From contig NC_134027.1 in NCBI RefSeq assembly GCF_964204645.1, positions 16,950,560-17,014,559 of the forward strand: a stretch of DNA of 64,000 bases. Direction: 5' to 3'. Shown one piece after another: positions 1 through 64,000 of this stretch. Both the position numbers and the translations under genes were made by a program. How positions within the stretch are numbered: the first letter of the stretch is position 1; each line of letters starts with the position of its first letter. The notes beneath the pieces are model-generated. The model had not been told where the DNA came from and ran no database searches. It saw only the letters and a program-made list of their open reading frames with translations. Origin of the DNA: Tubulanus polymorphus (lineage: Eukaryota; Animalia; Nemertea).

Positions 1-279
1 CAACTTATTGTTTTTTCATTTAAATCTTTTTGATTTCTATTCACGCTATTGGTTAACAAGAATTGACTAGAATTCAAATAGATTTAATAAGAAATTAAAT
101 AACTTTAACTGTTAGTACCACTCTTGTATTATTTCATTGTTTCTCTAATTGAATAAGCCAACCAACTAATATCACTCTTGTATTATTCTAGTCAAATGTA
201 AAGAATTACAATATCTTGAATGAATTAAAACATAAATTACTTCTGTGACTTCATTTTCAGAAATAAAGCATAATATATA

Positions 280-354
280 TTTAATACATTAATACGTATT
301 TAATACATTAATACGTATTTGATACGTATTGAATACGTATTTAATACATTGATA
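280..354. repeat. Short tandem repeat (TAATAC(G)TATT-like units)
   Basis: About 7 degenerate 9-11 bp units visible. Confidence 0.7.
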
Positions 355-504
355 CCACAAACCCCCTTTTTTAACATAAGTATAATTTACTCATTTTCAT
401 ACATTTCAACTAAAATATTTTATATTTTCAGCTAATTTAACAGTCGATTTCTTATTTTGATTCATATAATTTTTCATCAAGTTCATGAATATACATGTGA
501 TTCC

Positions 505-756
505 TTAATGATCTTTTATTTTATATCTTTTATTACATATTTCACAGCATATAATATTATTCAATCTATCTGAAATATAATTCATATTTTCTATTAATTC
601 AGCGTATCTTATTTTACAAGAATCATAAAATTCTAACAACTGTTTTATACTATAAATTGAAAAAGAAAGTAAACCTGAAATCATAATAATTGATTTAATA
701 TTGTGTTGATTTTTATATATTAGATGTAATATTTCAAATACCTTATTTTCACTCAT
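505..756 (-). CDS. Hypothetical protein with hydrophobic segment and C-terminal CxxC
   Basis: 83-aa ORF in a compact same-strand gene array. Confidence 0.4.
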   Translation of the reverse strand: MSENKVFEILHLIYKNQHNIKSIIMISGLLSFSIYSIKQLLEFYDSCKIRYAELIENMNYISDRLNNIICCEICNKRYKIKDH

Positions 757-803
757 TTTTGTAGTTAAAATATATAGAATAAATTAAATTAAAAGGTGCT
801 GGT

Positions 804-1025
804 CTAATCCTCTAATTCTTTTAAATCATTAACTTTTTTATTGTTATTCTTTCTGTGATTGTTTCCATTTAACTTCTTTATCTTTTTACTCGATTTATTA
901 TTTTCAGTCATCAAATCTTTTGAAATATTCTTATAGTAAAAATATAATGCAGCCAATATTAATCCTCCAGCAACTAAATAATGTTTCAAATCACTTTTCC
1001 GAGTTGGAATGCTGGAATCATCCAT
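804..1025 (-). CDS. Small single-pass membrane protein
   Basis: 73 aa, TM segment YLVAGGLILAALYFYY; TAAATAAATG start as in the Polinton genes. Confidence 0.55.
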   Translation of the reverse strand: MDDSSIPTRKSDLKHYLVAGGLILAALYFYYKNISKDLMTENNKSSKKIKKLNGNNHRKNNNKKVNDLKELED

Positions 1026-1247
1026 TTATTTAAGAAAAAAATTAATGAATTGATAAATATTTAATATTTTAGAAATATTTAACTTTCATAAGTTTCAAAT
1101 CAGATAACAATTAAACTTACTACCTAACAGTTATTCATTAACTAATTTCTCAATGCTATAACTACTATATATTTGAAACATACAGCTTAATCTTATTTCA
1201 ATATAGAATTATTATTCTTTTCATATTCGATATGTTTGATAATGTTT

Positions 1248-1847
1248 TTATTTATGTGATTTTAAATATTTGCCACCACAATAACCATACACTTTTTCTT
1301 TAGGATTGAATTTTCTAAATTCATCATCTAAATTCCATTGAACTGCAACATCTTTGAATGATTTTTCTAATTCATATTGAATTCCAATATTTGATGAATT
1401 TTCATTATAGATAATTCGTTCATTATCAAAATTGAAATAATATAATTGTCTTTTTTCAATTCTTAAGTTAATCAAATCATTGTAATCTTTAGCAAGTATT
1501 ATATCACTTTTTCTTTCATTGAAAGGAGTTTTAAGAATATTTATTACTTTTTCATCTAAAGTTCCTTTAAAATTTAAAACTGTATTAAATATTTTAGGAT
1601 TTTTAACACCATTATCAAAAGTATCAATTAGTTCAGTAATTAAATATGTTTCATTTGATGATATTTGATTAATCAGAGTAATGTTATCGATTTTATAATG
1701 TCTTGCGGACACTAAATTTGTTGCTGAAATATAATTTCTAATGTTAAACCGTGAAAATAATTTATTGGTTTCTTTTATTTCGATTTTGAATTTAGGTTTT
1801 TCTTTTTCTTTCTTCATTTTTATAACAAAACTTCCATTAAAACTCAT
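1248..1847 (-). CDS. Hypothetical protein (family C element)
   Basis: 199-aa open frame in very AT-rich DNA; internally deleted homologous DNA at ~58398-58545. Confidence 0.55.
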   Translation of the reverse strand: MSFNGSFVIKMKKEKEKPKFKIEIKETNKLFSRFNIRNYISATNLVSARHYKIDNITLINQISSNETYLITELIDTFDNGVKNPKIFNTVLNFKGTLDEKVINILKTPFNERKSDIILAKDYNDLINLRIEKRQLYYFNFDNERIIYNENSSNIGIQYELEKSFKDVAVQWNLDDEFRKFNPKEKVYGYCGGKYLKSHK

Positions 1848-2074
1848 TCAAATATAAGTATTCAATGTTAAAATATGAATTATTTCAATCACACTTTGCT
1901 CACACTTTTATATTCTTTTAATTATCCATTTATTTTACTTATATTTTTATTCGAAATCTGTTAAAATATGAATTATTACTCACACTTTACTCACACTTTT
2001 ATGATTAATATATAATTCATTTTAAAATATATGAAATACATGTAAATAATGTTCATTTATATGAAATTATTAGG

Positions 2075-2344
2075 AGTAATAGGGAATATGTTGTTTCAAG
2101 TCAGAGGGAGAGAGGTTGAGTGACATCGACCTCTCGACCTCTGATTTGAAACAACATATTCCCTATTACTAGCGTTAATTAATATATAATCTATTTTAAA
2201 ATATATGAAATTCATGTAAATAATGTTCATTTATATGATATTATTAGGAGTAATAGGGAATATGTTGTTTCAAGTCAGAGGGAGAGAGGTTGAGTGAGCT
2301 CGACCTCTCGACCACTGACTTGAAACAACATATTCCCTATTACT
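2075..2344. repeat. Two tandem 96-bp hairpins (2075-2170, 2249-2344), period 174 bp
   Basis: AGTAATAGGGAATATGTTGTTTCAA...TTGAAACAACATATTCCCTATTACT occurs twice, with duplicated upstream flank. Confidence 0.9.
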
Positions 2345-3329
2345 AACGCTAAATCGGCTATTAGGCGTAGATTAAATGCCTGTATTACTTGTAGGAAACA
2401 AAGGGCTAAGGCTGTAGGACAAAAGATATCTGACCTACAAGAAGATAGGGTTACTCCGAATTACCACCATTTACAAATGTGGGGATCGATTGCTTTGGGC
2501 CGTTTCTCGTCAAACGGGGCGGGCGCAAGTTAAACGTTACGGTTGTTTGTTTACGTGTCTCACCTGTCGGGCTATTCACATCGAAGTTTGCCATTCTACC
2601 GATTCATTTATTTGTGCACTCCGTCGGTTTATCAGTCGACGCGGTAACCCCTTACGTATCAGGAATGATAATGGTACAAAAAAGGCGGTATCCGAATGGA
2701 ATCAAGATCAAATTCACAAGTTCCTTTTGCAGCGTGAAATTGAATGGGTTTTTAATCCACCAACTGCCTCACACATGGGTGGTGTGTGGGAGCGAATGAT
2801 TAGATCGGTGCGCGAAATTTTAAGTTGCATATTAAGTGAACAAATCGTAGATGACAAAGGGTTGAGTACCTTGTTCTGCGAAGTGTAATGTATTGTAAAC
2901 GGGCGTCCACTTACTGCATCGGATGAACCCAACGATTTAGACGCACTATCACCTAATCATTTGCTCTTACTTCGATATGGGCCTGATTTACCACCTGGGA
3001 AATTTACGGATATTGAGAATTATTCGCGAAAACATTGGCGCCAAATTCAATATCTCGCTGACGTGTTTTGGCGTAGGTGGTCAGCAGAATATTTGTCGCT
3101 ACTCCAGAAACGTTCAAAATGGTTTGAGTCACGTAAAAACCTCTCGGTTGGAGACTTAGTCTTAATTGTGGATAATCAAGTCTCACGAAGTTTATGGCCT
3201 ATGGCACGTGTACTGAACACATACCCAGATAAAGAGGGTCACGTTAGAAAAGTGCGTGTTAAAACAAAAAATGGTGAGATTATACGACCCGTCCATAAAT
3301 GTGTTTTCTTGGAAGGTTGCGAAAAGTAA
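2345..3329 (+). pseudogene. BEL/Pao retrotransposon integrase, 5'-truncated and frameshifted
   Basis: CITC zinc motif, [20 protein letters not shown]-like and [11 protein letters not shown] motifs; C-terminal FWRRW..EYL...WP.ARV...G.VR.V domain. Confidence 0.92.
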
Positions 3330-3426
3330 ATTTAAGACGTTTTCGCTCGTTGAATTAATAGTAATTCACGTTTCCACGAGTTTCATTTGATTAAATTCCC
3401 TTTAATTAATTTAATGAGGCCGGGAA

Positions 3427-3898
3427 TGTGAAGTCAATGTATATGTTATATGTAAAGTATTTGTTTGTATAAAGTGTAACGGTAGTTGGTCGTTCTTTTG
3501 TTCGTTCTCTTGTCAGTATTCCAGTATTCTGTAGTATTGTGTTGTATTGTTGTTGTTGTCTGGTATTGTTATTTTCCCGCCTCAAAGTTTATTGGCATAT
3601 CCGTTTCCGGGTTGCGCCCGCATTTTGTGTAATATTTTTGGCACTTGGTCGTTAGAGCTACTCGGAGTATCAGTGCTTGTCTGTGTGCTTGCTATATTGA
3701 AATCTCCCTCAGTCGTCATTGTAAGTTTTGTGCAAATTTATATGAATTAATTACGGTAACTGTTTAGAACATTTCCTACCCTTATAATATTTGTTTTTGT
3801 AGAAACGTGTAATATTCGTCGTTTATTTTTGTCGTCGTAATTTGAAAATAAATGCATCAATGAGAAGTATCGACTGACTTCGTTTGTCATTTGCAACA
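3427..3898 (+). repeat. 3' LTR of the BEL/Pao relic
   Basis: Follows PPT-like GAGGCCGGGAA; TGT...ACA ends; Polinton B sequence resumes at 3899. Confidence 0.75.
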
Positions 3899-4198
3899 AA
3901 CAATAAATAACAGAATAAAACCAACAAAAAAACAATTTGAAATAAAAAAGTTAGTCGATGTTACAAAAGAAACTGAACACAAAATGTTGAAATTAGAAAA
4001 GATAAAAACTAAATATTGAGAGAAAGTAACAGCAAATTTAAGCTACTGTAATGTTAGTACAACGCGAGAATTTAAAGTATTTTTACCTGATAAATGGGTT
4101 TTATTGAGTACAGAGGAATTAAAAGATTTAGAAGGATTTAAAATAATCTACCATGGAAAAATGAAGACAGGCATCATGATTTAGAAGTTGTTGACTAA
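3899..4198 (+). pseudogene. Decayed copy of the 108-aa Polinton B small gene (26892-27218)
   Basis: Near-identical DNA with a stop and frameshift; 5' end cut by the BEL LTR. Confidence 0.85.
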
Positions 4199-4309
4199 AT
4201 AATTAAGAAATAAAAAAATTAAAAAAAAATTAAGTATCAAGAATCCGAAATCCTTTATCTGGACAATTCAATTGCTCCGCGTAGATAGAAAATCAATTTC
4301 ATAAAATCA

Positions 4310-6050
4310 ATTTCATCTTCTTTTGTCATAACTCTTTTATTTTCGTTTAATAATTTTGCAAAATCATTTTCTATTTCAATTATTTTATTACAAAATTCAT
4401 TTACTACATCTTCACCTCTAAAAGAAATATATTGACTTTCATATAATTCAGGATAATTTGATTTTATATAAATTCCATAAGCAGCAGCTCTTTGATGAAC
4501 TTTTTTGATTTTATTTATTCAACGATTCAAAATCCCCATAAATTACATATGGAACAATATTTTTGAATTTATGATGATATATATGAATTTAAATGAATTT
4601 CAACTTACAATCTTTTTTTGTTGGCATTATTAATTTGCAAAAATCTTTATTATCACATAATTCTTTATGTCTTAGTAACCATTGTCAGTCATAAATTTAG
4701 ATAAACATTTTCTACATACATAAATTTTACGACGGTAATCACTTTTTGTTGTTCTAAAGAATAAATCAATTTGTTTTAACCACATATAATGTTCATTTTC
4801 TTTGTAATCTTTTTTGTAATATAACAAATCTATAACATTTTCATCATAATAATATTCTGTTAAATATAAAGCTTCTAATGTATAATCTTTAAAATTTTCA
4901 CCTTTTGTCTCTGGTAATTGCATTAATTTGAATACATTTATTTTTAAATTATGAACTTTTTCCATTTTAGGAATAATTTTTATAGTTACAGGATATTGAT
5001 CAATTTTATATAATGCTTCATATTTCCGGTAATATATTATTCTAAAACTACGCGTAATATCTTCTGTTGGGTGTAAACAACTAATAATTGACCATAGAAA
5101 ACATATATTATCTTCATTTTGAACATTTATTACTGCTTTTGTTGTAAATGGTAATTTAATATAAGATGATCCTTTAATATCCTCCTTTTCTGTTGTAAAG
5201 TTTGAATCATTTTTAAACATTTTATTATTTTTGATGTTTTATTTCTGTTTGTATTATAAACATTTAAATCTAAAAATATAATTTCATTTAATGATAAGCC
5301 AGAACCTTCAAAATATCTTTCCTCAATATGATGTTTAAATTCATTAAATATTTTTTTCTAATTTCTCTTTTATTTGTGTTTTTGAAATTATTCCTTCATA
5401 GTGTGTTTGAATATTATAATCCATTTTTTCTTCTGATTTAATAAAACTTACTTTTCCAGAAATACTAATTTTTGGATATTCAACATCTGTTACCAAATCT
5501 AGTATTTTTTCCTTGATTTCAATAAATTTACTATAATCTTCTATTGTTGTACCTTTAAAAAATCTAAATATAATAGCTGCCGGACCAATTTTACTACGTA
5601 ATGTTTCTAAAAAAACAATTGTATCTTTTATTTCTAGTGAATCGATATAATTTCTAACATTTTCCATGTAAGGTTTATTTGAAATAGATTTAGTGTTTGA
5701 AACTGGTTTTTTTTTACTTGTTGAGGTTTATCATCAAAATAATCTGTTTCTAAAACATTATTACTTAAATTTTGTTTGTGTTTTTGCGATTCGAGGTGTC
5801 TTTCATAATTCCTTTTTGCTATAAATTCATTACAAACTTCACATTTTATTTCATCCACATTCATATTTTCTAATTGTTCTTTTCTTTCATTGGAATTTTC
5901 TGGAGTTTCAAAATCTATACCATTGTTTATATGATTTGCAGTTTTTCATGACGAGATTTATTAGATTTATCAATGTATTTTTTACAATATGTACAATTAT
6001 ATTGATTTTTATTAACATCATTTTTTTCTGTCTGGAACTCTATCTCCCAT
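4310..6050 (-). pseudogene. Polinton B pPolB N-terminal fragment (Zn fingers, vOTU-like region)
   Basis: ORF pieces 5634-5864, 5344-5667, 4672-5220 match 48996-50713; VINVQNEDNICFLWSI motif. Confidence 0.88.
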
Positions 6051-8606
6051 TTTATAAGATAAAAAAATTACTTGTGGTGATGAGTGGTGTGTCGTACTCT
6101 CGTACTCTGGTATGAAACCCGACTTTTACAATTACTTATATCTATGTACTTTTTAGAATCATTCCTTGATTCAAATAGAATTTTAACATTCTATAATGTA
6201 CTACATAATTATATTTATCTTCCTGAGTCACCATTAACTTATCTGTATGAATATGATTTCCAGGTTAAATTCTTTTTTGATAATTTGATAATTCTTTATG
6301 TGTTACAGTTTTATGTTCGGGACAGTATGCTTGATTTCTAGATTTAATGTTTCCTGTTTTCAGGATATTCTGAATCTACAACAAAGAAGTAACCAGTATC
6401 TGAAACATCTGAAATATCTAGAATTCTTTTCTTCCAATCAAATTTATCATTATTTTCATACTGTAAAACTTCAGTTATTTGAAATACTCAATAAGGTTGT
6501 GGTTCCATCATTGCCCAACCATATAGATTATTTGCATCTATATATAATAACTTTAATAGTGTAAATTGATCTATATTTGTTAACAAATCCACTTTTATAT
6601 CTGTAAATTTTAAACCACAATCCCAAGTTAAACCTGGACTAGAATAACAATGACATGGATCAATATTAAAATATTTTAGATGTACATCTCTAAACCTTTC
6701 AAATATATCAGTTAATAATAATACATCTGATTTTAGATATAAATCTACTAATTGTCCATTATTTATTATTTTGAAATGATTCCAAATATTCAATGATCTA
6801 TTATAAACTTCATCTTTAACATATTCCGCTCTTAATTCATCATAGAATTGTTCTTTTAATAATTCAATTATATTGAAATCATTATGATTTTTTATAAAAT
6901 GAATATGGAATCGCACCTTTATATCTCATTAATTGAAAATCATCATTATTTGGGTAATGTTGTTTTAATATTTTTAATTCATCATCAACTAATGATTTAG
7001 ATAAATTATCTAATGAACTACTGAAAAATCTATATGAATCTATAAATCTTAGACATCCAAATTGGAAAGATATATAATTCTCAGATGTTTTAGCTAACAT
7101 TTTAGATCTATAAGTTGGTATCTTACCTTTTGATCTATTTAAATTCAATCTTTCTATTTCATTATTGATTTCATCTATTTTATGACATAACTGTTTGATA
7201 AATAAATGTGCATCATACCCTGATAAATTATAAAATATAACTGGAACAGAATTGATTTTTTAGCTTTTAAGTTACAATTGTCATGCGCAGCACCTCTAAA
7301 CGTTCCATACAAATGATCATGATCTCTAACTTTTTTATCTTTAAAATTAAATAGATTTTCACAATAATAACATATATCTGCAAACTCAAATTCGTCTTTA
7401 TCTTCTTCTGTCATTATAATTTCTTTATTTGTATCTAATAGTTTACTAAATTTAATTTCATATTTAATTAACAAGTCACAAAAATAATTAATAACATTTT
7501 CATTTCTATAATTATAATATTCACTTCAATATTGAATCTTTTTAATAGTATTTGTTATTGGCGGGGCTGAAAAATCATTTTCATTAGAATTTAATTTCTT
7601 TCTTCTATAATATATTTCTTTTCTATCTTGATCAGTTAATTCTTTATTGAGTGATTCAAAATCTCCATATATTACAAATGGTACTTTATGTTTGTAATCA
7701 TATTTTTTTAATTCTAATACTTTATCCTTTTCATTTGGTAAAACTAAGTTACAATAATAATGATTTTTACATAATTGTTTATGATTTAATAATGTACTTT
7801 CAGTTCTAAATTTAATTATATATTTTCTACATAGATATATTTTATTATTAAAATAATTTTTGGATTTGAAAAATAAATCAATTCGTTTAATCCACATATG
7901 ATGATTTTCATAATATAATATATATATATAACACCATTTTAATCATAATCTTTTGATAAATACAAAGGTTCTAATGTATAATGTTTTATATTGTTACCTT
8001 TTGTATTTGGTAATTTAATTAAATCGAATACATTTATTTTTTAGATTATTATCGGTTTCTATTTTTGGAATATCTTTAATTCTAACTGGATGACTGTCTA
8101 TTTTATAATTATTTTCAAATGGTATATAATTTGTTAATCTAAAATTATGTGTATTATCTTCTGTTGGATGTAAGTAACTAATTATTGACCATAAAAAACA
8201 TTTTTCATCTTCATTTTGTACATTTATAACAGCATTAGTTTTAAATTGTAGTTTAATATAACTTGACCCAATCATATTATCATCTTTATAATATGATACA
8301 TTTTTTTCATCAATTGGTTTTGATTTAGTTAATTTATTATATTTTGTATTGTACACATGTAAGGTCATAAATATTATTTCATCAAATATTAAACCAGATC
8401 CATTAAAATATTTCTCTTCTATTTTACTTTTTATTATAACATTTATTTAATTTATCATCTAAATGCTGTTTTGAAATAATATGTTGTGAGTGAGAATTTA
8501 TATTATATATTGGTTTATCTTCAGATTTTATAAATTTAACTTTAACTGATATACTAATTTTAGGGTATTCTACGTCTGTAATTATCTTTACAATATTTTT
8601 CATATT

Positions 8607-11081
8607 CAGGGTTTTCTGTTATTTCACAGAAAACCCTAGTGATATCCGCGTGATTATTATTATTATTATTATTATTATTTTCTTCCACACTATTTTTACT
8701 AAAAGAACAAAGGCTTTGTTACCTTGCCGCTGTTGTCGATACAATCCGTCTGATATCATTCAGCTCACTTCGATCTACAAATACCCCGTGCTTATTTTGA
8801 AGAATCATCGTTACAAAAGCACTGTCGGGCCGTAAACATCGAAAATTGAGCCGCATTCAAAGAGCCGACATGTTTTTCTAAGTCCTCTATCCGAAATCTA
8901 CCGCACGTTTCTTGTCACATCAATTATCAATTCAAGCATAAATTAACAAATTTATTACCCAAAGATTGCACATTCTGTTGCAGTTTTTAAAAACTAATTT
9001 TAATAATAGCACATTTTCCTCATCAAATCGTATTACCGATATACAGGAAATTTACTACTTTAGATTTTAAAAGCACTGTCGAGCCGTAAACATCGACGAA
9101 TCGACGTGTGTCACTACATCGTCGTTCCGGGCATCAGCTGCGAGTTTCACCTCATCATGAGAATCAAATCGAGTACAAATTAATTTATTACTACCAGTGA
9201 TTTGGCTGCGGGCGTCATGCAGTTAGTTTAGCAATACCTATTTTTCTTTATCAAATTAACCGTGTATTTACTAGATAAATCATAAGTGTACCGGGGAGTC
9301 GTAGGCCTAAACGAAACACGCCGAAGAGATATAGCGGAGAAAAGCTGTTATGTCGACGAGGTATCAAAATAAAAGAATATATTACTTTATTCGGCCGCGG
9401 GCTTCAACCTCTATATCAATACCATCAATACTCTATATTTCCTACAGTACATACCGATCATTGTCAAATGCACAAGGTATTTACTAAATACAAGTATATA
9501 ACACAATCCTTTCCGTATGCTGGACTCGCACTTGACATTCGGAGTAAGCGTTCGCTGTGGGGGAAAGGGATCGTTCGCTGTGTCGCTTGAAGTGTTTATC
9601 GAGTTTGACGCGGCTTTAGGCCTACCGGTACTGAGCTTTACTGTCTCAAACAAACACAGTATAATTGTTGCGTTTATTAACGGACTCATTGGATTGAACT
9701 TCAAAACAAAGTCTACGATATTTAGGTGGGTTGTTATTCAATAGGCCTACGACCAATCTGTCCGGATGTTAGGCCTACGCATATACATAGGCCTACATAG
9801 GCTAGTAGCCTATACTAGGTTAAGCCGCGGACACACTGGGCGATTTCGTCCGCCGACGAAATCGCCGCCGATTTTATGACCGATTTGATCGCCGACAGAC
9901 CCGGACACACTGGGCGATTTCGGCGAAATCGGCGCACAGCGCCGCTTATTTTGAAACGACCAGCTACTAGCGCCACCTTTAATAAATCAAAGAGCCGTGA
10001 TTGGCTGGTTAATACAGCACTCGAGGCAACTGATCGCCGTACCCGGAAACACTGGGCGATTCTGTCGCCGGCAATTTCGTCACGATATGTCGACATATTC
10101 ATGTCGACTTGACGCGATATATCGCGATATGTCGACATAAATATGGCGACTTGTCGAGTTGGAACGCGACAACTCGAGGCCCTTTATCGCTTCCGTACTT
10201 CTGTATATATGGGACCCGTACCAAACCGTCGCGACCTTTTATCACGACGAAATTATGTCGAACAAACGTGATATATCGCGATTTACCGACATAATTAAGT
10301 CGATATATCGTGTTAATATCACGATAAATCGTTATACGGATCACGCCTTTCACCAATGTCGACGTCTGTATCTCAACATAACCGCGTACCGTCGACATAA
10401 TTATCACTCCTTTAGCTAAAATGTCCCGATACGTATGGCAATTTATTGAGACAATATCGCAAAAAATCGACATAAAAATCACGACATTTTAAATAAGGTC
10501 GTCCTAGTTACATCGATATATTGAGATAGTTAACCTAATTTCAATAAGGGGACGCATACTTAATGATGTTTAATGATGAATATGAAAGAAGAAATGAAGT
10601 TGGCGGAAAAATTAAAATGACTTTATCATCACCAGAATCTGGTGGACATATTGAATGTTGGGGTTCAAGTAGAATAACCCCCAAATGCTGGGGCACAATA
10701 ATAGTGTTCGGTACATGGTCGATGAACTAAATAGGTCATTCGCATCAATACTTTGTCACAATTGATTTGCGGTATATTTTGGATTACTGTGTATATCATT
10801 TGTCAGGACATTACACAGTAGACGACTTAGGATACTACCTAGCGTGACTCCACTAGTTAGACCGACTTATTCCAAGATGAGGCGTTCCGTTGATTTTGGC
10901 TATAAGTTTTCGTTCAGAGAAAACTGCTGAGCCATTTCGGCGACCTATCATTGATACTGTTTCCTAATAACGTGTTTAGTTAGTAATGGCTGGTGTTGTG
11001 CCTTATCAAATGCTTTGTCGAAATCCTCCGATGAACAGGATTCAAAGACAGCAGAAAACCCGTTATCGCTGCTTTGCATCT
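8607..11081 (+). mobile_element. Helentron-associated non-autonomous element (HINE/DINE-like)
   Basis: 5' CAGGGTTTTCTG..CAGAAAACCC inverted repeat, (ATT)n microsatellite, 3' CAGAAAACCC subTIR plus short GCTGCTTTGCATC stem-loop; inserted at ATATT/TT within pPolB. Confidence 0.65.
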
Positions 11082-11282
11082 ATATTTTCTAAATGTTTTT
11101 TATTTTCTTCTAACGTTTTTGACCTTTATGAAATTTAAATTCAATTGCGGCTGGTCCTATATCACTTTTAAATGCTTCAGTTATCTCTATTTCTGTTTTA
11201 TTATCTAATAAATTAATATAATTTCTAACATCTTCCATGTATGGTCATTTATTGTTTAATTTATTTTTTTATCCTTTTAATT

Positions 11283-14179
11283 GAAAGGCTGAATCCAAGA
11301 ACATGTCTATCGCACTTTTGAGCCCAAACGTCTACTTTTACTTAGTAGCCACTTGAGAACAATAAGCAATTAACGATATCAGCTACTTTTCCAGTAGTAT
11401 ACATTTCAAAACAGTCACTCTGAAATAGTATTCCTTTCAATTCGGTTGGTTTTCTATAGTAACTGTTTCGAAGAGTTTACTATTGAAAAGTGACCATTTT
11501 AAAACATCTGGTTTCGATAGTGCACATTAGCAGTAGAGGTGACTGTTAAACCACCCGCCTGTAAACAGTGACTTTGTGATAGTAACTCCTACCGCAGCAG
11601 CTACTCTCAAAACACATCGTTTCTAAAAGTCAACTATTGAATAGTGACCATTTTGAGATCACTTGCCAGATTCCCTGTTATAAATACACTGTAGCAACAT
11701 ATGCTTCAGATTTGCAGTGATACGTGACAATATAAACATACTGAAAACTCTACTCATGCTATAGTTTGGGGTATAGTTCTATTTAGAGTGACTCAGTTAA
11801 GATCTGAAGATATTGTAGATACTCTTTGAGGATGTGAAATGTGATGATCGATTCCCAACTCTTACCAATAAAAGTCGAAATTGGAGTTAAATTTGTTTAC
11901 AAATTGTCAATAGTTATGTAGTGTTAAAATAAATCGAAATTTCCTTCTTTTCATGGCAATATGATTTAATGCCGACAAATGCAGCTATTTTCAAGCATAG
12001 GTCTGCATTTATTTTTAGTATATTCTTAGATTAAAAGCGCAATCATCAATTCAGGCTATAACCTCTCATTATTGAAATGGTGGTTTATTTTCAATGGGGG
12101 CCTGGATGTCTCTGCATCTTAAGATGTGCATTTCGGAGTGTTCGAATTTCCCTGAAATCATTGATCTTTTTTTTTAAACAAAGTATGCTATATCCGTGTT
12201 GATTTCAAACATTCTAAAGAAATCATCTAAATTGAGCACATATTTGATCAAATCTTTTAAAAGAAACTTTGTATGGTATTCAAGATTTCATTTGGATTAC
12301 GGTAACCTTTGTTGATCGTCACCGGGGTCATGAATGAAGAAATCCCGTGATAGAATTTTAAATATGATAAAATTTGTTAAAGGTGAAACCGCAACGTTTC
12401 GACTGTTGACTAACAGCCATCATCAGGTAGAATGTAGACATTTCTAGTGATAAGGGCTTTTAGTCAGCTTCATTTATCTACAGTTAACACGGTTTAGAGT
12501 ATTTCATTCGACTTCTTCGGGTCCTGTAGCCGTTAAGATCGAAAATTATTTCCGTTTCAGCACAAAAGGGATATACAACCGTGTTGGTCCCTATGAGAGG
12601 GATACCCTCTATATCTGCACCTTAAACCGGTACCTTTGTTGGTTCTAGCCCGCATTCGCTTCCAAATTCAAGTATTGGTAACGTTGGTTTATGATAATTT
12701 GAGAAAAAGAGTTTAGTTGGAGGAAACTGATGATTATCTTATAATTCAGCGATTCATTGGTTCATCTATTCAGAAAAAATAAAATAAAGTCTCATAGAGA
12801 TATTGCGGTGCTAAGTTTATTACTATTAAGGGGTAATTACTTTTGGTTCGTAGTCTTTTGGTGGTTAGTGCAGTTAGTTCATTCGTTCATCAATCACTGT
12901 CTAGTTAGCCAGTGTAATTGATCTGCTGACCGATAGCTGCTGCTGGGTTTTTGATGACCTATATAAACAATTTACTCTAAGTAGGAAAGTATGTGAAACT
13001 GAAATTACAGCCTATCACATTTCTTTCACTTCTTAAGCCAAACGAAGTATTCTCTATCAAATGAAATTGCTGATTTCAAAATTACGTGAACATCTCAACA
13101 CTCAACTCTTATACGCTAATCCTTTGATCTTTTATAATAAGTTGGTAATTTCATTTCAACCAAACCGTATAACTACGAAATAAGATTTTGATCTAGCAAG
13201 CGATAAAACGATTCAATATTCATCAATGAACAAGCAGAGTACAGCATGACAAAGTGAACATCACATGGATTACTTAAAAATCGTTTGTATCGAAATTAAC
13301 AATAAATTCAAGGTTAATTCTAAGTATTTTAGATACATTTTTTTCATAATTAATTTTATGAACATATGATTTTATTTGTATATTCTTCTCTCATATACCC
13401 TCAAAAACAAATTAAGCCTAAGAGACAAATTTATTTTTGTTTTTCTTTTCTACAAAATCAAAGATTTATGAACGCACCAGAATGTTTTATAATCGGAAAT
13501 GTAAAACAAAAATCTTAAAATTCTAAAGATTCTAGGACTGGCACTATATTTTAGTATTAATGGATTTAATCCATGATGATGATATATGAATCAATAGTTT
13601 TCCTATTGGATATTGCCATTTTGTTGAGCGTAATATAATGTATGGGATTCTTGGCAACTCAAAAATTTTGATTTTCTATTCACAGAACTGTATTCAAAGC
13701 ATACAGAGTTCTGTATATAAAGCATATGGGGTTTTGAACCTGTCACGTATCACTGCAAATCTTTAACAGATGCTGCTATTTTGAACAGGAAATAACCATG
13801 CCATCTCCAAATGGTCACTTTTCAATAGTTGACTTTTAGAAACGATGTGTTTTGAGAGTAGCTGCTACGGTAGGAGTTACTATCACAAAGTCACTGTTTA
13901 CAGGCGGGTGGTTTTACAATCACCTCTACTGCTAGTGTGCACTATCGAAACCAGATGTTTTAAAATGGTCACTTTTAAATAGTAAACTCTTCGAAACAGT
14001 TACTATAGAAAACCAACCGAATTGAAAGGAATACTATTTCAGAGTGACTGTTTTGAAATGTATACTACAGGAAAAGTAGCCGATATCGTTAATTGCTTAT
14101 TGTTTTCAAGTGGCTACTAAGTAAAAGTAGACGTTTGGGCTCAAAAGTGGGATAGACATGTTCTTGGATTCAGCCTTTC
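11283..14179. mobile_element. Non-autonomous DNA transposon with ~370-bp TIRs and AATT TSD (Sola-like)
   Basis: GAAAGGCTGAATCCAAGAAC...GTTCTTGGATTCAGCCTTTC; arms ~11283-11655 and ~13806-14179; AATT on both sides; superfamily inferred from the 4-bp AWWT TSD only. Confidence 0.85.
12389..12432 (-). ncRNA. Minimal hammerhead ribozyme motif (Penelope-type)
   Basis: Minus strand CTGATGA-TGGCTGTT-AGTC-AACAGTC-GAAAC-GTT. Confidence 0.6.
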
Positions 14180-14574
14180 AATTTTGCTTTGTTTCTTATC
14201 AATATCTTTATAAAAATAAATCTTCACCTAAAATATCATTATTAATATTTCTAATATGACTTCTAGATTTTAAATGTTGTTCATAATATCTTTTATTACT
14301 GAATGATTGATTACATGTATCACATTTATATATTTCTTTTTCATTCTTTAATTCTTCTAATTTAGTTTCTAATAAATCATCTTTATATTCTAATTTCAAT
14401 TTATTTTCTAAGTGATTTAGTTTTATTATGTCTTGCTTTTTGAGATTTATCTATTTTGATTTTACATGTTGGACAGTGGTACTTCTTATTTTCTTCCATT
14501 TCAATATCGAATTTTTTATTAAAATTGATTTTAGAAGTTATTCATATTCATATATATATATGAATATTATTAAT

Positions 14575-14721
14575 GTAATAGGGAATAAGTCGTTTCATAT
14601 CAAAGGTTGAAGGGGCGAGTGAGTAAAAAAAAATAAATTCGAGCGTGCGAGAATTTAGTTTTTAATTTTCATGAGCTCGACCCTTCGACCTTTGGTATGA
14701 AACAACTTATTCCCTAATACT
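14575..14721. repeat. Polinton A terminal hairpin
   Basis: GTAATAGGGAATAAGTCGTTTCA...TGAAACAACTTATTCCCTAATAC. Confidence 0.88.
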
Positions 14722-15499
14722 CCTGGTAACTGTCGAAAAATTATTTGAATTGCTTTAAATCTGCTTGTACTGTTTTTTCATTTATTCTGCTGAAGAAGGC
14801 CAGGGAGCGGAAACGTTCTAAAATAAATATCATTAGCATCAAAAAAACATACGATTTTTGTACATTCAACATATCTACTGGTAAACTGGCAATTTTCGAG
14901 CAACTGCCCAGGCATTTGGTAATCCTTCAATAAAATGGACTAAAAATCGATGCTTTAGGTCAACTCATCTGTGCTCTGTTGGTCCTATTAAGGCCAAATG
15001 AGGTATTTACTACTAAAACTGACTGAGCATGTTAAATTGAGATATAGATTAGATGCACATGGGCCTATAATTGGCTGATAGAAAATTTGAACTTACCGAG
15101 ATCTAAGCTATATACCGGCTTTATCGGCCACCTCCACGGCCACTAGGTCTTCCGGCTCTTCGGTTCAACTCCAGAAAAAAAGGTCAATATAGTTCCATCG
15201 TGGAGGATTTTCTTAAATGAGGTGAGTGGTTCGGTTTCAAATTGCCGTCAAAAACCTGATAGTCGACCAGTTTTCGCGTCGACAATCGGCAATCAGAAAT
15301 CTGATTGCCTATATCATCATATCGCCGATTGTCGAATCTAGAAATGGTCCACTATCAGGTTTCTGATTACCCCCGTGAAGCTGGCTCCTGGTTCCCGGTT
15401 CCCGGTTCAGCTCCCAATTCAAAATCATTCTAAATCGGGAGTCGAACCAGTAGCTAGCTACCGGTTCCTGGTTCCCAGTTCGGTTCCCAATTCAAAATG

Positions 15500-16300
15500 T
15501 CACTTTCCTATACATTTTGAACCAGTAGCCTGTTCGCGGTTCCCAGTTCAAAATGTGAAGCTGGCTACTTATTGAGAAACTTATTCGATTCGTCTCTATT
15601 GGAGACAGTAGGTAAATGTGATGATTGCGTAACCATGGTGTCTGCTGTTAAGAGCTTGCCACAACCTTGACTTCGGCCACCAGGCTAATCCGGAGACGTC
15701 TAAATTACCACCATGTCTGTGTCGATTTCAATAGTTTCACCAGTCGCTAAGCAACTGTTCCCGTTTCATCTAATTCAGAATGTCAGTTGCAAATTCATTT
15801 TGAAACAGCAGCCCGTACCCGGTTCCAAATGTAAAGCTGGATACATACTGAGAAACTTATTCGATTCGACTCTATTGGAGACAGCAGGTAAATGTGATGA
15901 TTGCGTAACCATGGTGTCTGCTGTTAAGAGCTCGCCACAACCTTGACTTCGGCCACCAGGCTAATCCGGAGACGTCTAAATTACCACCATGTCTGTGCCG
16001 ATTTCAATTGTTTCACCAGTCGCTACGCAACTGTTCCCGTTTCATCTTATTCAGGGTCCAGTTCCACAGTTCTGAGTTAAGATTTGACCCTGGGTTAAAA
16101 CATTGAAAATGAACTAACTTTAACTCAGAGTTAACTCTAACTCACAACTGTGGAACTGGGTCCAGAATGTCAGTTGCAAATTCATTTTGAACCAGTAGCC
16201 CGTTCCCGGTTCCCGGTTTAAAATGTGAAGCTGGCTACTTATTGAGAAACTTATTCGATTCGACTCTATTGCAGACAGCAGGTAAATGTGGTGGTTGTGT
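15500..16300 (+). repeat. Tandem repeat, ~276-bp unit, 2-3 copies
   Basis: GAGAAACTTATTCGATTCG recurs at 15574, 15850 and 16244. Confidence 0.85.
16055..16162. mobile_element. PIF/Harbinger-like MITE, CAG TSD
   Basis: TIR GGTCCAGTTCCACAGTT / AACTGTGGAACTGGGTC; empty site TTCAGAATG in the previous repeat unit (~15775). Confidence 0.8.
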
Positions 16301-17294
16301 AACCCTGTTGTTAAGTGCTAGCCGCCATTTTGACCGACAGTCGAGACGAAGCCAATAAAGACGTCTAAACACAATTGCGTAACCATGTCTGCTGACTGCG
16401 AACGTAGCCCGGAGCGTTAACCTGAACAGCGGCTGTAACTACGACACTAAAGGGGTTAAACTCAGAAATATCTTCTACCATTCGTTGAATGTTTTGTGAA
16501 ATAAGCGAAATCCTCGGAAATTTCTTTCTTTTTAAAATTTGCAACTACGTATTTATCTGGATCGCTGCCGGGCTCTGACAGCCATCAGCTTCTACTACGT
16601 CATCATCCCAATATGAGTGTATAAAGCTACGAGATTGTACTGCGTGACTTGTGATTTGTTGCTAGTTTTTCGCACAGCCAATGGGTTAATGCCCTGGGCG
16701 CGGTTAAGGTAATAATTCGAATTGAAAATGCTTAATTCTGGTTTAGGGGAATTGCAGTGAAAATGTTTTTTTGTATCTATATGTTAGAAACCTTAATAAA
16801 TATATTTTCACAACAGCAGAAAAATATTTCATCTAATACTTTATCCAAAAAGATGGTATTGTAGAGTGCCTGGCCGCCGCGTTTTCTAATGTTTTTTTCG
16901 CCGCTATTTCCACTAAAACACCATAAATCGATTCGGCGTTATGGTTTAACGCATCCTCTGGTATCGATTACTTCCAAAAACCGATAGGGGACCTCTCACG
17001 ACCTCCCTAGAGGCTTGTTACCTATTGAATTGTCTGATTCGTTTGTCGTTACTTATTCGCCAGGTGGCGTGCAGGTATACGCTATCCGCAATCCAGACAT
17101 TTTACGTAATCATATCTACTGTGCTGATAAACAACCTCCTGAAATATTGAGCTGCTTCTTCGTGCGGTCTGTCAACTACCATGGTCAGACATAAATACTG
17201 CATGTATGCTTAAAAAAATTTGAAAAATTTATGAATGGTGCCTGTAAATTACGTGGCCGGAACTGTTACTGCTATACCGCGGAGCGTCATCTTA

Positions 17295-17600
17295 AGCCGC
17301 GATCACACGGAGACGATTTGGCCCGGGCCACATTGACACGGATCAGGGACCGGCCTGAGAGCGCGTTCACACGCAAACCATTCACTCGATACTAAACAAT
17401 GCTGAAACAAAGCGAAGTGGATCATTTCCGTTACCACTTGGAATTAAAATGCAATCATTTGTCTGGTGCTAAAATTTGGTTCGGGCCTGGTCCGACGTTT
17501 TTGGTCGGGCCAAACAGGCTCGGGCCCATTTGGCACCCGTGTGAACAGTAGTTCCGGACCAAATTTGGCACGGGCCAAAAATGCTCGTGTGATCGCGGCT
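17295..17600. mobile_element. PIF/Harbinger-like MITE, TTA TSD
   Basis: TIR AGCCGCGATCACACG / CGTGTGATCGCGGCT flanked by TTA; a related 5' end occurs at ~9823. Confidence 0.82.
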
Positions 17601-17709
17601 TTAATGGTTTCTTGGTTGAATAAACTCACTTAAAAACAAGGCGAATCAAGAGTGGTCACCTGATAGATAAATCTGACTTGAGAGAAATCAATTATCTTGA
17701 TTTAAAGGC

Positions 17710-18243
17710 AGTAATAGGGAATAAGTTGTTTCAAGCCAAAGGTCGAAGGGTCGAAACATAAATTCTCGCACACTCGAATTTATTTTCCGACCCTTCAACC
17801 TTTAACTCGAAACAACTTATTCCCTATTATTCTTAAAATATTCATATATATGAATAGGAATAACTTCTAAAATCAATTTTAATAAAAAATTTGTTATTAA
17901 AATGGAGAGTAAACAAATACACAGTGAATTCTTAGATAGAATCGAAGATACTTCAAACGTCAAATCTGTAGATTATAAATTCAAAAAGTTAACAGAATTA
18001 ACAATTCATAAGACATATCTAATTACAATTATTGATACAGTTACTAATAACTATGGAGATAAATTAGTTATCCACTTAGAATATGAAGGATTATAAGGAA
18101 GTAAATATAAATTCAGAACATATTTACCAGATAGATTTCATAGATTATCAAGTGAAGATTTAGAAGAATTATGTTCAGGTGATTTCTATTTCATATACAA
18201 ATGTAAGAATGAAAAAGGGCACCATGAAATAGATTTCGAATAA
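17710..18243 (+). repeat. Polinton A left TIR (terminal hairpin 17710-17831 plus small gene)
   Basis: Reverse complement of 55889-56405; starts AGTAATAGGG. Confidence 0.88.
17902..18243 (+). pseudogene. TIR-encoded small protein (putative ssDNA-binding/OB-like), premature stop
   Basis: Copy of 55889-56230 with TAA at 18094-18096. Confidence 0.85.
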
Positions 18244-18280
18244 TATAAAATCAATTTTAATAAAAAGATTTGTTATTAAA

Positions 18281-21200
18281 ATGGAAGCAAATAAGTACTA
18301 CTGTCCGACATGTAAAATTAATATAGATAAATCTCAAAAAGCAAGACACAATAAAACTAAAACACATTTACAGAATAAATTGAAATTAGAATATAAAGAT
18401 GATATATTAGAAACTAAATTAGCTGAATTAAAGAATGAAAAAGAAATATATAAATGTGATACATGTAATCAATCATTCAGTGATAAAAGATATTATAAAG
18501 AACATTTAAAATCTGAAAGTAATATTAGAAATAAGAATAATGATATTTTAGGGAAAGATTATTTTGATAATGGTAAAGATAAGAACAGAAGACAATTAAA
18601 AGAATAAAAAATAAAATAAACAATAAAAGGCCATACATGGAAGATGTAATAAATTATATTAATTCATTAGATAAAAGAAAAGAAATAGAAATAACCGATT
18701 CATTCAAAAGTGATATTGGACCAGCTGCAATTGAATTTAAATTTCATAAAGGTAAAACATTAGAAGAAAATAAAAAACATTTAGAAAATATGAAAAATAT
18801 TATAAGAATAATTACAGATGTTGAATACCCTAAAATTAGTATATCTTCTAAAGTTAAATTTATAAAATCTGAAGATAAACCAATACATAATATAAATTCC
18901 CATTCACAACATATTATTTCAAAACAACAGATAGATGAAAAATTAGATAAATGTTATAATGTAGTAAAAACTAAAATAGAAGAGAAATATTTTGAAGGAT
19001 CTGGTTTAATATTTGATGAAATAATAATTATGACTTTACATGTTTAAAACGAAAAATATAATAAGTTAAAACCAATTGATGAAAATAATTTATCATATTA
19101 TAAAGATGATAATATAAATGCATCAAGTTATATCAAATTACCATTTAAAACTAATGCTGTAATAAATGTACAAAATTTTGATGATAAATGTTTTCTATGG
19201 GCAATAATTAGTTGCTTACACCCAGTTGAAGATTATAAACAACATAGTTTTAGATTAACACATTATAAACCATTTGAAAATAATTATAAGATAGACAATT
19301 ATCATGTTAGAATTGAAAATATCCCAAAAATAGAAAGAGATAATAATATAAAGATAAATGTGTTTGATTTAGTCAAATTACCAAAAACAAAAGGTAACAA
19401 TATAAAACATTATACATTAGAACCTCTATACTTATCAAAAGATTATGATTCAAATGATGTTATAGATATATTATATTATGAGAAACATTATATGTGGATT
19501 AAAAGAATTGATTTATTTTTCAAATCAGAAAATGATTTTGATAATAAAATATATCTATGTAGAAAATGTATAACTAAATTCAGAACTGAAAGTGCATTAT
19601 TAAATCATAAACAATTATGTGAAAATCATTATTATTGTAAAATAGTTTTGCCAAATGAAAAAGATAAAATATTAGAATTCAAAAAATATAATTACAAGAA
19701 TAAAGTACCATTTGTAATATATGGAGATTTTGAATCATTAAATAAAGAATTAACTCATCAAGAGAGAAAAGAAATATATCGTAAAAGAAAGAAATTAAAT
19801 TCTAATGAAAATGATATAATTACTTATTCAGATCCTCTAATAACAAATGCTATTAAAAAGATACATCAAAGTGCTGCAGCTTTTGGGTTATATATAAAAT
19901 CTGGTTATCTAGAACTAATTGAAAGTGAATATTATCATTACAGAAATGAAAATGTTATCAATCATTTTTGTGACTTATTAATTGAGTGTGAAATCAAATT
20001 TAGTAAACTATTAGATACAAATAAAGAAATAATTATGACAGAAGAAGATAAAGAAGAATTTGAGTTTGCTGATAAATGTTTTTATTGTGAAAAGATATTT
20101 AATTATAAAGATAAAAAAGTAAGAGACCATGATCATTTGAATGGAAAGTTTAGAGGTGCGGCGCACGAGAATTGTAACTTACAAGCTAAGAAAATCAATT
20201 TTGTTCCAGTAATATTTCATAATTTATCAGGATATGAAGCTCATTTATTCATCAAACAGCTATGTCATAAAATAAAAGAAATCAATAATGAAATAGAAAG
20301 ATTAAATTCAAATAGATCAAAAGATAAAATACCAACTTATAAATTAAAAATGTTAGCTTAAACATCTGAGAATTATATATCTTTCCAATTTGGGTGTCTA
20401 AGATTTATAGATTCATATAGATTTTTAAGCAGTTCATTAGAACTAATCAAAATCATTAGTTGATAATGAATTAAAGATATTAAAACAACGCTACCCAAAT
20501 AATGATGATTTTCAATTAATGAGATATAAAGGAGCAATTCCATAGTTTTTATAAAAATCATAATGATTTCAATATAACTGAATTATTAAAAGAACAATTC
20601 TATGATGAATTAAAAAATGAATATGTTAAAGATGAAGTATATAATAGAACTTTGAATATTTGGAATCATTTTAAAATAACAAATCATGGACAATTAGTAG
20701 ATTTATATTTAAAATCAGATTTATTATTATTCACTGATATATTCGAAAGGTTTAGAGATGTAAACCTGAAATATTTCAATATTGATCCTTGCCATTGTTA
20801 TTCATCACCAGGATTAACTTGGGATTGTGGTTTAAAATTTACAGATATAAAAATGGATTTGTTAACAAATATAGATCAATTATTATTATTTGAAAAATCT
20901 ATAAGAGGAGGAGTTTCAGGTGTATTAGGTGATAGATATTTCAATGTAAATGATAACCCTGGTTATAAGTTATTATATATAGATGCAAATAATCTATATG
21001 GATGGGCAATGATGGAACCACAACCTTATGGAGTATTTGAAATAAGTGAAGTTTTACAACATGAAAATAATGATAAATTTGATTTGAAGAAAAAAATCCT
21101 AGATATTGCAGATGATTCAGATACTGGTTACTTCTTTGTTGTAGACTTAGAATACCCTGAAAACATTAAATTTAAATCTAGAAATCTAGCATACTGTCCC

Positions 21201-23339
21201 GAACATAAAATTGTAACACATGAAGAATTATCAAATTATCAAAAAAGAATTAAACCCGAAAATCATATTCATACAGAAAAGTTAATGGTAACTCAGGAAG
21301 ATAAATATAATTATGTAGTACATTATAGAATGTTGAAGTTTTATTTGAATCAAGGAATGGTTCTAAAAAAAGTACATAGATATATACATTTTAATACCAA
21401 AGAGAGAACTAAAGCTAAAACTGATTTTGAGAAAGATTTCTTCAAGTTAATGAATAATGCATTCTATGGTAAGACTTAAATATTAGAAATAGAAATGATA
21501 TTGAGTTAGTTAGTGATGGTAAAAGAATTAGACATTTACAAACATATCATAAGTTCATAGGTAACAGAATGTTTGATGAAAATTTAGCTGCAGTTAAAAT
21601 GAGAACATCTATGAAATTTAATAAACCAATTTATGTTGGAGCTACAGTTTTAGAAATATCAAAGTTATTAATGTATGAATTCTATTATAACGTATTACAA
21701 CCTCATTTTGGAGAAAAGCATATAGAAATCTTATATTTTGATTCTGTAACAGCTGACACCCCAATATTTTCAAAATATAATAATCAAATGTTTATTAGAA
21801 GAATTTCAGAAATAATTCCAAAACAAAATGAACTTTATATTTCGTATGGTGAAAAAGAATTAATACAAATAAATGGGTTAATGGATATTTGGACAAAAAA
21901 TGGATGGGTGAAATTAAAGAATATAATTAGACATAAAACAAATAAAAAGATTTATAGAGTTAGAACTAAATTAGGAATTGTTGATGTTACAGAAGATCAT
22001 AGTTTAATTAAACAAAATGGTGATGAAATAAAACCAACTGATATAAACATTGGAGATGAATTCTTACATAAAAGATTATACCAAAGAATGAATTATATGT
22101 CATTTGATGAAATAATTGATAATATTTATAATATAGAACCTGAAACATTAGAAGAAAAAGAATATTTTATCAAAGGATTTTTTATGGGAGATGGATCGGC
22201 AGGTGTGTATAAATTTGTTATTGGAACTAAATATTGTTGGTATTCATGCAATCAAGATTTGAAATTACTAGAAAGAATTTAAAAAATACTGTGAACAAGT
22301 TTACTCAAATAAAACATTTAGAATAGTGGATCATATGAAATCAACAGCAGTTTATAGAATACTTGTAAATAACCCTTAAGATTTTGCTATAAAATATAAT
22401 GACGAATTCTATATTCATGCAATAGTTAAAAGTAATACTTCAACTAAAGAAATGATAGTGCCGGATTATGTATTGAATGCAGAATATAATCTTAGAAAAT
22501 GGTTCTTCATTGGATTCTACGCAGCAGATGGTTCAAAAGACTATACAAAACAGAAAACTATATCTTTGACACAAAAAGGAAAAGTTGCCATATCAGGACT
22601 AAATATATTATGCAATTCATTAGGATTTAATATGTTAGTTAATATTAGAAAGGATAAACCAAATGTATTTCAATTAACACATGTAGAAAATGAACTAACA
22701 GAAGAAGTTAGAGATTTATTTGAAATATGCAATCCTACAGAATATGTTTATGATTTAACAACTGAAGATGGTACATTTAATTGTGGATTTCCATTAATAA
22801 TAAAAAATACTGACAGTTACATATTAAAGATAAAAACTAATAACTTTACTGATGATTTAAAAACATTAAAACATCATTTCGATTTTAGTAATTATCCTAA
22901 AGATCATGAATTGTTTAACAATGATAATAAAAAGGTGCCTGGTAAATTCAAAGATGAATTAGGTGGTGAAGAAATGATTGAATTCATTGGTATTAGATCT
23001 AAAATGTATTCATATAAAACTAAAACTCATGAATCAAAGAAATTGAAAGGAATTACTAAAAGTGTAGTAGAAAAAAATATTCATTTCAAAGATTACATCA
23101 ATTGTATATTCAATGAAGAAGTTAGAAAACATAAGATGAAATGTTTAAGATTAGAATATCATGAAATGTTTATTGAAGAGATAGAGAAAATAAGTTTGAA
23201 CCCATTTGATGATAAAAGATATATTTTAGATGATGGTATACACACAGTTGCTAATGGTTGCAATTTAGATGAATACTTTAAATTTAAAAGAGAAGAAACA
23301 AAAGAGAATGAAATATTGAAAAGGATTCTAACGTGTTAA
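18281..23339 (+). pseudogene. polB: Protein-primed DNA polymerase B (pPolB) of Polinton A, intein-containing, fragmented
   Basis: N-terminal C2H2 fingers, vOTU-like (KCFLW..HYMWIK), YGDFES exo I, EndoVII DHDH, FHNLSGY, YIDANNLYG, KLMNNAFYGKT, YFD^TDS, GKFKDE, KMY motifs; stops and frameshifts. Confidence 0.95.
21743..22808 (+). mobile_element. Intein with LAGLIDADG homing endonuclease in pPolB A (disrupted)
   Basis: YFD|SVTADTP...TEDH...KGFFMGDG...IGFYAADG...YVYDL...IIKN|TDS; +1 frameshift near 22280 and stop near 22377. Confidence 0.93.
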
Positions 23340-23367
23340 TCAATTTTAATAAAAATATATACTATTA

Positions 23368-24066
23368 ATGGAGCCGGAACAATCGCAAACTATCAATAAT
23401 ACTGGGGTTATAAATATATACTATAAGAAATGTTCTAAATGTGAATTGAATAAACAATCTTCAGAATATTATGAAGATAAATATTCTAAAGATGGTAAGC
23501 AAAGTTACTGTAAAACTTGTAGTAAACTATATAATAAACAATATCAAGCAAATAATCCAAATTATTCAACAGAATATTATATGAATAATATTGAAAAATT
23601 CAAAGTTAAAAATAAAAAATGGAGAGAAAATCATCGAGATTATAAAACACAATATATGAGAGAATGGAGGGATAATAATCGTGAACATTATAAAGAATAT
23701 ATTAATATTTATCAAAAAGAAAGGCGCCGAACAGATTTTAATTTAAAATTGAAAAAATATCTAAGTTCTAGATTATCAAATTTATTCAGTAAAGACAAAC
23801 ACTCAGAAACACTATATAATTCGCTAGATTGTTCAGATGAATTCTTAAAATCATGGATTATATATAAGTTCAATGGTTAAATGAATACAAATAATTATGG
23901 AGATTATTTTTATATTGATCATGTGTTACCAATATCTAAATTTAACATGAGTGATGAATACAATAAAAAAGTAATTTGGAATTGGAAGAATCTAAGGCCT
24001 CTTGAAAAGAAAGAAAATAAAATAAAATTTAATAAACTAGATTTACTGTTATATTTAGAACAGTAA
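23368..24066 (+). pseudogene. Free-standing HNH-type endonuclease with N-terminal CxxC..CxxC finger
   Basis: KKCSKC...DG..SYCKTC; NYG...IDHVLP...F......W.NLRPL...EN..K; one in-frame stop at 23878-23880. Confidence 0.8.
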
Positions 24067-24474
24067 ACAAAGGCAAAGAAATTTATTGAACAATGGAATA
24101 GTGATCCAAATAATGAACAATATGTTGAATCTTTATTGAGTGGTTAAAGATTAATATATTTCAAATAAAATATATTAAAAATTACATATCTTCAACAAGC
24201 CATTATTTCTATTCTATTTTTTTCAAAAATCTATTATTTCTTTTCAAAAGGAGAAAACTTTATATCACAAATAAAAAATACTAAAAAAACAATAACTAAT
24301 ACTATAATTCTTACGCTTTATTTCAATTAGGTGGAATAATGACATTAATTTCTACTGGTGTTATAACATTTTCTAACATCAAACCTATAGTATGTAAAGA
24401 TAATAAATCAGAAGATGGTGCCGTATGGCACCCACACTAAGATATTGAATCAGAACAAAAATTAACTAAAATAA

Positions 24475-24834
24475 ATGAGTGTTGATGTTAAGAAGAAGCC
24501 TACATCTGAGAAACAAATTAAATGGGCAAGGGGGTTAGGTAAAAGATCTGCAGAATTAAAAAAAAGCTAAGAAAAAGAAATTAACTGATATAAATGAATC
24601 ACAGAAATTATCTGATATTGATTCGAATGATAATCCATCTGATTCTTCTAATAGTGGAAGAAATAATTACTTATATATTACAATTGGGTTAATCACAGTT
24701 ATTATATTCTCCGGTGTAATATATAAATATAAGTATAAATCTGATGATAACAATAATGATTCCGATGATAAACCTATTATGCCAGAAAGTAAGCCAAATG
24801 AAAAATCATTGAAACTAAATCTAAATTATTATTA
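24475..24834 (+). pseudogene. Homolog of the 122-aa membrane protein (28231-28599)
   Basis: KKKPTSEKQIKWARGLG vs KKKPRTQKQIEWSRQLG; TAAATG start; frameshifted; preceded by a fragment of the 201-aa gene homolog (GGIMTLISTGVITFSNI). Confidence 0.7.
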
Positions 24835-25926
24835 ATGGATATAAAGAAGATGAAAAAAGAACAATATTTAAGAGAGTTATATTATAACCCAGAGAGTGAA
24901 GTATCATATTCTAGTGTTACAGAATTATGGGATAAAATTAAATCTGATAAAGAAAATATAAAATATAGTGAATTGAAATCATGGTTACAAAATCAACCAA
25001 CATATCAAATCCACAAGAAAATGGATAAAACTTATTGAACAAGAAAAGTTATGGTTTCATATATTGATCAACAATGACAAGCTGATTTGATTGACATGAA
25101 GAACTTAGAAGAATACAACAAATGATATTTCTGGATATTAAATGTTATAGATATATTCAGTAGATACGCATGGTCAATTCCAATCAAAAATAAAACTGGT
25201 ATAGAAGTAACAAATGCTTTTAAGAATATATTCAAAGAAGCTATTTCAGGTAAGATACAATTTGATGAAGGTAAGGAATTCTATAACAAACATTTAAAAA
25301 ACTATTATCTCATAACGATGTAGACTATTTTTCAACACATTCAGATAAAAAAGCATCTATTATAGAAAGATTTAATAAAACATTGCAAACTAGAATGTGG
25401 AAATATTTTACTGCTTATGAAACATATAAATATATCGATGTGTTAGATGATTTAGTGAAAGGTTATAATAATTCTAAACATTCAAGTATTGGTATGAAAC
25501 CTATACAAGCTAGAAAAGTAGATAATTCAGAAATAGTTTGGAATAATTTATATGGAGCATTTGTTACACATGATTTCGGAGAACCAAAATTTAAAATAGG
25601 ACAACATGTAAGAATATCTAGATATCGAAAAACCTTTTATAAAGGTTATACCCCAAATTTTACTGAATAAATATTCAAGATTAAAAAGATAATACTAACT
25701 AAACCTTTTGTTTATAAGTTAGAAGATTTAATAGATGAAGAAATATTAGGTTATTTCTATGAACAAGAATTATTACTTGTACCAAATCCAGATGAAATAG
25801 AATACAAAATAGAAAAAGTATTGAAAACAAAAACTCTTAAAGGAAAAAAGCATTCTTTGGTGAAATATAAAGGGTATGATGATAAATTTAATGAATGGAT
25901 TTTATCTAGTAAAATTAAAAGAATAA
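24835..25926 (+). pseudogene. int: Polinton A retroviral-like integrase with chromodomain
   Basis: QADLIDM, IQFDEGKEF, IERFN motifs; collinear with 37161-38288; several stops. Confidence 0.92.
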
Positions 25927-26534
25927 ATGAATAAAGATTTATTTATATTTGAACCGCATAATATGTTAGTTACTGGGGTAACCAACTGTGGTAAAACACA
26001 TTTCATATTAGATTTGTTAGAAATTATTTATAAGAATCATTTTGATAATATAATATTATTCTTCCCCACTTATGAAATGAATAAAACATATAATAGGGAT
26101 ATAGTTAAGATAAAAAAGTTTATTATATTAGATCCTAAAACAGTAAGAGAAAATTTAGATAATTGTATAAAAATAGCAATTGATATTTATAAAGGTTCAA
26201 ATAAATTATTCATTTTAGATGATCGTGCAAATTTACATGATTCAAAAGTGAAAGTGAGTTATGTTATCTAGCTTTCTCTGGGAGACTTTTTGGGATAACA
26301 ACATGGGTTTTAAATCAAAAATATAATTCAATTGTTAAAGATCTTAGGGAGAATATAAGATTTCTAGTTTTATTTTATAACAAAGATAGAAAATCTATGC
26401 AACAATCATTGGAAGAAAATCAAATTATACCTACTGAATTACATGATGAATATATGAATACATTAAAGAATAATAAAGGTTCCAAATTACTTCTGAGGCT
26501 TCAATTTCCATATGAATATAGATTTATAAAATAA
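25927..26534 (+). pseudogene. Polinton A packaging ATPase (A32/FtsK-like)
   Basis: Walker A GVTNCGKT, Walker B FILDD; frameshift near 26255. Confidence 0.9.
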
Positions 26535-26564
26535 AATTTGAAATATTATAGAAACTATTTATAC

Positions 26565-26664
26565 ATCTATGTACTAGACGTACGAGTAAGAATCCAAGAT
26601 TCTTGCCAAGAAAGTAAGAAAGTAAGAATTCTTGGATTCTTACTCGTACATCTAGTACATAGAT
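26565..26664. repeat. ~40-bp-arm hairpin downstream of the ATPase
   Basis: ATCTATGTACTAGACGTACGAGTAAGAATCCAAGA...TCTTGGATTCTTACTCGTACATCTAGTACATAGAT. Confidence 0.9.
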
Positions 26665-26806
26665 AAATAAATTATTAAATGAAATAAATAATAATGAATA
26701 AATTATATATTAAAACTATGTTTATAATTTATGTTTACACAGGGGTACAAATATATATAAATATACTTTATATTTAGAATAATTATTCTGAAACTGTATA
26801 TATATA

Positions 26807-26896
26807 AGTAATTAGAAAAGTAGGCTTTCAGATCAGAGTACGAGAGTACGAGACACCACTCATCACCACAAGTAATTTTTTTTCCTAATAAATGGG
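26807..26896 (+). repeat. Polinton B left TIR
   Basis: Reverse complement of 50709-50798; ends in TAAATGGG start codon context. Confidence 0.93.
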
Positions 26897-27218
26897 AGAT
26901 AGAAAAGCATTCTTAGCAACAATAAATAACAGAATAAAACCAGCAAAAAAACAATTTGAAATAAAAAAGTTAATTGATGTTACAAAAGAAATTGAACATA
27001 AAATATTGAAATTAGAAAAGATAAAAACTAAATATGGAGAGAAAGTATCAGCTAATTTAAGCTACTGTAATGTTAGTACATCACGAGAATTTAAAGTGTT
27101 TTTACCTGATAAATGGGTTTCATTGAGTATGGAGGAATTGAAAGATTTAGTAGGATTTAAAATAATATATCATGGGAAAAATGAAGACGGTCATCATGAT
27201 TTAGAAATTGTTGATTAA
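26892..27218 (+). CDS. Small Polinton protein (putative OB-fold ssDNA-binding), homolog of 55889-56230
   Basis: Shared KKL..(T/N).YG.K....L...F...LPD...LS.E.L..L...IY.GKN..GHH pattern; function inferred. Confidence 0.8.
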   Translation: MGDRKAFLATINNRIKPAKKQFEIKKLIDVTKEIEHKILKLEKIKTKYGEKVSANLSYCNVSTSREFKVFLPDKWVSLSMEELKDLVGFKIIYHGKNEDGHHDLEIVD

Positions 27219-28230
27219 ATAAGAAATAAAAATAATGAATATCTAGAATCCAAAATAACCTTAGTCGTTTTATAAACAACTACAATCATACAATACATCT
27301 GTTACATATTATTATAAGAGAGTGCTTCATTTGAATATTGATCAATCAAACAGGTGTTGCACAACGTTGTTGTTATATAATAAGCACGCAGTACATACAA
27401 CACACACAAGCCAGTTAGCTGGTATTGAATTACTACGTTTTCATTAGTTGCTGAAAACGAGGTTTATTTAAATTAGCTCAGCCGTGACGACAGGAGGATA
27501 GTCATCATTCTCTCGTGATTAAAAGGAATATTTCAATGTTTTTACGGTAAGTTTTAGCAAAATTGCCCTATCCTCGACCTACAGAGTTTTCAGGGGATAA
27601 GCATCCCATTATTGAAAGGCGCCACGGGACGCTTATCCCCCGTCATTTCTACTTACACCCCCGGAGACCCACGTCAACCGGGATCTCCTTCAATGATTGG
27701 TAGAAATCACATTATATTAAAGGCGCCTAATGTAATTTCTACCAATCTCGAAATTCGAAACCGAAGGAGAAACCCGGAGAGTGGACGAAGGTGCATTTTC
27801 AAAATGCCTCTGCTGGCCAGAGCTACTCCAGTGGTTGAATGAATTGCCTTATATACTTAGCTAAAACACCTAAGTAAATGTTGTTGGTGCTAAAAAAATA
27901 TGTGAAATTTGAAATTATAAATTATTCCGAATGAAAAGAATGTAAGAATGAAAACTGATAAATGAATTATGTATTTTTAACTTAATTATGATATAATTTT
28001 TAATCAAATTAGTAATCAATTACTATGTTAATTGATTAACAAATTCAAATTCAAATATTCAAATAAAAACAAAATAAATTAATAAAAATAATGAATATCT
28101 AGAATCCGAAATGACTTATCTGGACAATTTAATTGCTCCACATAGATGGTGCCATAAACGGCACCCACACAGTGATAGACAAAAGTAGTGAGATATTCAA
28201 TTATTTTTTTTTTGCTTTTTTTCTAAAATA

Positions 28231-28599
28231 TTAATCCATTTTTTTTATTATCAATTTTGGAATTTCAGAAGTACTTTCATTTTTGATAGCAGTTGGTTCA
28301 GAATTACTAATATCATGAATTTTATTTGATTTCTTATACCAATCATACCCAATCAAAATGAATACAATTACAAATCCAACTGTAAAATATAAATATTTAT
28401 CAAATATTCTACTATTAGAAGGAGTAGAAATAACAATATTTTCACCATTTTTATTAACATTTTTATTACTTATTTTTTCTTTTACAGCTTTTTTATATTC
28501 TTGTGATTTAATTCCTAATTGCCGAGACCATTCAATTTGTTTCTGAGTTCTCGGTTTTTTCTTCACAGTTAATTCCTTCACTTCTTTCACCTCGCTCAT
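28231..28599 (-). CDS. Basic single-pass membrane protein
   Basis: 122 aa, TM YLYFTVGFVIVFILIGY, TAAATG start, homolog in Polinton A. Confidence 0.75.
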   Translation of the reverse strand: MSEVKEVKELTVKKKPRTQKQIEWSRQLGIKSQEYKKAVKEKISNKNVNKNGENIVISTPSNSRIFDKYLYFTVGFVIVFILIGYDWYKKSNKIHDISNSEPTAIKNESTSEIPKLIIKKMD

Positions 28600-29137
28600 T
28601 TATTATAGAAATATTTTTACTTTCAATATTTGAAAATGTTATAACCCCGGTTGATAATAATGTCATAAATCCACCTAATTGAAATGATAAATATCCAATC
28701 CATTTATTTAATTCAGTCATAACTAAATAATCATTTTTTAAATCGGAATATAATCTATTTTCATTTTCAATTGGTAGTATATAATTACATAATTTACTAT
28801 AACCTTTTACTACATTTTCTGATATCGCGTCATTAATTCTAGCTGTTCTCGCGGCTTCATAAATCTTAAATAATCTAATAATTTCATCTGATTTCATTGT
28901 ATCTAATTCATTATAAGTTAAATTTTTACCGACAAAATTTTTACATTTTCCAGATGCTATTAATATTTCTAATTGATGTTTACAATAAAGATAATATTCA
29001 TAATTATTATTTGTTGTAACATTATTTAAAGCATCATCATCTGGAGTTAATTTTGTTTCTGTTATTCCTAAATCATCTAAAGTTTTTTCAATTGAAACAT
29101 CACCATTTTTAGATTTTATTTTCTTTTCACCTCCCAT
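28532..29137 (-). CDS. Hypothetical Polinton protein with C-terminal hydrophobic segment
   Basis: 201 aa, TAAATG start, homologous fragment at ~24310-24380. Confidence 0.75.
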   Translation of the reverse strand: MGGEKKIKSKNGDVSIEKTLDDLGITETKLTPDDDALNNVTTNNNYEYYLYCKHQLEILIASGKCKNFVGKNLTYNELDTMKSDEIIRLFKIYEAARTARINDAISENVVKGYSKLCNYILPIENENRLYSDLKNDYLVMTELNKWIGYLSFQLGGFMTLLSTGVITFSNIESKNISIINERGERSEGINCEEKTENSETN

Positions 29138-29169
29138 TTATATAACAAAAAAATTAATTGTGTGATGTT

Positions 29170-29400
29170 GCAACTAGAATTTAACTAGAATGTAACTAGA
29201 ATTCAACTAGATTAACAAGCTAGTTGAAATATTGTTAAATCTAGTTGATTTTTGTTTCAACTACTAACAACTAGAATTCAACTAGAATGTAACTAGAATT
29301 AAAATAGATTAACAAGCTAGTTAAAATATTATTAAATCTATTTGATTTTTGTTAGAACTACCAATAACTAGAATTCAACTAGATTAACAAACTAATTGAA
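29170..29400. repeat. Degenerate 11-bp tandem array (AACTAGAAT-core)
   Basis: Many AACTAGAAT/AACTAGATT units, with a higher-order ~100-bp duplication. Confidence 0.8.
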
Positions 29401-29401
29401 T

Positions 29402-29909
29402 TTAAATAAATTCATATTTAAATGGGTGTTGTAATCTAAATAGTAATTTTGATCTTTTAATATTTTTCAACTCATCCATATATTCATTATGTAAATCATG
29501 TGGAATAATATCATTTTCCTCAAGTGCATTTTTCATCGATTTTCTATCTTTATTGTAGAATAAAACTAGAAATGTAATGTTTTCTCTAAAGTCTTTAACA
29601 ATTGAATTATATTTTTGATTTAAAACCCAAGTTGTTATCCCAAAATGTCTCCCAGAGAAAGCTAAATAGCATAACTCACTTTCTCTTACTTTTGAATCAT
29701 GTAAATTTGCACAATCATCTATGATAAATAATGTATTTGATCCTTTATAAATATCAATTGCTATTTTTATACAATTATCTAAATTTTCTTTTACTGTTTT
29801 AGGATCTAATATAATAAATTTATTATTTCTAGTAATATTTCTATCATAAGTTTGATTAAATTCATATGTTGGACAAAATAATACTATATTATCAAAATAG
29901 TTTTTGTAA
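29402..29909 (-). pseudogene. Polinton B ATPase, C-terminal two-thirds (left of the BEL element)
   Basis: Near-identical to 36725-37059, then continues to a natural stop. Confidence 0.88.
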
Positions 29910-30332
29910 GGAATAATTCCTGAAATTCTGCTTTATTGTATTCTGTATACTGTATATGATATATTTCTATGGTTGTTATTTCATGGTTTCTGGTCATGGT
30001 AATTCTATAGCCTGAGAATTTGTATAGTTCAATAGATATATCAGATATTGAGATTTTTGGTCACTTGTTATATGGATTTAGACCTGTAAGGTTGTGTTGC
30101 TGTATTTGAGTAAAGGGTGAAGATTTAAATTGAAGGTTTAGACAGCCAAATATTACGGTAAATTGCTAATATAAAGATATTCTCTTATGTCAATAATTAT
30201 ACAAATTTATTTATGGTAATTTTCTATTTGTTTGTAGTTAATCGTGCATCCGTGTTTGTGACGTCTGAAAATAAATGTCCTAATGATTTTTTGCCACGGA
30301 ACATGAATCTTACGTATCGGTTGATCTTCACA
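29905..30332 (+). repeat. 5' LTR
   Basis: Direct repeat of 36279-36706. Confidence 0.95.
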
Positions 30333-30348
30333 TTTTATTAACGTAATA

Positions 30349-33300
30349 ATGGCTACAGCAGCAACTGGCCAACAAGATGTTAGGCCAAAAGAAACAAGAA
30401 GTAGGTCGCTGACCGAAAAAGGTGTCGAATACCAGAAGGAGAATAAACTGAAAGATAGAAAAAGTCTCCTGAAGAAGCTGAACAACCTGTCTAGTACTCT
30501 TCTGTCAGTTATTGAGCACAGTGACTATGATGTTGTCCAGAATTCATACAAAGACTGGATCAAGACGTACGAGAATTTCTTGCAAGTTTCAGATGAGTAC
30601 TGTCTTCTACTCAGTTCTAAAGAAAAAGAGAATTTGTCGGTCGAAAGTAACGAGATGAATACATACTTCAACCAAGTCAAAATGGCGGCTGAAAATACTT
30701 TGTCGGTACTCGCAAGATCGAAACGGTCTGCTGAATCAAGGAAGTCTGTTAGATCAAAAGCTAGTTCAGTACGCTCTGATTTGAGTAAGGGTAGCTCCAT
30801 AATATCTGCTCGTTTGAAAGAAGAACAGAGAAAAGCTGAGCTTAATGTCTTGCTGAATAGTATGAAGAAAAAACAGACTCTTGAGCTTGAGAAATTGCGG
30901 CTGAAACAACAAGAAGAGTTTTTAGATTTGAATACGCAGCTGGAAGTTAGTGAAGCGAAGAGTAACGTGATTGAAACACTTTTAGATAGGGAATCGAATA
31001 AGTCAATGATTGATGATAAATCGTTCCTTCCTGAACCATTTCCTACACTTCTGAAAAATGAAATAGTTGAAAATGATGGTTCTTACAGACCTTTGAATCC
31101 ACGTGCTACTACGTTCATGCCATCTGATGTCGGAAGCGTTGTTAATGCGGAACCAAGAGGTATAGATTCGATTGTGAAGCATATCAAAAAGCCGTTTGTT
31201 GAAATAAAAAAATTTGACGGAAATCCTCTTGAATACCGGCGTTTCATCCGTCAGTTCAATTCTAGAATTGCTGAGAATACGGACGACGACGATGAACGGC
31301 TAAACTTTCTCGAACAATTCACAATTGGTGAGGCAAATAGAATTGTAACAGGTCTTAGCTATATTGGTTCAACACGAGGATATCAAGCTGTTCTTACAGA
31401 GTTTGAAGAACGATACGGTGACTCGGCGATCATTGCAAATGCTTTGTTAAAGAAAGCTATAAACTGGCCTATGATTAAGTCAGACAACAGTAAAGGCTTG
31501 GACGAATTCTCGATTTTCTTGTTAGAAGTAGAGAATGCTGTGAAAGATATAGATGCATTGAAACTTCTTGAGTACCCTGACAATCTGAGGAAGTTGGTGG
31601 GTAAATTACCATGGTCGCTTCAAGATAGATGGAGAACTATAGTACAGACAACGCGCTCTGCTGGTAATACTATAAATCTGAATACCTTAGTGAGTTTTGT
31701 ACGGAAGGAGTCAAAAAAGGTGAACGACCCGATTTTTGGTAAAGATATGATGGCTGCTGCGTTAGATCAGAAGAAAGACAAAAAGTCTCTGCGAATATCA
31801 CAGGGTAGCCGAAATACTGTTGCTGCACAGACGGGGAGCATTTCTCATACGAATCAACAAAACTCATTTAATCTTGCATTGAAGAAACCATGTATATACT
31901 GCGCTGGCGATCATGTATTAAATGATTGTAAAGACCTGTCTAATGTGGTCTTTGAAGAAAAAATATCTTTTCTTAAAAGAAAAGGCCTCTGTTGGGGTTG
32001 TCTCCGATCTGGACATCAGAAGAGAAATTGTAGATTGAAGATGAACTGTGATATATGTAAACGGTTGCATCCAAGTGTACTGCATGATGATTCTAGGTCA
32101 CTTCCTGAAAACCCAGCAATTATGACACGAAGAGATCAGAATCAGAACACGATATCAGATGTAAAAGATGGAATTCCCTGTGGCGCCATAAATGATGGTG
32201 AAAAGAAGACAGATGGATTCTGTACTATGGCTATACTTCCAGTTAGAGTGAAAGTGAAGGGAAGAATTCCAGAAGTGATAACTTTCGCCTTCCTAGATCC
32301 TGGAAGTAGTATTTCTTTTTGTACTTCGTCGTTGTTGAAGCAGATCGGCGGTATTGGCAAGAAAGTGAGATTGAATCTCGACACTATGGCGAGGTCTACA
32401 ATGCTTGATACTCAGATTGTTCATTGTTTAGAAGTCAGAGGTTTGGAAACTGAAGACGTAGTTTTCATGCCTGCTGTTTATACTACAGAGCAGATGCCAG
32501 TTTCACCACTGCATGTGCCTACAGAAGATGACATCCGTAAATGGTCGCACATGAGTGATGTTAAATTGCCTAAGATAGATGCAGAAATTGGTCTGTTGAT
32601 TGGCAATAATATTGCGGATGCATACACACCGTTCGAGTTACGGACAGGCCCTGCTGGATCACCACATGCTTCCAGAACTAGACTAGGATGGGTCGCCTGG
32701 AATGTTATTAGATCTGGTGATGAAGACGATGATATAGTTACCGACACTGTTGACAAAATCAGCTGTGCTGTGAGTTCTCTTGATCAATTGGTTCAGGAAG
32801 CTATAGATTTTGACTTTCCTGAGCGAATTGCTGAAGATAAAAAACAATGGTCAGTTGAAGATCATAAATTTATGACGATGATGGAGTCCAATGTAAAAAT
32901 AGAGAATGGACAGTACCAATTACCAATGCCATGGCGTGACAAGAATTTGAGGTTTCCCAATAATATTCGGCATGCTGAGAAACGACTGTCAAATCTGAAA
33001 AATAAGCTGTTGAAAAATGACAAGTTTCGACATGACTATAATGTCTTTATGGACAATATATTGGCTAAAGGCTACGCGGAACAGGTTCCTAATGAAGATT
33101 TGCGTTTGGAAAATGGTCGTATATGGTATATACCTCATCACGGGGTATATCACCCCAAAAAACCTGAAAAAGTCCGTGTCGTTTTCGATTGTCCTGCACT
33201 TTATGGTGGAGTGTCTTTGAATTCTCAATTGTTACAAGGGCCAGATTTGACTAACACTTTGGTTGGTGTGTTGATACGTTTCAGACAAGAAAGAACCGCA

Positions 33301-35841
33301 ATAATGGCAGATATAGAATCTATGTTTTATAGAGTAAGGGTTGCACCGGATGATAAAGACTGCTTGAGATTCTTATGGTGGCCGGATGGTGATTTGAACA
33401 AGAAAGCCATACCATTCCGTATGTTAGTTCACTTATTTGGGGCAATCTCATCCCCGAGTTGTTCTAACTGGGCTTTACGCCGGACAGCCACTGACAACGT
33501 TAGCAAGTATGAAGTAGAAGTTACCAATACAGTCTTGAAAAACTTCTATGTTGATGACTGTTTGAAGTCTCGTGTACAAGATGGTCAAAATCCAGAATTT
33601 GTGATGAAACTGATATCTCTGTGTAAAGAAGGGGGCTTTCGACTCACCAAGTTTGTAAGTAATGATCGTTCTGTAATTGAAAGTTTGCCAGAAGAAGAGC
33701 TTGCTAAATCTTGCAAGGAGTTGAAGAGTCTGGATTTTGGTTCGCCAACAGAAAGAGCATTGGGCGTCCACTGGAATATAGAGAACGACACTTATGGCTT
33801 CAGGATAACTTCTAAGCATCAACCAAATACACGCAGAGGGATTTTGTCAACGGTCAGCACAGTCTATGATCCTTTGGGTATTGCTGCCCCATATGTACTG
33901 CCGGTGAAAATTCTGCTACAGGACTTATGTAGAGAGAAGCTTTCATGGGATGAAGAAATTCCTGAAAAATATCTGAAAGTTTGGGAGAAATGGCAGGAAG
34001 GTTTACCTGGCCTTGAAGAGTTGGCTATATCACGATGCTTCAAACCTCAATGGTTTCATGGTTCTTCGAAATCTTGTCAGCTGCATCATTTTGCGGACGC
34101 AAGTGATGTTGGGTACGGCACTGTATCATATTTGCGCCTTGAAGATGAAAATGGTCAAGTACATTGTTGTTTTATATTTGCTAAAAGCAGAGTAGCTCCT
34201 TTGAAGAAAATGACAGTTCCTAGGATGGAATTAGCTGCAGCTGCATTACTGATTAAGATGAATAAGATGATGTTGGAAGAATTGGAGTACAGTGTTTCAA
34301 ATGTATATTTTTGGAGCGACAGCACTGCAGTACTGAAATATATTGCTAATGAAACTGCTCGTTATCACACTTTCGTAGCGAATAGAGTGAATTTAATTAG
34401 AGATGGTTCAAGTATTCAGCAGTGGAAGTTTGTAGATGGTCATCTGAACCCAGCAGATTATGCGTCTAGGGGTTTGTCACTGGGTTGTATAGAACAAAAC
34501 TCAGTAGTATGGTTACACGGCCCGGAGTTCCTTTGGAAGCCAATATCTGAGTGGCCACGTCAACACGGTGTTTTACGGTCCCTGAGTGATGATGATGTTG
34601 AGTTGAAGAAGACTTCTAATGCTGTACTTTCGGTTTCTGATGATGATCCTATAAAACATCTATTTAACTACTACTCAAGCTGGCATAGACTCAAACGTGC
34701 CGTTGCATGGTTTTTAAGGTTGAAAGATTGTTTGCTGTTGAGAGTAAGTGAACGTCTTTCTGGTGAAAACGCTAATGCTGAACGATTGAATACCAATAAG
34801 CTGAGTACTGTTGATCTTCAAAGAGCCGAGCTGGCAATTATTAAATGCGTACAGGAAGATTATTTCAGGAAAGAATTAGTGATTCTCCGTTCAAATGATA
34901 GAAAGTTGATTCCCAGAGGTAGTCAATTGTATCAACTAGATCCTGTTTTAGAAGACGATATAATCCGTGTTGGTGGTCGGCTGAGAAAAGCATATTTTCT
35001 TGAATATGAACAACGACATCCGGTTGTATTGCCTAGATGTTCTCATGTGTCGAAATTGATAATGTTGAGTGTTCATGCATCGGTCGGGCATCTTGGTAAA
35101 AGCTCAATGTTAGCCCGATTGCGCGAGCGTTACTGGATTTTAAGGGCTAATCAACTGGTTAAGGATATAACGAGGAAATGTGTTTTATGTAAAAAGTACC
35201 GTGGTCAAGTTTGTAATCAGAAGATGGCAGATCTTCCTCAAGAGCGATTGTTGCCTGACAATCCGCCATTTACTAATACGGGAACAGATTACTTTGGCCC
35301 GTTTGAGGTAAAACGGGGTCGTTGTATTGAGAAGCGTTATGGTGTTATCTTCACCTGCCTGGTAACTAGGGCTGTTCATTTGGAGGTCTCGCCTACTCTG
35401 GACACATCTGGTTGTATTAACGCTTATCGCAGATTTATCGCACGACGTGGAAATGTACGTCTAATTCGATCTGATAATGGAACCAATTTTGTTGGAACCA
35501 ATCGAGAGCTACAGAGGAATATTGATTGTTGGAATAAGGACCAAATCCATGATTTCTTATTGCAGAACAATGTCAAGTGGATTTTTAATCCTCCAGGTGC
35601 GAGTCACTTTGGAGGTGTATGGGAACGCCTCATTCGTTCCGTCCGTAAAATCTTGTTTTCATTGATGAAAGAACAAGGTTCAAATCTAAATGATGATAAT
35701 TTATCCACATTGTTCTGTGAGGTCGAGTCGATTTTGAATAGTCGACCTATATCTACGTTATCAAATGATCCAAATGATCTACAACCTTTAACACCTATTA
35801 CTGTTACACAAAGGATCTACTTTTCCTCCCGGACTATTTGA
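30349..35841 (+). CDS. BEL/Pao Gag-PR-RT-RH-IN polyprotein (C-terminus frameshifted; native tail continues to ~36169)
   Basis: Triple Cys-His gag knuckles, FLDPGS protease, ADIESMF and FYVDD RT, FADAS RNase H, TDYFGP/SDNGTNF/WERL integrase. Confidence 0.96.
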
Positions 35842-36278
35842 CAAATCCGATTTATATACTCGACGTCGTTGGAGGCAAGTTCAGCATATTGCGAATGTTT
35901 TCTGGAAGCGGTGGACATCTGAGTATTTGCATCTCCTGCAGATTCGCAGTAAATGGAATACTGCGAAACGAAACGTATGTGTTGGAGATATTGTCTTCAT
36001 CGTCGATTGATCCATCCGTAACTCGTGGACTCTATCGCGTATTTCAGAAGTCCATCGTGATCGAAAAGGTTTTGTTCGTTCGGCTTCAGTAAGAACGGCA
36101 AAGGGTACTATTTTTCAGCGTCCTATTGATAAGCTGTGCGTTCTCGTCGAAAATGAAATTAAACTTTAGATTCTCTTTGTTACTTTAGATTCATCGTGCT
36201 TAACAGTCAAGAATAGGTTTTTGTTTTTGGACATTATCGTTATTATGTTAATTGAGTTTCTCAATTAGGGGGCGGGTA

Positions 36279-36706
36279 TGTAAGGAATAATTCCTGAAAT
36301 TCTGCTTTATTGTATTCTGTATACTGTATTTGATATATTTCTATGGTTGTTATTTCATGGTTTCTGGTCATGGTAATTCTATAGCCTGAGAATTTGTATA
36401 GTTCAATAGATATATCAGATATTGAGATTTTTGGTCACTTGTTATATGGATTTAGACCTGTAAGGTTGTGTTGCTGTATTTGAGTAAAGGGTGAAGATTT
36501 AAATTGAAGGTTTAGACAGCCAAATATTACGGTAAATTGCTAATATAAAGATATTCTCTTATGTCAATAATTATACAAATTTATTTATGGTAATTTTCTA
36601 TTTGTTTGTAGTTAATCGTGCATCCGTGTTTGTGACGTCTGAAAATAAATGTCCTAATGATTTTTTGCCACGGAACATGAATCTTACGTATCGGTTGATC
36701 TTCACA
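36279..36706 (+). repeat. 3' LTR
   Basis: Direct repeat of 29905-30332. Confidence 0.95.
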
Positions 36707-37160
36707 AGTCATAAGAAAGTAATCTAATGTTTTCTCTAAAGTCTTTAACAATTGAATTATATTTTTGATTTAAAACCCAAGTTGTTATCCCAAAATGTCT
36801 CCCAGAGAAAGCTAAATAGCATAACTCACTTTCTCTAACTTTTGAATCATGTAAATTTGCACAATCATCTATGATAAATAATGTATTTGATCCTTTATAA
36901 ATATCAATTGCTATTTTTATACAATTATCTAAATTTTCTTTTACTGTTTTAGGATCTAATATAATAAATTTATTATTTCTAGTAATATTTCTATCATAAG
37001 TTTGATTAAATTCATATGTTGGACAAAATAATACTATATTATCAAAATAGTTTTTGTAAACAGTTTCTAATAAATTTAATATAAAATAAGTTTTTCCACA
37101 ATTTGTTACACCAGAAATTAACATATTATGAGGCTCAAATATAAATAATTCCTTATTCAT
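36702..37160 (-). pseudogene. Polinton B packaging ATPase, N-terminal part (interrupted)
   Basis: GVTNCGKT, FIIDD, SGRH, NQ motifs of A32-like ATPases. Confidence 0.92.
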
Positions 37161-38288
37161 TTATATATTTTTAATTTTACTTGATAATATCCATTCATTA
37201 AATTTATCTGGCCATCCAACCCATTTTACTAAAGAATATTTTTTTCTTTTAATACTTTTTGTTTTTAATACTTTTTCAATTTTATATTCTTGTTTTAGAT
37301 TTTCAGTAGTTAAACTTAATTCTTCTTCGTAAAAGTAGCCATCAACTTCTTCACCATCTAAATCTTCTAATTTATAGACATATGGTTTTGTTGTTATTAC
37401 CTTTTTTATTTTATATATTTCTCTAGTAAAATTTCGATCGTATCCTTTGTCAAATATCTTTTTATACTTAGAAATTCTAACATTTTGACCAACTTTAAAT
37501 TTAGGTTCACCAAAATCATCTACAAGAAATGCTCCATATAAATTATTCCAAACAATTTCAGCATTTTCAGATTTTCTAGCATCAATAGGTTTCATTCCAA
37601 TAGAAGAATGATAAGAATTATTATATCCTTCTATCAATTTTAGCAAAACATCAATCCATTTAAAAGTATTATTTGCTGTAAAATATTTCCACATTCTTGT
37701 TCTTAATGTTCTATTAAATCGTTCAACAACTGCTGCTTTTTTATCCGATTTTGTTGAAAAATATTTAATATTATGAAAATCTAAAAGTCCATGAACTAAT
37801 GAATTATCAAATTCTTTTCCATCATCAAATTGAATTTTTTCTGGTTTTAGTTTACCACCTGAAAGAAATTTTCTTAAAACATGTGATGTTTGTGCAGCAT
37901 CTTTTCTATAAAGTGGGAAGCTCCATACATAACGACTAAAAATATCAATTATATTCAATATCCACCAATAATCATTATTATCTTTTTTAAGATTTTTCAT
38001 ATCAATTAAATCTCCTTGCCACTGTTGATCTACATAACTTACCATAGTTTTACGAGTTTTATATTTTCTAACAATTTTTTTATGTGTTGTATATGTTGGT
38101 TGTTCTAACATAAATTCATTTATATCTTTATATTTAACTAAATTTTGTGGGATTATCTTATCTAATTTATCTTGTTTTACTTTACGCCATATATTTTTAG
38201 TAGAAGAATAAGCAACCGAACTCTCAGGGTTGTAATATAAATTTCTTAAATATTGTTCTTTAGTATTAGGAGTTTTTTTACCACCCAT
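37161..38288 (-). CDS. int: Polinton B retroviral-like integrase with C-terminal chromodomain
   Basis: DDE: WQGDLIDM, IQFDDGKEF, VERFNRTL; YKIEKVL...LVKWVGWPDKFNEWI chromodomain; intact 375 aa. Confidence 0.95.
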   Translation of the reverse strand: MGGKKTPNTKEQYLRNLYYNPESSVAYSSTKNIWRKVKQDKLDKIIPQNLVKYKDINEFMLEQPTYTTHKKIVRKYKTRKTMVSYVDQQWQGDLIDMKNLKKDNNDYWWILNIIDIFSRYVWSFPLYRKDAAQTSHVLRKFLSGGKLKPEKIQFDDGKEFDNSLVHGLLDFHNIKYFSTKSDKKAAVVERFNRTLRTRMWKYFTANNTFKWIDVLLKLIEGYNNSYHSSIGMKPIDARKSENAEIVWNNLYGAFLVDDFGEPKFKVGQNVRISKYKKIFDKGYDRNFTREIYKIKKVITTKPYVYKLEDLDGEEVDGYFYEEELSLTTENLKQEYKIEKVLKTKSIKRKKYSLVKWVGWPDKFNEWILSSKIKNI

Positions 38289-38318
38289 TTATATATCCTT
38301 AATTTTAACTTTATATTT

Positions 38319-39556
38319 CTAATATTGAATACTATCTAATTGAGAATTTACAATATTTAATTGTGCGTCAGATATAATATAAATGTGCATTTTAAAATTT
38401 TTGATTCCTTTATTCTTTTTCATGAATAATTGTATTCCATCTTTAGTGTTCTGTATTTTTTTTCCAGAACCATGTAATGAATTATCTTCAGTTGTTCTAA
38501 AATCTAACCATAATGCATATTTATTGCCGGTATAATAATCAATTTGATTAATATTACAATTTTCAAATGATTTTACTTTTTCATTCATAAAATGTTTTCT
38601 AATTTCTGGCCATTGATCATTCATTCTCATTCCTTGACAAAATATTTTATTTGCTATTCCTTCGATAGTTATTTCTACTTTTGTTATTTCAGGATTATAA
38701 TAATTATCAACATTTATTGCGCCATTAGTATACGTTCCAATGGTAAAAAATATTAATATACCTTTAATAGATCTTCTAGGAAAGTTAATATTCTCATTAA
38801 TAATTTCATCATTTGCATTAATAGTGCATCATCAATATAATCATATAATAATGAAAATCCTTGATTGTATTGAGTTTGAATTGTGCTAGCAATATTTTCA
38901 TTAGTTATTGTGTTATATTCTAAACATATATTCGATAATTTATAACTCATATCTTTAACAACGCTAGATAATACAATTTCATTTACAGGAGCAAATGTTA
39001 TCTCAAATATAATATCTTCTTGAATTGCGTATTTATATAAAGGTGCATTATTATTTATCAATTCAAAATCTAATGGAATTTTATATTTGCTTCCATAAAT
39101 CTTTTTAATCAAATTATCTACGTCATTATTTACTACTGCGTTATTGGCTTCAGATCTTAATTTATTTTGGTTTTCTGATTGAATTCCTTGAAATATCATA
39201 TTATTTCTATTTTCTTTAGTTAACCATAAATCTTTATAATGCATAAATAAATTATAATCATCTAATGAGAAAACTGTTTCTGGACCAATCTTTATTGTTA
39301 ACTTTTTAATCAAATATCTTCCAACATTATCAACGACATAATTATTATTATTGCCAGATACTTTTATATCGGCTGATAAATAAATACTGTTTGGAACATA
39401 AAAAGTATTTTGTGTTAATCTAGGAATTCTAACATATAAAGTTTCATCGGGATTAATATTTGAAGGGTTATGAGTAATTATCTGATGTGATCTTTCTGCT
39501 TTAATAGCATTAGATATTCTATGATTCTTCGAAGGACTTATATAACTCCCACTCAT
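38319..39556 (-). pseudogene. Major capsid protein (double jelly-roll), frameshifted
   Basis: THNPS.I.P...L.VR.P, KIPLDFE, L.NI.LEY, LWLDFRT..DNSLHGSG motifs typical of invertebrate Polinton MCPs; ~410 codons; adjacent to INT/ATPase. Confidence 0.75.
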
Positions 39557-39580
39557 TTATTTAACAAAAAAATTAATTAT

Positions 39581-41005
39581 TTATTTTTTTGATATCATAT
39601 TTACTAAACCAAAAATAATAGCACTTACAACTGTAATTAAAAATAAAATAATATGTTCAGCAGCAAAGTTAATAATGTTTCCTGCAGATTTCAATATAAA
39701 ACCAACAATTGAAGCAATAATTCCTGGCAATGCTGCAGCAGATTTTTTAGATAGTTCCCATAAATATTTTGCTAATTTTTTTAAACCATCCTTAACTTTA
39801 TCTTGTATAGAATTATTTCCTGGAGGTTTATCTGGTTTATTTGGAGTAGATTTCAAAGCATTTGATATTACTAAACCAATTGTTGTAAATAACATAGTTA
39901 CAGCTGTTAGAATTGAAAGAATTGTTATTCCTTCTAATTTAAATAATAACTTTATTCTATCTTTCAATGATAATTCAGAATTTGGTTTAATCAACAAATC
40001 TTTAAAAATAACTTTTAATCTATTAATATTATAATCATATGATTTTAATAATAATTTAATTTCTTCTTTCTGTACTTCTAAATTATCTTTTAAATTACTA
40101 ATTTCTTTTTCTAAACGTAATTCTTTTTGCCTATATTCTATTTCATCAATTACTTGATGATCTAAATCAGACTTTAATTGTTCTATTTCTTTATTTTTAT
40201 CAGTTAATTCTTTTTCCAAATACATAATTTTTTGATCTCTTATACTTTTATTATGTGCAATTTTATCAGATGCAAGTCTTATACTAATAATTTCTCTAAT
40301 TGCTTTATCAGAAAATATATCTAAATCTTCTAATTCTTGATCTGTTGCATCAAATAATCCATTCGGTAAAAGTTTTTCAATTGGAACTTTATTTGATCTA
40401 AGTTTACTATTTTTGGAAGTTATATTCTGTTCAGAAGTTGTTTCTGTTTCTGATTTCTTTTTGATTATTTCAAATAATTCATTAATTCTTTGTTTAAATA
40501 CATCTATATTATCATCTATTTCTTTTTGTGTAACATCAGTTATTTCATTACTATTACTTATTATTTTAATTCTATCTGGTTTTAATTTTTCTAAAGTTGA
40601 TTCTAATAATATTTTATTTTTATTATTTTTATAAGTGATATCAATATAATAATCACCTTTCAAACGATAATAACATTTACCATTATCTAAAAATTTCAAT
40701 TGATCTGCTAAAAGTCCAACGTCTTCATTATTTATGTTAAAATTAGATTTTTCAATTAAATCTTCTAATTTAGGTATTTTGTTTAAATTATCTAAATCTT
40801 GTTTTACTAAATATGGGTCTAAATTTTCAGGATTTAATTGTGATTCAGCATTTTTAATATAATCAGGCATATTTAAATTATTGTTATATTCTGGTTCATT
40901 ACCATCATTAAAACTTGTTTCATCAAAATCAGGTGGTTGTTCATCAGTTATGTTAGGTTCATCAAAAGGATCCATTCCAATATCTTCTCCACCTTCTACA
41001 TCCAT
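39581..41005 (-). CDS. Coiled-coil protein with C-terminal membrane helices
   Basis: 474 aa, acidic N-terminus, heptad region, 2-3 hydrophobic helices; homolog in Polinton A. Confidence 0.85.
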   Translation of the reverse strand: MDVEGGEDIGMDPFDEPNITDEQPPDFDETSFNDGNEPEYNNNLNMPDYIKNAESQLNPENLDPYLVKQDLDNLNKIPKLEDLIEKSNFNINNEDVGLLADQLKFLDNGKCYYRLKGDYYIDITYKNNKNKILLESTLEKLKPDRIKIISNSNEITDVTQKEIDDNIDVFKQRINELFEIIKKKSETETTSEQNITSKNSKLRSNKVPIEKLLPNGLFDATDQELEDLDIFSDKAIREIISIRLASDKIAHNKSIRDQKIMYLEKELTDKNKEIEQLKSDLDHQVIDEIEYRQKELRLEKEISNLKDNLEVQKEEIKLLLKSYDYNINRLKVIFKDLLIKPNSELSLKDRIKLLFKLEGITILSILTAVTMLFTTIGLVISNALKSTPNKPDKPPGNNSIQDKVKDGLKKLAKYLWELSKKSAAALPGIIASIVGFILKSAGNIINFAAEHIILFLITVVSAIIFGLVNMISKK

Positions 41006-41021
41006 TTATATAATAAAAAAA

Positions 41022-42362
41022 TTAAAATTTAAAATATAATATTCCTCCTATAACAATTCCTATACAAGTTATAGCTAATTTAGTAGTATTTTCATGGAAT
41101 TTATTATCATCATTTAGTTTAATTACATCATGTTGAATTTTATCGGTTTTAATATCACCGTGTGGGTGCCGTACGGCACCATTTTCTATAGTATTGTAAT
41201 CTTTTATTTTGGAATCATTATTTAATTTAATATTATTAGTTTTAGTTTCTGTTGATTGAATATGTTTTTTATTTTTTTCACCTTCCATTAATTTTGGAGC
41301 AGTAATAATCTTTTTATTTATATCATTTAATCCAATTGAATTATTTATTGTTGCAGTTTTAATTAGATTATTATAACCAATTATGTTTCCCATCTTTAAT
41401 ACTAAATCATTAGAAATAATTAATAGATTAGGGCCTATACAATAATTTAATCTAATATGTGATTTATCTAAATAATTTTGATATCTTACAATGTTTTCTG
41501 GAATCGATCTATTTTTATCATTATGAATGGAATCTTCAAATAATACTTTGAATTGTTTCTGCGCATCAAATGAAGTACTATTATTTCCAACTATTGGTGA
41601 TCTTGTTTCAACTTGTGCACCTAAAATACATATCAAATAAGTTCTAATTGATTGATTTATTCTTTGTATACCGGGTTTTGTAAATCCTTCACTATAAGAT
41701 TCAATAAAATAAACCCAACCATTATTATTATTAATTTTATAATTATGATAAGCTCCAATTCAATGCATATAATCAATTCTTTTTATTTCATACTGTTCAC
41801 CGACACCTTGCAATTTACCATGCGCTCTAAAATCGAAATTAATATTTATATTAAATTCATTACATATTTTATAAAACTTAGATAGATTAATATTATTATC
41901 TAATTCTTTAAAATATTTTGATCCAGGTAAAGGGCATTCTAATTCATTTAATATAATTCTAATTTGAAAGTATACATGAAATCTAAATATTGTATGAATG
42001 AATTTTAAATCAGAATATTTCAAATTTTTATCTAAGTTATTCAAGTGATCATGCCAACTTACACCACAACCAGCTGTTGCACAATGAACAGCAAAATTTA
42101 ATTGATTCTGCCAATATTTCATATTAGATTTTACTTTATATATATTATATTCATCTCGAGTAAAAGTAACTTCATATGTATTAAATATATTTTCCATTTT
42201 AGAAATAAAATAGTTTGTTTCAGTAACATAAATTTCTAAATTAATCAATGAAGGTAAAACTAAATTTTTATATATTATCATGTTACTAAAATCTATTGCT
42301 GGAGTATTATATTTATAATATTCATGTGATTTATTATATTGGAAAGCTTTTGGAAACCCCAT
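41022..42362 (-). pseudogene. Conserved Polinton protein (WQNQLNFAV.CAT.GCG), C-terminal TM; frameshifted
   Basis: ORFs 41760-42362 and 41022-41636 are joined in the homolog 53399-54469. Confidence 0.82.
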
Positions 42363-42378
42363 TTATATAATTAAAAAA

Positions 42379-42813
42379 TTAATAATTTATTAATTCTTTT
42401 AATAATTTATCTTGTTCTTCAACTGTTATATGACCATTTAAACTTATTATATAATCTAATGTGTTCTTTAATTTATTAATTTCTTTTATATTAGTTTTGA
42501 TTTTTTCTTTATTACTTTTTATATTTAATTTTGAACTTATACCAGTTAAAACACTTGAACTTAATCCTAATACACCAATTGATATAGCTAAAGGTGTTAA
42601 TGGGCTGAATATTGCTAGAAATGTTATTACAGAACTAATTGTAACCGAACCACTTATAATCAAATAATATATAATTTTACTTTTTAAATATTTTTTCTTT
42701 TTTATCTTTAAGTCACTTTCAAATTCTAATATTTGTTTTTCTAAATATGTTTTTAATTTAGTTTTATTTATATCATGAGGAATAATATCAATACTATCAA
42801 CTTTATCTTCCAT
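42379..42813 (-). CDS. Two-helix membrane protein with coiled-coil
   Basis: 144 aa, hydrophobic hairpin, TAAATG start. Confidence 0.75.
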   Translation of the reverse strand: MEDKVDSIDIIPHDINKTKLKTYLEKQILEFESDLKIKKKKYLKSKIIYYLIISGSVTISSVITFLAIFSPLTPLAISIGVLGLSSSVLTGISSKLNIKSNKEKIKTNIKEINKLKNTLDYIISLNGHITVEEQDKLLKELINY

Positions 42814-42832
42814 TTATTTAGAATAAAAATTA

Positions 42833-43255
42833 CTAATTAGTAAATTTATAAGCAACAAATATAACAATAACTGTTCCACCTAAAATCCATATTATTTCAT
42901 ATTTCTGTTGTTCTTTACTTGGGGTATAATAATCTGATAATTTAGGTTTGTATAGATGTAATTTTTCTTTATTTGTTACTGCGTTATATAAACTCATTGC
43001 ATCATCAACTGATTGAAAATCTCTATGTGAAATCTTCTGATCATATAATTCTTTATTGATGTAATCCATATAGTTTTGTCTCTTTTCTCTATATTCTTCT
43101 GCAGCTTTATTGTATTTCTCTAACGCTAAGTTATGTCTTCTTTGTTCTCCTAATGAACTATTTTTATCAATATGTTTAAATAAATAACCACCACCAGTAA
43201 ATGCTGAAGCGTTAACAATTGCTGATCCTATAATAGTTATAATTGCAGAAGCCAT
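42833..43255 (-). CDS. Membrane protein with N- and C-terminal hydrophobic segments
   Basis: 140 aa, NA.AFTG..YLF...RHNLA motif; homolog at 54481-54720. Confidence 0.8.
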   Translation of the reverse strand: MASAIITIIGSAIVNASAFTGGGYLFKHIDKNSSLGEQRRHNLALEKYNKAAEEYREKRQNYMDYINKELYDQKISHRDFQSVDDAMSLYNAVTNKEKLHLYKPKLSDYYTPSKEQQKYEIIWILGGTVIVIFVAYKFTN

Positions 43256-43280
43256 TTATTTAGCAAAAAAAATTATGTAT

Positions 43281-43502
43281 TTATATGGGAGGAATATATT
43301 TTTGTTTTTCCAAATAATCAATAGTTAAATTAGATAAAGTAACTGCTAATGTTAACTTTAAAATATCATTTATATCAAATCTATCAACATTAACACTTCC
43401 CATTTTGAATACTTTTTTTAATACCATTGAATAACCAACCGTTCCAACTGATAGTAATGCGCCATTATATAATCCAGTTATTATCCACTTATTATCACTC
43501 AT
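43281..43502 (-). CDS. Small hydrophobic protein
   Basis: 73 aa, TAAATG start, tightly packed in the array. Confidence 0.7.
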   Translation of the reverse strand: MSDNKWIITGLYNGALLSVGTVGYSMVLKKVFKMGSVNVDRFDINDILKLTLAVTLSNLTIDYLEKQKYIPPI

Positions 43503-43505
43503 TTA

Positions 43506-43850
43506 TTAATCAAAAAAATTACTATCTTCAAAATATTTAGTTAACTTATTTATGATTAATTCAACATTTATTTCATTTCTAGTTTTATGATTATCATATA
43601 TTTTGGTTAATATGTTTTTGATATCATCGATTATAAAATCTTCATCTAATTCATAAAATCTTAAAGACTCAGTAATCTTTTCTACATTTAAAGTTTCTTT
43701 ATCTATTGTTGTTTCATACTCAAATGTTGTTTCATTAGAAAATGCAGTATTTTTGATATGTGTTATTACATCATTAATGTTAAATTTCATTTCTTTCTCA
43801 CATTTAAAATCAAATCCAAAACATATACTCGGTCCAACAGTTATATTCAT
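43506..43850 (-). CDS. Hypothetical protein
   Basis: 114 aa; homolog at 54781-55101. Confidence 0.75.
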   Translation of the reverse strand: MNITVGPSICFGFDFKCEKEMKFNINDVITHIKNTAFSNETTFEYETTIDKETLNVEKITESLRFYELDEDFIIDDIKNILTKIYDNHKTRNEINVELIINKLTKYFEDSNFFD

Positions 43851-43866
43851 TTATATAGGTGAAAAA

Positions 43867-44619
43867 TTACTCTTTACATCTTATAACTAATTCATAAATT
43901 ACAGGAATGTTATTCAAATCAATTAAGTATCCATTATGATTTCTTATTTCTAATTTAAAATTATTAAATTGAGGAATACAAGGTTTGAAATCACATTCTG
44001 TTAAATTATAATTTATTTGCGTTCCAAATTCTTTAACATTCTTCAATGGTAAAATGTTTAGTAAACCAGAATTACAAGTTATATCTTTAGTTGCTTCGAA
44101 TGTTTTTGTAGGATCGATTAAATTGCAATAAATATAAAAATGTGTAAAAGGCATTATATTTGGTGTAGTATCAACATTTGAATAATATTTATCTGGTGTA
44201 ATTCCTAATAGTTTAGCTATAGGTTTTTTAACTGAAAATTGATATTTTTCATTATGAGCTAACCTTATCTTCATTTTATTAGAATTATCACTTTTCAAAA
44301 ATCTAATGTTAAATTCAGCATCACTACCTAATTTGATCCGAGCTTTTTTATTAATTTCCTGCGCTAATGTATTTAAATTATATAATCCTGGTTTTAAAAA
44401 TAGATAATTCCATTTATCCTTACTCTTGATTGAAAAAAATAAATGTTCAAGACTTTTAGCTGTTATATTATAAAATGAGTTACATAAACTTATATTTACT
44501 AATTTTAAATCTACACAATTCTTGAATTCTCTATCTAATTGTATTAGTAAATTATGTGATTTATAATTTGTAAGTTTTCTAGAATCAATAAATATTCTGT
44601 ATTCTTTTAATTCTACCAT
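43867..44619 (-). CDS. Minor capsid protein (penton, single jelly-roll)
   Basis: FIDSR, NSFYNI, G.Y, LLG, YIYCNLI, LNILP, EIRN.NG..IDLN pattern. Confidence 0.8.
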   Translation of the reverse strand: MVELKEYRIFIDSRKLTNYKSHNLLIQLDREFKNCVDLKLVNISLCNSFYNITAKSLEHLFFSIKSKDKWNYLFLKPGLYNLNTLAQEINKKARIKLGSDAEFNIRFLKSDNSNKMKIRLAHNEKYQFSVKKPIAKLLGITPDKYYSNVDTTPNIMPFTHFYIYCNLIDPTKTFEATKDITCNSGLLNILPLKNVKEFGTQINYNLTECDFKPCIPQFNNFKLEIRNHNGYLIDLNNIPVIYELVIRCKE

Positions 44620-44687
44620 TATTTATAACATAAAAAAATTACCGCTCATTACTAAAAATTAATTTTAATAAAATTTTTCCTTAATAA

Positions 44688-46004
44688 ATGGATGAGAAGA
44701 TAGCATGCGAAATTTGTGGTGAACTTCTAAGAAAAAGTAATATGGCTCGACATATGAAAAAACATGATGAAAATTATAAACCCCCTAAAATAAACTGTCC
44801 AAATTGTAATAAAACATTCTCTAGAAATTATTTCAAAAAACATTTAGAGAAGTGTAAAAATAATAACTTAATAGTTAATGTTGACAGTAACGAAAGTAAT
44901 AATAATTCTGTTGAAGTTGAACCTGAAATTATTTGGAAAAGACCTTTCTTATTCTATGATAAGGATAATATAAAAGATCATTTCTGTGAGCCTTGTCGAA
45001 TAAAATATAACCCTGAAAATATAGAAGATTGGGAGAATCATCAATTTCGTAAAGTACATACAGATAAAATTTCTAATAAATTTGAAACTGAATTCAATGC
45101 AAGAAAAAATAATTTATTAGAAAAAATAAAATATGAGAAAACGTTACCAGATAATGAAGAAACAGTTGAAAAGTTAAAAAAACAATATAATGAATTAACA
45201 AGAAAAACATATTATTGTAAATATTGTAAATTGATTATTACAACAAGTAATTCAAATCTACATAATAGAACAATAAAACATAAAGAAAACGTAAGAAAAT
45301 ACCAAGAGCTTAATGAAGATCTATTACCAGTAAATTATAAACAAAAATGCCCACAATGTTATTATACGACCTTAAGACAAGAAGGTACTGTGTTATTTTG
45401 TGTTGATTGTGGATGGCAAAGGAATTTATGGGGTGAAGAAAAAACTAGAGATTTTCTTATAGAACCAAAATTAAATTATCTAGATGAAATTTTTAAAATA
45501 TTTTCTATAGAAGATCATACACCAGAATATATGCAATGGCTTGAAAAAATGAAAATAATAGAAAATAAAAATGGTGAAATAACTAAAAAAGATATTATAA
45601 AAACAATTATTCCACCAACATTTAACACAAAACAAAAGAAAATGTATTTATATTTATTATTTAACGATTATTATGAAAAACCTAAATTAACAGAAGAAGA
45701 TATGGAAAATATAAAAAAAATATTTAAACAAATATTAATGTATCATTTGGAAAATAGAATAACAGATTCAATAAATTATGAATTCTTTTTAAATAAGATT
45801 GTAAATTATTTAAACCTAGATATTATAATTCCATTTGATGAATTAACAAACAAAAAGAAACAAAGAGAGCGAGATGAAATGTGGAACAAGATAGAAATTT
45901 ATTTAAATGAGAAAAATGGAATGGAAGAAGAACCTGAACAATTAAATGAAAATGAAGAAGCTAATAGTGATTTCGAGTATGATGATATTGATTTTATGTT
46001 TTAA
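44688..46004 (+). CDS. Multi-zinc-finger protein with VLTF3-like (poxvirus A2/NCLDV late transcription factor 3) C-terminal half
   Basis: N-terminal C2H2-like fingers, Zn ribbon CPQC..CVDCG, then F..I......R...INY.F.L.KI...L.....F..L...K....D..W.KI...L. Confidence 0.7.
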   Translation: MDEKIACEICGELLRKSNMARHMKKHDENYKPPKINCPNCNKTFSRNYFKKHLEKCKNNNLIVNVDSNESNNNSVEVEPEIIWKRPFLFYDKDNIKDHFCEPCRIKYNPENIEDWENHQFRKVHTDKISNKFETEFNARKNNLLEKIKYEKTLPDNEETVEKLKKQYNELTRKTYYCKYCKLIITTSNSNLHNRTIKHKENVRKYQELNEDLLPVNYKQKCPQCYYTTLRQEGTVLFCVDCGWQRNLWGEEKTRDFLIEPKLNYLDEIFKIFSIEDHTPEYMQWLEKMKIIENKNGEITKKDIIKTIIPPTFNTKQKKMYLYLLFNDYYEKPKLTEEDMENIKKIFKQILMYHLENRITDSINYEFFLNKIVNYLNLDIIIPFDELTNKKKQRERDEMWNKIEIYLNEKNGMEEEPEQLNENEEANSDFEYDDIDFMF

Positions 46005-49000
46005 TGGCCATAAGGTAATGTTTTTATACCATCATCTAAAATATGCCTTTTATCATCAAATGGATTTAAACTAGTTTTTTCAACTTCATTAATGTACATC
46101 TCATGATCTTCTGATCTTAAACAATTCATCTTGTGTTTCATTACAATTGAGTTATATAAACACTTTATATAATCTTGAAATTCTATATGTTTATCAACCA
46201 CATGTTTTGTTATTCCTTTTAACTTTTTAGCTTCATGATCTTTTGTTCTGTAACTATACATTTTACTTCTTATCCCAACAAATTCAATCATTTCATCACC
46301 TCCTAATTCATCTTTAAATTTACCAGGAATCTTTTTATTATCATTGCTAAATAGTTCATGATCTTTAGGATAATTGCCAAAATCAAAATGATGTTTTAAT
46401 GTTTTTAAGTCTTTTGTTATATCATTTGTCTTGATTTTTAGTATGTAGGCGTCAGTATTGACTGCTATTAATGGAAATCCACAGTTAAATGTACCAACCT
46501 CAGTTGATAAATCATAAACATAATCTGTTGGGTTATATATTTCAAATAAATCTTTAACTTCTTCAGTTAACTCATTTTCTGTGTGGCTTATATTAAAGCA
46601 ATTTGGTTTAGATTTAATCAATCCAATATTCATATTAAAACCTAATGAATTGCATAATATATTTAATCCTGATATAGCAACTTTTCCTTTTTGAGCTAAA
46701 GATATTGTTTTGCGGTTTTTGAAACTTTTAGTACCATCGGCTGCGTAGAATCCAATGAAGAACCATTTTCTTAAATTATTTTTTGCATTTAATACATAAT
46801 CTGGTACTATCTTTTCTTTAGTTGAAGTATTACTTTTCATTATTGCATGAATATAGAATTCATTATTGTATTTTATAGCAAAATCTTTAGGATTATTTAC
46901 AAGTATTCTATAAACTGCTGATGATTTCATAACATCCATGATTTTAAAAGTTTTATTTGAATTAACTTCTTCGCAAAATTTCTTTATTCTTTCTAATAAT
47001 TTCAAATCTTGATTGCATAAATACCAACAATATTTAGTTCCACTAACATAATTATACACACCTGCTGAACCATCACCCATGAAAAATCCTTTGATAAAAT
47101 ATTCTTTTTCTTCCAATGTTTCGGGTTCTATATTATAAATATTATCAATTATTTCATCAAATGACATATGATTCATTCTTGGGTAAAATCTGTTGTGTAA
47201 TAATTCATCTCCAATTTTTATATCAGTTGGTTTTATTTTATTACCATTTTGTTTAATCAAACTATGGTCTTCAGTAATATCAACAAATCCTAATTTAGTT
47301 CTAACTCTATAGATTTTCTTATTCGTTTTATGTCTAATTATATTCTTTAATTTTTTCCATCCATTTCTCGTCCAAACATCCATTAATCCATTTATTTGTA
47401 TTAATTCTTTTTCACCATACGAAATATAAGATTTATTTTGATTAGGAATTATTTCTGAAATTCTTCTAATTAATATTTGGTTATTGTATTTTAATAATAT
47501 TGGGGTGTCTGCTGTAACAGAATCAAAATATAGAATTTCTATATGCTTTTCTCCAAAAAGTGGCTGCAAAACATTATAATAAAAATCATACATTAGTAAT
47601 TTTGATATTTCTAAAACTGTTGAACCAATGAAAATAGGTTTATTAAATTTCATTGACGTTCTTTTTAATTTTACCGCGGTCAAATAATCCTCAAACCTTT
47701 TATTTCCTAAATGTCTAGGACTTGATTGTAGGTGTCTCAATCGTTCAGAATTATTTACTAATTCAATATCATTTCTATTTCTAATATTTTCACATGTTTT
47801 ACCATAAAAACTATTATTCATCAATTTAAAGAAATCTTTTTCAAAATCTGTTTTTGATATGGTTCTCTGTTGAGTATTGAAATCTATATATTTTTCTAAC
47901 CACTTCGATTGATTAAATTCAATATATCTATGTACTTTCTTTATTTTCATTCCTTGTTTTAGATAAAATTTTAACATTCTATAATGAACAATATAATTGT
48001 ATTTATTATTTTGAGTAAGTATTAATTTTTCTGTAAAACATGATCTTTCGGTTTTATTTTCTTCTGGTATTCACTTAAATAACTATCATCTACAGTTAAA
48101 TGTTCTGGGCAATAAGGTAAGTTTCTTGTTTTAAACTTTATATTTTCAGGATATTCTAAATCAACTACAAAGAAATAACCAATTGGTGCTTCATCTTTTA
48201 AACTAATAATTGCGCTTTCCCAATCAGTTTTATCACCATTTTCAACTTCTGTTAATATAAAATTTTTATATGGTTGAGGTTGCATCATTGCCCAACCATA
48301 TAAATTATTGGCGTCAATATATAATAATTTATATTCATCATTTGCTTTAAAATACCTATCTCCCATAACACCACTAATTCCACCTCTAATTGATTTTTCA
48401 AATAATAAAACCATATCTGGTTCTTTTAATAAATCTAATTCTACATTTGTATATTTTAAACCACATTGCCAGGTTAAACCAGGACTAGAGTAGCAATAAC
48501 AAGGATCAACATTAAAATGATTCAAATTAACTTCTCTAAATTTTTCAAATATGTCAGCCAATATCATAACATCTGATTTTAAATATAAATCAACTAATTC
48601 GCCATGATTTTTCATCTTAAAATGGTTCCAAATATTTAATGTTCTATTAAACACTTCGTCTTTCACATACTCCTCTTTTAATTTATCATAAAATTGATCT
48701 TTTAATAATTCTGTTACATTAAAATCATCATGTGTTTTATAAAATGAATAAGGCATTGCGCCTTTATATCTCAATAATTTAAAATCTTGGTCATTTGGAT
48801 AATAATATCGAGTTATAACAAAATCATTATCAACTAAACTTTTTGATTAATTATCTAATGAACTTGCTAGAAATCTATAAGAATCTAAAAATCTAATGCA
48901 ACCAAATTGAAATGAAATATAATTTTCAGATGTTTTAGCTAATAGTTTAAAATCATATTTTCTTACATTTGCTTCATTCATAGCATTATATTCTTCTATT

Positions 49001-50713
49001 TCTTGATTAATTGCACCCAATTTTCTGATAATTGTTTTATAAATAGATGGGTATCATATCCTGATAAATTATGAAATAATATTGGTACGAAATTTACTTT
49101 TTTAGCTTGTAAATTGCAATCTTCATGAGCAGCTCCACGATATTTTGAATTCAAATGATCATGATCTCTAACTTTTTTATCAAATGAATAAAAATGTTTT
49201 TCACAATAACAACAATGAGTTGCATAATTAAAATCAATTTCATCTTCTTTTATCATAACTATTCTTTTATTTTTGTTTAATAATTTTGCAAAATCACTTT
49301 CTAATTTAATCATTTTATCACAGAAATCATTAACTACATTTTCACCTCTAAAAGAAATATATTGACTTTCATATAATTCGGGATAATTTGATTTTATATA
49401 AATTCCATAAGCAGCAGCTCTTTGATGAACTTTTTCAATTGTATTTATAATTGGTGGGTCTTGTATTGTGTCTTCATTTAATTCATTTCCTTTATCCATT
49501 GATTTTAATAATTGCTTTTTGTTATATATTTCTTTTCTATCTTGATCAGTTAATTCTTTATTCAACGATTCAAAATCCCCATAAATTACAAATGGAACAA
49601 TATTTTTAAATTTATGATTAGTAAATTTCAATTTATAATCTTTTTCTGTTGGCATTATTAATTTACAAAAATCTTTATTATATAATGTTTCATATTTCCG
49701 ATAATCTGTTATTCTACAAACATTTTCCTGTGTTGGATGTAAACAACTAATAATTGACCATAGAAAACATTTATTATCTTCATTTTGAACATTTATTACT
49801 GCTTTTGTTATAAATGGTAATTTAATATAAGATGATGCTTTAATATCCTTTTCTGTTGTAAAGTTTGAATCATTTTTAAACATTTTATTACTTTTTGATG
49901 TTTTATTTCTTTTTGTATTATAAACATTTAAATCTAAATATATAATTTCATTCAATGTTAAGCCAGAACCCTCAAAATATCTTTCTTCAATATGACATTT
50001 AAATTCATTTAATATTTTTTCTAACTTCTCTTTTATTTGTGTTTTTGAAATTATTTCTTCAGAGTGTGTTTGAATATTATAATTCATTTTTTCTTCTGAC
50101 TTTATAAAACTTACTTTCCCAGAGATACTAATTTTTGGATATTCAACATCTGTTATCAAATCTAGTATTTTTCCATTATTTCATTAAATTTACTATAATC
50201 TTCTATTGTTGTACCTTTAAAGAATCTAAATATAATAGCTGCAGGACCAATTTTACTATGTAATGTTTCTAAGATTTCAATTGTATCTTTTATTTCTAGT
50301 GAATCAATATAATTTCTAACATTTTCCATGTAAGGTTTATTTGAAATGGATTTAGTTTTTGAAGTTGATTCTTTTACTTTTTGAGGTTTATTATCAAAAT
50401 AATCTTCTCCTAAAACATTATTACTCAAATTTTGATGGTGTTTTTGTGATTCGAGATGTCTATTATAATTCCTTTTTACTATAAATTCATTACAAACTTC
50501 ACATTTTATTTCATCCACATTCATATTTTCTAATCGTTCTTTTCTTTCATTGGAATTTTCTGGAGTTTCAAAATCTATAACATTTTTTATATGATTTGAA
50601 GATTTTTCATGTTTAGATTTATTAGATTTATCGATGTATTTTTTACAATATTGACAATAATATTGATTTTTATTGACATTATTGTTTTCTAGTTGGTGTT
50701 CATTCTCCCCCAT
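46001..50713 (-). pseudogene. polB: pPolB of Polinton B, intein-containing, fragmented by frameshifts and an in-frame deletion
   Basis: ORFs 50162-50713, 48996-50159, 48022-48774, 46001-47977 carry all PolB motifs; YFD^TDA. Confidence 0.95.
46457..47521 (-). mobile_element. Intact 355-aa intein with LAGLIDADG homing endonuclease
   Basis: Block A SVTADTP, B DITEDHSL, C KGFFMGDG, D KIVP, E IGFYAADG, F YVYDLST, G IAVN, followed by +1 Thr. Confidence 0.95.
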
Positions 50714-50798
50714 TTATTAGGAAAAAAAATTACTTGTGGTGATGAGTGGTGTCTCGTACTCTCGTACTCTGATCTGAAAGCCTACTTTTCTAATTACT
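50709..50798 (-). repeat. Polinton B right TIR
   Basis: Reverse complement of 26807-26896; includes the pPolB ATG. Confidence 0.93.
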
Positions 50799-51239
50799 TA
50801 TATAATCATCTTTGTTTATATCTAATTCACCATGATTCTTAAAACGATAATAAGTAGGTATATTAGCTTCTTTTCTTAATTTTTCAAAGTATTTATCAAA
50901 ATCATCATAATAAAAATCAAAATGATATCTAAAATTATTTATCAGATAACTTAAATCTATTTTTCTAAAATATAATAATATATACATTGTTTAGGATTAT
51001 ATTCTGCATAAGCTAATAATTTATCAAATAACAACTTATAGAATATATAATATTGTTTAGTTTAGGATTAAAATATTTGATATATTTCTTTGGGTTATTT
51101 AACAATGGTATCATACTCACCATTTTATAAACATTAATTAGATGTAATTTTGATTTATAATGAGTATTTTCATCAACAGGTTCAATTTTCTTATTACAAT
51201 ATTGGCACGTTTTATTTCTTTCGATTTCTTCTAATTTCA

Positions 51240-51741
51240 TCAATTCAAAATCTAATGGAATTGTATATTTGCTTCCATAAATCTTTTTGATCAAATTATC
51301 TACGTCATTAGTTACTACTGCATTATTGGCTTCAGATCTTAATTTATTTTTTTGGTTTTCTGATTGGATGCCTTGAAATGTCATATTATTTCTATTTTCT
51401 TTAGTTAACCATAAATTTTAATAATGCATAAATAAATTATAATCATCTAATGAAAAAAACTTTTCTTGACCAATCTTTAAAGTTAATTTTTTAATCCAAT
51501 ATCTTCCAACATTATCAACTACATAATTATTATTATTACCAGTTACATTTATATCAGCTGATAAATAATTACTATTTGGAACATAAAAATTATTTTGTGT
51601 TAATCTAGTGATTCTAACATATAAGGTTTCATTAGGATTAATATTAGAAGGGTTATGAGTAGTTATATGATGAGATCTTTCTGCTTTAATAGCATTAGAT
51701 ATTCTAGGATTCTTAGAAGTATTTATATAACTCCCACTCAT
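51240..51741 (-). pseudogene. Polinton A major capsid protein, 3'-deleted
   Basis: Highly similar to 39060-39556; fused to an unrelated Zn-finger fragment at ~51240. Confidence 0.8.
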
Positions 51742-51761
51742 TTATTCAACATAAAAATTAA

Positions 51762-53185
51762 TTATTTATTTTCTATCATATTCACTAACCCAAAAATAAT
51801 ATCACTTACAACTGTAATTAAAAATAAGATTATATGTGCAGCAGCAAAGTTAAGAATATTCCCAGCAGATTTTAAAACAAATCCGACAATCGATGCAATA
51901 ACTGCAGCAGATTTTTTGGATAGTTCCCATAAATATTTTGCTGATTTTTTTAAACCATCCTTAACTTTATCTTTTATAGAATTATTATCATTTGGGGGTT
52001 TATCTGGTTTATTCGGACTTGGTGTAGATTTCAATGAATTTGATATTGCTAAACCTATTGTTGTAAATACCATAGTTACAGCTGTTAGAATTGAAAGAAT
52101 TGTTATACCTTCAAACTTGAATAATAATTTTATTTTGTCTTTCAATGATATTTCAGAATTTGGTTTTATTATTAACTCTTTAACAACAACTTTTAATCTA
52201 TTAATACAATAATCATATGATTTAATAATAATTTCATTTTTTCTTTCTGAAATTCTATGTTATATTCTAAATCATCAATTTCTTTTTCTAAATATGCATT
52301 TCTTTTTTTAAATTCAATTTCTTTAATAATTTTAAATTCTCTATCTAATTTTAATTGTTCTAATTCTTTTCTGGTGTCAAATAATTTATTTTCAAAAGGT
52401 TTAATTTTATTATATCTAATATTTTTTTCGCGCGCAATTTTATCGGGTTCATTTCGTAAAGTTATTATTTATCTAATTGTTTTTTTCAGAAAACATACTT
52501 AAAGCTTCTATTTCTTGATCTGTTGCATCAAGTAATCCATTCGGTAAAAGTTTTTCAGTTGAACTTCGTTTGATTTAAGTTTACTTTTTTTTGGAAATTA
52601 TATTCTGTTCAGAAGTTGTTTCTGTTTCTAAATTATCATTGATTATTTAAAATTATTCATTAATTCTTTCTTTAAATACTCTTTTATTTTGATTTATTTC
52701 TTCTTGTGAAACATTTTCTATTTCATTACTATTATTACTTATTCTTTTAATTCAAGATGGTTCTAAATTACTCAAAGTTGATTCCGCTAATATTTTGTTT
52801 TGATTTTTATAAGTGATATTAATATAATAATCATCTTTCAAATGATAATAATATTCACCATCTAAAGATTTTAATTCTGTTACTAAAAGTCTGGTGTCTC
52901 TATCATTTATACTATATCCCGATCTTTCAAATATAGGTTTCAAATTATAAATATATTCATTATATTCTAAAATAAATCTGGATTTTCATTTTCAGGATTT
53001 ATTTTCGATTTAGTTCTTCTATTAAATTCGTCTGTTGATGTGGCTTTAGAACCACTATCTGCTAAATTAGAATTATACGCTGATCCATCATCATTATCAA
53101 TATTAGTTTCATTAAAATCAGGTTGTGGTTCATCACTTATACCGGGGGCGTCTCCAAAAGTATCCATTGGAATATCTTCTTCCAT
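51762..53185 (-). pseudogene. Polinton A homolog of the 474-aa coiled-coil membrane protein
   Basis: Pieces 52967-53185, 52752-52943 and 51762-52145 are collinear with 39581-41005. Confidence 0.85.
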
Positions 53186-53201
53186 TTATATAATAAAAAA
53201 A

Positions 53202-54720
53202 TTAAAATTCAAAATATAATATTCCTCTTAATACAATTCCTATACAAGTTATAGCTAATTTAGTATTTTCATGGGATTTATTATCATTATTAGTTTTAGT
53301 TATATCATGTTGAATAATATCAGTTTTTATATCACCGTGTGGGTGCCGTACGGCACCATTTTTTGGAGTATTGTTATCTTTTATTTTAGAATCATTATTT
53401 AATTTGATATTCTTAGTTTTAGTTTCTGTTGATTGAATATGTTTTTTAAATTTTTTTCACCTTCCATTAATTTTGGAGCAGTAATAATCTTTTTATCTAT
53501 ATCATTCAATCCAAATGAATTATTTATTGTTGCAGTTTTTATCAAATTATTATAACCAATTATATTTCCCATTTTTAATACCAAATCATTAGAAATAATC
53601 AATAGATTAGGGCCTATACAATAATTTAATCTAATATGTGATTTATCTAGATAATTTTGGTACCTAACTATGTTTTCTGGAATCGATCTATTTTTATCAT
53701 TATGAATGGAATCTTCAAATAATACTTTGAATTGTTTTTGTGTATCAAATGAAGTTTTATCATTTCCAACTATTGGTGATCTTGTTTCAACTTGCGCACC
53801 TAAAATACATATCAAATAAGTTCTAATTGATTGATTTATTCTTTGTATACCTGATTTTGTAAAACCTTCACTATTTTCTAAAATAAAATTAATCAAACCA
53901 TTATTATTATCAATTTTATAATTATGATAAGCTCCAATTCTATGTATATAATCAATTCTTTTTATTTCATACTCTTCACCAATACCTTGCAATTTACCAT
54001 GCGCTCTAAAATCGGAATTAATATTTATATCAAATTCATTACATATTTTATAAAACTTAGATGGATTAATATTATTATCCAATTCTTTAAAATATTTAGA
54101 TCCGGGAAAAGGACATTCTAATTCATTTAATATTATTCTGATTTGAAAATATGTGTGAAATCTAAATATTGTGTGAATTAATTTTAAATCAGAATAATTC
54201 AAGTTTTTATCTAAGTTATTTAAATGATCATTCCAACTTATACCACAACCAGTTGTTGCACAATAAACAGCAGAATTTAATTGATTCTGCCAATATTTCA
54301 TATTAGATTTTACTTTATATATATGATATTCATCTCGAGTAAAAGTAACTTCATATGTATTAAATATATTTTCCATTTTAGAAATAAAAAATGGGGTATA
54401 ATAATCTGATAATTTAGGTTTGTATAGATGTAATTTTTCTTTATTTGTTACTGCGTTATATAAACTCATTGCATCATCGACTAATCTCTATGTGAAATTT
54501 TCTGATCATATAATTCTTTATTGATGTAATCCATATAGTTTTGCCTCTTTTCTCTATATTCTTCTGCTGCTTTATTGTATTTCTGTAGTGCTAAGTTATG
54601 TATTTTTTGTTCTGATAATGATCCATTTTTATAAATATGCTTAAATAAATAACCACCACCAGTAAATGCTAAAGCGTTAACAATTGCCGATCCTATTATA
54701 GTTATAATTGCATAAGCCAT
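53202..54720 (-). pseudogene. Polinton A homologs of the 140-aa and WQNQLN genes fused by deletion
   Basis: Junction SDYYTP|FFISKMEN near 54390 removes the 144-aa gene. Confidence 0.85.
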
Positions 54721-54780
54721 TTATTTAGCAAAAAAATATGCATTTATATAGGAGGAATATATTTTTGTTTTTCCAAATAA

Positions 54781-55101
54781 TCAATAGTTAAATTTAGTTA
54801 TCTTATTAATGATTAATTCAACATTTATTTCATTACTACTTTTATGATTATCATATATTTTAGATAATATATCTTTAATATCATCGATAATTCCATCTTG
54901 ATTTAATTCATAATATTCTAAAGGCGTTTTAATTAAATCAATTACTTTATCTATATTATAAATTTCTTTATTAATCATTGATGCATTGTTAAATGATTTA
55001 CTTTTAATATCAGTAGTCACATCATTTAGTCTAATTCTCATTTCTTTACCATGTTTAAAATCAAACCCAAAACATATACTCGGTCCAACAGTTATATTCA
55101 T
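54781..55101 (-). CDS. Homolog of 43506-43850 (3' end altered by deletion)
   Basis: MNITVGPSICFGFDFK shared. Confidence 0.7.
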   Translation of the reverse strand: MNITVGPSICFGFDFKHGKEMRIRLNDVTTDIKSKSFNNASMINKEIYNIDKVIDLIKTPLEYYELNQDGIIDDIKDILSKIYDNHKSSNEINVELIINKITKFNY

Positions 55102-55117
55102 TTATATATTTGAAAAA

Positions 55118-55871
55118 ATTACTCTCTACATCTTAAAACTAATTCATATATCACAGGAAAGTTATTCAAATCAATTAAATATCCATTATGATTTCTAATT
55201 TCTAATCTAAAATTATTAAATTGAGGAATGCATGGTTTGAAATCACATTCTGTTAAATTATAATTTGTTTGCGTTCCAAATTCTTTAACATTCTTCAATG
55301 GTTAAATGTTTAATAAACCAGAATTACAAGTTATATCTTTAGTTGCTTCGAATGTTTTGTAGGATCGATTAAATTGCAATAAATATAAAAGTGTGTAAAA
55401 GGTATTAAGTTTGGTGTAGCATCAATATTTGTAAAAGATTTATCTGGAGGAATTCCCAACAGTTTAGCTATAGGTTTTTTTATCATAAATTTATGTTTTC
55501 CAATATCAGCCAACTTATCTTTATTTTGTCAGAACTCTCACTTTTTAAAAATCTAATATTAAACCCGGAATTTATACCTGACTTGTGCCAGGCTTTTCTA
55601 TTAATTTCTTGTGCCAATGTATCTAAATTATATAACCCTGGTTTTAAATATATATAGGCCCATTCATTTTCATTTTTATTACAAATTAAAAAGCCTCTAT
55701 GTTCAACAGTTTTATTCGATATATTCTAAAATGAGTTACATAAACTAATATTTACTAATTTTAAATCTACACAATTCTTAAATTCTCTAATATTACTAGT
55801 AAATTATGTGATTTATAATTTGTAAGTCTTCTTGAATCAACAAATATTCTGTATTTTTTTCATTCCACCAT
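55118..55871 (-). pseudogene. Polinton A penton
   Basis: Collinear with 43867-44619, frameshifted. Confidence 0.82.
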
Positions 55872-55888
55872 TTATTTTACATATTTTC

Positions 55889-56230
55889 TTATTCGAAATC
55901 TATTTCATGGTGCCCTTTTTCATTCTTACCTTTGTATATGAAATGGAAATCACCTGAACATAATTCTTCTAAATCTTCACTTGATAATCTATGAAATCTA
56001 TCTGGTAAATATGTTCTGAATTTATATTCATTTCCTTTTAATCCTTCATATTCTAAGTGGATAACTAATTTATCTCCATAGTTATTAGTAACTGTATCAA
56101 TATTTGTAATTAGATATTTCTTATGAATTGTTAATTCTGTTAACTTTTTGAATTTATAATCTACAGATTTTACGTTTGAAGTATCTTTGACTCTATCTAA
56201 GAATTCACTGTGTATTTGTTTACTCTCCAT
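55889..56230 (-). CDS. TIR-encoded small protein (putative OB-fold ssDNA-binding)
   Basis: Intact 113 aa; homolog of 26892-27218. Confidence 0.8.
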   Translation of the reverse strand: MESKQIHSEFLDRVKDTSNVKSVDYKFKKLTELTIHKKYLITNIDTVTNNYGDKLVIHLEYEGLKGNEYKFRTYLPDRFHRLSSEDLEELCSGDFHFIYKGKNEKGHHEIDFE

Positions 56231-56405
56231 TTTAATAACAATTTTTTTAATTAAAATTGATTTTAGAAGTCATTCCTATTTATATATATGAATATTTTAA
56301 GAGTAATAGGGAATAAGTTGTTTCGAGTTAAAGGTTGAAGGGTCGGAAAATAAATTCGAGTGTGCGAGAATTTATTTTTCGACCCTTCGACCTTTAGCTT
56401 GAAAC
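55889..56405 (-). repeat. Polinton A right TIR (outer tip truncated)
   Basis: Reverse complement of ~17727-18243; hairpin 56302-56405. Confidence 0.88.
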
Positions 56406-56717
56406 TATGAAACAATCATAGAAATTCAAACCTTTTAGGGTTTTGCTAATATAGAAAATTTTACTCTTACGCAAACAAACAGATAAACGGACAGCAAAAC
56501 ATCGCCGCCAGTCTGGCGAACGTAATATTAAGGGTTCATTCAACTATGGTAAAGTAACTATAGGCCCTATTTAGGGATCTTAAGTTAATGGATCTTAGGT
56601 TTAGCAAGTTATGTCAATATAGTGTTATGATAGGCAATTTTTGATATTTCATGCGTAATCGATTTACGAAAAACATGTTTGGGAACTGAGACAACTCCGG
56701 GCTTGTTTCTTAACCAG

Positions 56718-56876
56718 GGCCCGGTTTCATAGACTGAGTATTAAAGTTATCCCTAGGGGTAAATCCTCGATCTGGGTGACAACCACCATAGTTACAATGA
56801 GAAAACATGGTTATAACTGACACATTTTAAGATCTTCCCAGGGACTATTTTTATTCCATATCTATGAAACCCAGCC
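56718..56876. mobile_element. Possible Harbinger-like MITE
   Basis: GGCCCGGTTTCATAGA / TCTATGAAACCCAGCC imperfect TIR; TSD not clean. Confidence 0.45.
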
Positions 56877-58397
56877 TTGGTCGCTAAGAAGATTAATTCT
56901 TGGGGGCCTGGTGGGCGAATCAGGTCCCGAGGTTGGTCGTCGGCCCTCCCCAAATGTGGTGGCGTTGGTCACGAGAATAGTTCCTTGGAAACCAAATTTT
57001 GAAAAGTATAAAAATAAGAGACATAGCTGAACTAGTCGGAGAGCACACACTCGATAAATTAGGAGCCAAAGATTTGTAAATGGTGTCGATACTTAGGAAA
57101 CACGAATAATAAAATAGTTGTGAGTATCTAGATTACGGAATATATACACATAAGTTGTTTATTTATTTTGGTCTCGGGTCAAAATCCAATTTGTGTCGTT
57201 GTACGGAGCTGAGGACGGATACGCTCCCCCAAGATATTTCGGTTCGTTCTTCGGGTCGCATAACAACGGTTTCCTTCTTCGGGTCGCATAACAATAGTCT
57301 GTGTCATCTGATATCGGCCGATAAACCATTTTTGCGGCCAAGGGGCAGATTTAGGGGATGGTCCCCGAGCCCATATTCCTGCCTTCCCACTGAGATTATA
57401 GGCACAACGTAAAAAAAACTCATACTAACTAACTGTATTATTTTATCGATAGCTCGCAAAACAAGATTAGTTGGTTTAGTCATCTCGTTTGGCCAAAATG
57501 AGTCGATTGAAGCTTAACCTTTCAAAGTTGAAATAGTCTAGATTTGAACTTTGATAGATAGAAGAAAATCTCTTTCCTTTTCTTATATTCTTTTTTCTTT
57601 CATTTGACCATTTAAACACAAAATGAGCAGCCGCGGCCATATTTAAGACGTGTGCAGCGGCGGCCGGGACCGTCTTTCAGACCCTACCAAACAACCTCGA
57701 CTTCGACCTCGACAACGAATCGCCAAGTGATGGCGCAAGTTAATCCAGACGTCTAAACACGATTGCGTAACCATGTCTGCTGGCCGCGAGCGGTTACCCG
57801 AGCTCATTAAGGAAAATGAATAAATTGTATATATCCCCGAAGCTAATACCGAATTAATTAGCTTCCCATGGTGCATTAGTCGTATACAATGAAGAAACTA
57901 TCATTCAAAAAAAATAACCAGCCCCGTCGCTAATTATGCTCAGTTTTTTTTTTGGTATGTTGAAATTGGATTCGATCGTTTCAGGTGTAATGAAATAAAT
58001 ATCTTAATTACTGGCATCGTCAACTTATTTGAGTGTTATCGTTGTTTGCGCGCGAGTATCGCTTCAAAGAGTACAGTAGGCCATGTTTGCAGAAACGATT
58101 GCCGATTATCGACCCGAGAAAGGGTCGATTATCAGGTTTCTGATTGCCGATTGCCGATTGGCGACTTCTGAACATTACTTCACGTGCCCCCTTCTATCGA
58201 TCTGCGCGTATTAATACTTTTCTCAGTGAAAATGTTGGACACACAGATCTACTTTTACCTGTTCTGGAGTTGAGTCGGCTCTTCTACTACTACTGAAATG
58301 AACCTGGTTGAAATAGGGGTACTCGCCGAAGATGTCGCAGATGTCAATGCAGTTGTCCGTGGAGGACGTGTTAAAGTACCCACCATGTAGTAGGGCT

Positions 58398-58790
58398 AGT
58401 TCAGTAATTAAATATGTTTCATTTAATGATATAGTTTTCAATGTTAAATAATGAAAATAAGTTATTAGTTTCTTTGATTTCGATTTTGAATTTGGGTTCT
58501 TCTTCTTTCTTCATTGTTATAACAAAACTGTCATTAAAATAAGTTCTACTTAAACAAAATATAAATATTCACTGTTTCCAATACGAATTATTTCACTCAC
58601 ACTTATTACTATAATTACTATGTATAGTTATTTCTCTATATTTGATATTATATATCTAAATTATTTTGCTAACACTTTACTCACACTTTTGTTCGCTAAG
58701 ATTTTCATATATATGATATTCATTCATATGTTATTCATATATATGGAATTACTAGAGTAATTAGATAATGGTTGTTTCAGATTAGGAAAA
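58398..58790 (-). mobile_element. Decayed relic of the family C element
   Basis: Matches 1630-1665 and 1770-1850; CACTTTACTCACACTTT repeats; half hairpin AGTAATTAGATAATGGTTGTTTCAG. Confidence 0.7.
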
Positions 58791-58807
58791 TAAAAATAAA
58801 TTATATT

Positions 58808-59231
58808 ATATTTCAGCCATTCAGCCTTCTTCAGTACAAACAATCAGTCACAGTTATCGAGTTATCGGTCACCTAAATATTTTCCATGGAAACACGTCCT
58901 TGGATACGAGTTGCAAATGGTATGACAAATAACAATTAATTCAGTAATATAACTCTCGCTCTAGTAACAATAAATAACACACATAAACGAAGAATTAAAG
59001 AATCCCAGCTCATTGAAAACCTTGGAAAATTACATCCGTATGGTTTGAATCAGGAAGGTGATACTTATAATCCGTCATGAATGTATATATCCCAATTAAA
59101 TTTAAATTAATTGTTATTTGTCATACCATATGCAACTCGTATACAAGGACGTGTTTCCATGAAAAATATTTGTGTAACCGATAACTGTGACTGATTGTTT
59201 GTACTGAAGCAGGCTGAATGGCCGAAATATT
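58808..59231 (+). mobile_element. Penelope-like retroelement 3' relic with inverted pLTR and hammerhead motifs
   Basis: Inverted arms 58808-58941 and 59105-59230; spacer encodes KESQLIENLGKLHPYGLN (GIY-YIG tail-like); CTGAAG(A/C)..GGC..GCC.GAAA cores. Confidence 0.7.
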
Positions 59232-61769
59232 TACAACTTTAAAGAGAATATAACAATAATGCACCTGTCACGTGTATGTTATTTATACCCAGTAAATGAC
59301 GCCTCAAAATAAATGTATTTATTATTTACATAATGATCAACAACTTCATGAAATTGATCATTTTGGGGGCATATGCCAACACTGTAGCTTTTTCCAGATG
59401 TCAGTAGACTTAAAAAAACCACTTCCCTCTCATCATGAACTTTATCACAATTTATTTCTGCCACTTGTGTGTGCTTAGCACACATTTGAAATTCAAAACA
59501 TTTGCGTTCACTATTCGTTTTTTCTCCATTTACATATAATGATTGTACGTATGTACATGAGATGAGCTATGATTCTATGAAATAGCGGAGTATTAAATAA
59601 AAGTACAAATCAGTCTTATCGTTAAGGCTTTTATCAGCATTTTAAATTACAACATTACTTAAATCAACCGTCATCCACACTCAAGAGATATGCACGAAAT
59701 CGAAAAACAGTTGGACATAGAATGTAATAATGCATCACATATGTACCAATGAAATGCCGCTTTAAAACTTACTTTCGAATTTATTCAAGCTTTTATTTCA
59801 CCTTTTTGATGCGAGATACCACATTAAGATGGCCACGCTTATGCCGTTCCTTGATTAAAGTTCAAAATTTAATAGTGTCATGGTATCATTGCTGGCAAGC
59901 ATAGCGCCTTATACCTATAGGAAAAACCTTCCACCATCGACGGTAATATTCGTGGAAATACAACTAAAATATATTCATTTTACAAAGAGGTTCAGAAATT
60001 TTACACGGAAGTAATACTAATACATACTGTACTCAAATATTCACATATACTTTTCTATTGACATAAAAGTTACCACAATAAATGCGTCTCGCTATCTTTC
60101 GATACATGGTAGCTTTGTGACATTAACAGTTTTGTGGTATTTGTACACGCATTTATATTCATTTTCGAAGCCATTGTCGTCAGAATGTTCTTCAATATCT
60201 CCAGATGTATAATCAAATGATGCGTAACAGGTTTCAACTGAAAATAAAACGATCGTCCAAAAAAGAGCGTAGTTGTATTGGTTGTATTTCCTTTCACTCA
60301 AAAAAATTGCATTTGCCTTTAGGGAAAAATTCTGACGTTTCAAAACGTATTTTTACCAATGCGGCTAGAAAATATATTATAAAGTACAATACTTAAAAAT
60401 CCTAATTAACATCGAAATTCGAAAGATGCTACGGGGGCCGGGCTTTCTAGAAACCTGCCAATGATTTTTAGAATGAGCCCGATCAATGCAGCAAATGAAA
60501 AAAAAAAACAGTAAATTCTTCTTAATAAGGAAAAACGAGAAAAAATGATGTTACAAAATTACCTTGCGTTGCCTCTCTGAATGACCCCGCCAAAGGCTCT
60601 GTTCCAATTATGACTGGCACATCGACGTCAATCGAATCGTACATACCACTCGGTTCAATGCAAACCTAATATGAATCAAAATGTACAAATGTATTCGTAT
60701 CGAACAACTGTAAAAAAGTAAATTTCGATATTTTTCAGTACACAAATTGAATCAAGAGCATAGTCTGGGTCCCAGATCCCTCCTACTGCACATTGTGCGG
60801 ATTCTATGAAATTTCAGGGTTTGGTGGAAACATATATGGCGTAAATTTTAGAAGGGTGCCCACTCATCCAGGCCTTTTTTAAAGATTCCTCCCATTTGTC
60901 CAAGTGCGTATGCTGAATATGATGTAAATAAACCGATTTCAGTGATCTTAGGGTTCAACTCCAGTTTTCTGGTTGAATAGTGACTTCTTTCGACAATCAG
61001 TAGCATTGTCAAAAACATTTCCTTCAACAATCCGACAATCAGAAACCAAACAACGTCGAGAAAAATTCCATCGACAATCCAACATAATAAATATCATTTT
61101 TCTAATGTGTCTATTCGAGTTAATTTGATGATAACAAATCAACTCAATTCATTTTGATTCCATACAAGGTCATAAAATATGACATGATAGAATATAACAA
61201 AATGTATAAACGGCGATGAGTGAAAGCATATAAATACCACAAATGTGCGCAAAAATGGCACTTAGATATTTAGATATATTTACAATATATTTAGTATCAT
61301 TCATTAGATAAATTAATTTCAATACATTTGAACGTTGCTAATAGTGCTTGCGAATGAATTTTTTACTTCATTCAGTATACAGCTGACATTCAATTAATAC
61401 ATGATATTAATCGCCGATTCTATTACAAACTGGGCAATTCAATTGACCCCTGTCCCTGTGTGAATACTATTATAGTGAATACACCCTGTCCTGTCCAGAA
61501 AAGCCTAGTCATCAGTTGACAGCCATTGAAAACGAAAATCACCGAGCACGTAAAACTTGCACATTAAACTCTATAGAATACAGGAATACATTTTACTCTG
61601 GTTCCTAATAATTTGTACAAAAAGGTAAGTAATCTAGATTGTATATCAACATCCAGAGATAGAACACCTAGTTCACTGTACACCATACAAGAAGGGTTGC
61701 GTGTTTTGACTCCTAAAACTATCTGGAGGAACTTTTTCATTCTTTAACTCATCTAATTTAGTTTCTAAG

Positions 61770-64000
61770 AGTCGAAAAATAAATTCTCGCACACTCGAAT
61801 TTATTTTTCGACCCTTCAACCTTTCTTATGAACCCCCATTATCCCTATTACTCTTGAAATATTCATGTATATGAATATGAATAACTTCTAAAATCAATTT
61901 AAATAAAAAATTTGATATTAAAGGTATGATAATGATAATATGATGATATGATAAAAAATTATGTAAAATTAATATAGACAAATCTCAAAAAGCAAGACAC
62001 AATAAAACTAAAACAAATTTAGAAAATACATTGAAATTAGAACATAAAGATGATATATTAGAAACTAAATTAGATGAATTAAAGAATGAAAAAGAAACAT
62101 ACAAATGTGATACATGTAATCAATAATTCAGTGAAAAATGATATTATGAACAACATACATGGAAGATGTAACAAAATTATATTAATTCATTAGATAATAA
62201 AAAAGGAAATAGAGATAACTGAACCATTCAAAAGTGATATTGGTCCAGCTGCTATTGAGTATAAATTTCACAAAGGTAAAACATTAGAAGAAAATAAAAA
62301 ACATATAATATGAAAATATGAAAAATATTATAAAAATAACTACTTATGTTGAATACCCTAAAATTAGCATATCAGTTAAAGTTAAGTTTATAAAATCTGA
62401 AGATAAACCAATATATAATATAAATTCCCATTCACAACATAATATTTCAAAACAGCATATAGATGAAAAATTAGATAAATGTTATAATGAAGTAAAAACT
62501 AAAATAGAAGAGAAATATTTTGAAGGATCAGGTTTAATATTTGATGAAATAATATTTATGACTTTACATGTTTATAACACAAAATATAATAAGTTAACTA
62601 AATCAAAACCAATTGACGAAAATAATTTATCATATTATAAAGATGATAATATTAATGGATCAAGTTATATTAAACTACCATTTAAAACTAATGCTGTTAT
62701 AAATGTACAAAATTCTGATGATAAATGTTTTCTATGGACAATTATAAGTTGTTTACATCCAACAGAAGATATTACACATAGTCTAAGATTAACAAATTGT
62801 AAACAATTTGAAAATAATTATAAGATAGACAGTTATCCTGTTAGAATTAAAAATATCCCAAAAATAGAAAGAGATAATAATCTGAAAATAAATGTATTCG
62901 ATTTAATCAAATACAAAAGGCAATAAAATTGAACATTTTACATTAGAACCTCTATACCTATCAAAAGATTATGATTCAAATGGTGTTATAAATATATTAT
63001 ATTATGAAAATCATTATATGTGGATTAAACAAATCGATTCAATTTTTAGAACAGAAAATGATCACCATAAAATGTATCTATGTAGAACTAAATGTATAAC
63101 TAAATTCAGTAATGAAAGTGCATTATTAAATCGTGAACCATTATGTGATAATCATGATTATTGTAAAATAGTTTTACCAAATGAATAGGATAAAATATTA
63201 GAATTCAAAAAATATGATTACAAGAATAAAGTACCATTTGTAATATATGGAGATTTTGAATCACTAATTAAGGAATTAACTGATCAATATAGAAAAGAAA
63301 TATATTATAAAAGAAAGAAATTAAATTCTAATGAAAATGATGTAATTGATTATTCAGATCCTCCAATAACAAATACTATTAAAAAGATTCATCAAAGTGC
63401 TACAGCTTTTAGATTATATATAAAATCTGATTATCCAGTTGAACTAATTGAAAGTGAATATTATAATTATAGAAATGAAAATGTTATAATTCATTTTTGT
63501 GACTTATTAATTGAGTATGAAATCAAATTTAGTAAAATATTAAATACAAATATAGAAATAATTATGACAGAAGAAGATAAAGAAGAATTTGAGTTTTCAG
63601 ATAAATGTAATTATTGTGAAAAACTATTTAATTTTAAAGATAAAAAAGTAAGAGATCATGATCATTTGAATGGAAAGTTTAGAGGTGCAGCGCATGAGAA
63701 TTGTAACTTAAAAACTAAGAAAATTAATTTTGTTCAAGTAATATTTCATAATTTATCAGGGTATGATGCACATTTATTCATCAAACAGCTATGTCAAAAA
63801 ATAGAAGAAATAATTAATGAAATAGAAAGATTGAATTTCAAATAGATGAAAAGATGAAATACCAACTTATAAATTTAAAATCTTAGCTAAAACATCTGAG
63901 AATTATATATCTTTCCAATTTGGATGTCTAAGATTTATAGATTCATATAGATTTTTAAGTAGTTCATTAGATAATTTATCTAAATCATTAGTTGATGATG
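61770..64000 (+). mobile_element. Third Polinton A copy (partial hairpin plus decayed pPolB 5' half), runs off the window
   Basis: Hairpin core TAAATTCTCGCACACTCGAATTTA; ORFs 62318-62926 and 63564-63845 match pPolB A. Confidence 0.9.

Follow-up and report, generated by a model that had tools for sequence, protein, structure and literature searches.

The late transcription factor VLTF3 is treated as a hallmark of the Nucleocytoviricota in the accessible text of two reports (PMC11253617, PMC8715426), the first of which also calls it diagnostic. It persists in viruses with small or reduced genomes: the mriyaviruses keep it (PMC11253617, available part), and the ariadnaviruses, according to the portion of the report at hand, keep it without an RNA polymerase (10.64898/2026.08.29.747986). 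VLTF3 is also an accessory gene of elements outside the Nucleocytoviricota which carry a pPolB and an integrase or are of PLV type. As far as the available text of the respective reports goes, it was found in stony coral polintoviruses (PMC11131425, citing Krupovic and Koonin 2016) and in Tetraselmis PLVs (10.1101/2025.10.09.676808), and it appears on the MELD virus map (PMC8502044) as well as on Zephyr VC123/VC126 and Polintoviricetes-related maps (10.64898/2026.06.19.733378). The mavirus/EMALE virophages and the entomopoxvirus-associated PLVs are examples of double-jelly-roll elements that integrate and are associated with a larger helper virus; the words promoter, TAAATG and VLTF do not occur in the main text on the latter, as far as it is accessible (PMC11296320).

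The window, by which we mean the whole stretch of 64,000 nucleotides from the nemertean Tubulanus polymorphus analysed here, contains a Polinton that encodes such a factor behind four zinc fingers (Table 1). A Polinton with a VLTF3 gene is of a known kind, and the preliminary description overstated the case when it presented the gene as a surprise, since polintovirus and PLV examples are in print, to judge from the parts of PMC11131425 and PMC8502044 at hand. The novelty lies in the fusion to fingers and, more so, in an element-wide motif of poxvirus late type. Neither is mentioned in the accessible accounts of the published VLTF3-bearing polintoviruses and PLVs, from which the window element is set apart by descriptions and not by sequences. 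It shares the retained VLTF3 with the mriyaviruses and ariadnaviruses. However, these keep VLTF2 and belong to the Nucleocytoviricota, whereas the window element has a pPolB and a retroviral integrase, and neither VLTF1 nor VLTF2 was detected in the Polinton. Mavirus has helper-matched promoters, whereas the window element is known from its own DNA. A search that covered mainly open-access papers and the main texts of bioRxiv preprints gave no report of a poxvirus-type promoter in Polintons and none of a VLTF3 fold resembling TFIIB or a cyclin, though either may be in print.

Table 1. Features of the VLTF3-bearing Polinton unit and its surroundings in the window
Feature	Position	Strand	Remarks
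Left inverted-repeat copy, 525 bp	17728..18251	+	hairpin end and 113-aa-type gene
201-aa and 122-aa genes	28231..29137	-	likely VLTF3 unit continued past the retrotransposon; 201-aa gene with full motif
A32-like packaging ATPase	36702..37160	-	Pox_A32 E 3.3e-12; cut by BEL/Pao LTR (36279-36706)
Retroviral-type integrase with chromodomain	37161..38288	-	rve E 6.8e-9
Major-capsid-like gene	38319..39556	-	frameshift-split; Capsid_N E 0.009 (weak)
Capsid-module gene run (114, 73, 140, 144, 200+123, 474 aa)	39581..43850	-	tightly packed ORFs
250-aa gene heading capsid module	43867..44619	-	divergent from VLTF3; putative minor capsid; weak DUF5901, E 0.0076
VLTF3 promoter-like signal	44663..44690	+	A-rich stretch, TAA at -19, T-run, TAAATG over start codon
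Zinc-finger-VLTF3 gene	44688..46004	+	438 aa, open frame
Four N-terminal fingers	44706..45281	+	Cys/His positions
C4 zinc ribbon, aa 221-241	45348..45410	+	aligned with A2L-type ribbon of entomopoxvirus VLTF3
Helical VLTF3 domain, aa ~258-412	45459..45923	+	predicted single cyclin-type fold, helical insertion; Pfam core aa 330-407
Protein-primed DNA polymerase B (pPolB)	46001..50713	-	PF03175 E 7.4e-9; N-terminal U1-type fingers, LAGLIDADG intein
Right inverted-repeat copy, 525 bp	55881..56405	-	partial hairpin and 113-aa gene; leads to second capsid module without VLTF3

Judged by its sequence, the gene is a genuine VLTF3 with four zinc fingers in front. The motifs CPQC (residues 221-224) and CVDCG (238-242) as well as INYEFFLNKI and DEMWNKI are present in the product, and the match of the C-terminal half to Pox_VLTF3, which the preliminary description had proposed as a check, proved significant (PF04947, residues 212-415 as query, E = 4.2e-6, 27.0 and 27.6 bits at a cut-off of 25, match at residues 330-407). 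A Pfam scan of the full-length protein returned zinc fingers only and missed PF04947, as it did for the full-length relatives P0001 and P0002. The four ribbon cysteines are invariant in alignment A3 and in register with entomopoxvirus VLTF3. The A2L ribbon profile PF08792 gave no score on residues 212-415, and A2L_zn_ribbon scored on the relative P0004.

In the ESM Atlas, VLTF3 clusters ranked first (0.96) and VLTF3-bearing sets made up 28 of the 30 hits; in one VLTF3 cluster, most of the five members with a classification were Preplasmiviricota. A phmmer search against 1.84 billion representatives yielded four matches at E <=0.001. P0001 and P0002 are 49% and 38% identical to the window protein and both have N-terminal fingers, P0003 is a partial match that aligns at the final helices only and does not enter alignments A2 and A3, and P0004 is a plain VLTF3 with an A2L ribbon, 28% identical to the window protein and 60-63% to named entomopoxvirus VLTF-3. 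A word-index search with residues 212-415 passed none of 353 candidates, alignment A1 as query recovered P0003 only, no relatives turned up when viral contigs were scanned with the capsid, the integrase, alignment A3 or the VLTF3 protein, and sequence searches of the PDB found no solved VLTF3 structure. As a control for AT bias, a profile built from the three Polinton-type rows only was scored on entomopoxvirus-type proteins, shuffles and reversals. It gave 34-49 bits on five entomopoxvirus-type proteins and at most 4.6 on 1000 shuffles, and the reversals were unscored, which rules out a compositional artefact behind the poxvirus match. Comparison of Polinton-type with entomopoxvirus-type VLTF3 by hhalign gave 96.6% (E = 5e-10). 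Taken with the Pfam and ESM Atlas results and the fold match described below, these comparisons bear out the assignment to VLTF3. The protein resembles poxvirus A2/VLTF3 (PF04947 and PF08792; nearest named sequences P0009-P0011, entomopoxvirus VLTF-3) in its C4 ribbon followed by a helical domain, its aligned motifs and its predicted fold. It differs from entomopoxvirus VLTF-3 in being only 24-28% identical, in its N-terminal extension of 211 residues with four fingers, in its acidic tail and in being encoded by a Polinton.

The structure model was built with entomopoxvirus rows; a single-sequence model of the full-length protein (pLDDT 39) was not used. Against BFVD the best match had E = 9.8e-7, with a TM score of 0.61 to cowpox VLTF3, and against the PDB Foldseek found nothing at E 0.001, the weak rows being TFIIB, Brf and Rap94. 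The modelled ribbon (residues 221-241) shows strands, about 16 residues separate it from the first helix, and the whole helical part, followed by about 25 acidic residues, aligns in the model to one cyclin repeat (TFIIB 124-218). TFIIB/Brf/TFB and poxvirus Rap94 would have the same arrangement, a C4 ribbon at the N-terminus and a cyclin-type helical fold behind it. Of the TFIIB likeness claimed in the preliminary description, the order of ribbon and cyclin-type fold appears to hold, with modest scores; the two repeats and the B-reader/B-linker do not, as a second cyclin repeat and these elements are absent from the model and the short linker leaves no room for a B-reader. We therefore describe the predicted layout, a zinc ribbon and one cyclin-type fold, as a reduced TFIIB-like one.

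The four fingers are of mixed type: a C2H2 finger (residues 7-26), a C2HC finger (37-56) and two with U1/matrin-type spacings (100-124 and 177-198). Pfam assigns zf-U1 to residues 174-205 (E = 1e-6), the fingers score as U1/jaz/met-type, and an ESM Atlas query with residues 1-211 gave zinc-finger leads only, all below 0.9. The fusion is common to P0001 and P0002. A classical tandem C2H2 array for reading DNA can be rejected, since the fingers are far apart as well as mixed and lack TGEKP-type linkers. Finger 4 is most like the N-terminal finger of the pPolB of the same element (36% in the window and 41% in the related locus L001, over 39 residues), and the fingers were probably recruited from the element itself, from the pPolB N-terminus. 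The idea that they confer DNA specificity is not supported, given the missing linkers, the U1/jaz/met-type scores and the resemblance to the pPolB finger. Sequence-specific DNA binding is not favoured by this anatomy; instead of a classical C2H2 code the fingers would add binding of nucleic acid or of protein.

The VLTF3 gene is indeed oriented away from the capsid module, as the preliminary description had noted, with the ATG of the 250-aa gene at 44619 and its own at 44688. It is convergent with the pPolB gene and overlaps it by 4 bp. The same tail-to-tail layout is found in L001, where pPolB is unbroken (1336 aa) and is followed by the element end and then by a RhoGAP exon fragment (L001:6415-6507, E = 2.6e-6). 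L001 is therefore also integrated in a eukaryote genome and, as these sequences read, sits in an intron of a host gene. The inverted repeats that had been named as the borders of the VLTF3 gene do enclose it. Nevertheless, the 38.7 kb between them are composite and contain, besides the VLTF3 unit, a BEL/Pao retrotransposon, a second element of pPolB type and another copy of the capsid module, and no target-site duplication is evident flanking the 525-bp repeats, so these are not established as the unit's own ends. No adenovirus-type cysteine protease was matched in the 26 ORFs scanned, where broken or divergent genes could escape.

Several further observations concern the surroundings of the unit. 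A second Polinton type (18281-27218, plus strand) has a pPolB, an HNH-like gene, an integrase and an ATPase and no VLTF3; its gene starts are TAAATG-like with other spacing, and it could use VLTF3 in trans. The BEL/Pao LTR retrotransposon (29905-36706; 428-bp LTRs 99.8% identical, 1830-aa ORF) lies inside the Polinton ATPase and is flanked by a near-perfect 342-bp duplication (29568-29909 = 36718-37059); it is either a recent insertion or an assembly duplication. The presence of a BEL/Pao retrotransposon points to an animal host. The two pPolB types of the window share the insertion site of a LAGLIDADG intein (~46459-47521, minus strand; ~21750-22806, plus strand). The intein arms are 86-89% alike as compared with 77% for the pPolB region overall, and the close relative L001 is intein-free, which suggests that the intein homed recently between Polinton families.

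The ends of Polintons are usually simple (AG...CT). Those seen here are palindromic, though imperfectly so, over about 140 bp and form a long hairpin with a z score of -11.6 (17700-17839, 14575-14720, 56294-56405, 61764-61922), and inspection by eye shows a related stem at the L001 end; they are possibly hairpin or replication-origin termini. A gene family of 108-113 aa without a Pfam match recurs at the element ends (55889-56230 and, on the plus strand, 17902-18243, 26892-27218 and 3899-4216; the first is on the minus strand), and the 60 bp in front of the copy at 26892 are the same as those in front of the pPolB of the VLTF3 unit. The 144-aa protein of the capsid module (42379-42813, minus strand) is a two-helix membrane protein with a weak SLATT match (E = 0.004). 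SLATT genes appear in PLV and MELD maps (10.64898/2026.06.19.733378, PMC8502044) and polinton pPolBs with homing-endonuclease inserts are noted in PMC11161782, each as far as the source is available.

For the analysis of gene starts, we hand-picked 15: fourteen genes of the VLTF3 unit and one terminal gene each contributed their first ATG, whereas fragments produced by frameshifts, duplicated copies and genes of the second element type were excluded. TAAATG covers 13 of these starts as compared with 35 of the 620 other ATGs in the same DNA. When a TAA exactly at -19 is demanded as well, the counts become 11/15 and 1/620 (Fisher p 1e-19, which is optimistic as the motif was defined on these starts). 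T dominates at -14 and -13, and most genes of the capsid-module run open with this combination of TAA, T-run and TAAATG. L001 and L002 offer an independent check: each contains the motif a single time, at the start of VLTF3. An extra upstream TTTAAT(A/T)AAA is found at two of the 15 genes, VLTF3 and the terminal 113-aa gene, and is present in L001 and L002. Vaccinia late promoters have TAAAT(G) over the start codon and a conserved T ten bases upstream amid Ts, while A2L itself is an intermediate gene of a promoter class that is more A-rich upstream, according to the available parts of PMC11980589 and PMC5294985. The element motif agrees with this late-promoter description in its TAAAT(G) at the start codon and its T-run centred about 10 nt before. 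We infer that it acts as a promoter and that transcripts begin within the AAA of TAAATG. The preliminary description had envisaged a factor steering a polymerase to viral promoters; the promoter-like signals specific to the element supply such targets and go beyond what it had seen.

Among 24 IMG/VR loci with related pPolB (29-42%) no VLTF3 was found at E 0.001 in their partial DNA. TAAATG starts 13 of 207 long ORFs in 23 of these loci, which are partial and related, so that this is an association only. A 9034-bp IMG/VR pPolB element, L005 (36% identical), has TAAATG at all six long ORF starts and no VLTF3 that we could find; it appears to be a second lineage with poxvirus-type initiators. A PF04947 search among the records behind L003-L005 returned 0 of 1.

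The window copy itself is decaying. The pPolB of the unit falls into six tblastn segments in changing frames. In 1.9 Gb of genomic reads that bear the same species label, the VLTF3 gene is covered about 200-320-fold, mostly by matches of 90-99% and without a single-copy baseline, which implies many copies. Among the best 40 of 62 positions that differ in at least 40% of reads, 36 lay within the ORF, of which we took 34, dropping two low-support indel rows. Seven of these differences from the read majority are synonymous and 27 are not, where about 25% synonymous would be expected under neutrality (p 0.79), and the chance of meeting no stop after an assumed 45 changes is about 0.15. Retention of the open frame by the host was rejected on these two counts. 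The copy had been called intact: its frame is open, but its differences are neutral and the neighbouring pPolB and capsid genes are frameshifted. On this reading of the substitutions, it is a neutral fossil in a decaying integrated Polinton.

How might VLTF3 and the motif have worked together? No RNA polymerase was matched among the ORFs scanned and the polymerase must therefore have come from the host or from a helper. We tentatively prefer, at somewhat short of an even chance, that the VLTF3 of the now decaying Polinton helped the RNA polymerase of a co-infecting poxvirus-like helper to start at the motif. The poxvirus polymerase starts in AAA and adds a leader of A residues by slippage. The initiator over the start codon with its T at -3 fits such a start better than one by Pol II, and the nearest named VLTF3s, among the entomopoxvirus-type sequences compared, are poxviral, which favours the polymerase of a helper. 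The integrated element would be silent until infection by the helper and would then be transcribed late, by analogy with mavirus and CroV. Lacking its own RNA polymerase, the Polinton would most likely borrow that of the helper, VLTF3 would assist initiation at TAAATG, and the ribbon might dock on the polymerase as that of TFIIB does. The wider proposal is that a lineage of animal-type Polintons parasitizes, in the manner of virophages, a poxvirus-like helper yet to be discovered, whose RNA polymerase it captures with poxvirus late promoters before nearly every gene and with a VLTF3 acquired from the poxvirus lineage and joined to fingers of its own polymerase gene; this we consider doubtful.

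A rather unlikely alternative needs no helper: VLTF3 would replace TFIIB and lead the host RNA polymerase II to initiator-type promoters, giving an autonomous switch from early to late expression in the nucleus. The retention of VLTF3 in mriyaviruses and in ariadnaviruses, the latter without an RNA polymerase, indicates that the family does not need a viral polymerase to survive; integration of the element takes place in the nucleus, the predicted VLTF3 fold is TFIIB-like, and TTTAAT(A/T)AAA, restricted to VLTF3 and the 113-aa gene in the window and shared by L001 and L002, could mark early genes started by the host. However, an initiator over the start codon leaves no 5′ leader, which the poxvirus polymerase makes by A-slippage, and to our knowledge such leader addition is not known for Pol II. 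The model in addition lacks the second cyclin repeat and has too short a linker for a B-reader, and other pPolB elements are without the motif.

It is somewhat less probable still that the motif is read by factors of the helper or the host alone, VLTF3 being a decoy that blocks late transcription of the helper, or a passenger. VLTF3 is under constraint, as far as divergence from L001 tells, but weaker than pPolB (dN/dS 0.54-0.75 and 0.10-0.35, respectively, by a crude method in 77% AT DNA). At the start of the minor-capsid gene 327 reads leave the sequence, as compared with a depth beyond it of about 258; by eye the departing reads follow the window's second capsid module, in which the 113-aa gene replaces VLTF3. 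VLTF3 is hence absent at this position in more than half of the capsid-module reads, and the short linker, the extra fingers and the TAAATG starts of L005 without VLTF3 in 9 kb would suit a decoy or passenger as well. Yet the ribbon cysteines and the VLTF3 core are retained in three elements at 37-49% identity, and the promoter of VLTF3 is conserved along with them. Finally, that the motif is no promoter and merely reflects tight gene packing (a stop, a T-rich terminator or poly(A) signal and an AT-rich start context), VLTF3 being unrelated to it, is very improbable: the -19 TAA is the stop codon of the upstream gene in three of 11 cases, AATAAA overlaps several starts and the DNA is 77% AT, but the motif occurs in eight of the 12 other genes, twice inside upstream coding sequence and also at VLTF3 and pPolB, neither of which is preceded by a gene on its own strand, and equally AT-rich relatives lack it (L007, GC 22%, has TAAATG at 1/10 starts).

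VLTF3, a marker of giant viruses, is present in multi-copy Polintons, and Pfam searches with the full-length fusion can miss it. The factor and the sharply defined promoter-like motif form a matched pair, which makes the transcription of Polintons and their need for a helper testable, and the pair also bears on the role of VLTF3 in genomes without an RNA polymerase.

Follow-up and report, generated by a model that had tools for sequence, protein, structure and literature searches.

The 64,000-nt stretch of DNA analysed here (the window, in whose positions all coordinates are given) carries a LAGLIDADG-bearing intein at the pol-c site of a Polinton protein-primed DNA polymerase (pPolB). We consider it probable, with good confidence, that this is a self-splicing intein of viral origin, which likely homes to empty motif-C sites in DNA that is likely animal. 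A more specific reading, in which an active pol-c intein came from a giant virus, occupies both pPolB classes and is still homing between Polinton families in animal germlines, we favor by a little over even chances. If that is true, protein splicing and LAGLIDADG-driven gene conversion would run naturally in animal cells whenever these Polintons replicate.

The intein of Polinton copy B (46457..47521, minus strand; P0001) was delimited by its open frame, profiles and a structural model. It consists of 355 aa without a stop, its translation runs from SVTADTP to FPLIAVN, and it sits between YFD and TDA of pPolB motif C within the ORF 46001-48070. The Hint N-terminal part spans approximately residues 1-112, followed by the LAGLIDADG endonuclease (approximately 135-310) and then by the Hint C-terminal part. 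The class-1 residues Ser1, Thr83 and His86 of block B, Asn355, and Thr+1 are present. The TEDH motif (residues 83-86; 47264..47275, minus strand) is near-invariant in the intein alignment; we take it to be block B, and VYDL at residues 335-338 to be block-F-like. Alignment and motif scanning placed the first LAGLIDADG motif, GFFMGDGS, at residues 145-152 (Asp150; 47066..47089, minus strand) and the second, GFYAADG, at residues 257-263 (Asp262; 46733..46753, minus strand). The C-terminal splice junction, Val354-Asn355/Thr+1, was read from the sequence at 46454..46462 (minus strand). In profile searches, NCBIfam TIGR01445 (intein_Nterm; 31.3 bits against a cut-off of 24.5) and Pfam LAGLIDADG_3 (PF14528; E 1.9e-8) scored above their cut-offs, whereas Pfam Intein_splicing (E 2.9e-6) remained under its own. 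Collectively, these results confirm 46457-47521 as an intein with class-1 anatomy and a two-motif LAGLIDADG domain at the pol-c site. The initial annotation had described an open 1065-bp insert splitting motif C, with the intein blocks and two LAGLIDADG motifs, and each of these elements was recovered. Its placement at pol-c also agrees with the motif-C position of Mimivirus and archaeal PolB inteins given in the accessible part of PMC549080. In contrast, its term "intact" suits the intein frame but not the surrounding pPolB, which is broken in several pieces.

The AlphaFold model of the copy B intein, based on a 46-row alignment, reached a pLDDT of 92 and a pTM of 0.92. Foldseek matched the model to the TliVMA intein (7qsu, E 1.6e-16) and PI-PkoII (2cw7, E 1.8e-16); the best solved-structure matches were all homing-endonuclease inteins together with I-DmoI, and the best named viral matches were giant-virus DNA polymerases. 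Following the class-1 route of established intein biochemistry, splicing would begin with an acyl shift at Ser1 aided by Thr83 and His86, continue with the attack of Thr+1 and finish with the cyclisation of Asn355. The reaction would rejoin YFD to TDA and restore motif C with both catalytic aspartates.

The host pPolB of copy B (46001..50713, minus strand), traced by tblastn with the intein-free relative P0264, is divided into at least four reading-frame pieces. At least three frame changes (near 50,170, 49,030, and 48,045) and a stop near 48,850 were found, and the breaks fall at several places upstream of the intein. Pfam DNA_pol_B_2 matches this gene at 48022-48846 (E 9e-11). The host pPolB of copy A (18287..23258, plus strand; tblastn) is also broken. 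A packaging ATPase (Pox_A32) and an rve integrase with a chromodomain occupy 36702..38288 (minus strand; Pfam E 3e-12 and 7e-9), adjoined by a probable major capsid protein in two ORFs at 38319..39556 (minus strand), which has a weak Pfam Capsid_N match (E 0.009). No Pfam match to a Polinton protease was obtained in the window. The terminal region at 55881..56405 (minus strand) is 96% alike to 17728-18251 in inverted orientation. Based on Pfam, the hallmark pPolB, rve integrase, and packaging ATPase are all present in the window, as are Polinton terminal regions, and the copies form nested fragments. Both intein alleles sit in decayed Polintons.

Several further elements were observed in the window. 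It contains at least four pPolB remnants, and the capsid-side genes at 39-44 kb recur, 72-95% alike, in a second decayed Polinton fragment at 51013-55358. The Polinton ends (14550-14720, 17686-17840, 56278-56410, and 61760-61860) contain an internal inverted repeat of approximately 130 bp, so that a terminal hairpin is possible. Short non-coding MITE-like elements with TTAA-flanked inverted ends lie at 9820-10070 and 17290-17605.

A penultimate His is usual in class-1 inteins and is not obligatory. It does not appear to define the pol-c group: among 256 other distinct complete inteins, this position is His in 125, Lys in 99, Ser in 10, Phe in 9, Tyr in 6, Arg in 4, and Leu, Met, and Gln in 1 each. 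The non-His penultimate residue noted in the initial annotation is indeed Val in copy B and Lys in copy A. Since Val occurs in none of the 256 other inteins, the copy B intein may splice poorly or not at all, and with both this atypical residue and a broken polymerase, copy B may be inactive. It is best described as a stranded relic, to judge from its reading frames, with an open intein in a polymerase that is not open. We rejected the openness of the intein as proof of selection after insertion: with about 4 breaks per approximately 1,330 other pPolB codons, our own arithmetic gives an unbroken stretch of 355 codons about a 1-in-3 chance.

The second, disrupted allele reported by the initial annotation is present at the identical YFD/ site of copy A (21743..22808, plus strand) and, as read from the sequence, ends in Ile-Lys-Asn/Thr. 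It shares 87% nucleotide identity with the copy B intein and gives a TIGR01445 match above cut-off on 21569-22282; its frame is broken once near 22,275, and a single stop lies near 22,375. In this single pair of copies, synonymous differences counted over same-residue codons amount to 47/281 in the intein versus 180/492 in the exteins, taken as five segments (Fisher p=2.7e-9). The edge of divergence is sharp, with the codon bins that touch both intein borders already at the extein rate. Base composition was rejected as a cause of the low synonymous divergence of the intein, since GC3 is alike across the intein and exteins (0.13-0.18). The lower divergence suggests, from this one pair, that the intein passed between Polinton lineages A and B after their polymerases had diverged. 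General recombination between Polinton families may also have contributed to the pattern, although the sharp borders speak against it. Moreover, dN/dS values of 0.25-0.26 were obtained for each of the two Hint parts and for the endonuclease, and the endonuclease is under purifying selection. Both the lower intein divergence and this selection are sequence signs of homing.

The same intein recurs in many other pPolBs. Judged from sequence, 24 of the 33 similar-length matches are pPolB pieces with this intein, at 41-75% identity, and full-length open proteins that combine pPolB and intein exist in public assemblies (P0090, P0091, P0095, P0098, and P0099 from a longer-length search, and P0066 from cluster members). 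TxDH and both LAGLIDADG motifs are kept in 27 of 29 complete pPolB inteins. The polymerase of P0095 is very distant (approximately 4.6 changes per site in the extein tree), yet its intein is related; from a strong PF03175 match, we equate this polymerase with the "Alpha" pPolB class in the available part of PMC8502044. The intein appears to be present in both major pPolB classes. Motif-C inserts were surveyed in the best 120 pPolB matches, of which 5 carry the intein, 113 are empty (79 scored by pattern and 34 by eye) and 2 stop short of the site. An extein tree of 49 selected rows has carriers at approximately nine places, and none of the three closest relatives of the copy B polymerase (80% identity) contains the intein. 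Separately, approximately 33 of the best 120 pPolBs have Cys for Thr in motif C (D-C-D; for example, P0267, P0272, and P0304); these belong to the same large family as the intein alleles and possibly represent escape from the endonuclease.

Filled and empty alleles can be closely similar. The filled P0091 (1537 aa) and the empty P0220 and P0222 (1191 aa) are 98.7-98.9% alike over 1042 aa, and P0230, which forms a filled/empty pair with P0233, is identical to P0233 after the site. Among the 15 listed of 136 members of the P0091 cluster, at least 7 have a complete 346-348-aa intein and at least 4 are empty, with approximately 98-99% identity between filled and empty alleles upstream of the site. 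In raw DNA run X5, which comes from another study but bears the species label of the datasets that match this DNA best, 55 reads pass directly from one flank to the other and lack a net 1065 bases. The depth in this run, as means of bins at 80% likeness, is approximately 219 for the intein versus approximately 495-519 for the flanks, a ratio of approximately 0.43. Arithmetically, an approximately 219-fold depth from 1,934 Mb read equals about 11 copies if the genome is 100 Mb and about 110 if it is 1 Gb. Collectively, filled and empty alleles coexist, also in raw reads under the same species label.

Differences between such alleles are concentrated at the borders. Between P0091 and P0220, the final 7 residues upstream of the site contain 4 differences and the preceding 1,034 contain 9, and 13 of 150 residues differ downstream. 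Differences between P0091-type alleles and their empty sisters cluster at positions -7 to -2 and from +3 on, and the clustering is repeated in three further filled/empty pairs. This arrangement fits co-conversion from another family or the survival of cut-resistant empty alleles. Collectively, the intein belongs to a family with members in many Polinton lineages and hosts, and it appears to move by homing from one Polinton family to another. This distribution, which the initial annotation did not cover, does not agree with a single jump into this germline. In the proposed cycle, an intein-free allele would be cut and then converted from an intein-bearing copy; as Polintons are multicopy, empty targets would always be present and would keep the endonuclease under selection.

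Regarding origin, the exteins of the best 150 library representatives best matched giant-virus-like PolB in 134 cases, T4-like PolB in 3, topoisomerase II in 2 and pPolB in 1, with no match in 10; the closest non-Polinton relatives of the intein are mostly in giant-virus-like PolBs. All 26 complete viral-contig alleles that were extracted sit at the D/S...N/TD site, and the 12 host proteins scanned for viral-contig alleles are all RNA-primed-type PolBs. No pPolB extein was found in 117 viral and metagenome loci, and the search of annotated phages gave 1 weak match. In 5 of 5 trees, built from full-length inteins with near-copies thinned in all but the first, the pPolB inteins form one group (SH-aLRT 90, 80, 77 [bootstrap 90], 100, and 100). 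The tree rooted with 8 archaeal inteins, 7 of them at pol-c, unites 13 pPolB inteins in a single clade (SH-aLRT 100), which lies several nodes deep among the viral pol-c PolB inteins. This nesting supports a transfer from a viral PolB into Polintons. The sister of the clade (support 97) comprises 8 alleles that share a C-terminal G[FST]PL signature, which is found in 26 of 26 pPolB inteins versus 15 of 230 others; its members include the giant-virus MAG loci L001 and L009 and T4-like phage PolBs. The identity of the sister group varies with the taxa sampled, and the AU test did not reject the grouping by this signature (p=0.23). A long-branch, large-phage-like trio (P0144, P0153, and P0156) is sister to the pPolB clade in 3 of 5 trees but not in the archaeal-rooted tree, and was set aside as probable long-branch attraction because the grouping was lost with the archaeal outgroups.

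For the jump from giant-virus PolB to Polinton put forward in the initial annotation, the rooted tree upholds the direction of transfer but not a giant-virus donor specifically, because the sister group is mixed with T4-like alleles. A giant virus is nevertheless the likely donor. We infer a single entry into Polintons from the PolB of a large DNA virus; co-infection as the route is a guess. A motif hinted at an asfarvirus-like identity of P0398, P0477, and P0499, but this lead was dropped; genes flanking the related locus L092 had no Pfam match.

Other inteins of this group showed additional distributions. Type II topoisomerases (P0142, P0157, P0412, P0520, and P0173) also contain pol-c-group inteins, at a D/TDG site resembling motif C, in an apparent non-allelic spread. 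The pol-c inteins of the T4-like phage PolBs P0100, P0101, P0386, and P0505 branch within giant-virus-like alleles at two separate points of the tree, a pattern suggestive of intein exchange between phages and giant viruses. Giant-virus-like PolBs with two related inteins, one in motif B and one in motif C, were also observed (P0375, P0383, P0388, P0390, P0396, P0400, and P0425).

The evidence on the host comes from nested elements and relatives. A BEL/Pao LTR retrotransposon (29905..36706, plus strand; Peptidase_A17 E 8e-51) lies in the Polinton ATPase region, and its LTRs (29905-30332 and 36279-36706) are 99.8% alike. Animal names are attached to only 2 of the 120 best extein relatives, both Mytilus edulis (45-46% identity). 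One intein carrier lies on a 2.5-kb contig that was binned with a lucinid clam symbiont and is likely clam host DNA. An exon-like stretch of 35 codons with AG/GT ends was seen at 60561-60665 (minus strand); it may be alpha-arrestin C-terminal-like, and this candidate host exon found no support in Pfam, Atlas or PDB. Two copies of a 342-bp ATPase block, 99.1% alike, flank the BEL/Pao element (29568-29909 and 36718-37059); the block is far longer than a target-site duplication, and its repetition may be an assembly artefact or an LTR-linked duplication. According to the available part of PMC3118150, the BEL/Pao class occurs only in metazoan genomes, and the nested copy is the chief evidence pointing to an animal host. 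The DNA is likely an animal nuclear genome.

Three alternatives were weighed against this interpretation. If the intein spliced but no longer homed, its distribution would reflect a single ancestral gain, vertical inheritance and repeated loss, with an endonuclease that is only structural. The single clade of pPolB inteins and the subclades that in some cases mirror extein groups are compatible with such a history, but it would need many exact losses, given the 113 empty pPolBs among the best 120. It also leaves unexplained the halved synonymous divergence within the intein and the related intein in the remote polymerase of P0095, and the catalytic motifs are kept at a dN/dS of 0.25. We consider loss of homing quite improbable, and continued homing is the preferred reading.

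The donor could instead have been a bacteriophage PolB of the T4-like or large-phage type, with a real and mobile intein. The T4-like PolBs P0100, P0101, and P0386 belong to the sister group and have its signature, P0100 ranks first among the non-Polinton matches of the longer-length search, and the trio that was sister in 3 trees resembles PolBs of large-phage contigs. However, phage alleles are few (3 T4-like among the best 150) and branch within giant-virus-like alleles, the addition of archaeal outgroups separated the trio from the Polinton clade, and phage and Polinton DNA generally have no common replicating cell. We regard a phage donor as unlikely, though less so than the loss of homing; it touches only the origin and would leave the remainder of the preferred explanation unchanged. 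Finally, the host might be a protist, another eukaryote or a mixed assembly, in which case the Polinton intein stands regardless. The lack of database support for the candidate exon at 60561-60665 favors this view, whereas the young BEL/Pao element inside the Polinton, of a class reported only from metazoans, the named extein relatives from Mytilus edulis and the recurrence of the DNA under one species label in two studies oppose it. A non-animal host therefore receives little credence from us, and an animal host is retained.

Inteins were regarded as absent from animals by the initial annotation, which is in line with the literature: in their available parts, a 2021 review describes them as absent from metazoan genomes (PMC8529194), and a 2018 survey of eukaryotes counts 0 in Metazoa and reports inteins in four giant-virus families, including Iridoviridae (PMC5784728). 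Direct homing between distant PolBs was thought implausible by Ogata et al. (PMC549080, available part). No report of a Hint-domain intein in a Polinton pPolB was found in the openly accessible literature that was searched; the accessible parts of PMC12220804, PMC3671162, and PMC5718144 contain nothing on it, and the word "intein" is absent from that of PMC8502044. What is likely new here is a known intein allele type in a new class of host polymerase, in likely animal nuclear DNA, with apparent signs of homing.

With an animal as host, this intein would be a counter-example to the absence of metazoan inteins, located in an endogenous virus-like element and not in a host gene. The allele has also crossed between RNA-primed and protein-primed family-B polymerases, a mark of DNA contact of Polintons with large DNA viruses. 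Furthermore, the coexistence of filled and empty alleles with an intein younger than its polymerase would allow a direct test of homing within an animal genome. It also implies that Polintons with this intein have to express pPolB and splice it, which bears on whether Polintons still replicate.

Reference 10 of Krupovic et al. is taken by us to be Jeong et al. In a single sentence of its available text, the closest statement found, Krupovic et al. (PMC11071308) read nuclease inserts in pPolBs as possible "intein invasions". The HNH/VSR domains described in the available main text of Jeong et al. (10.1101/2023.08.22.554363) are likewise nuclease inserts in invertebrate Polinton pPolBs, and that main text has 0 occurrences of "intein" or "LAGLIDADG". 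In contrast to those nuclease domains, copy B has a full Hint domain that interrupts a catalytic motif and must be removed. Endogenisation likewise brought viral-like DNA polymerases with inteins onto nuclear scaffolds of algae and a labyrinthulomycete (Klebsormidium, Tetrabaena, and Hondaea; PMC10710043), and the available text, 2 supplements included, never mentions Polintons or animals.

Structurally, TliVMA, PhoVMA, PI-PkoII, PI-PfuI, and PI-SceI share with copy B the Hint domain and the two-motif monomeric LAGLIDADG fold (TM up to 0.66), and I-DmoI superposes on the model with an rmsd of about 3 Å over about 188 columns. However, these solved homing-endonuclease inteins and I-DmoI are only 10-18% identical to copy B and belong to other host proteins and sites. 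The closest known systems are the pol-c (position III) PolB inteins of Mimivirus, other Nucleocytoviricota and archaea, which occupy the same motif-C site in the available part of PMC549080. Ser1, the terminal Asn, Thr+1, the block-B Thr and His, and the LAGLIDADG domain are common to both, the lengths are 351 and 355 aa, and copy B is 33-44% identical to giant-virus MAG alleles. The site reads YGD/TDS in those PolBs versus YFD/TDA in the copy B pPolB. Unlike the known pol-c inteins, whose hosts are RNA-primed PolBs, the copy B intein has a penultimate Val and resides in the protein-primed polymerase of an integrating Polinton, on a eukaryotic chromosome, in many copies and with empty alleles alongside.
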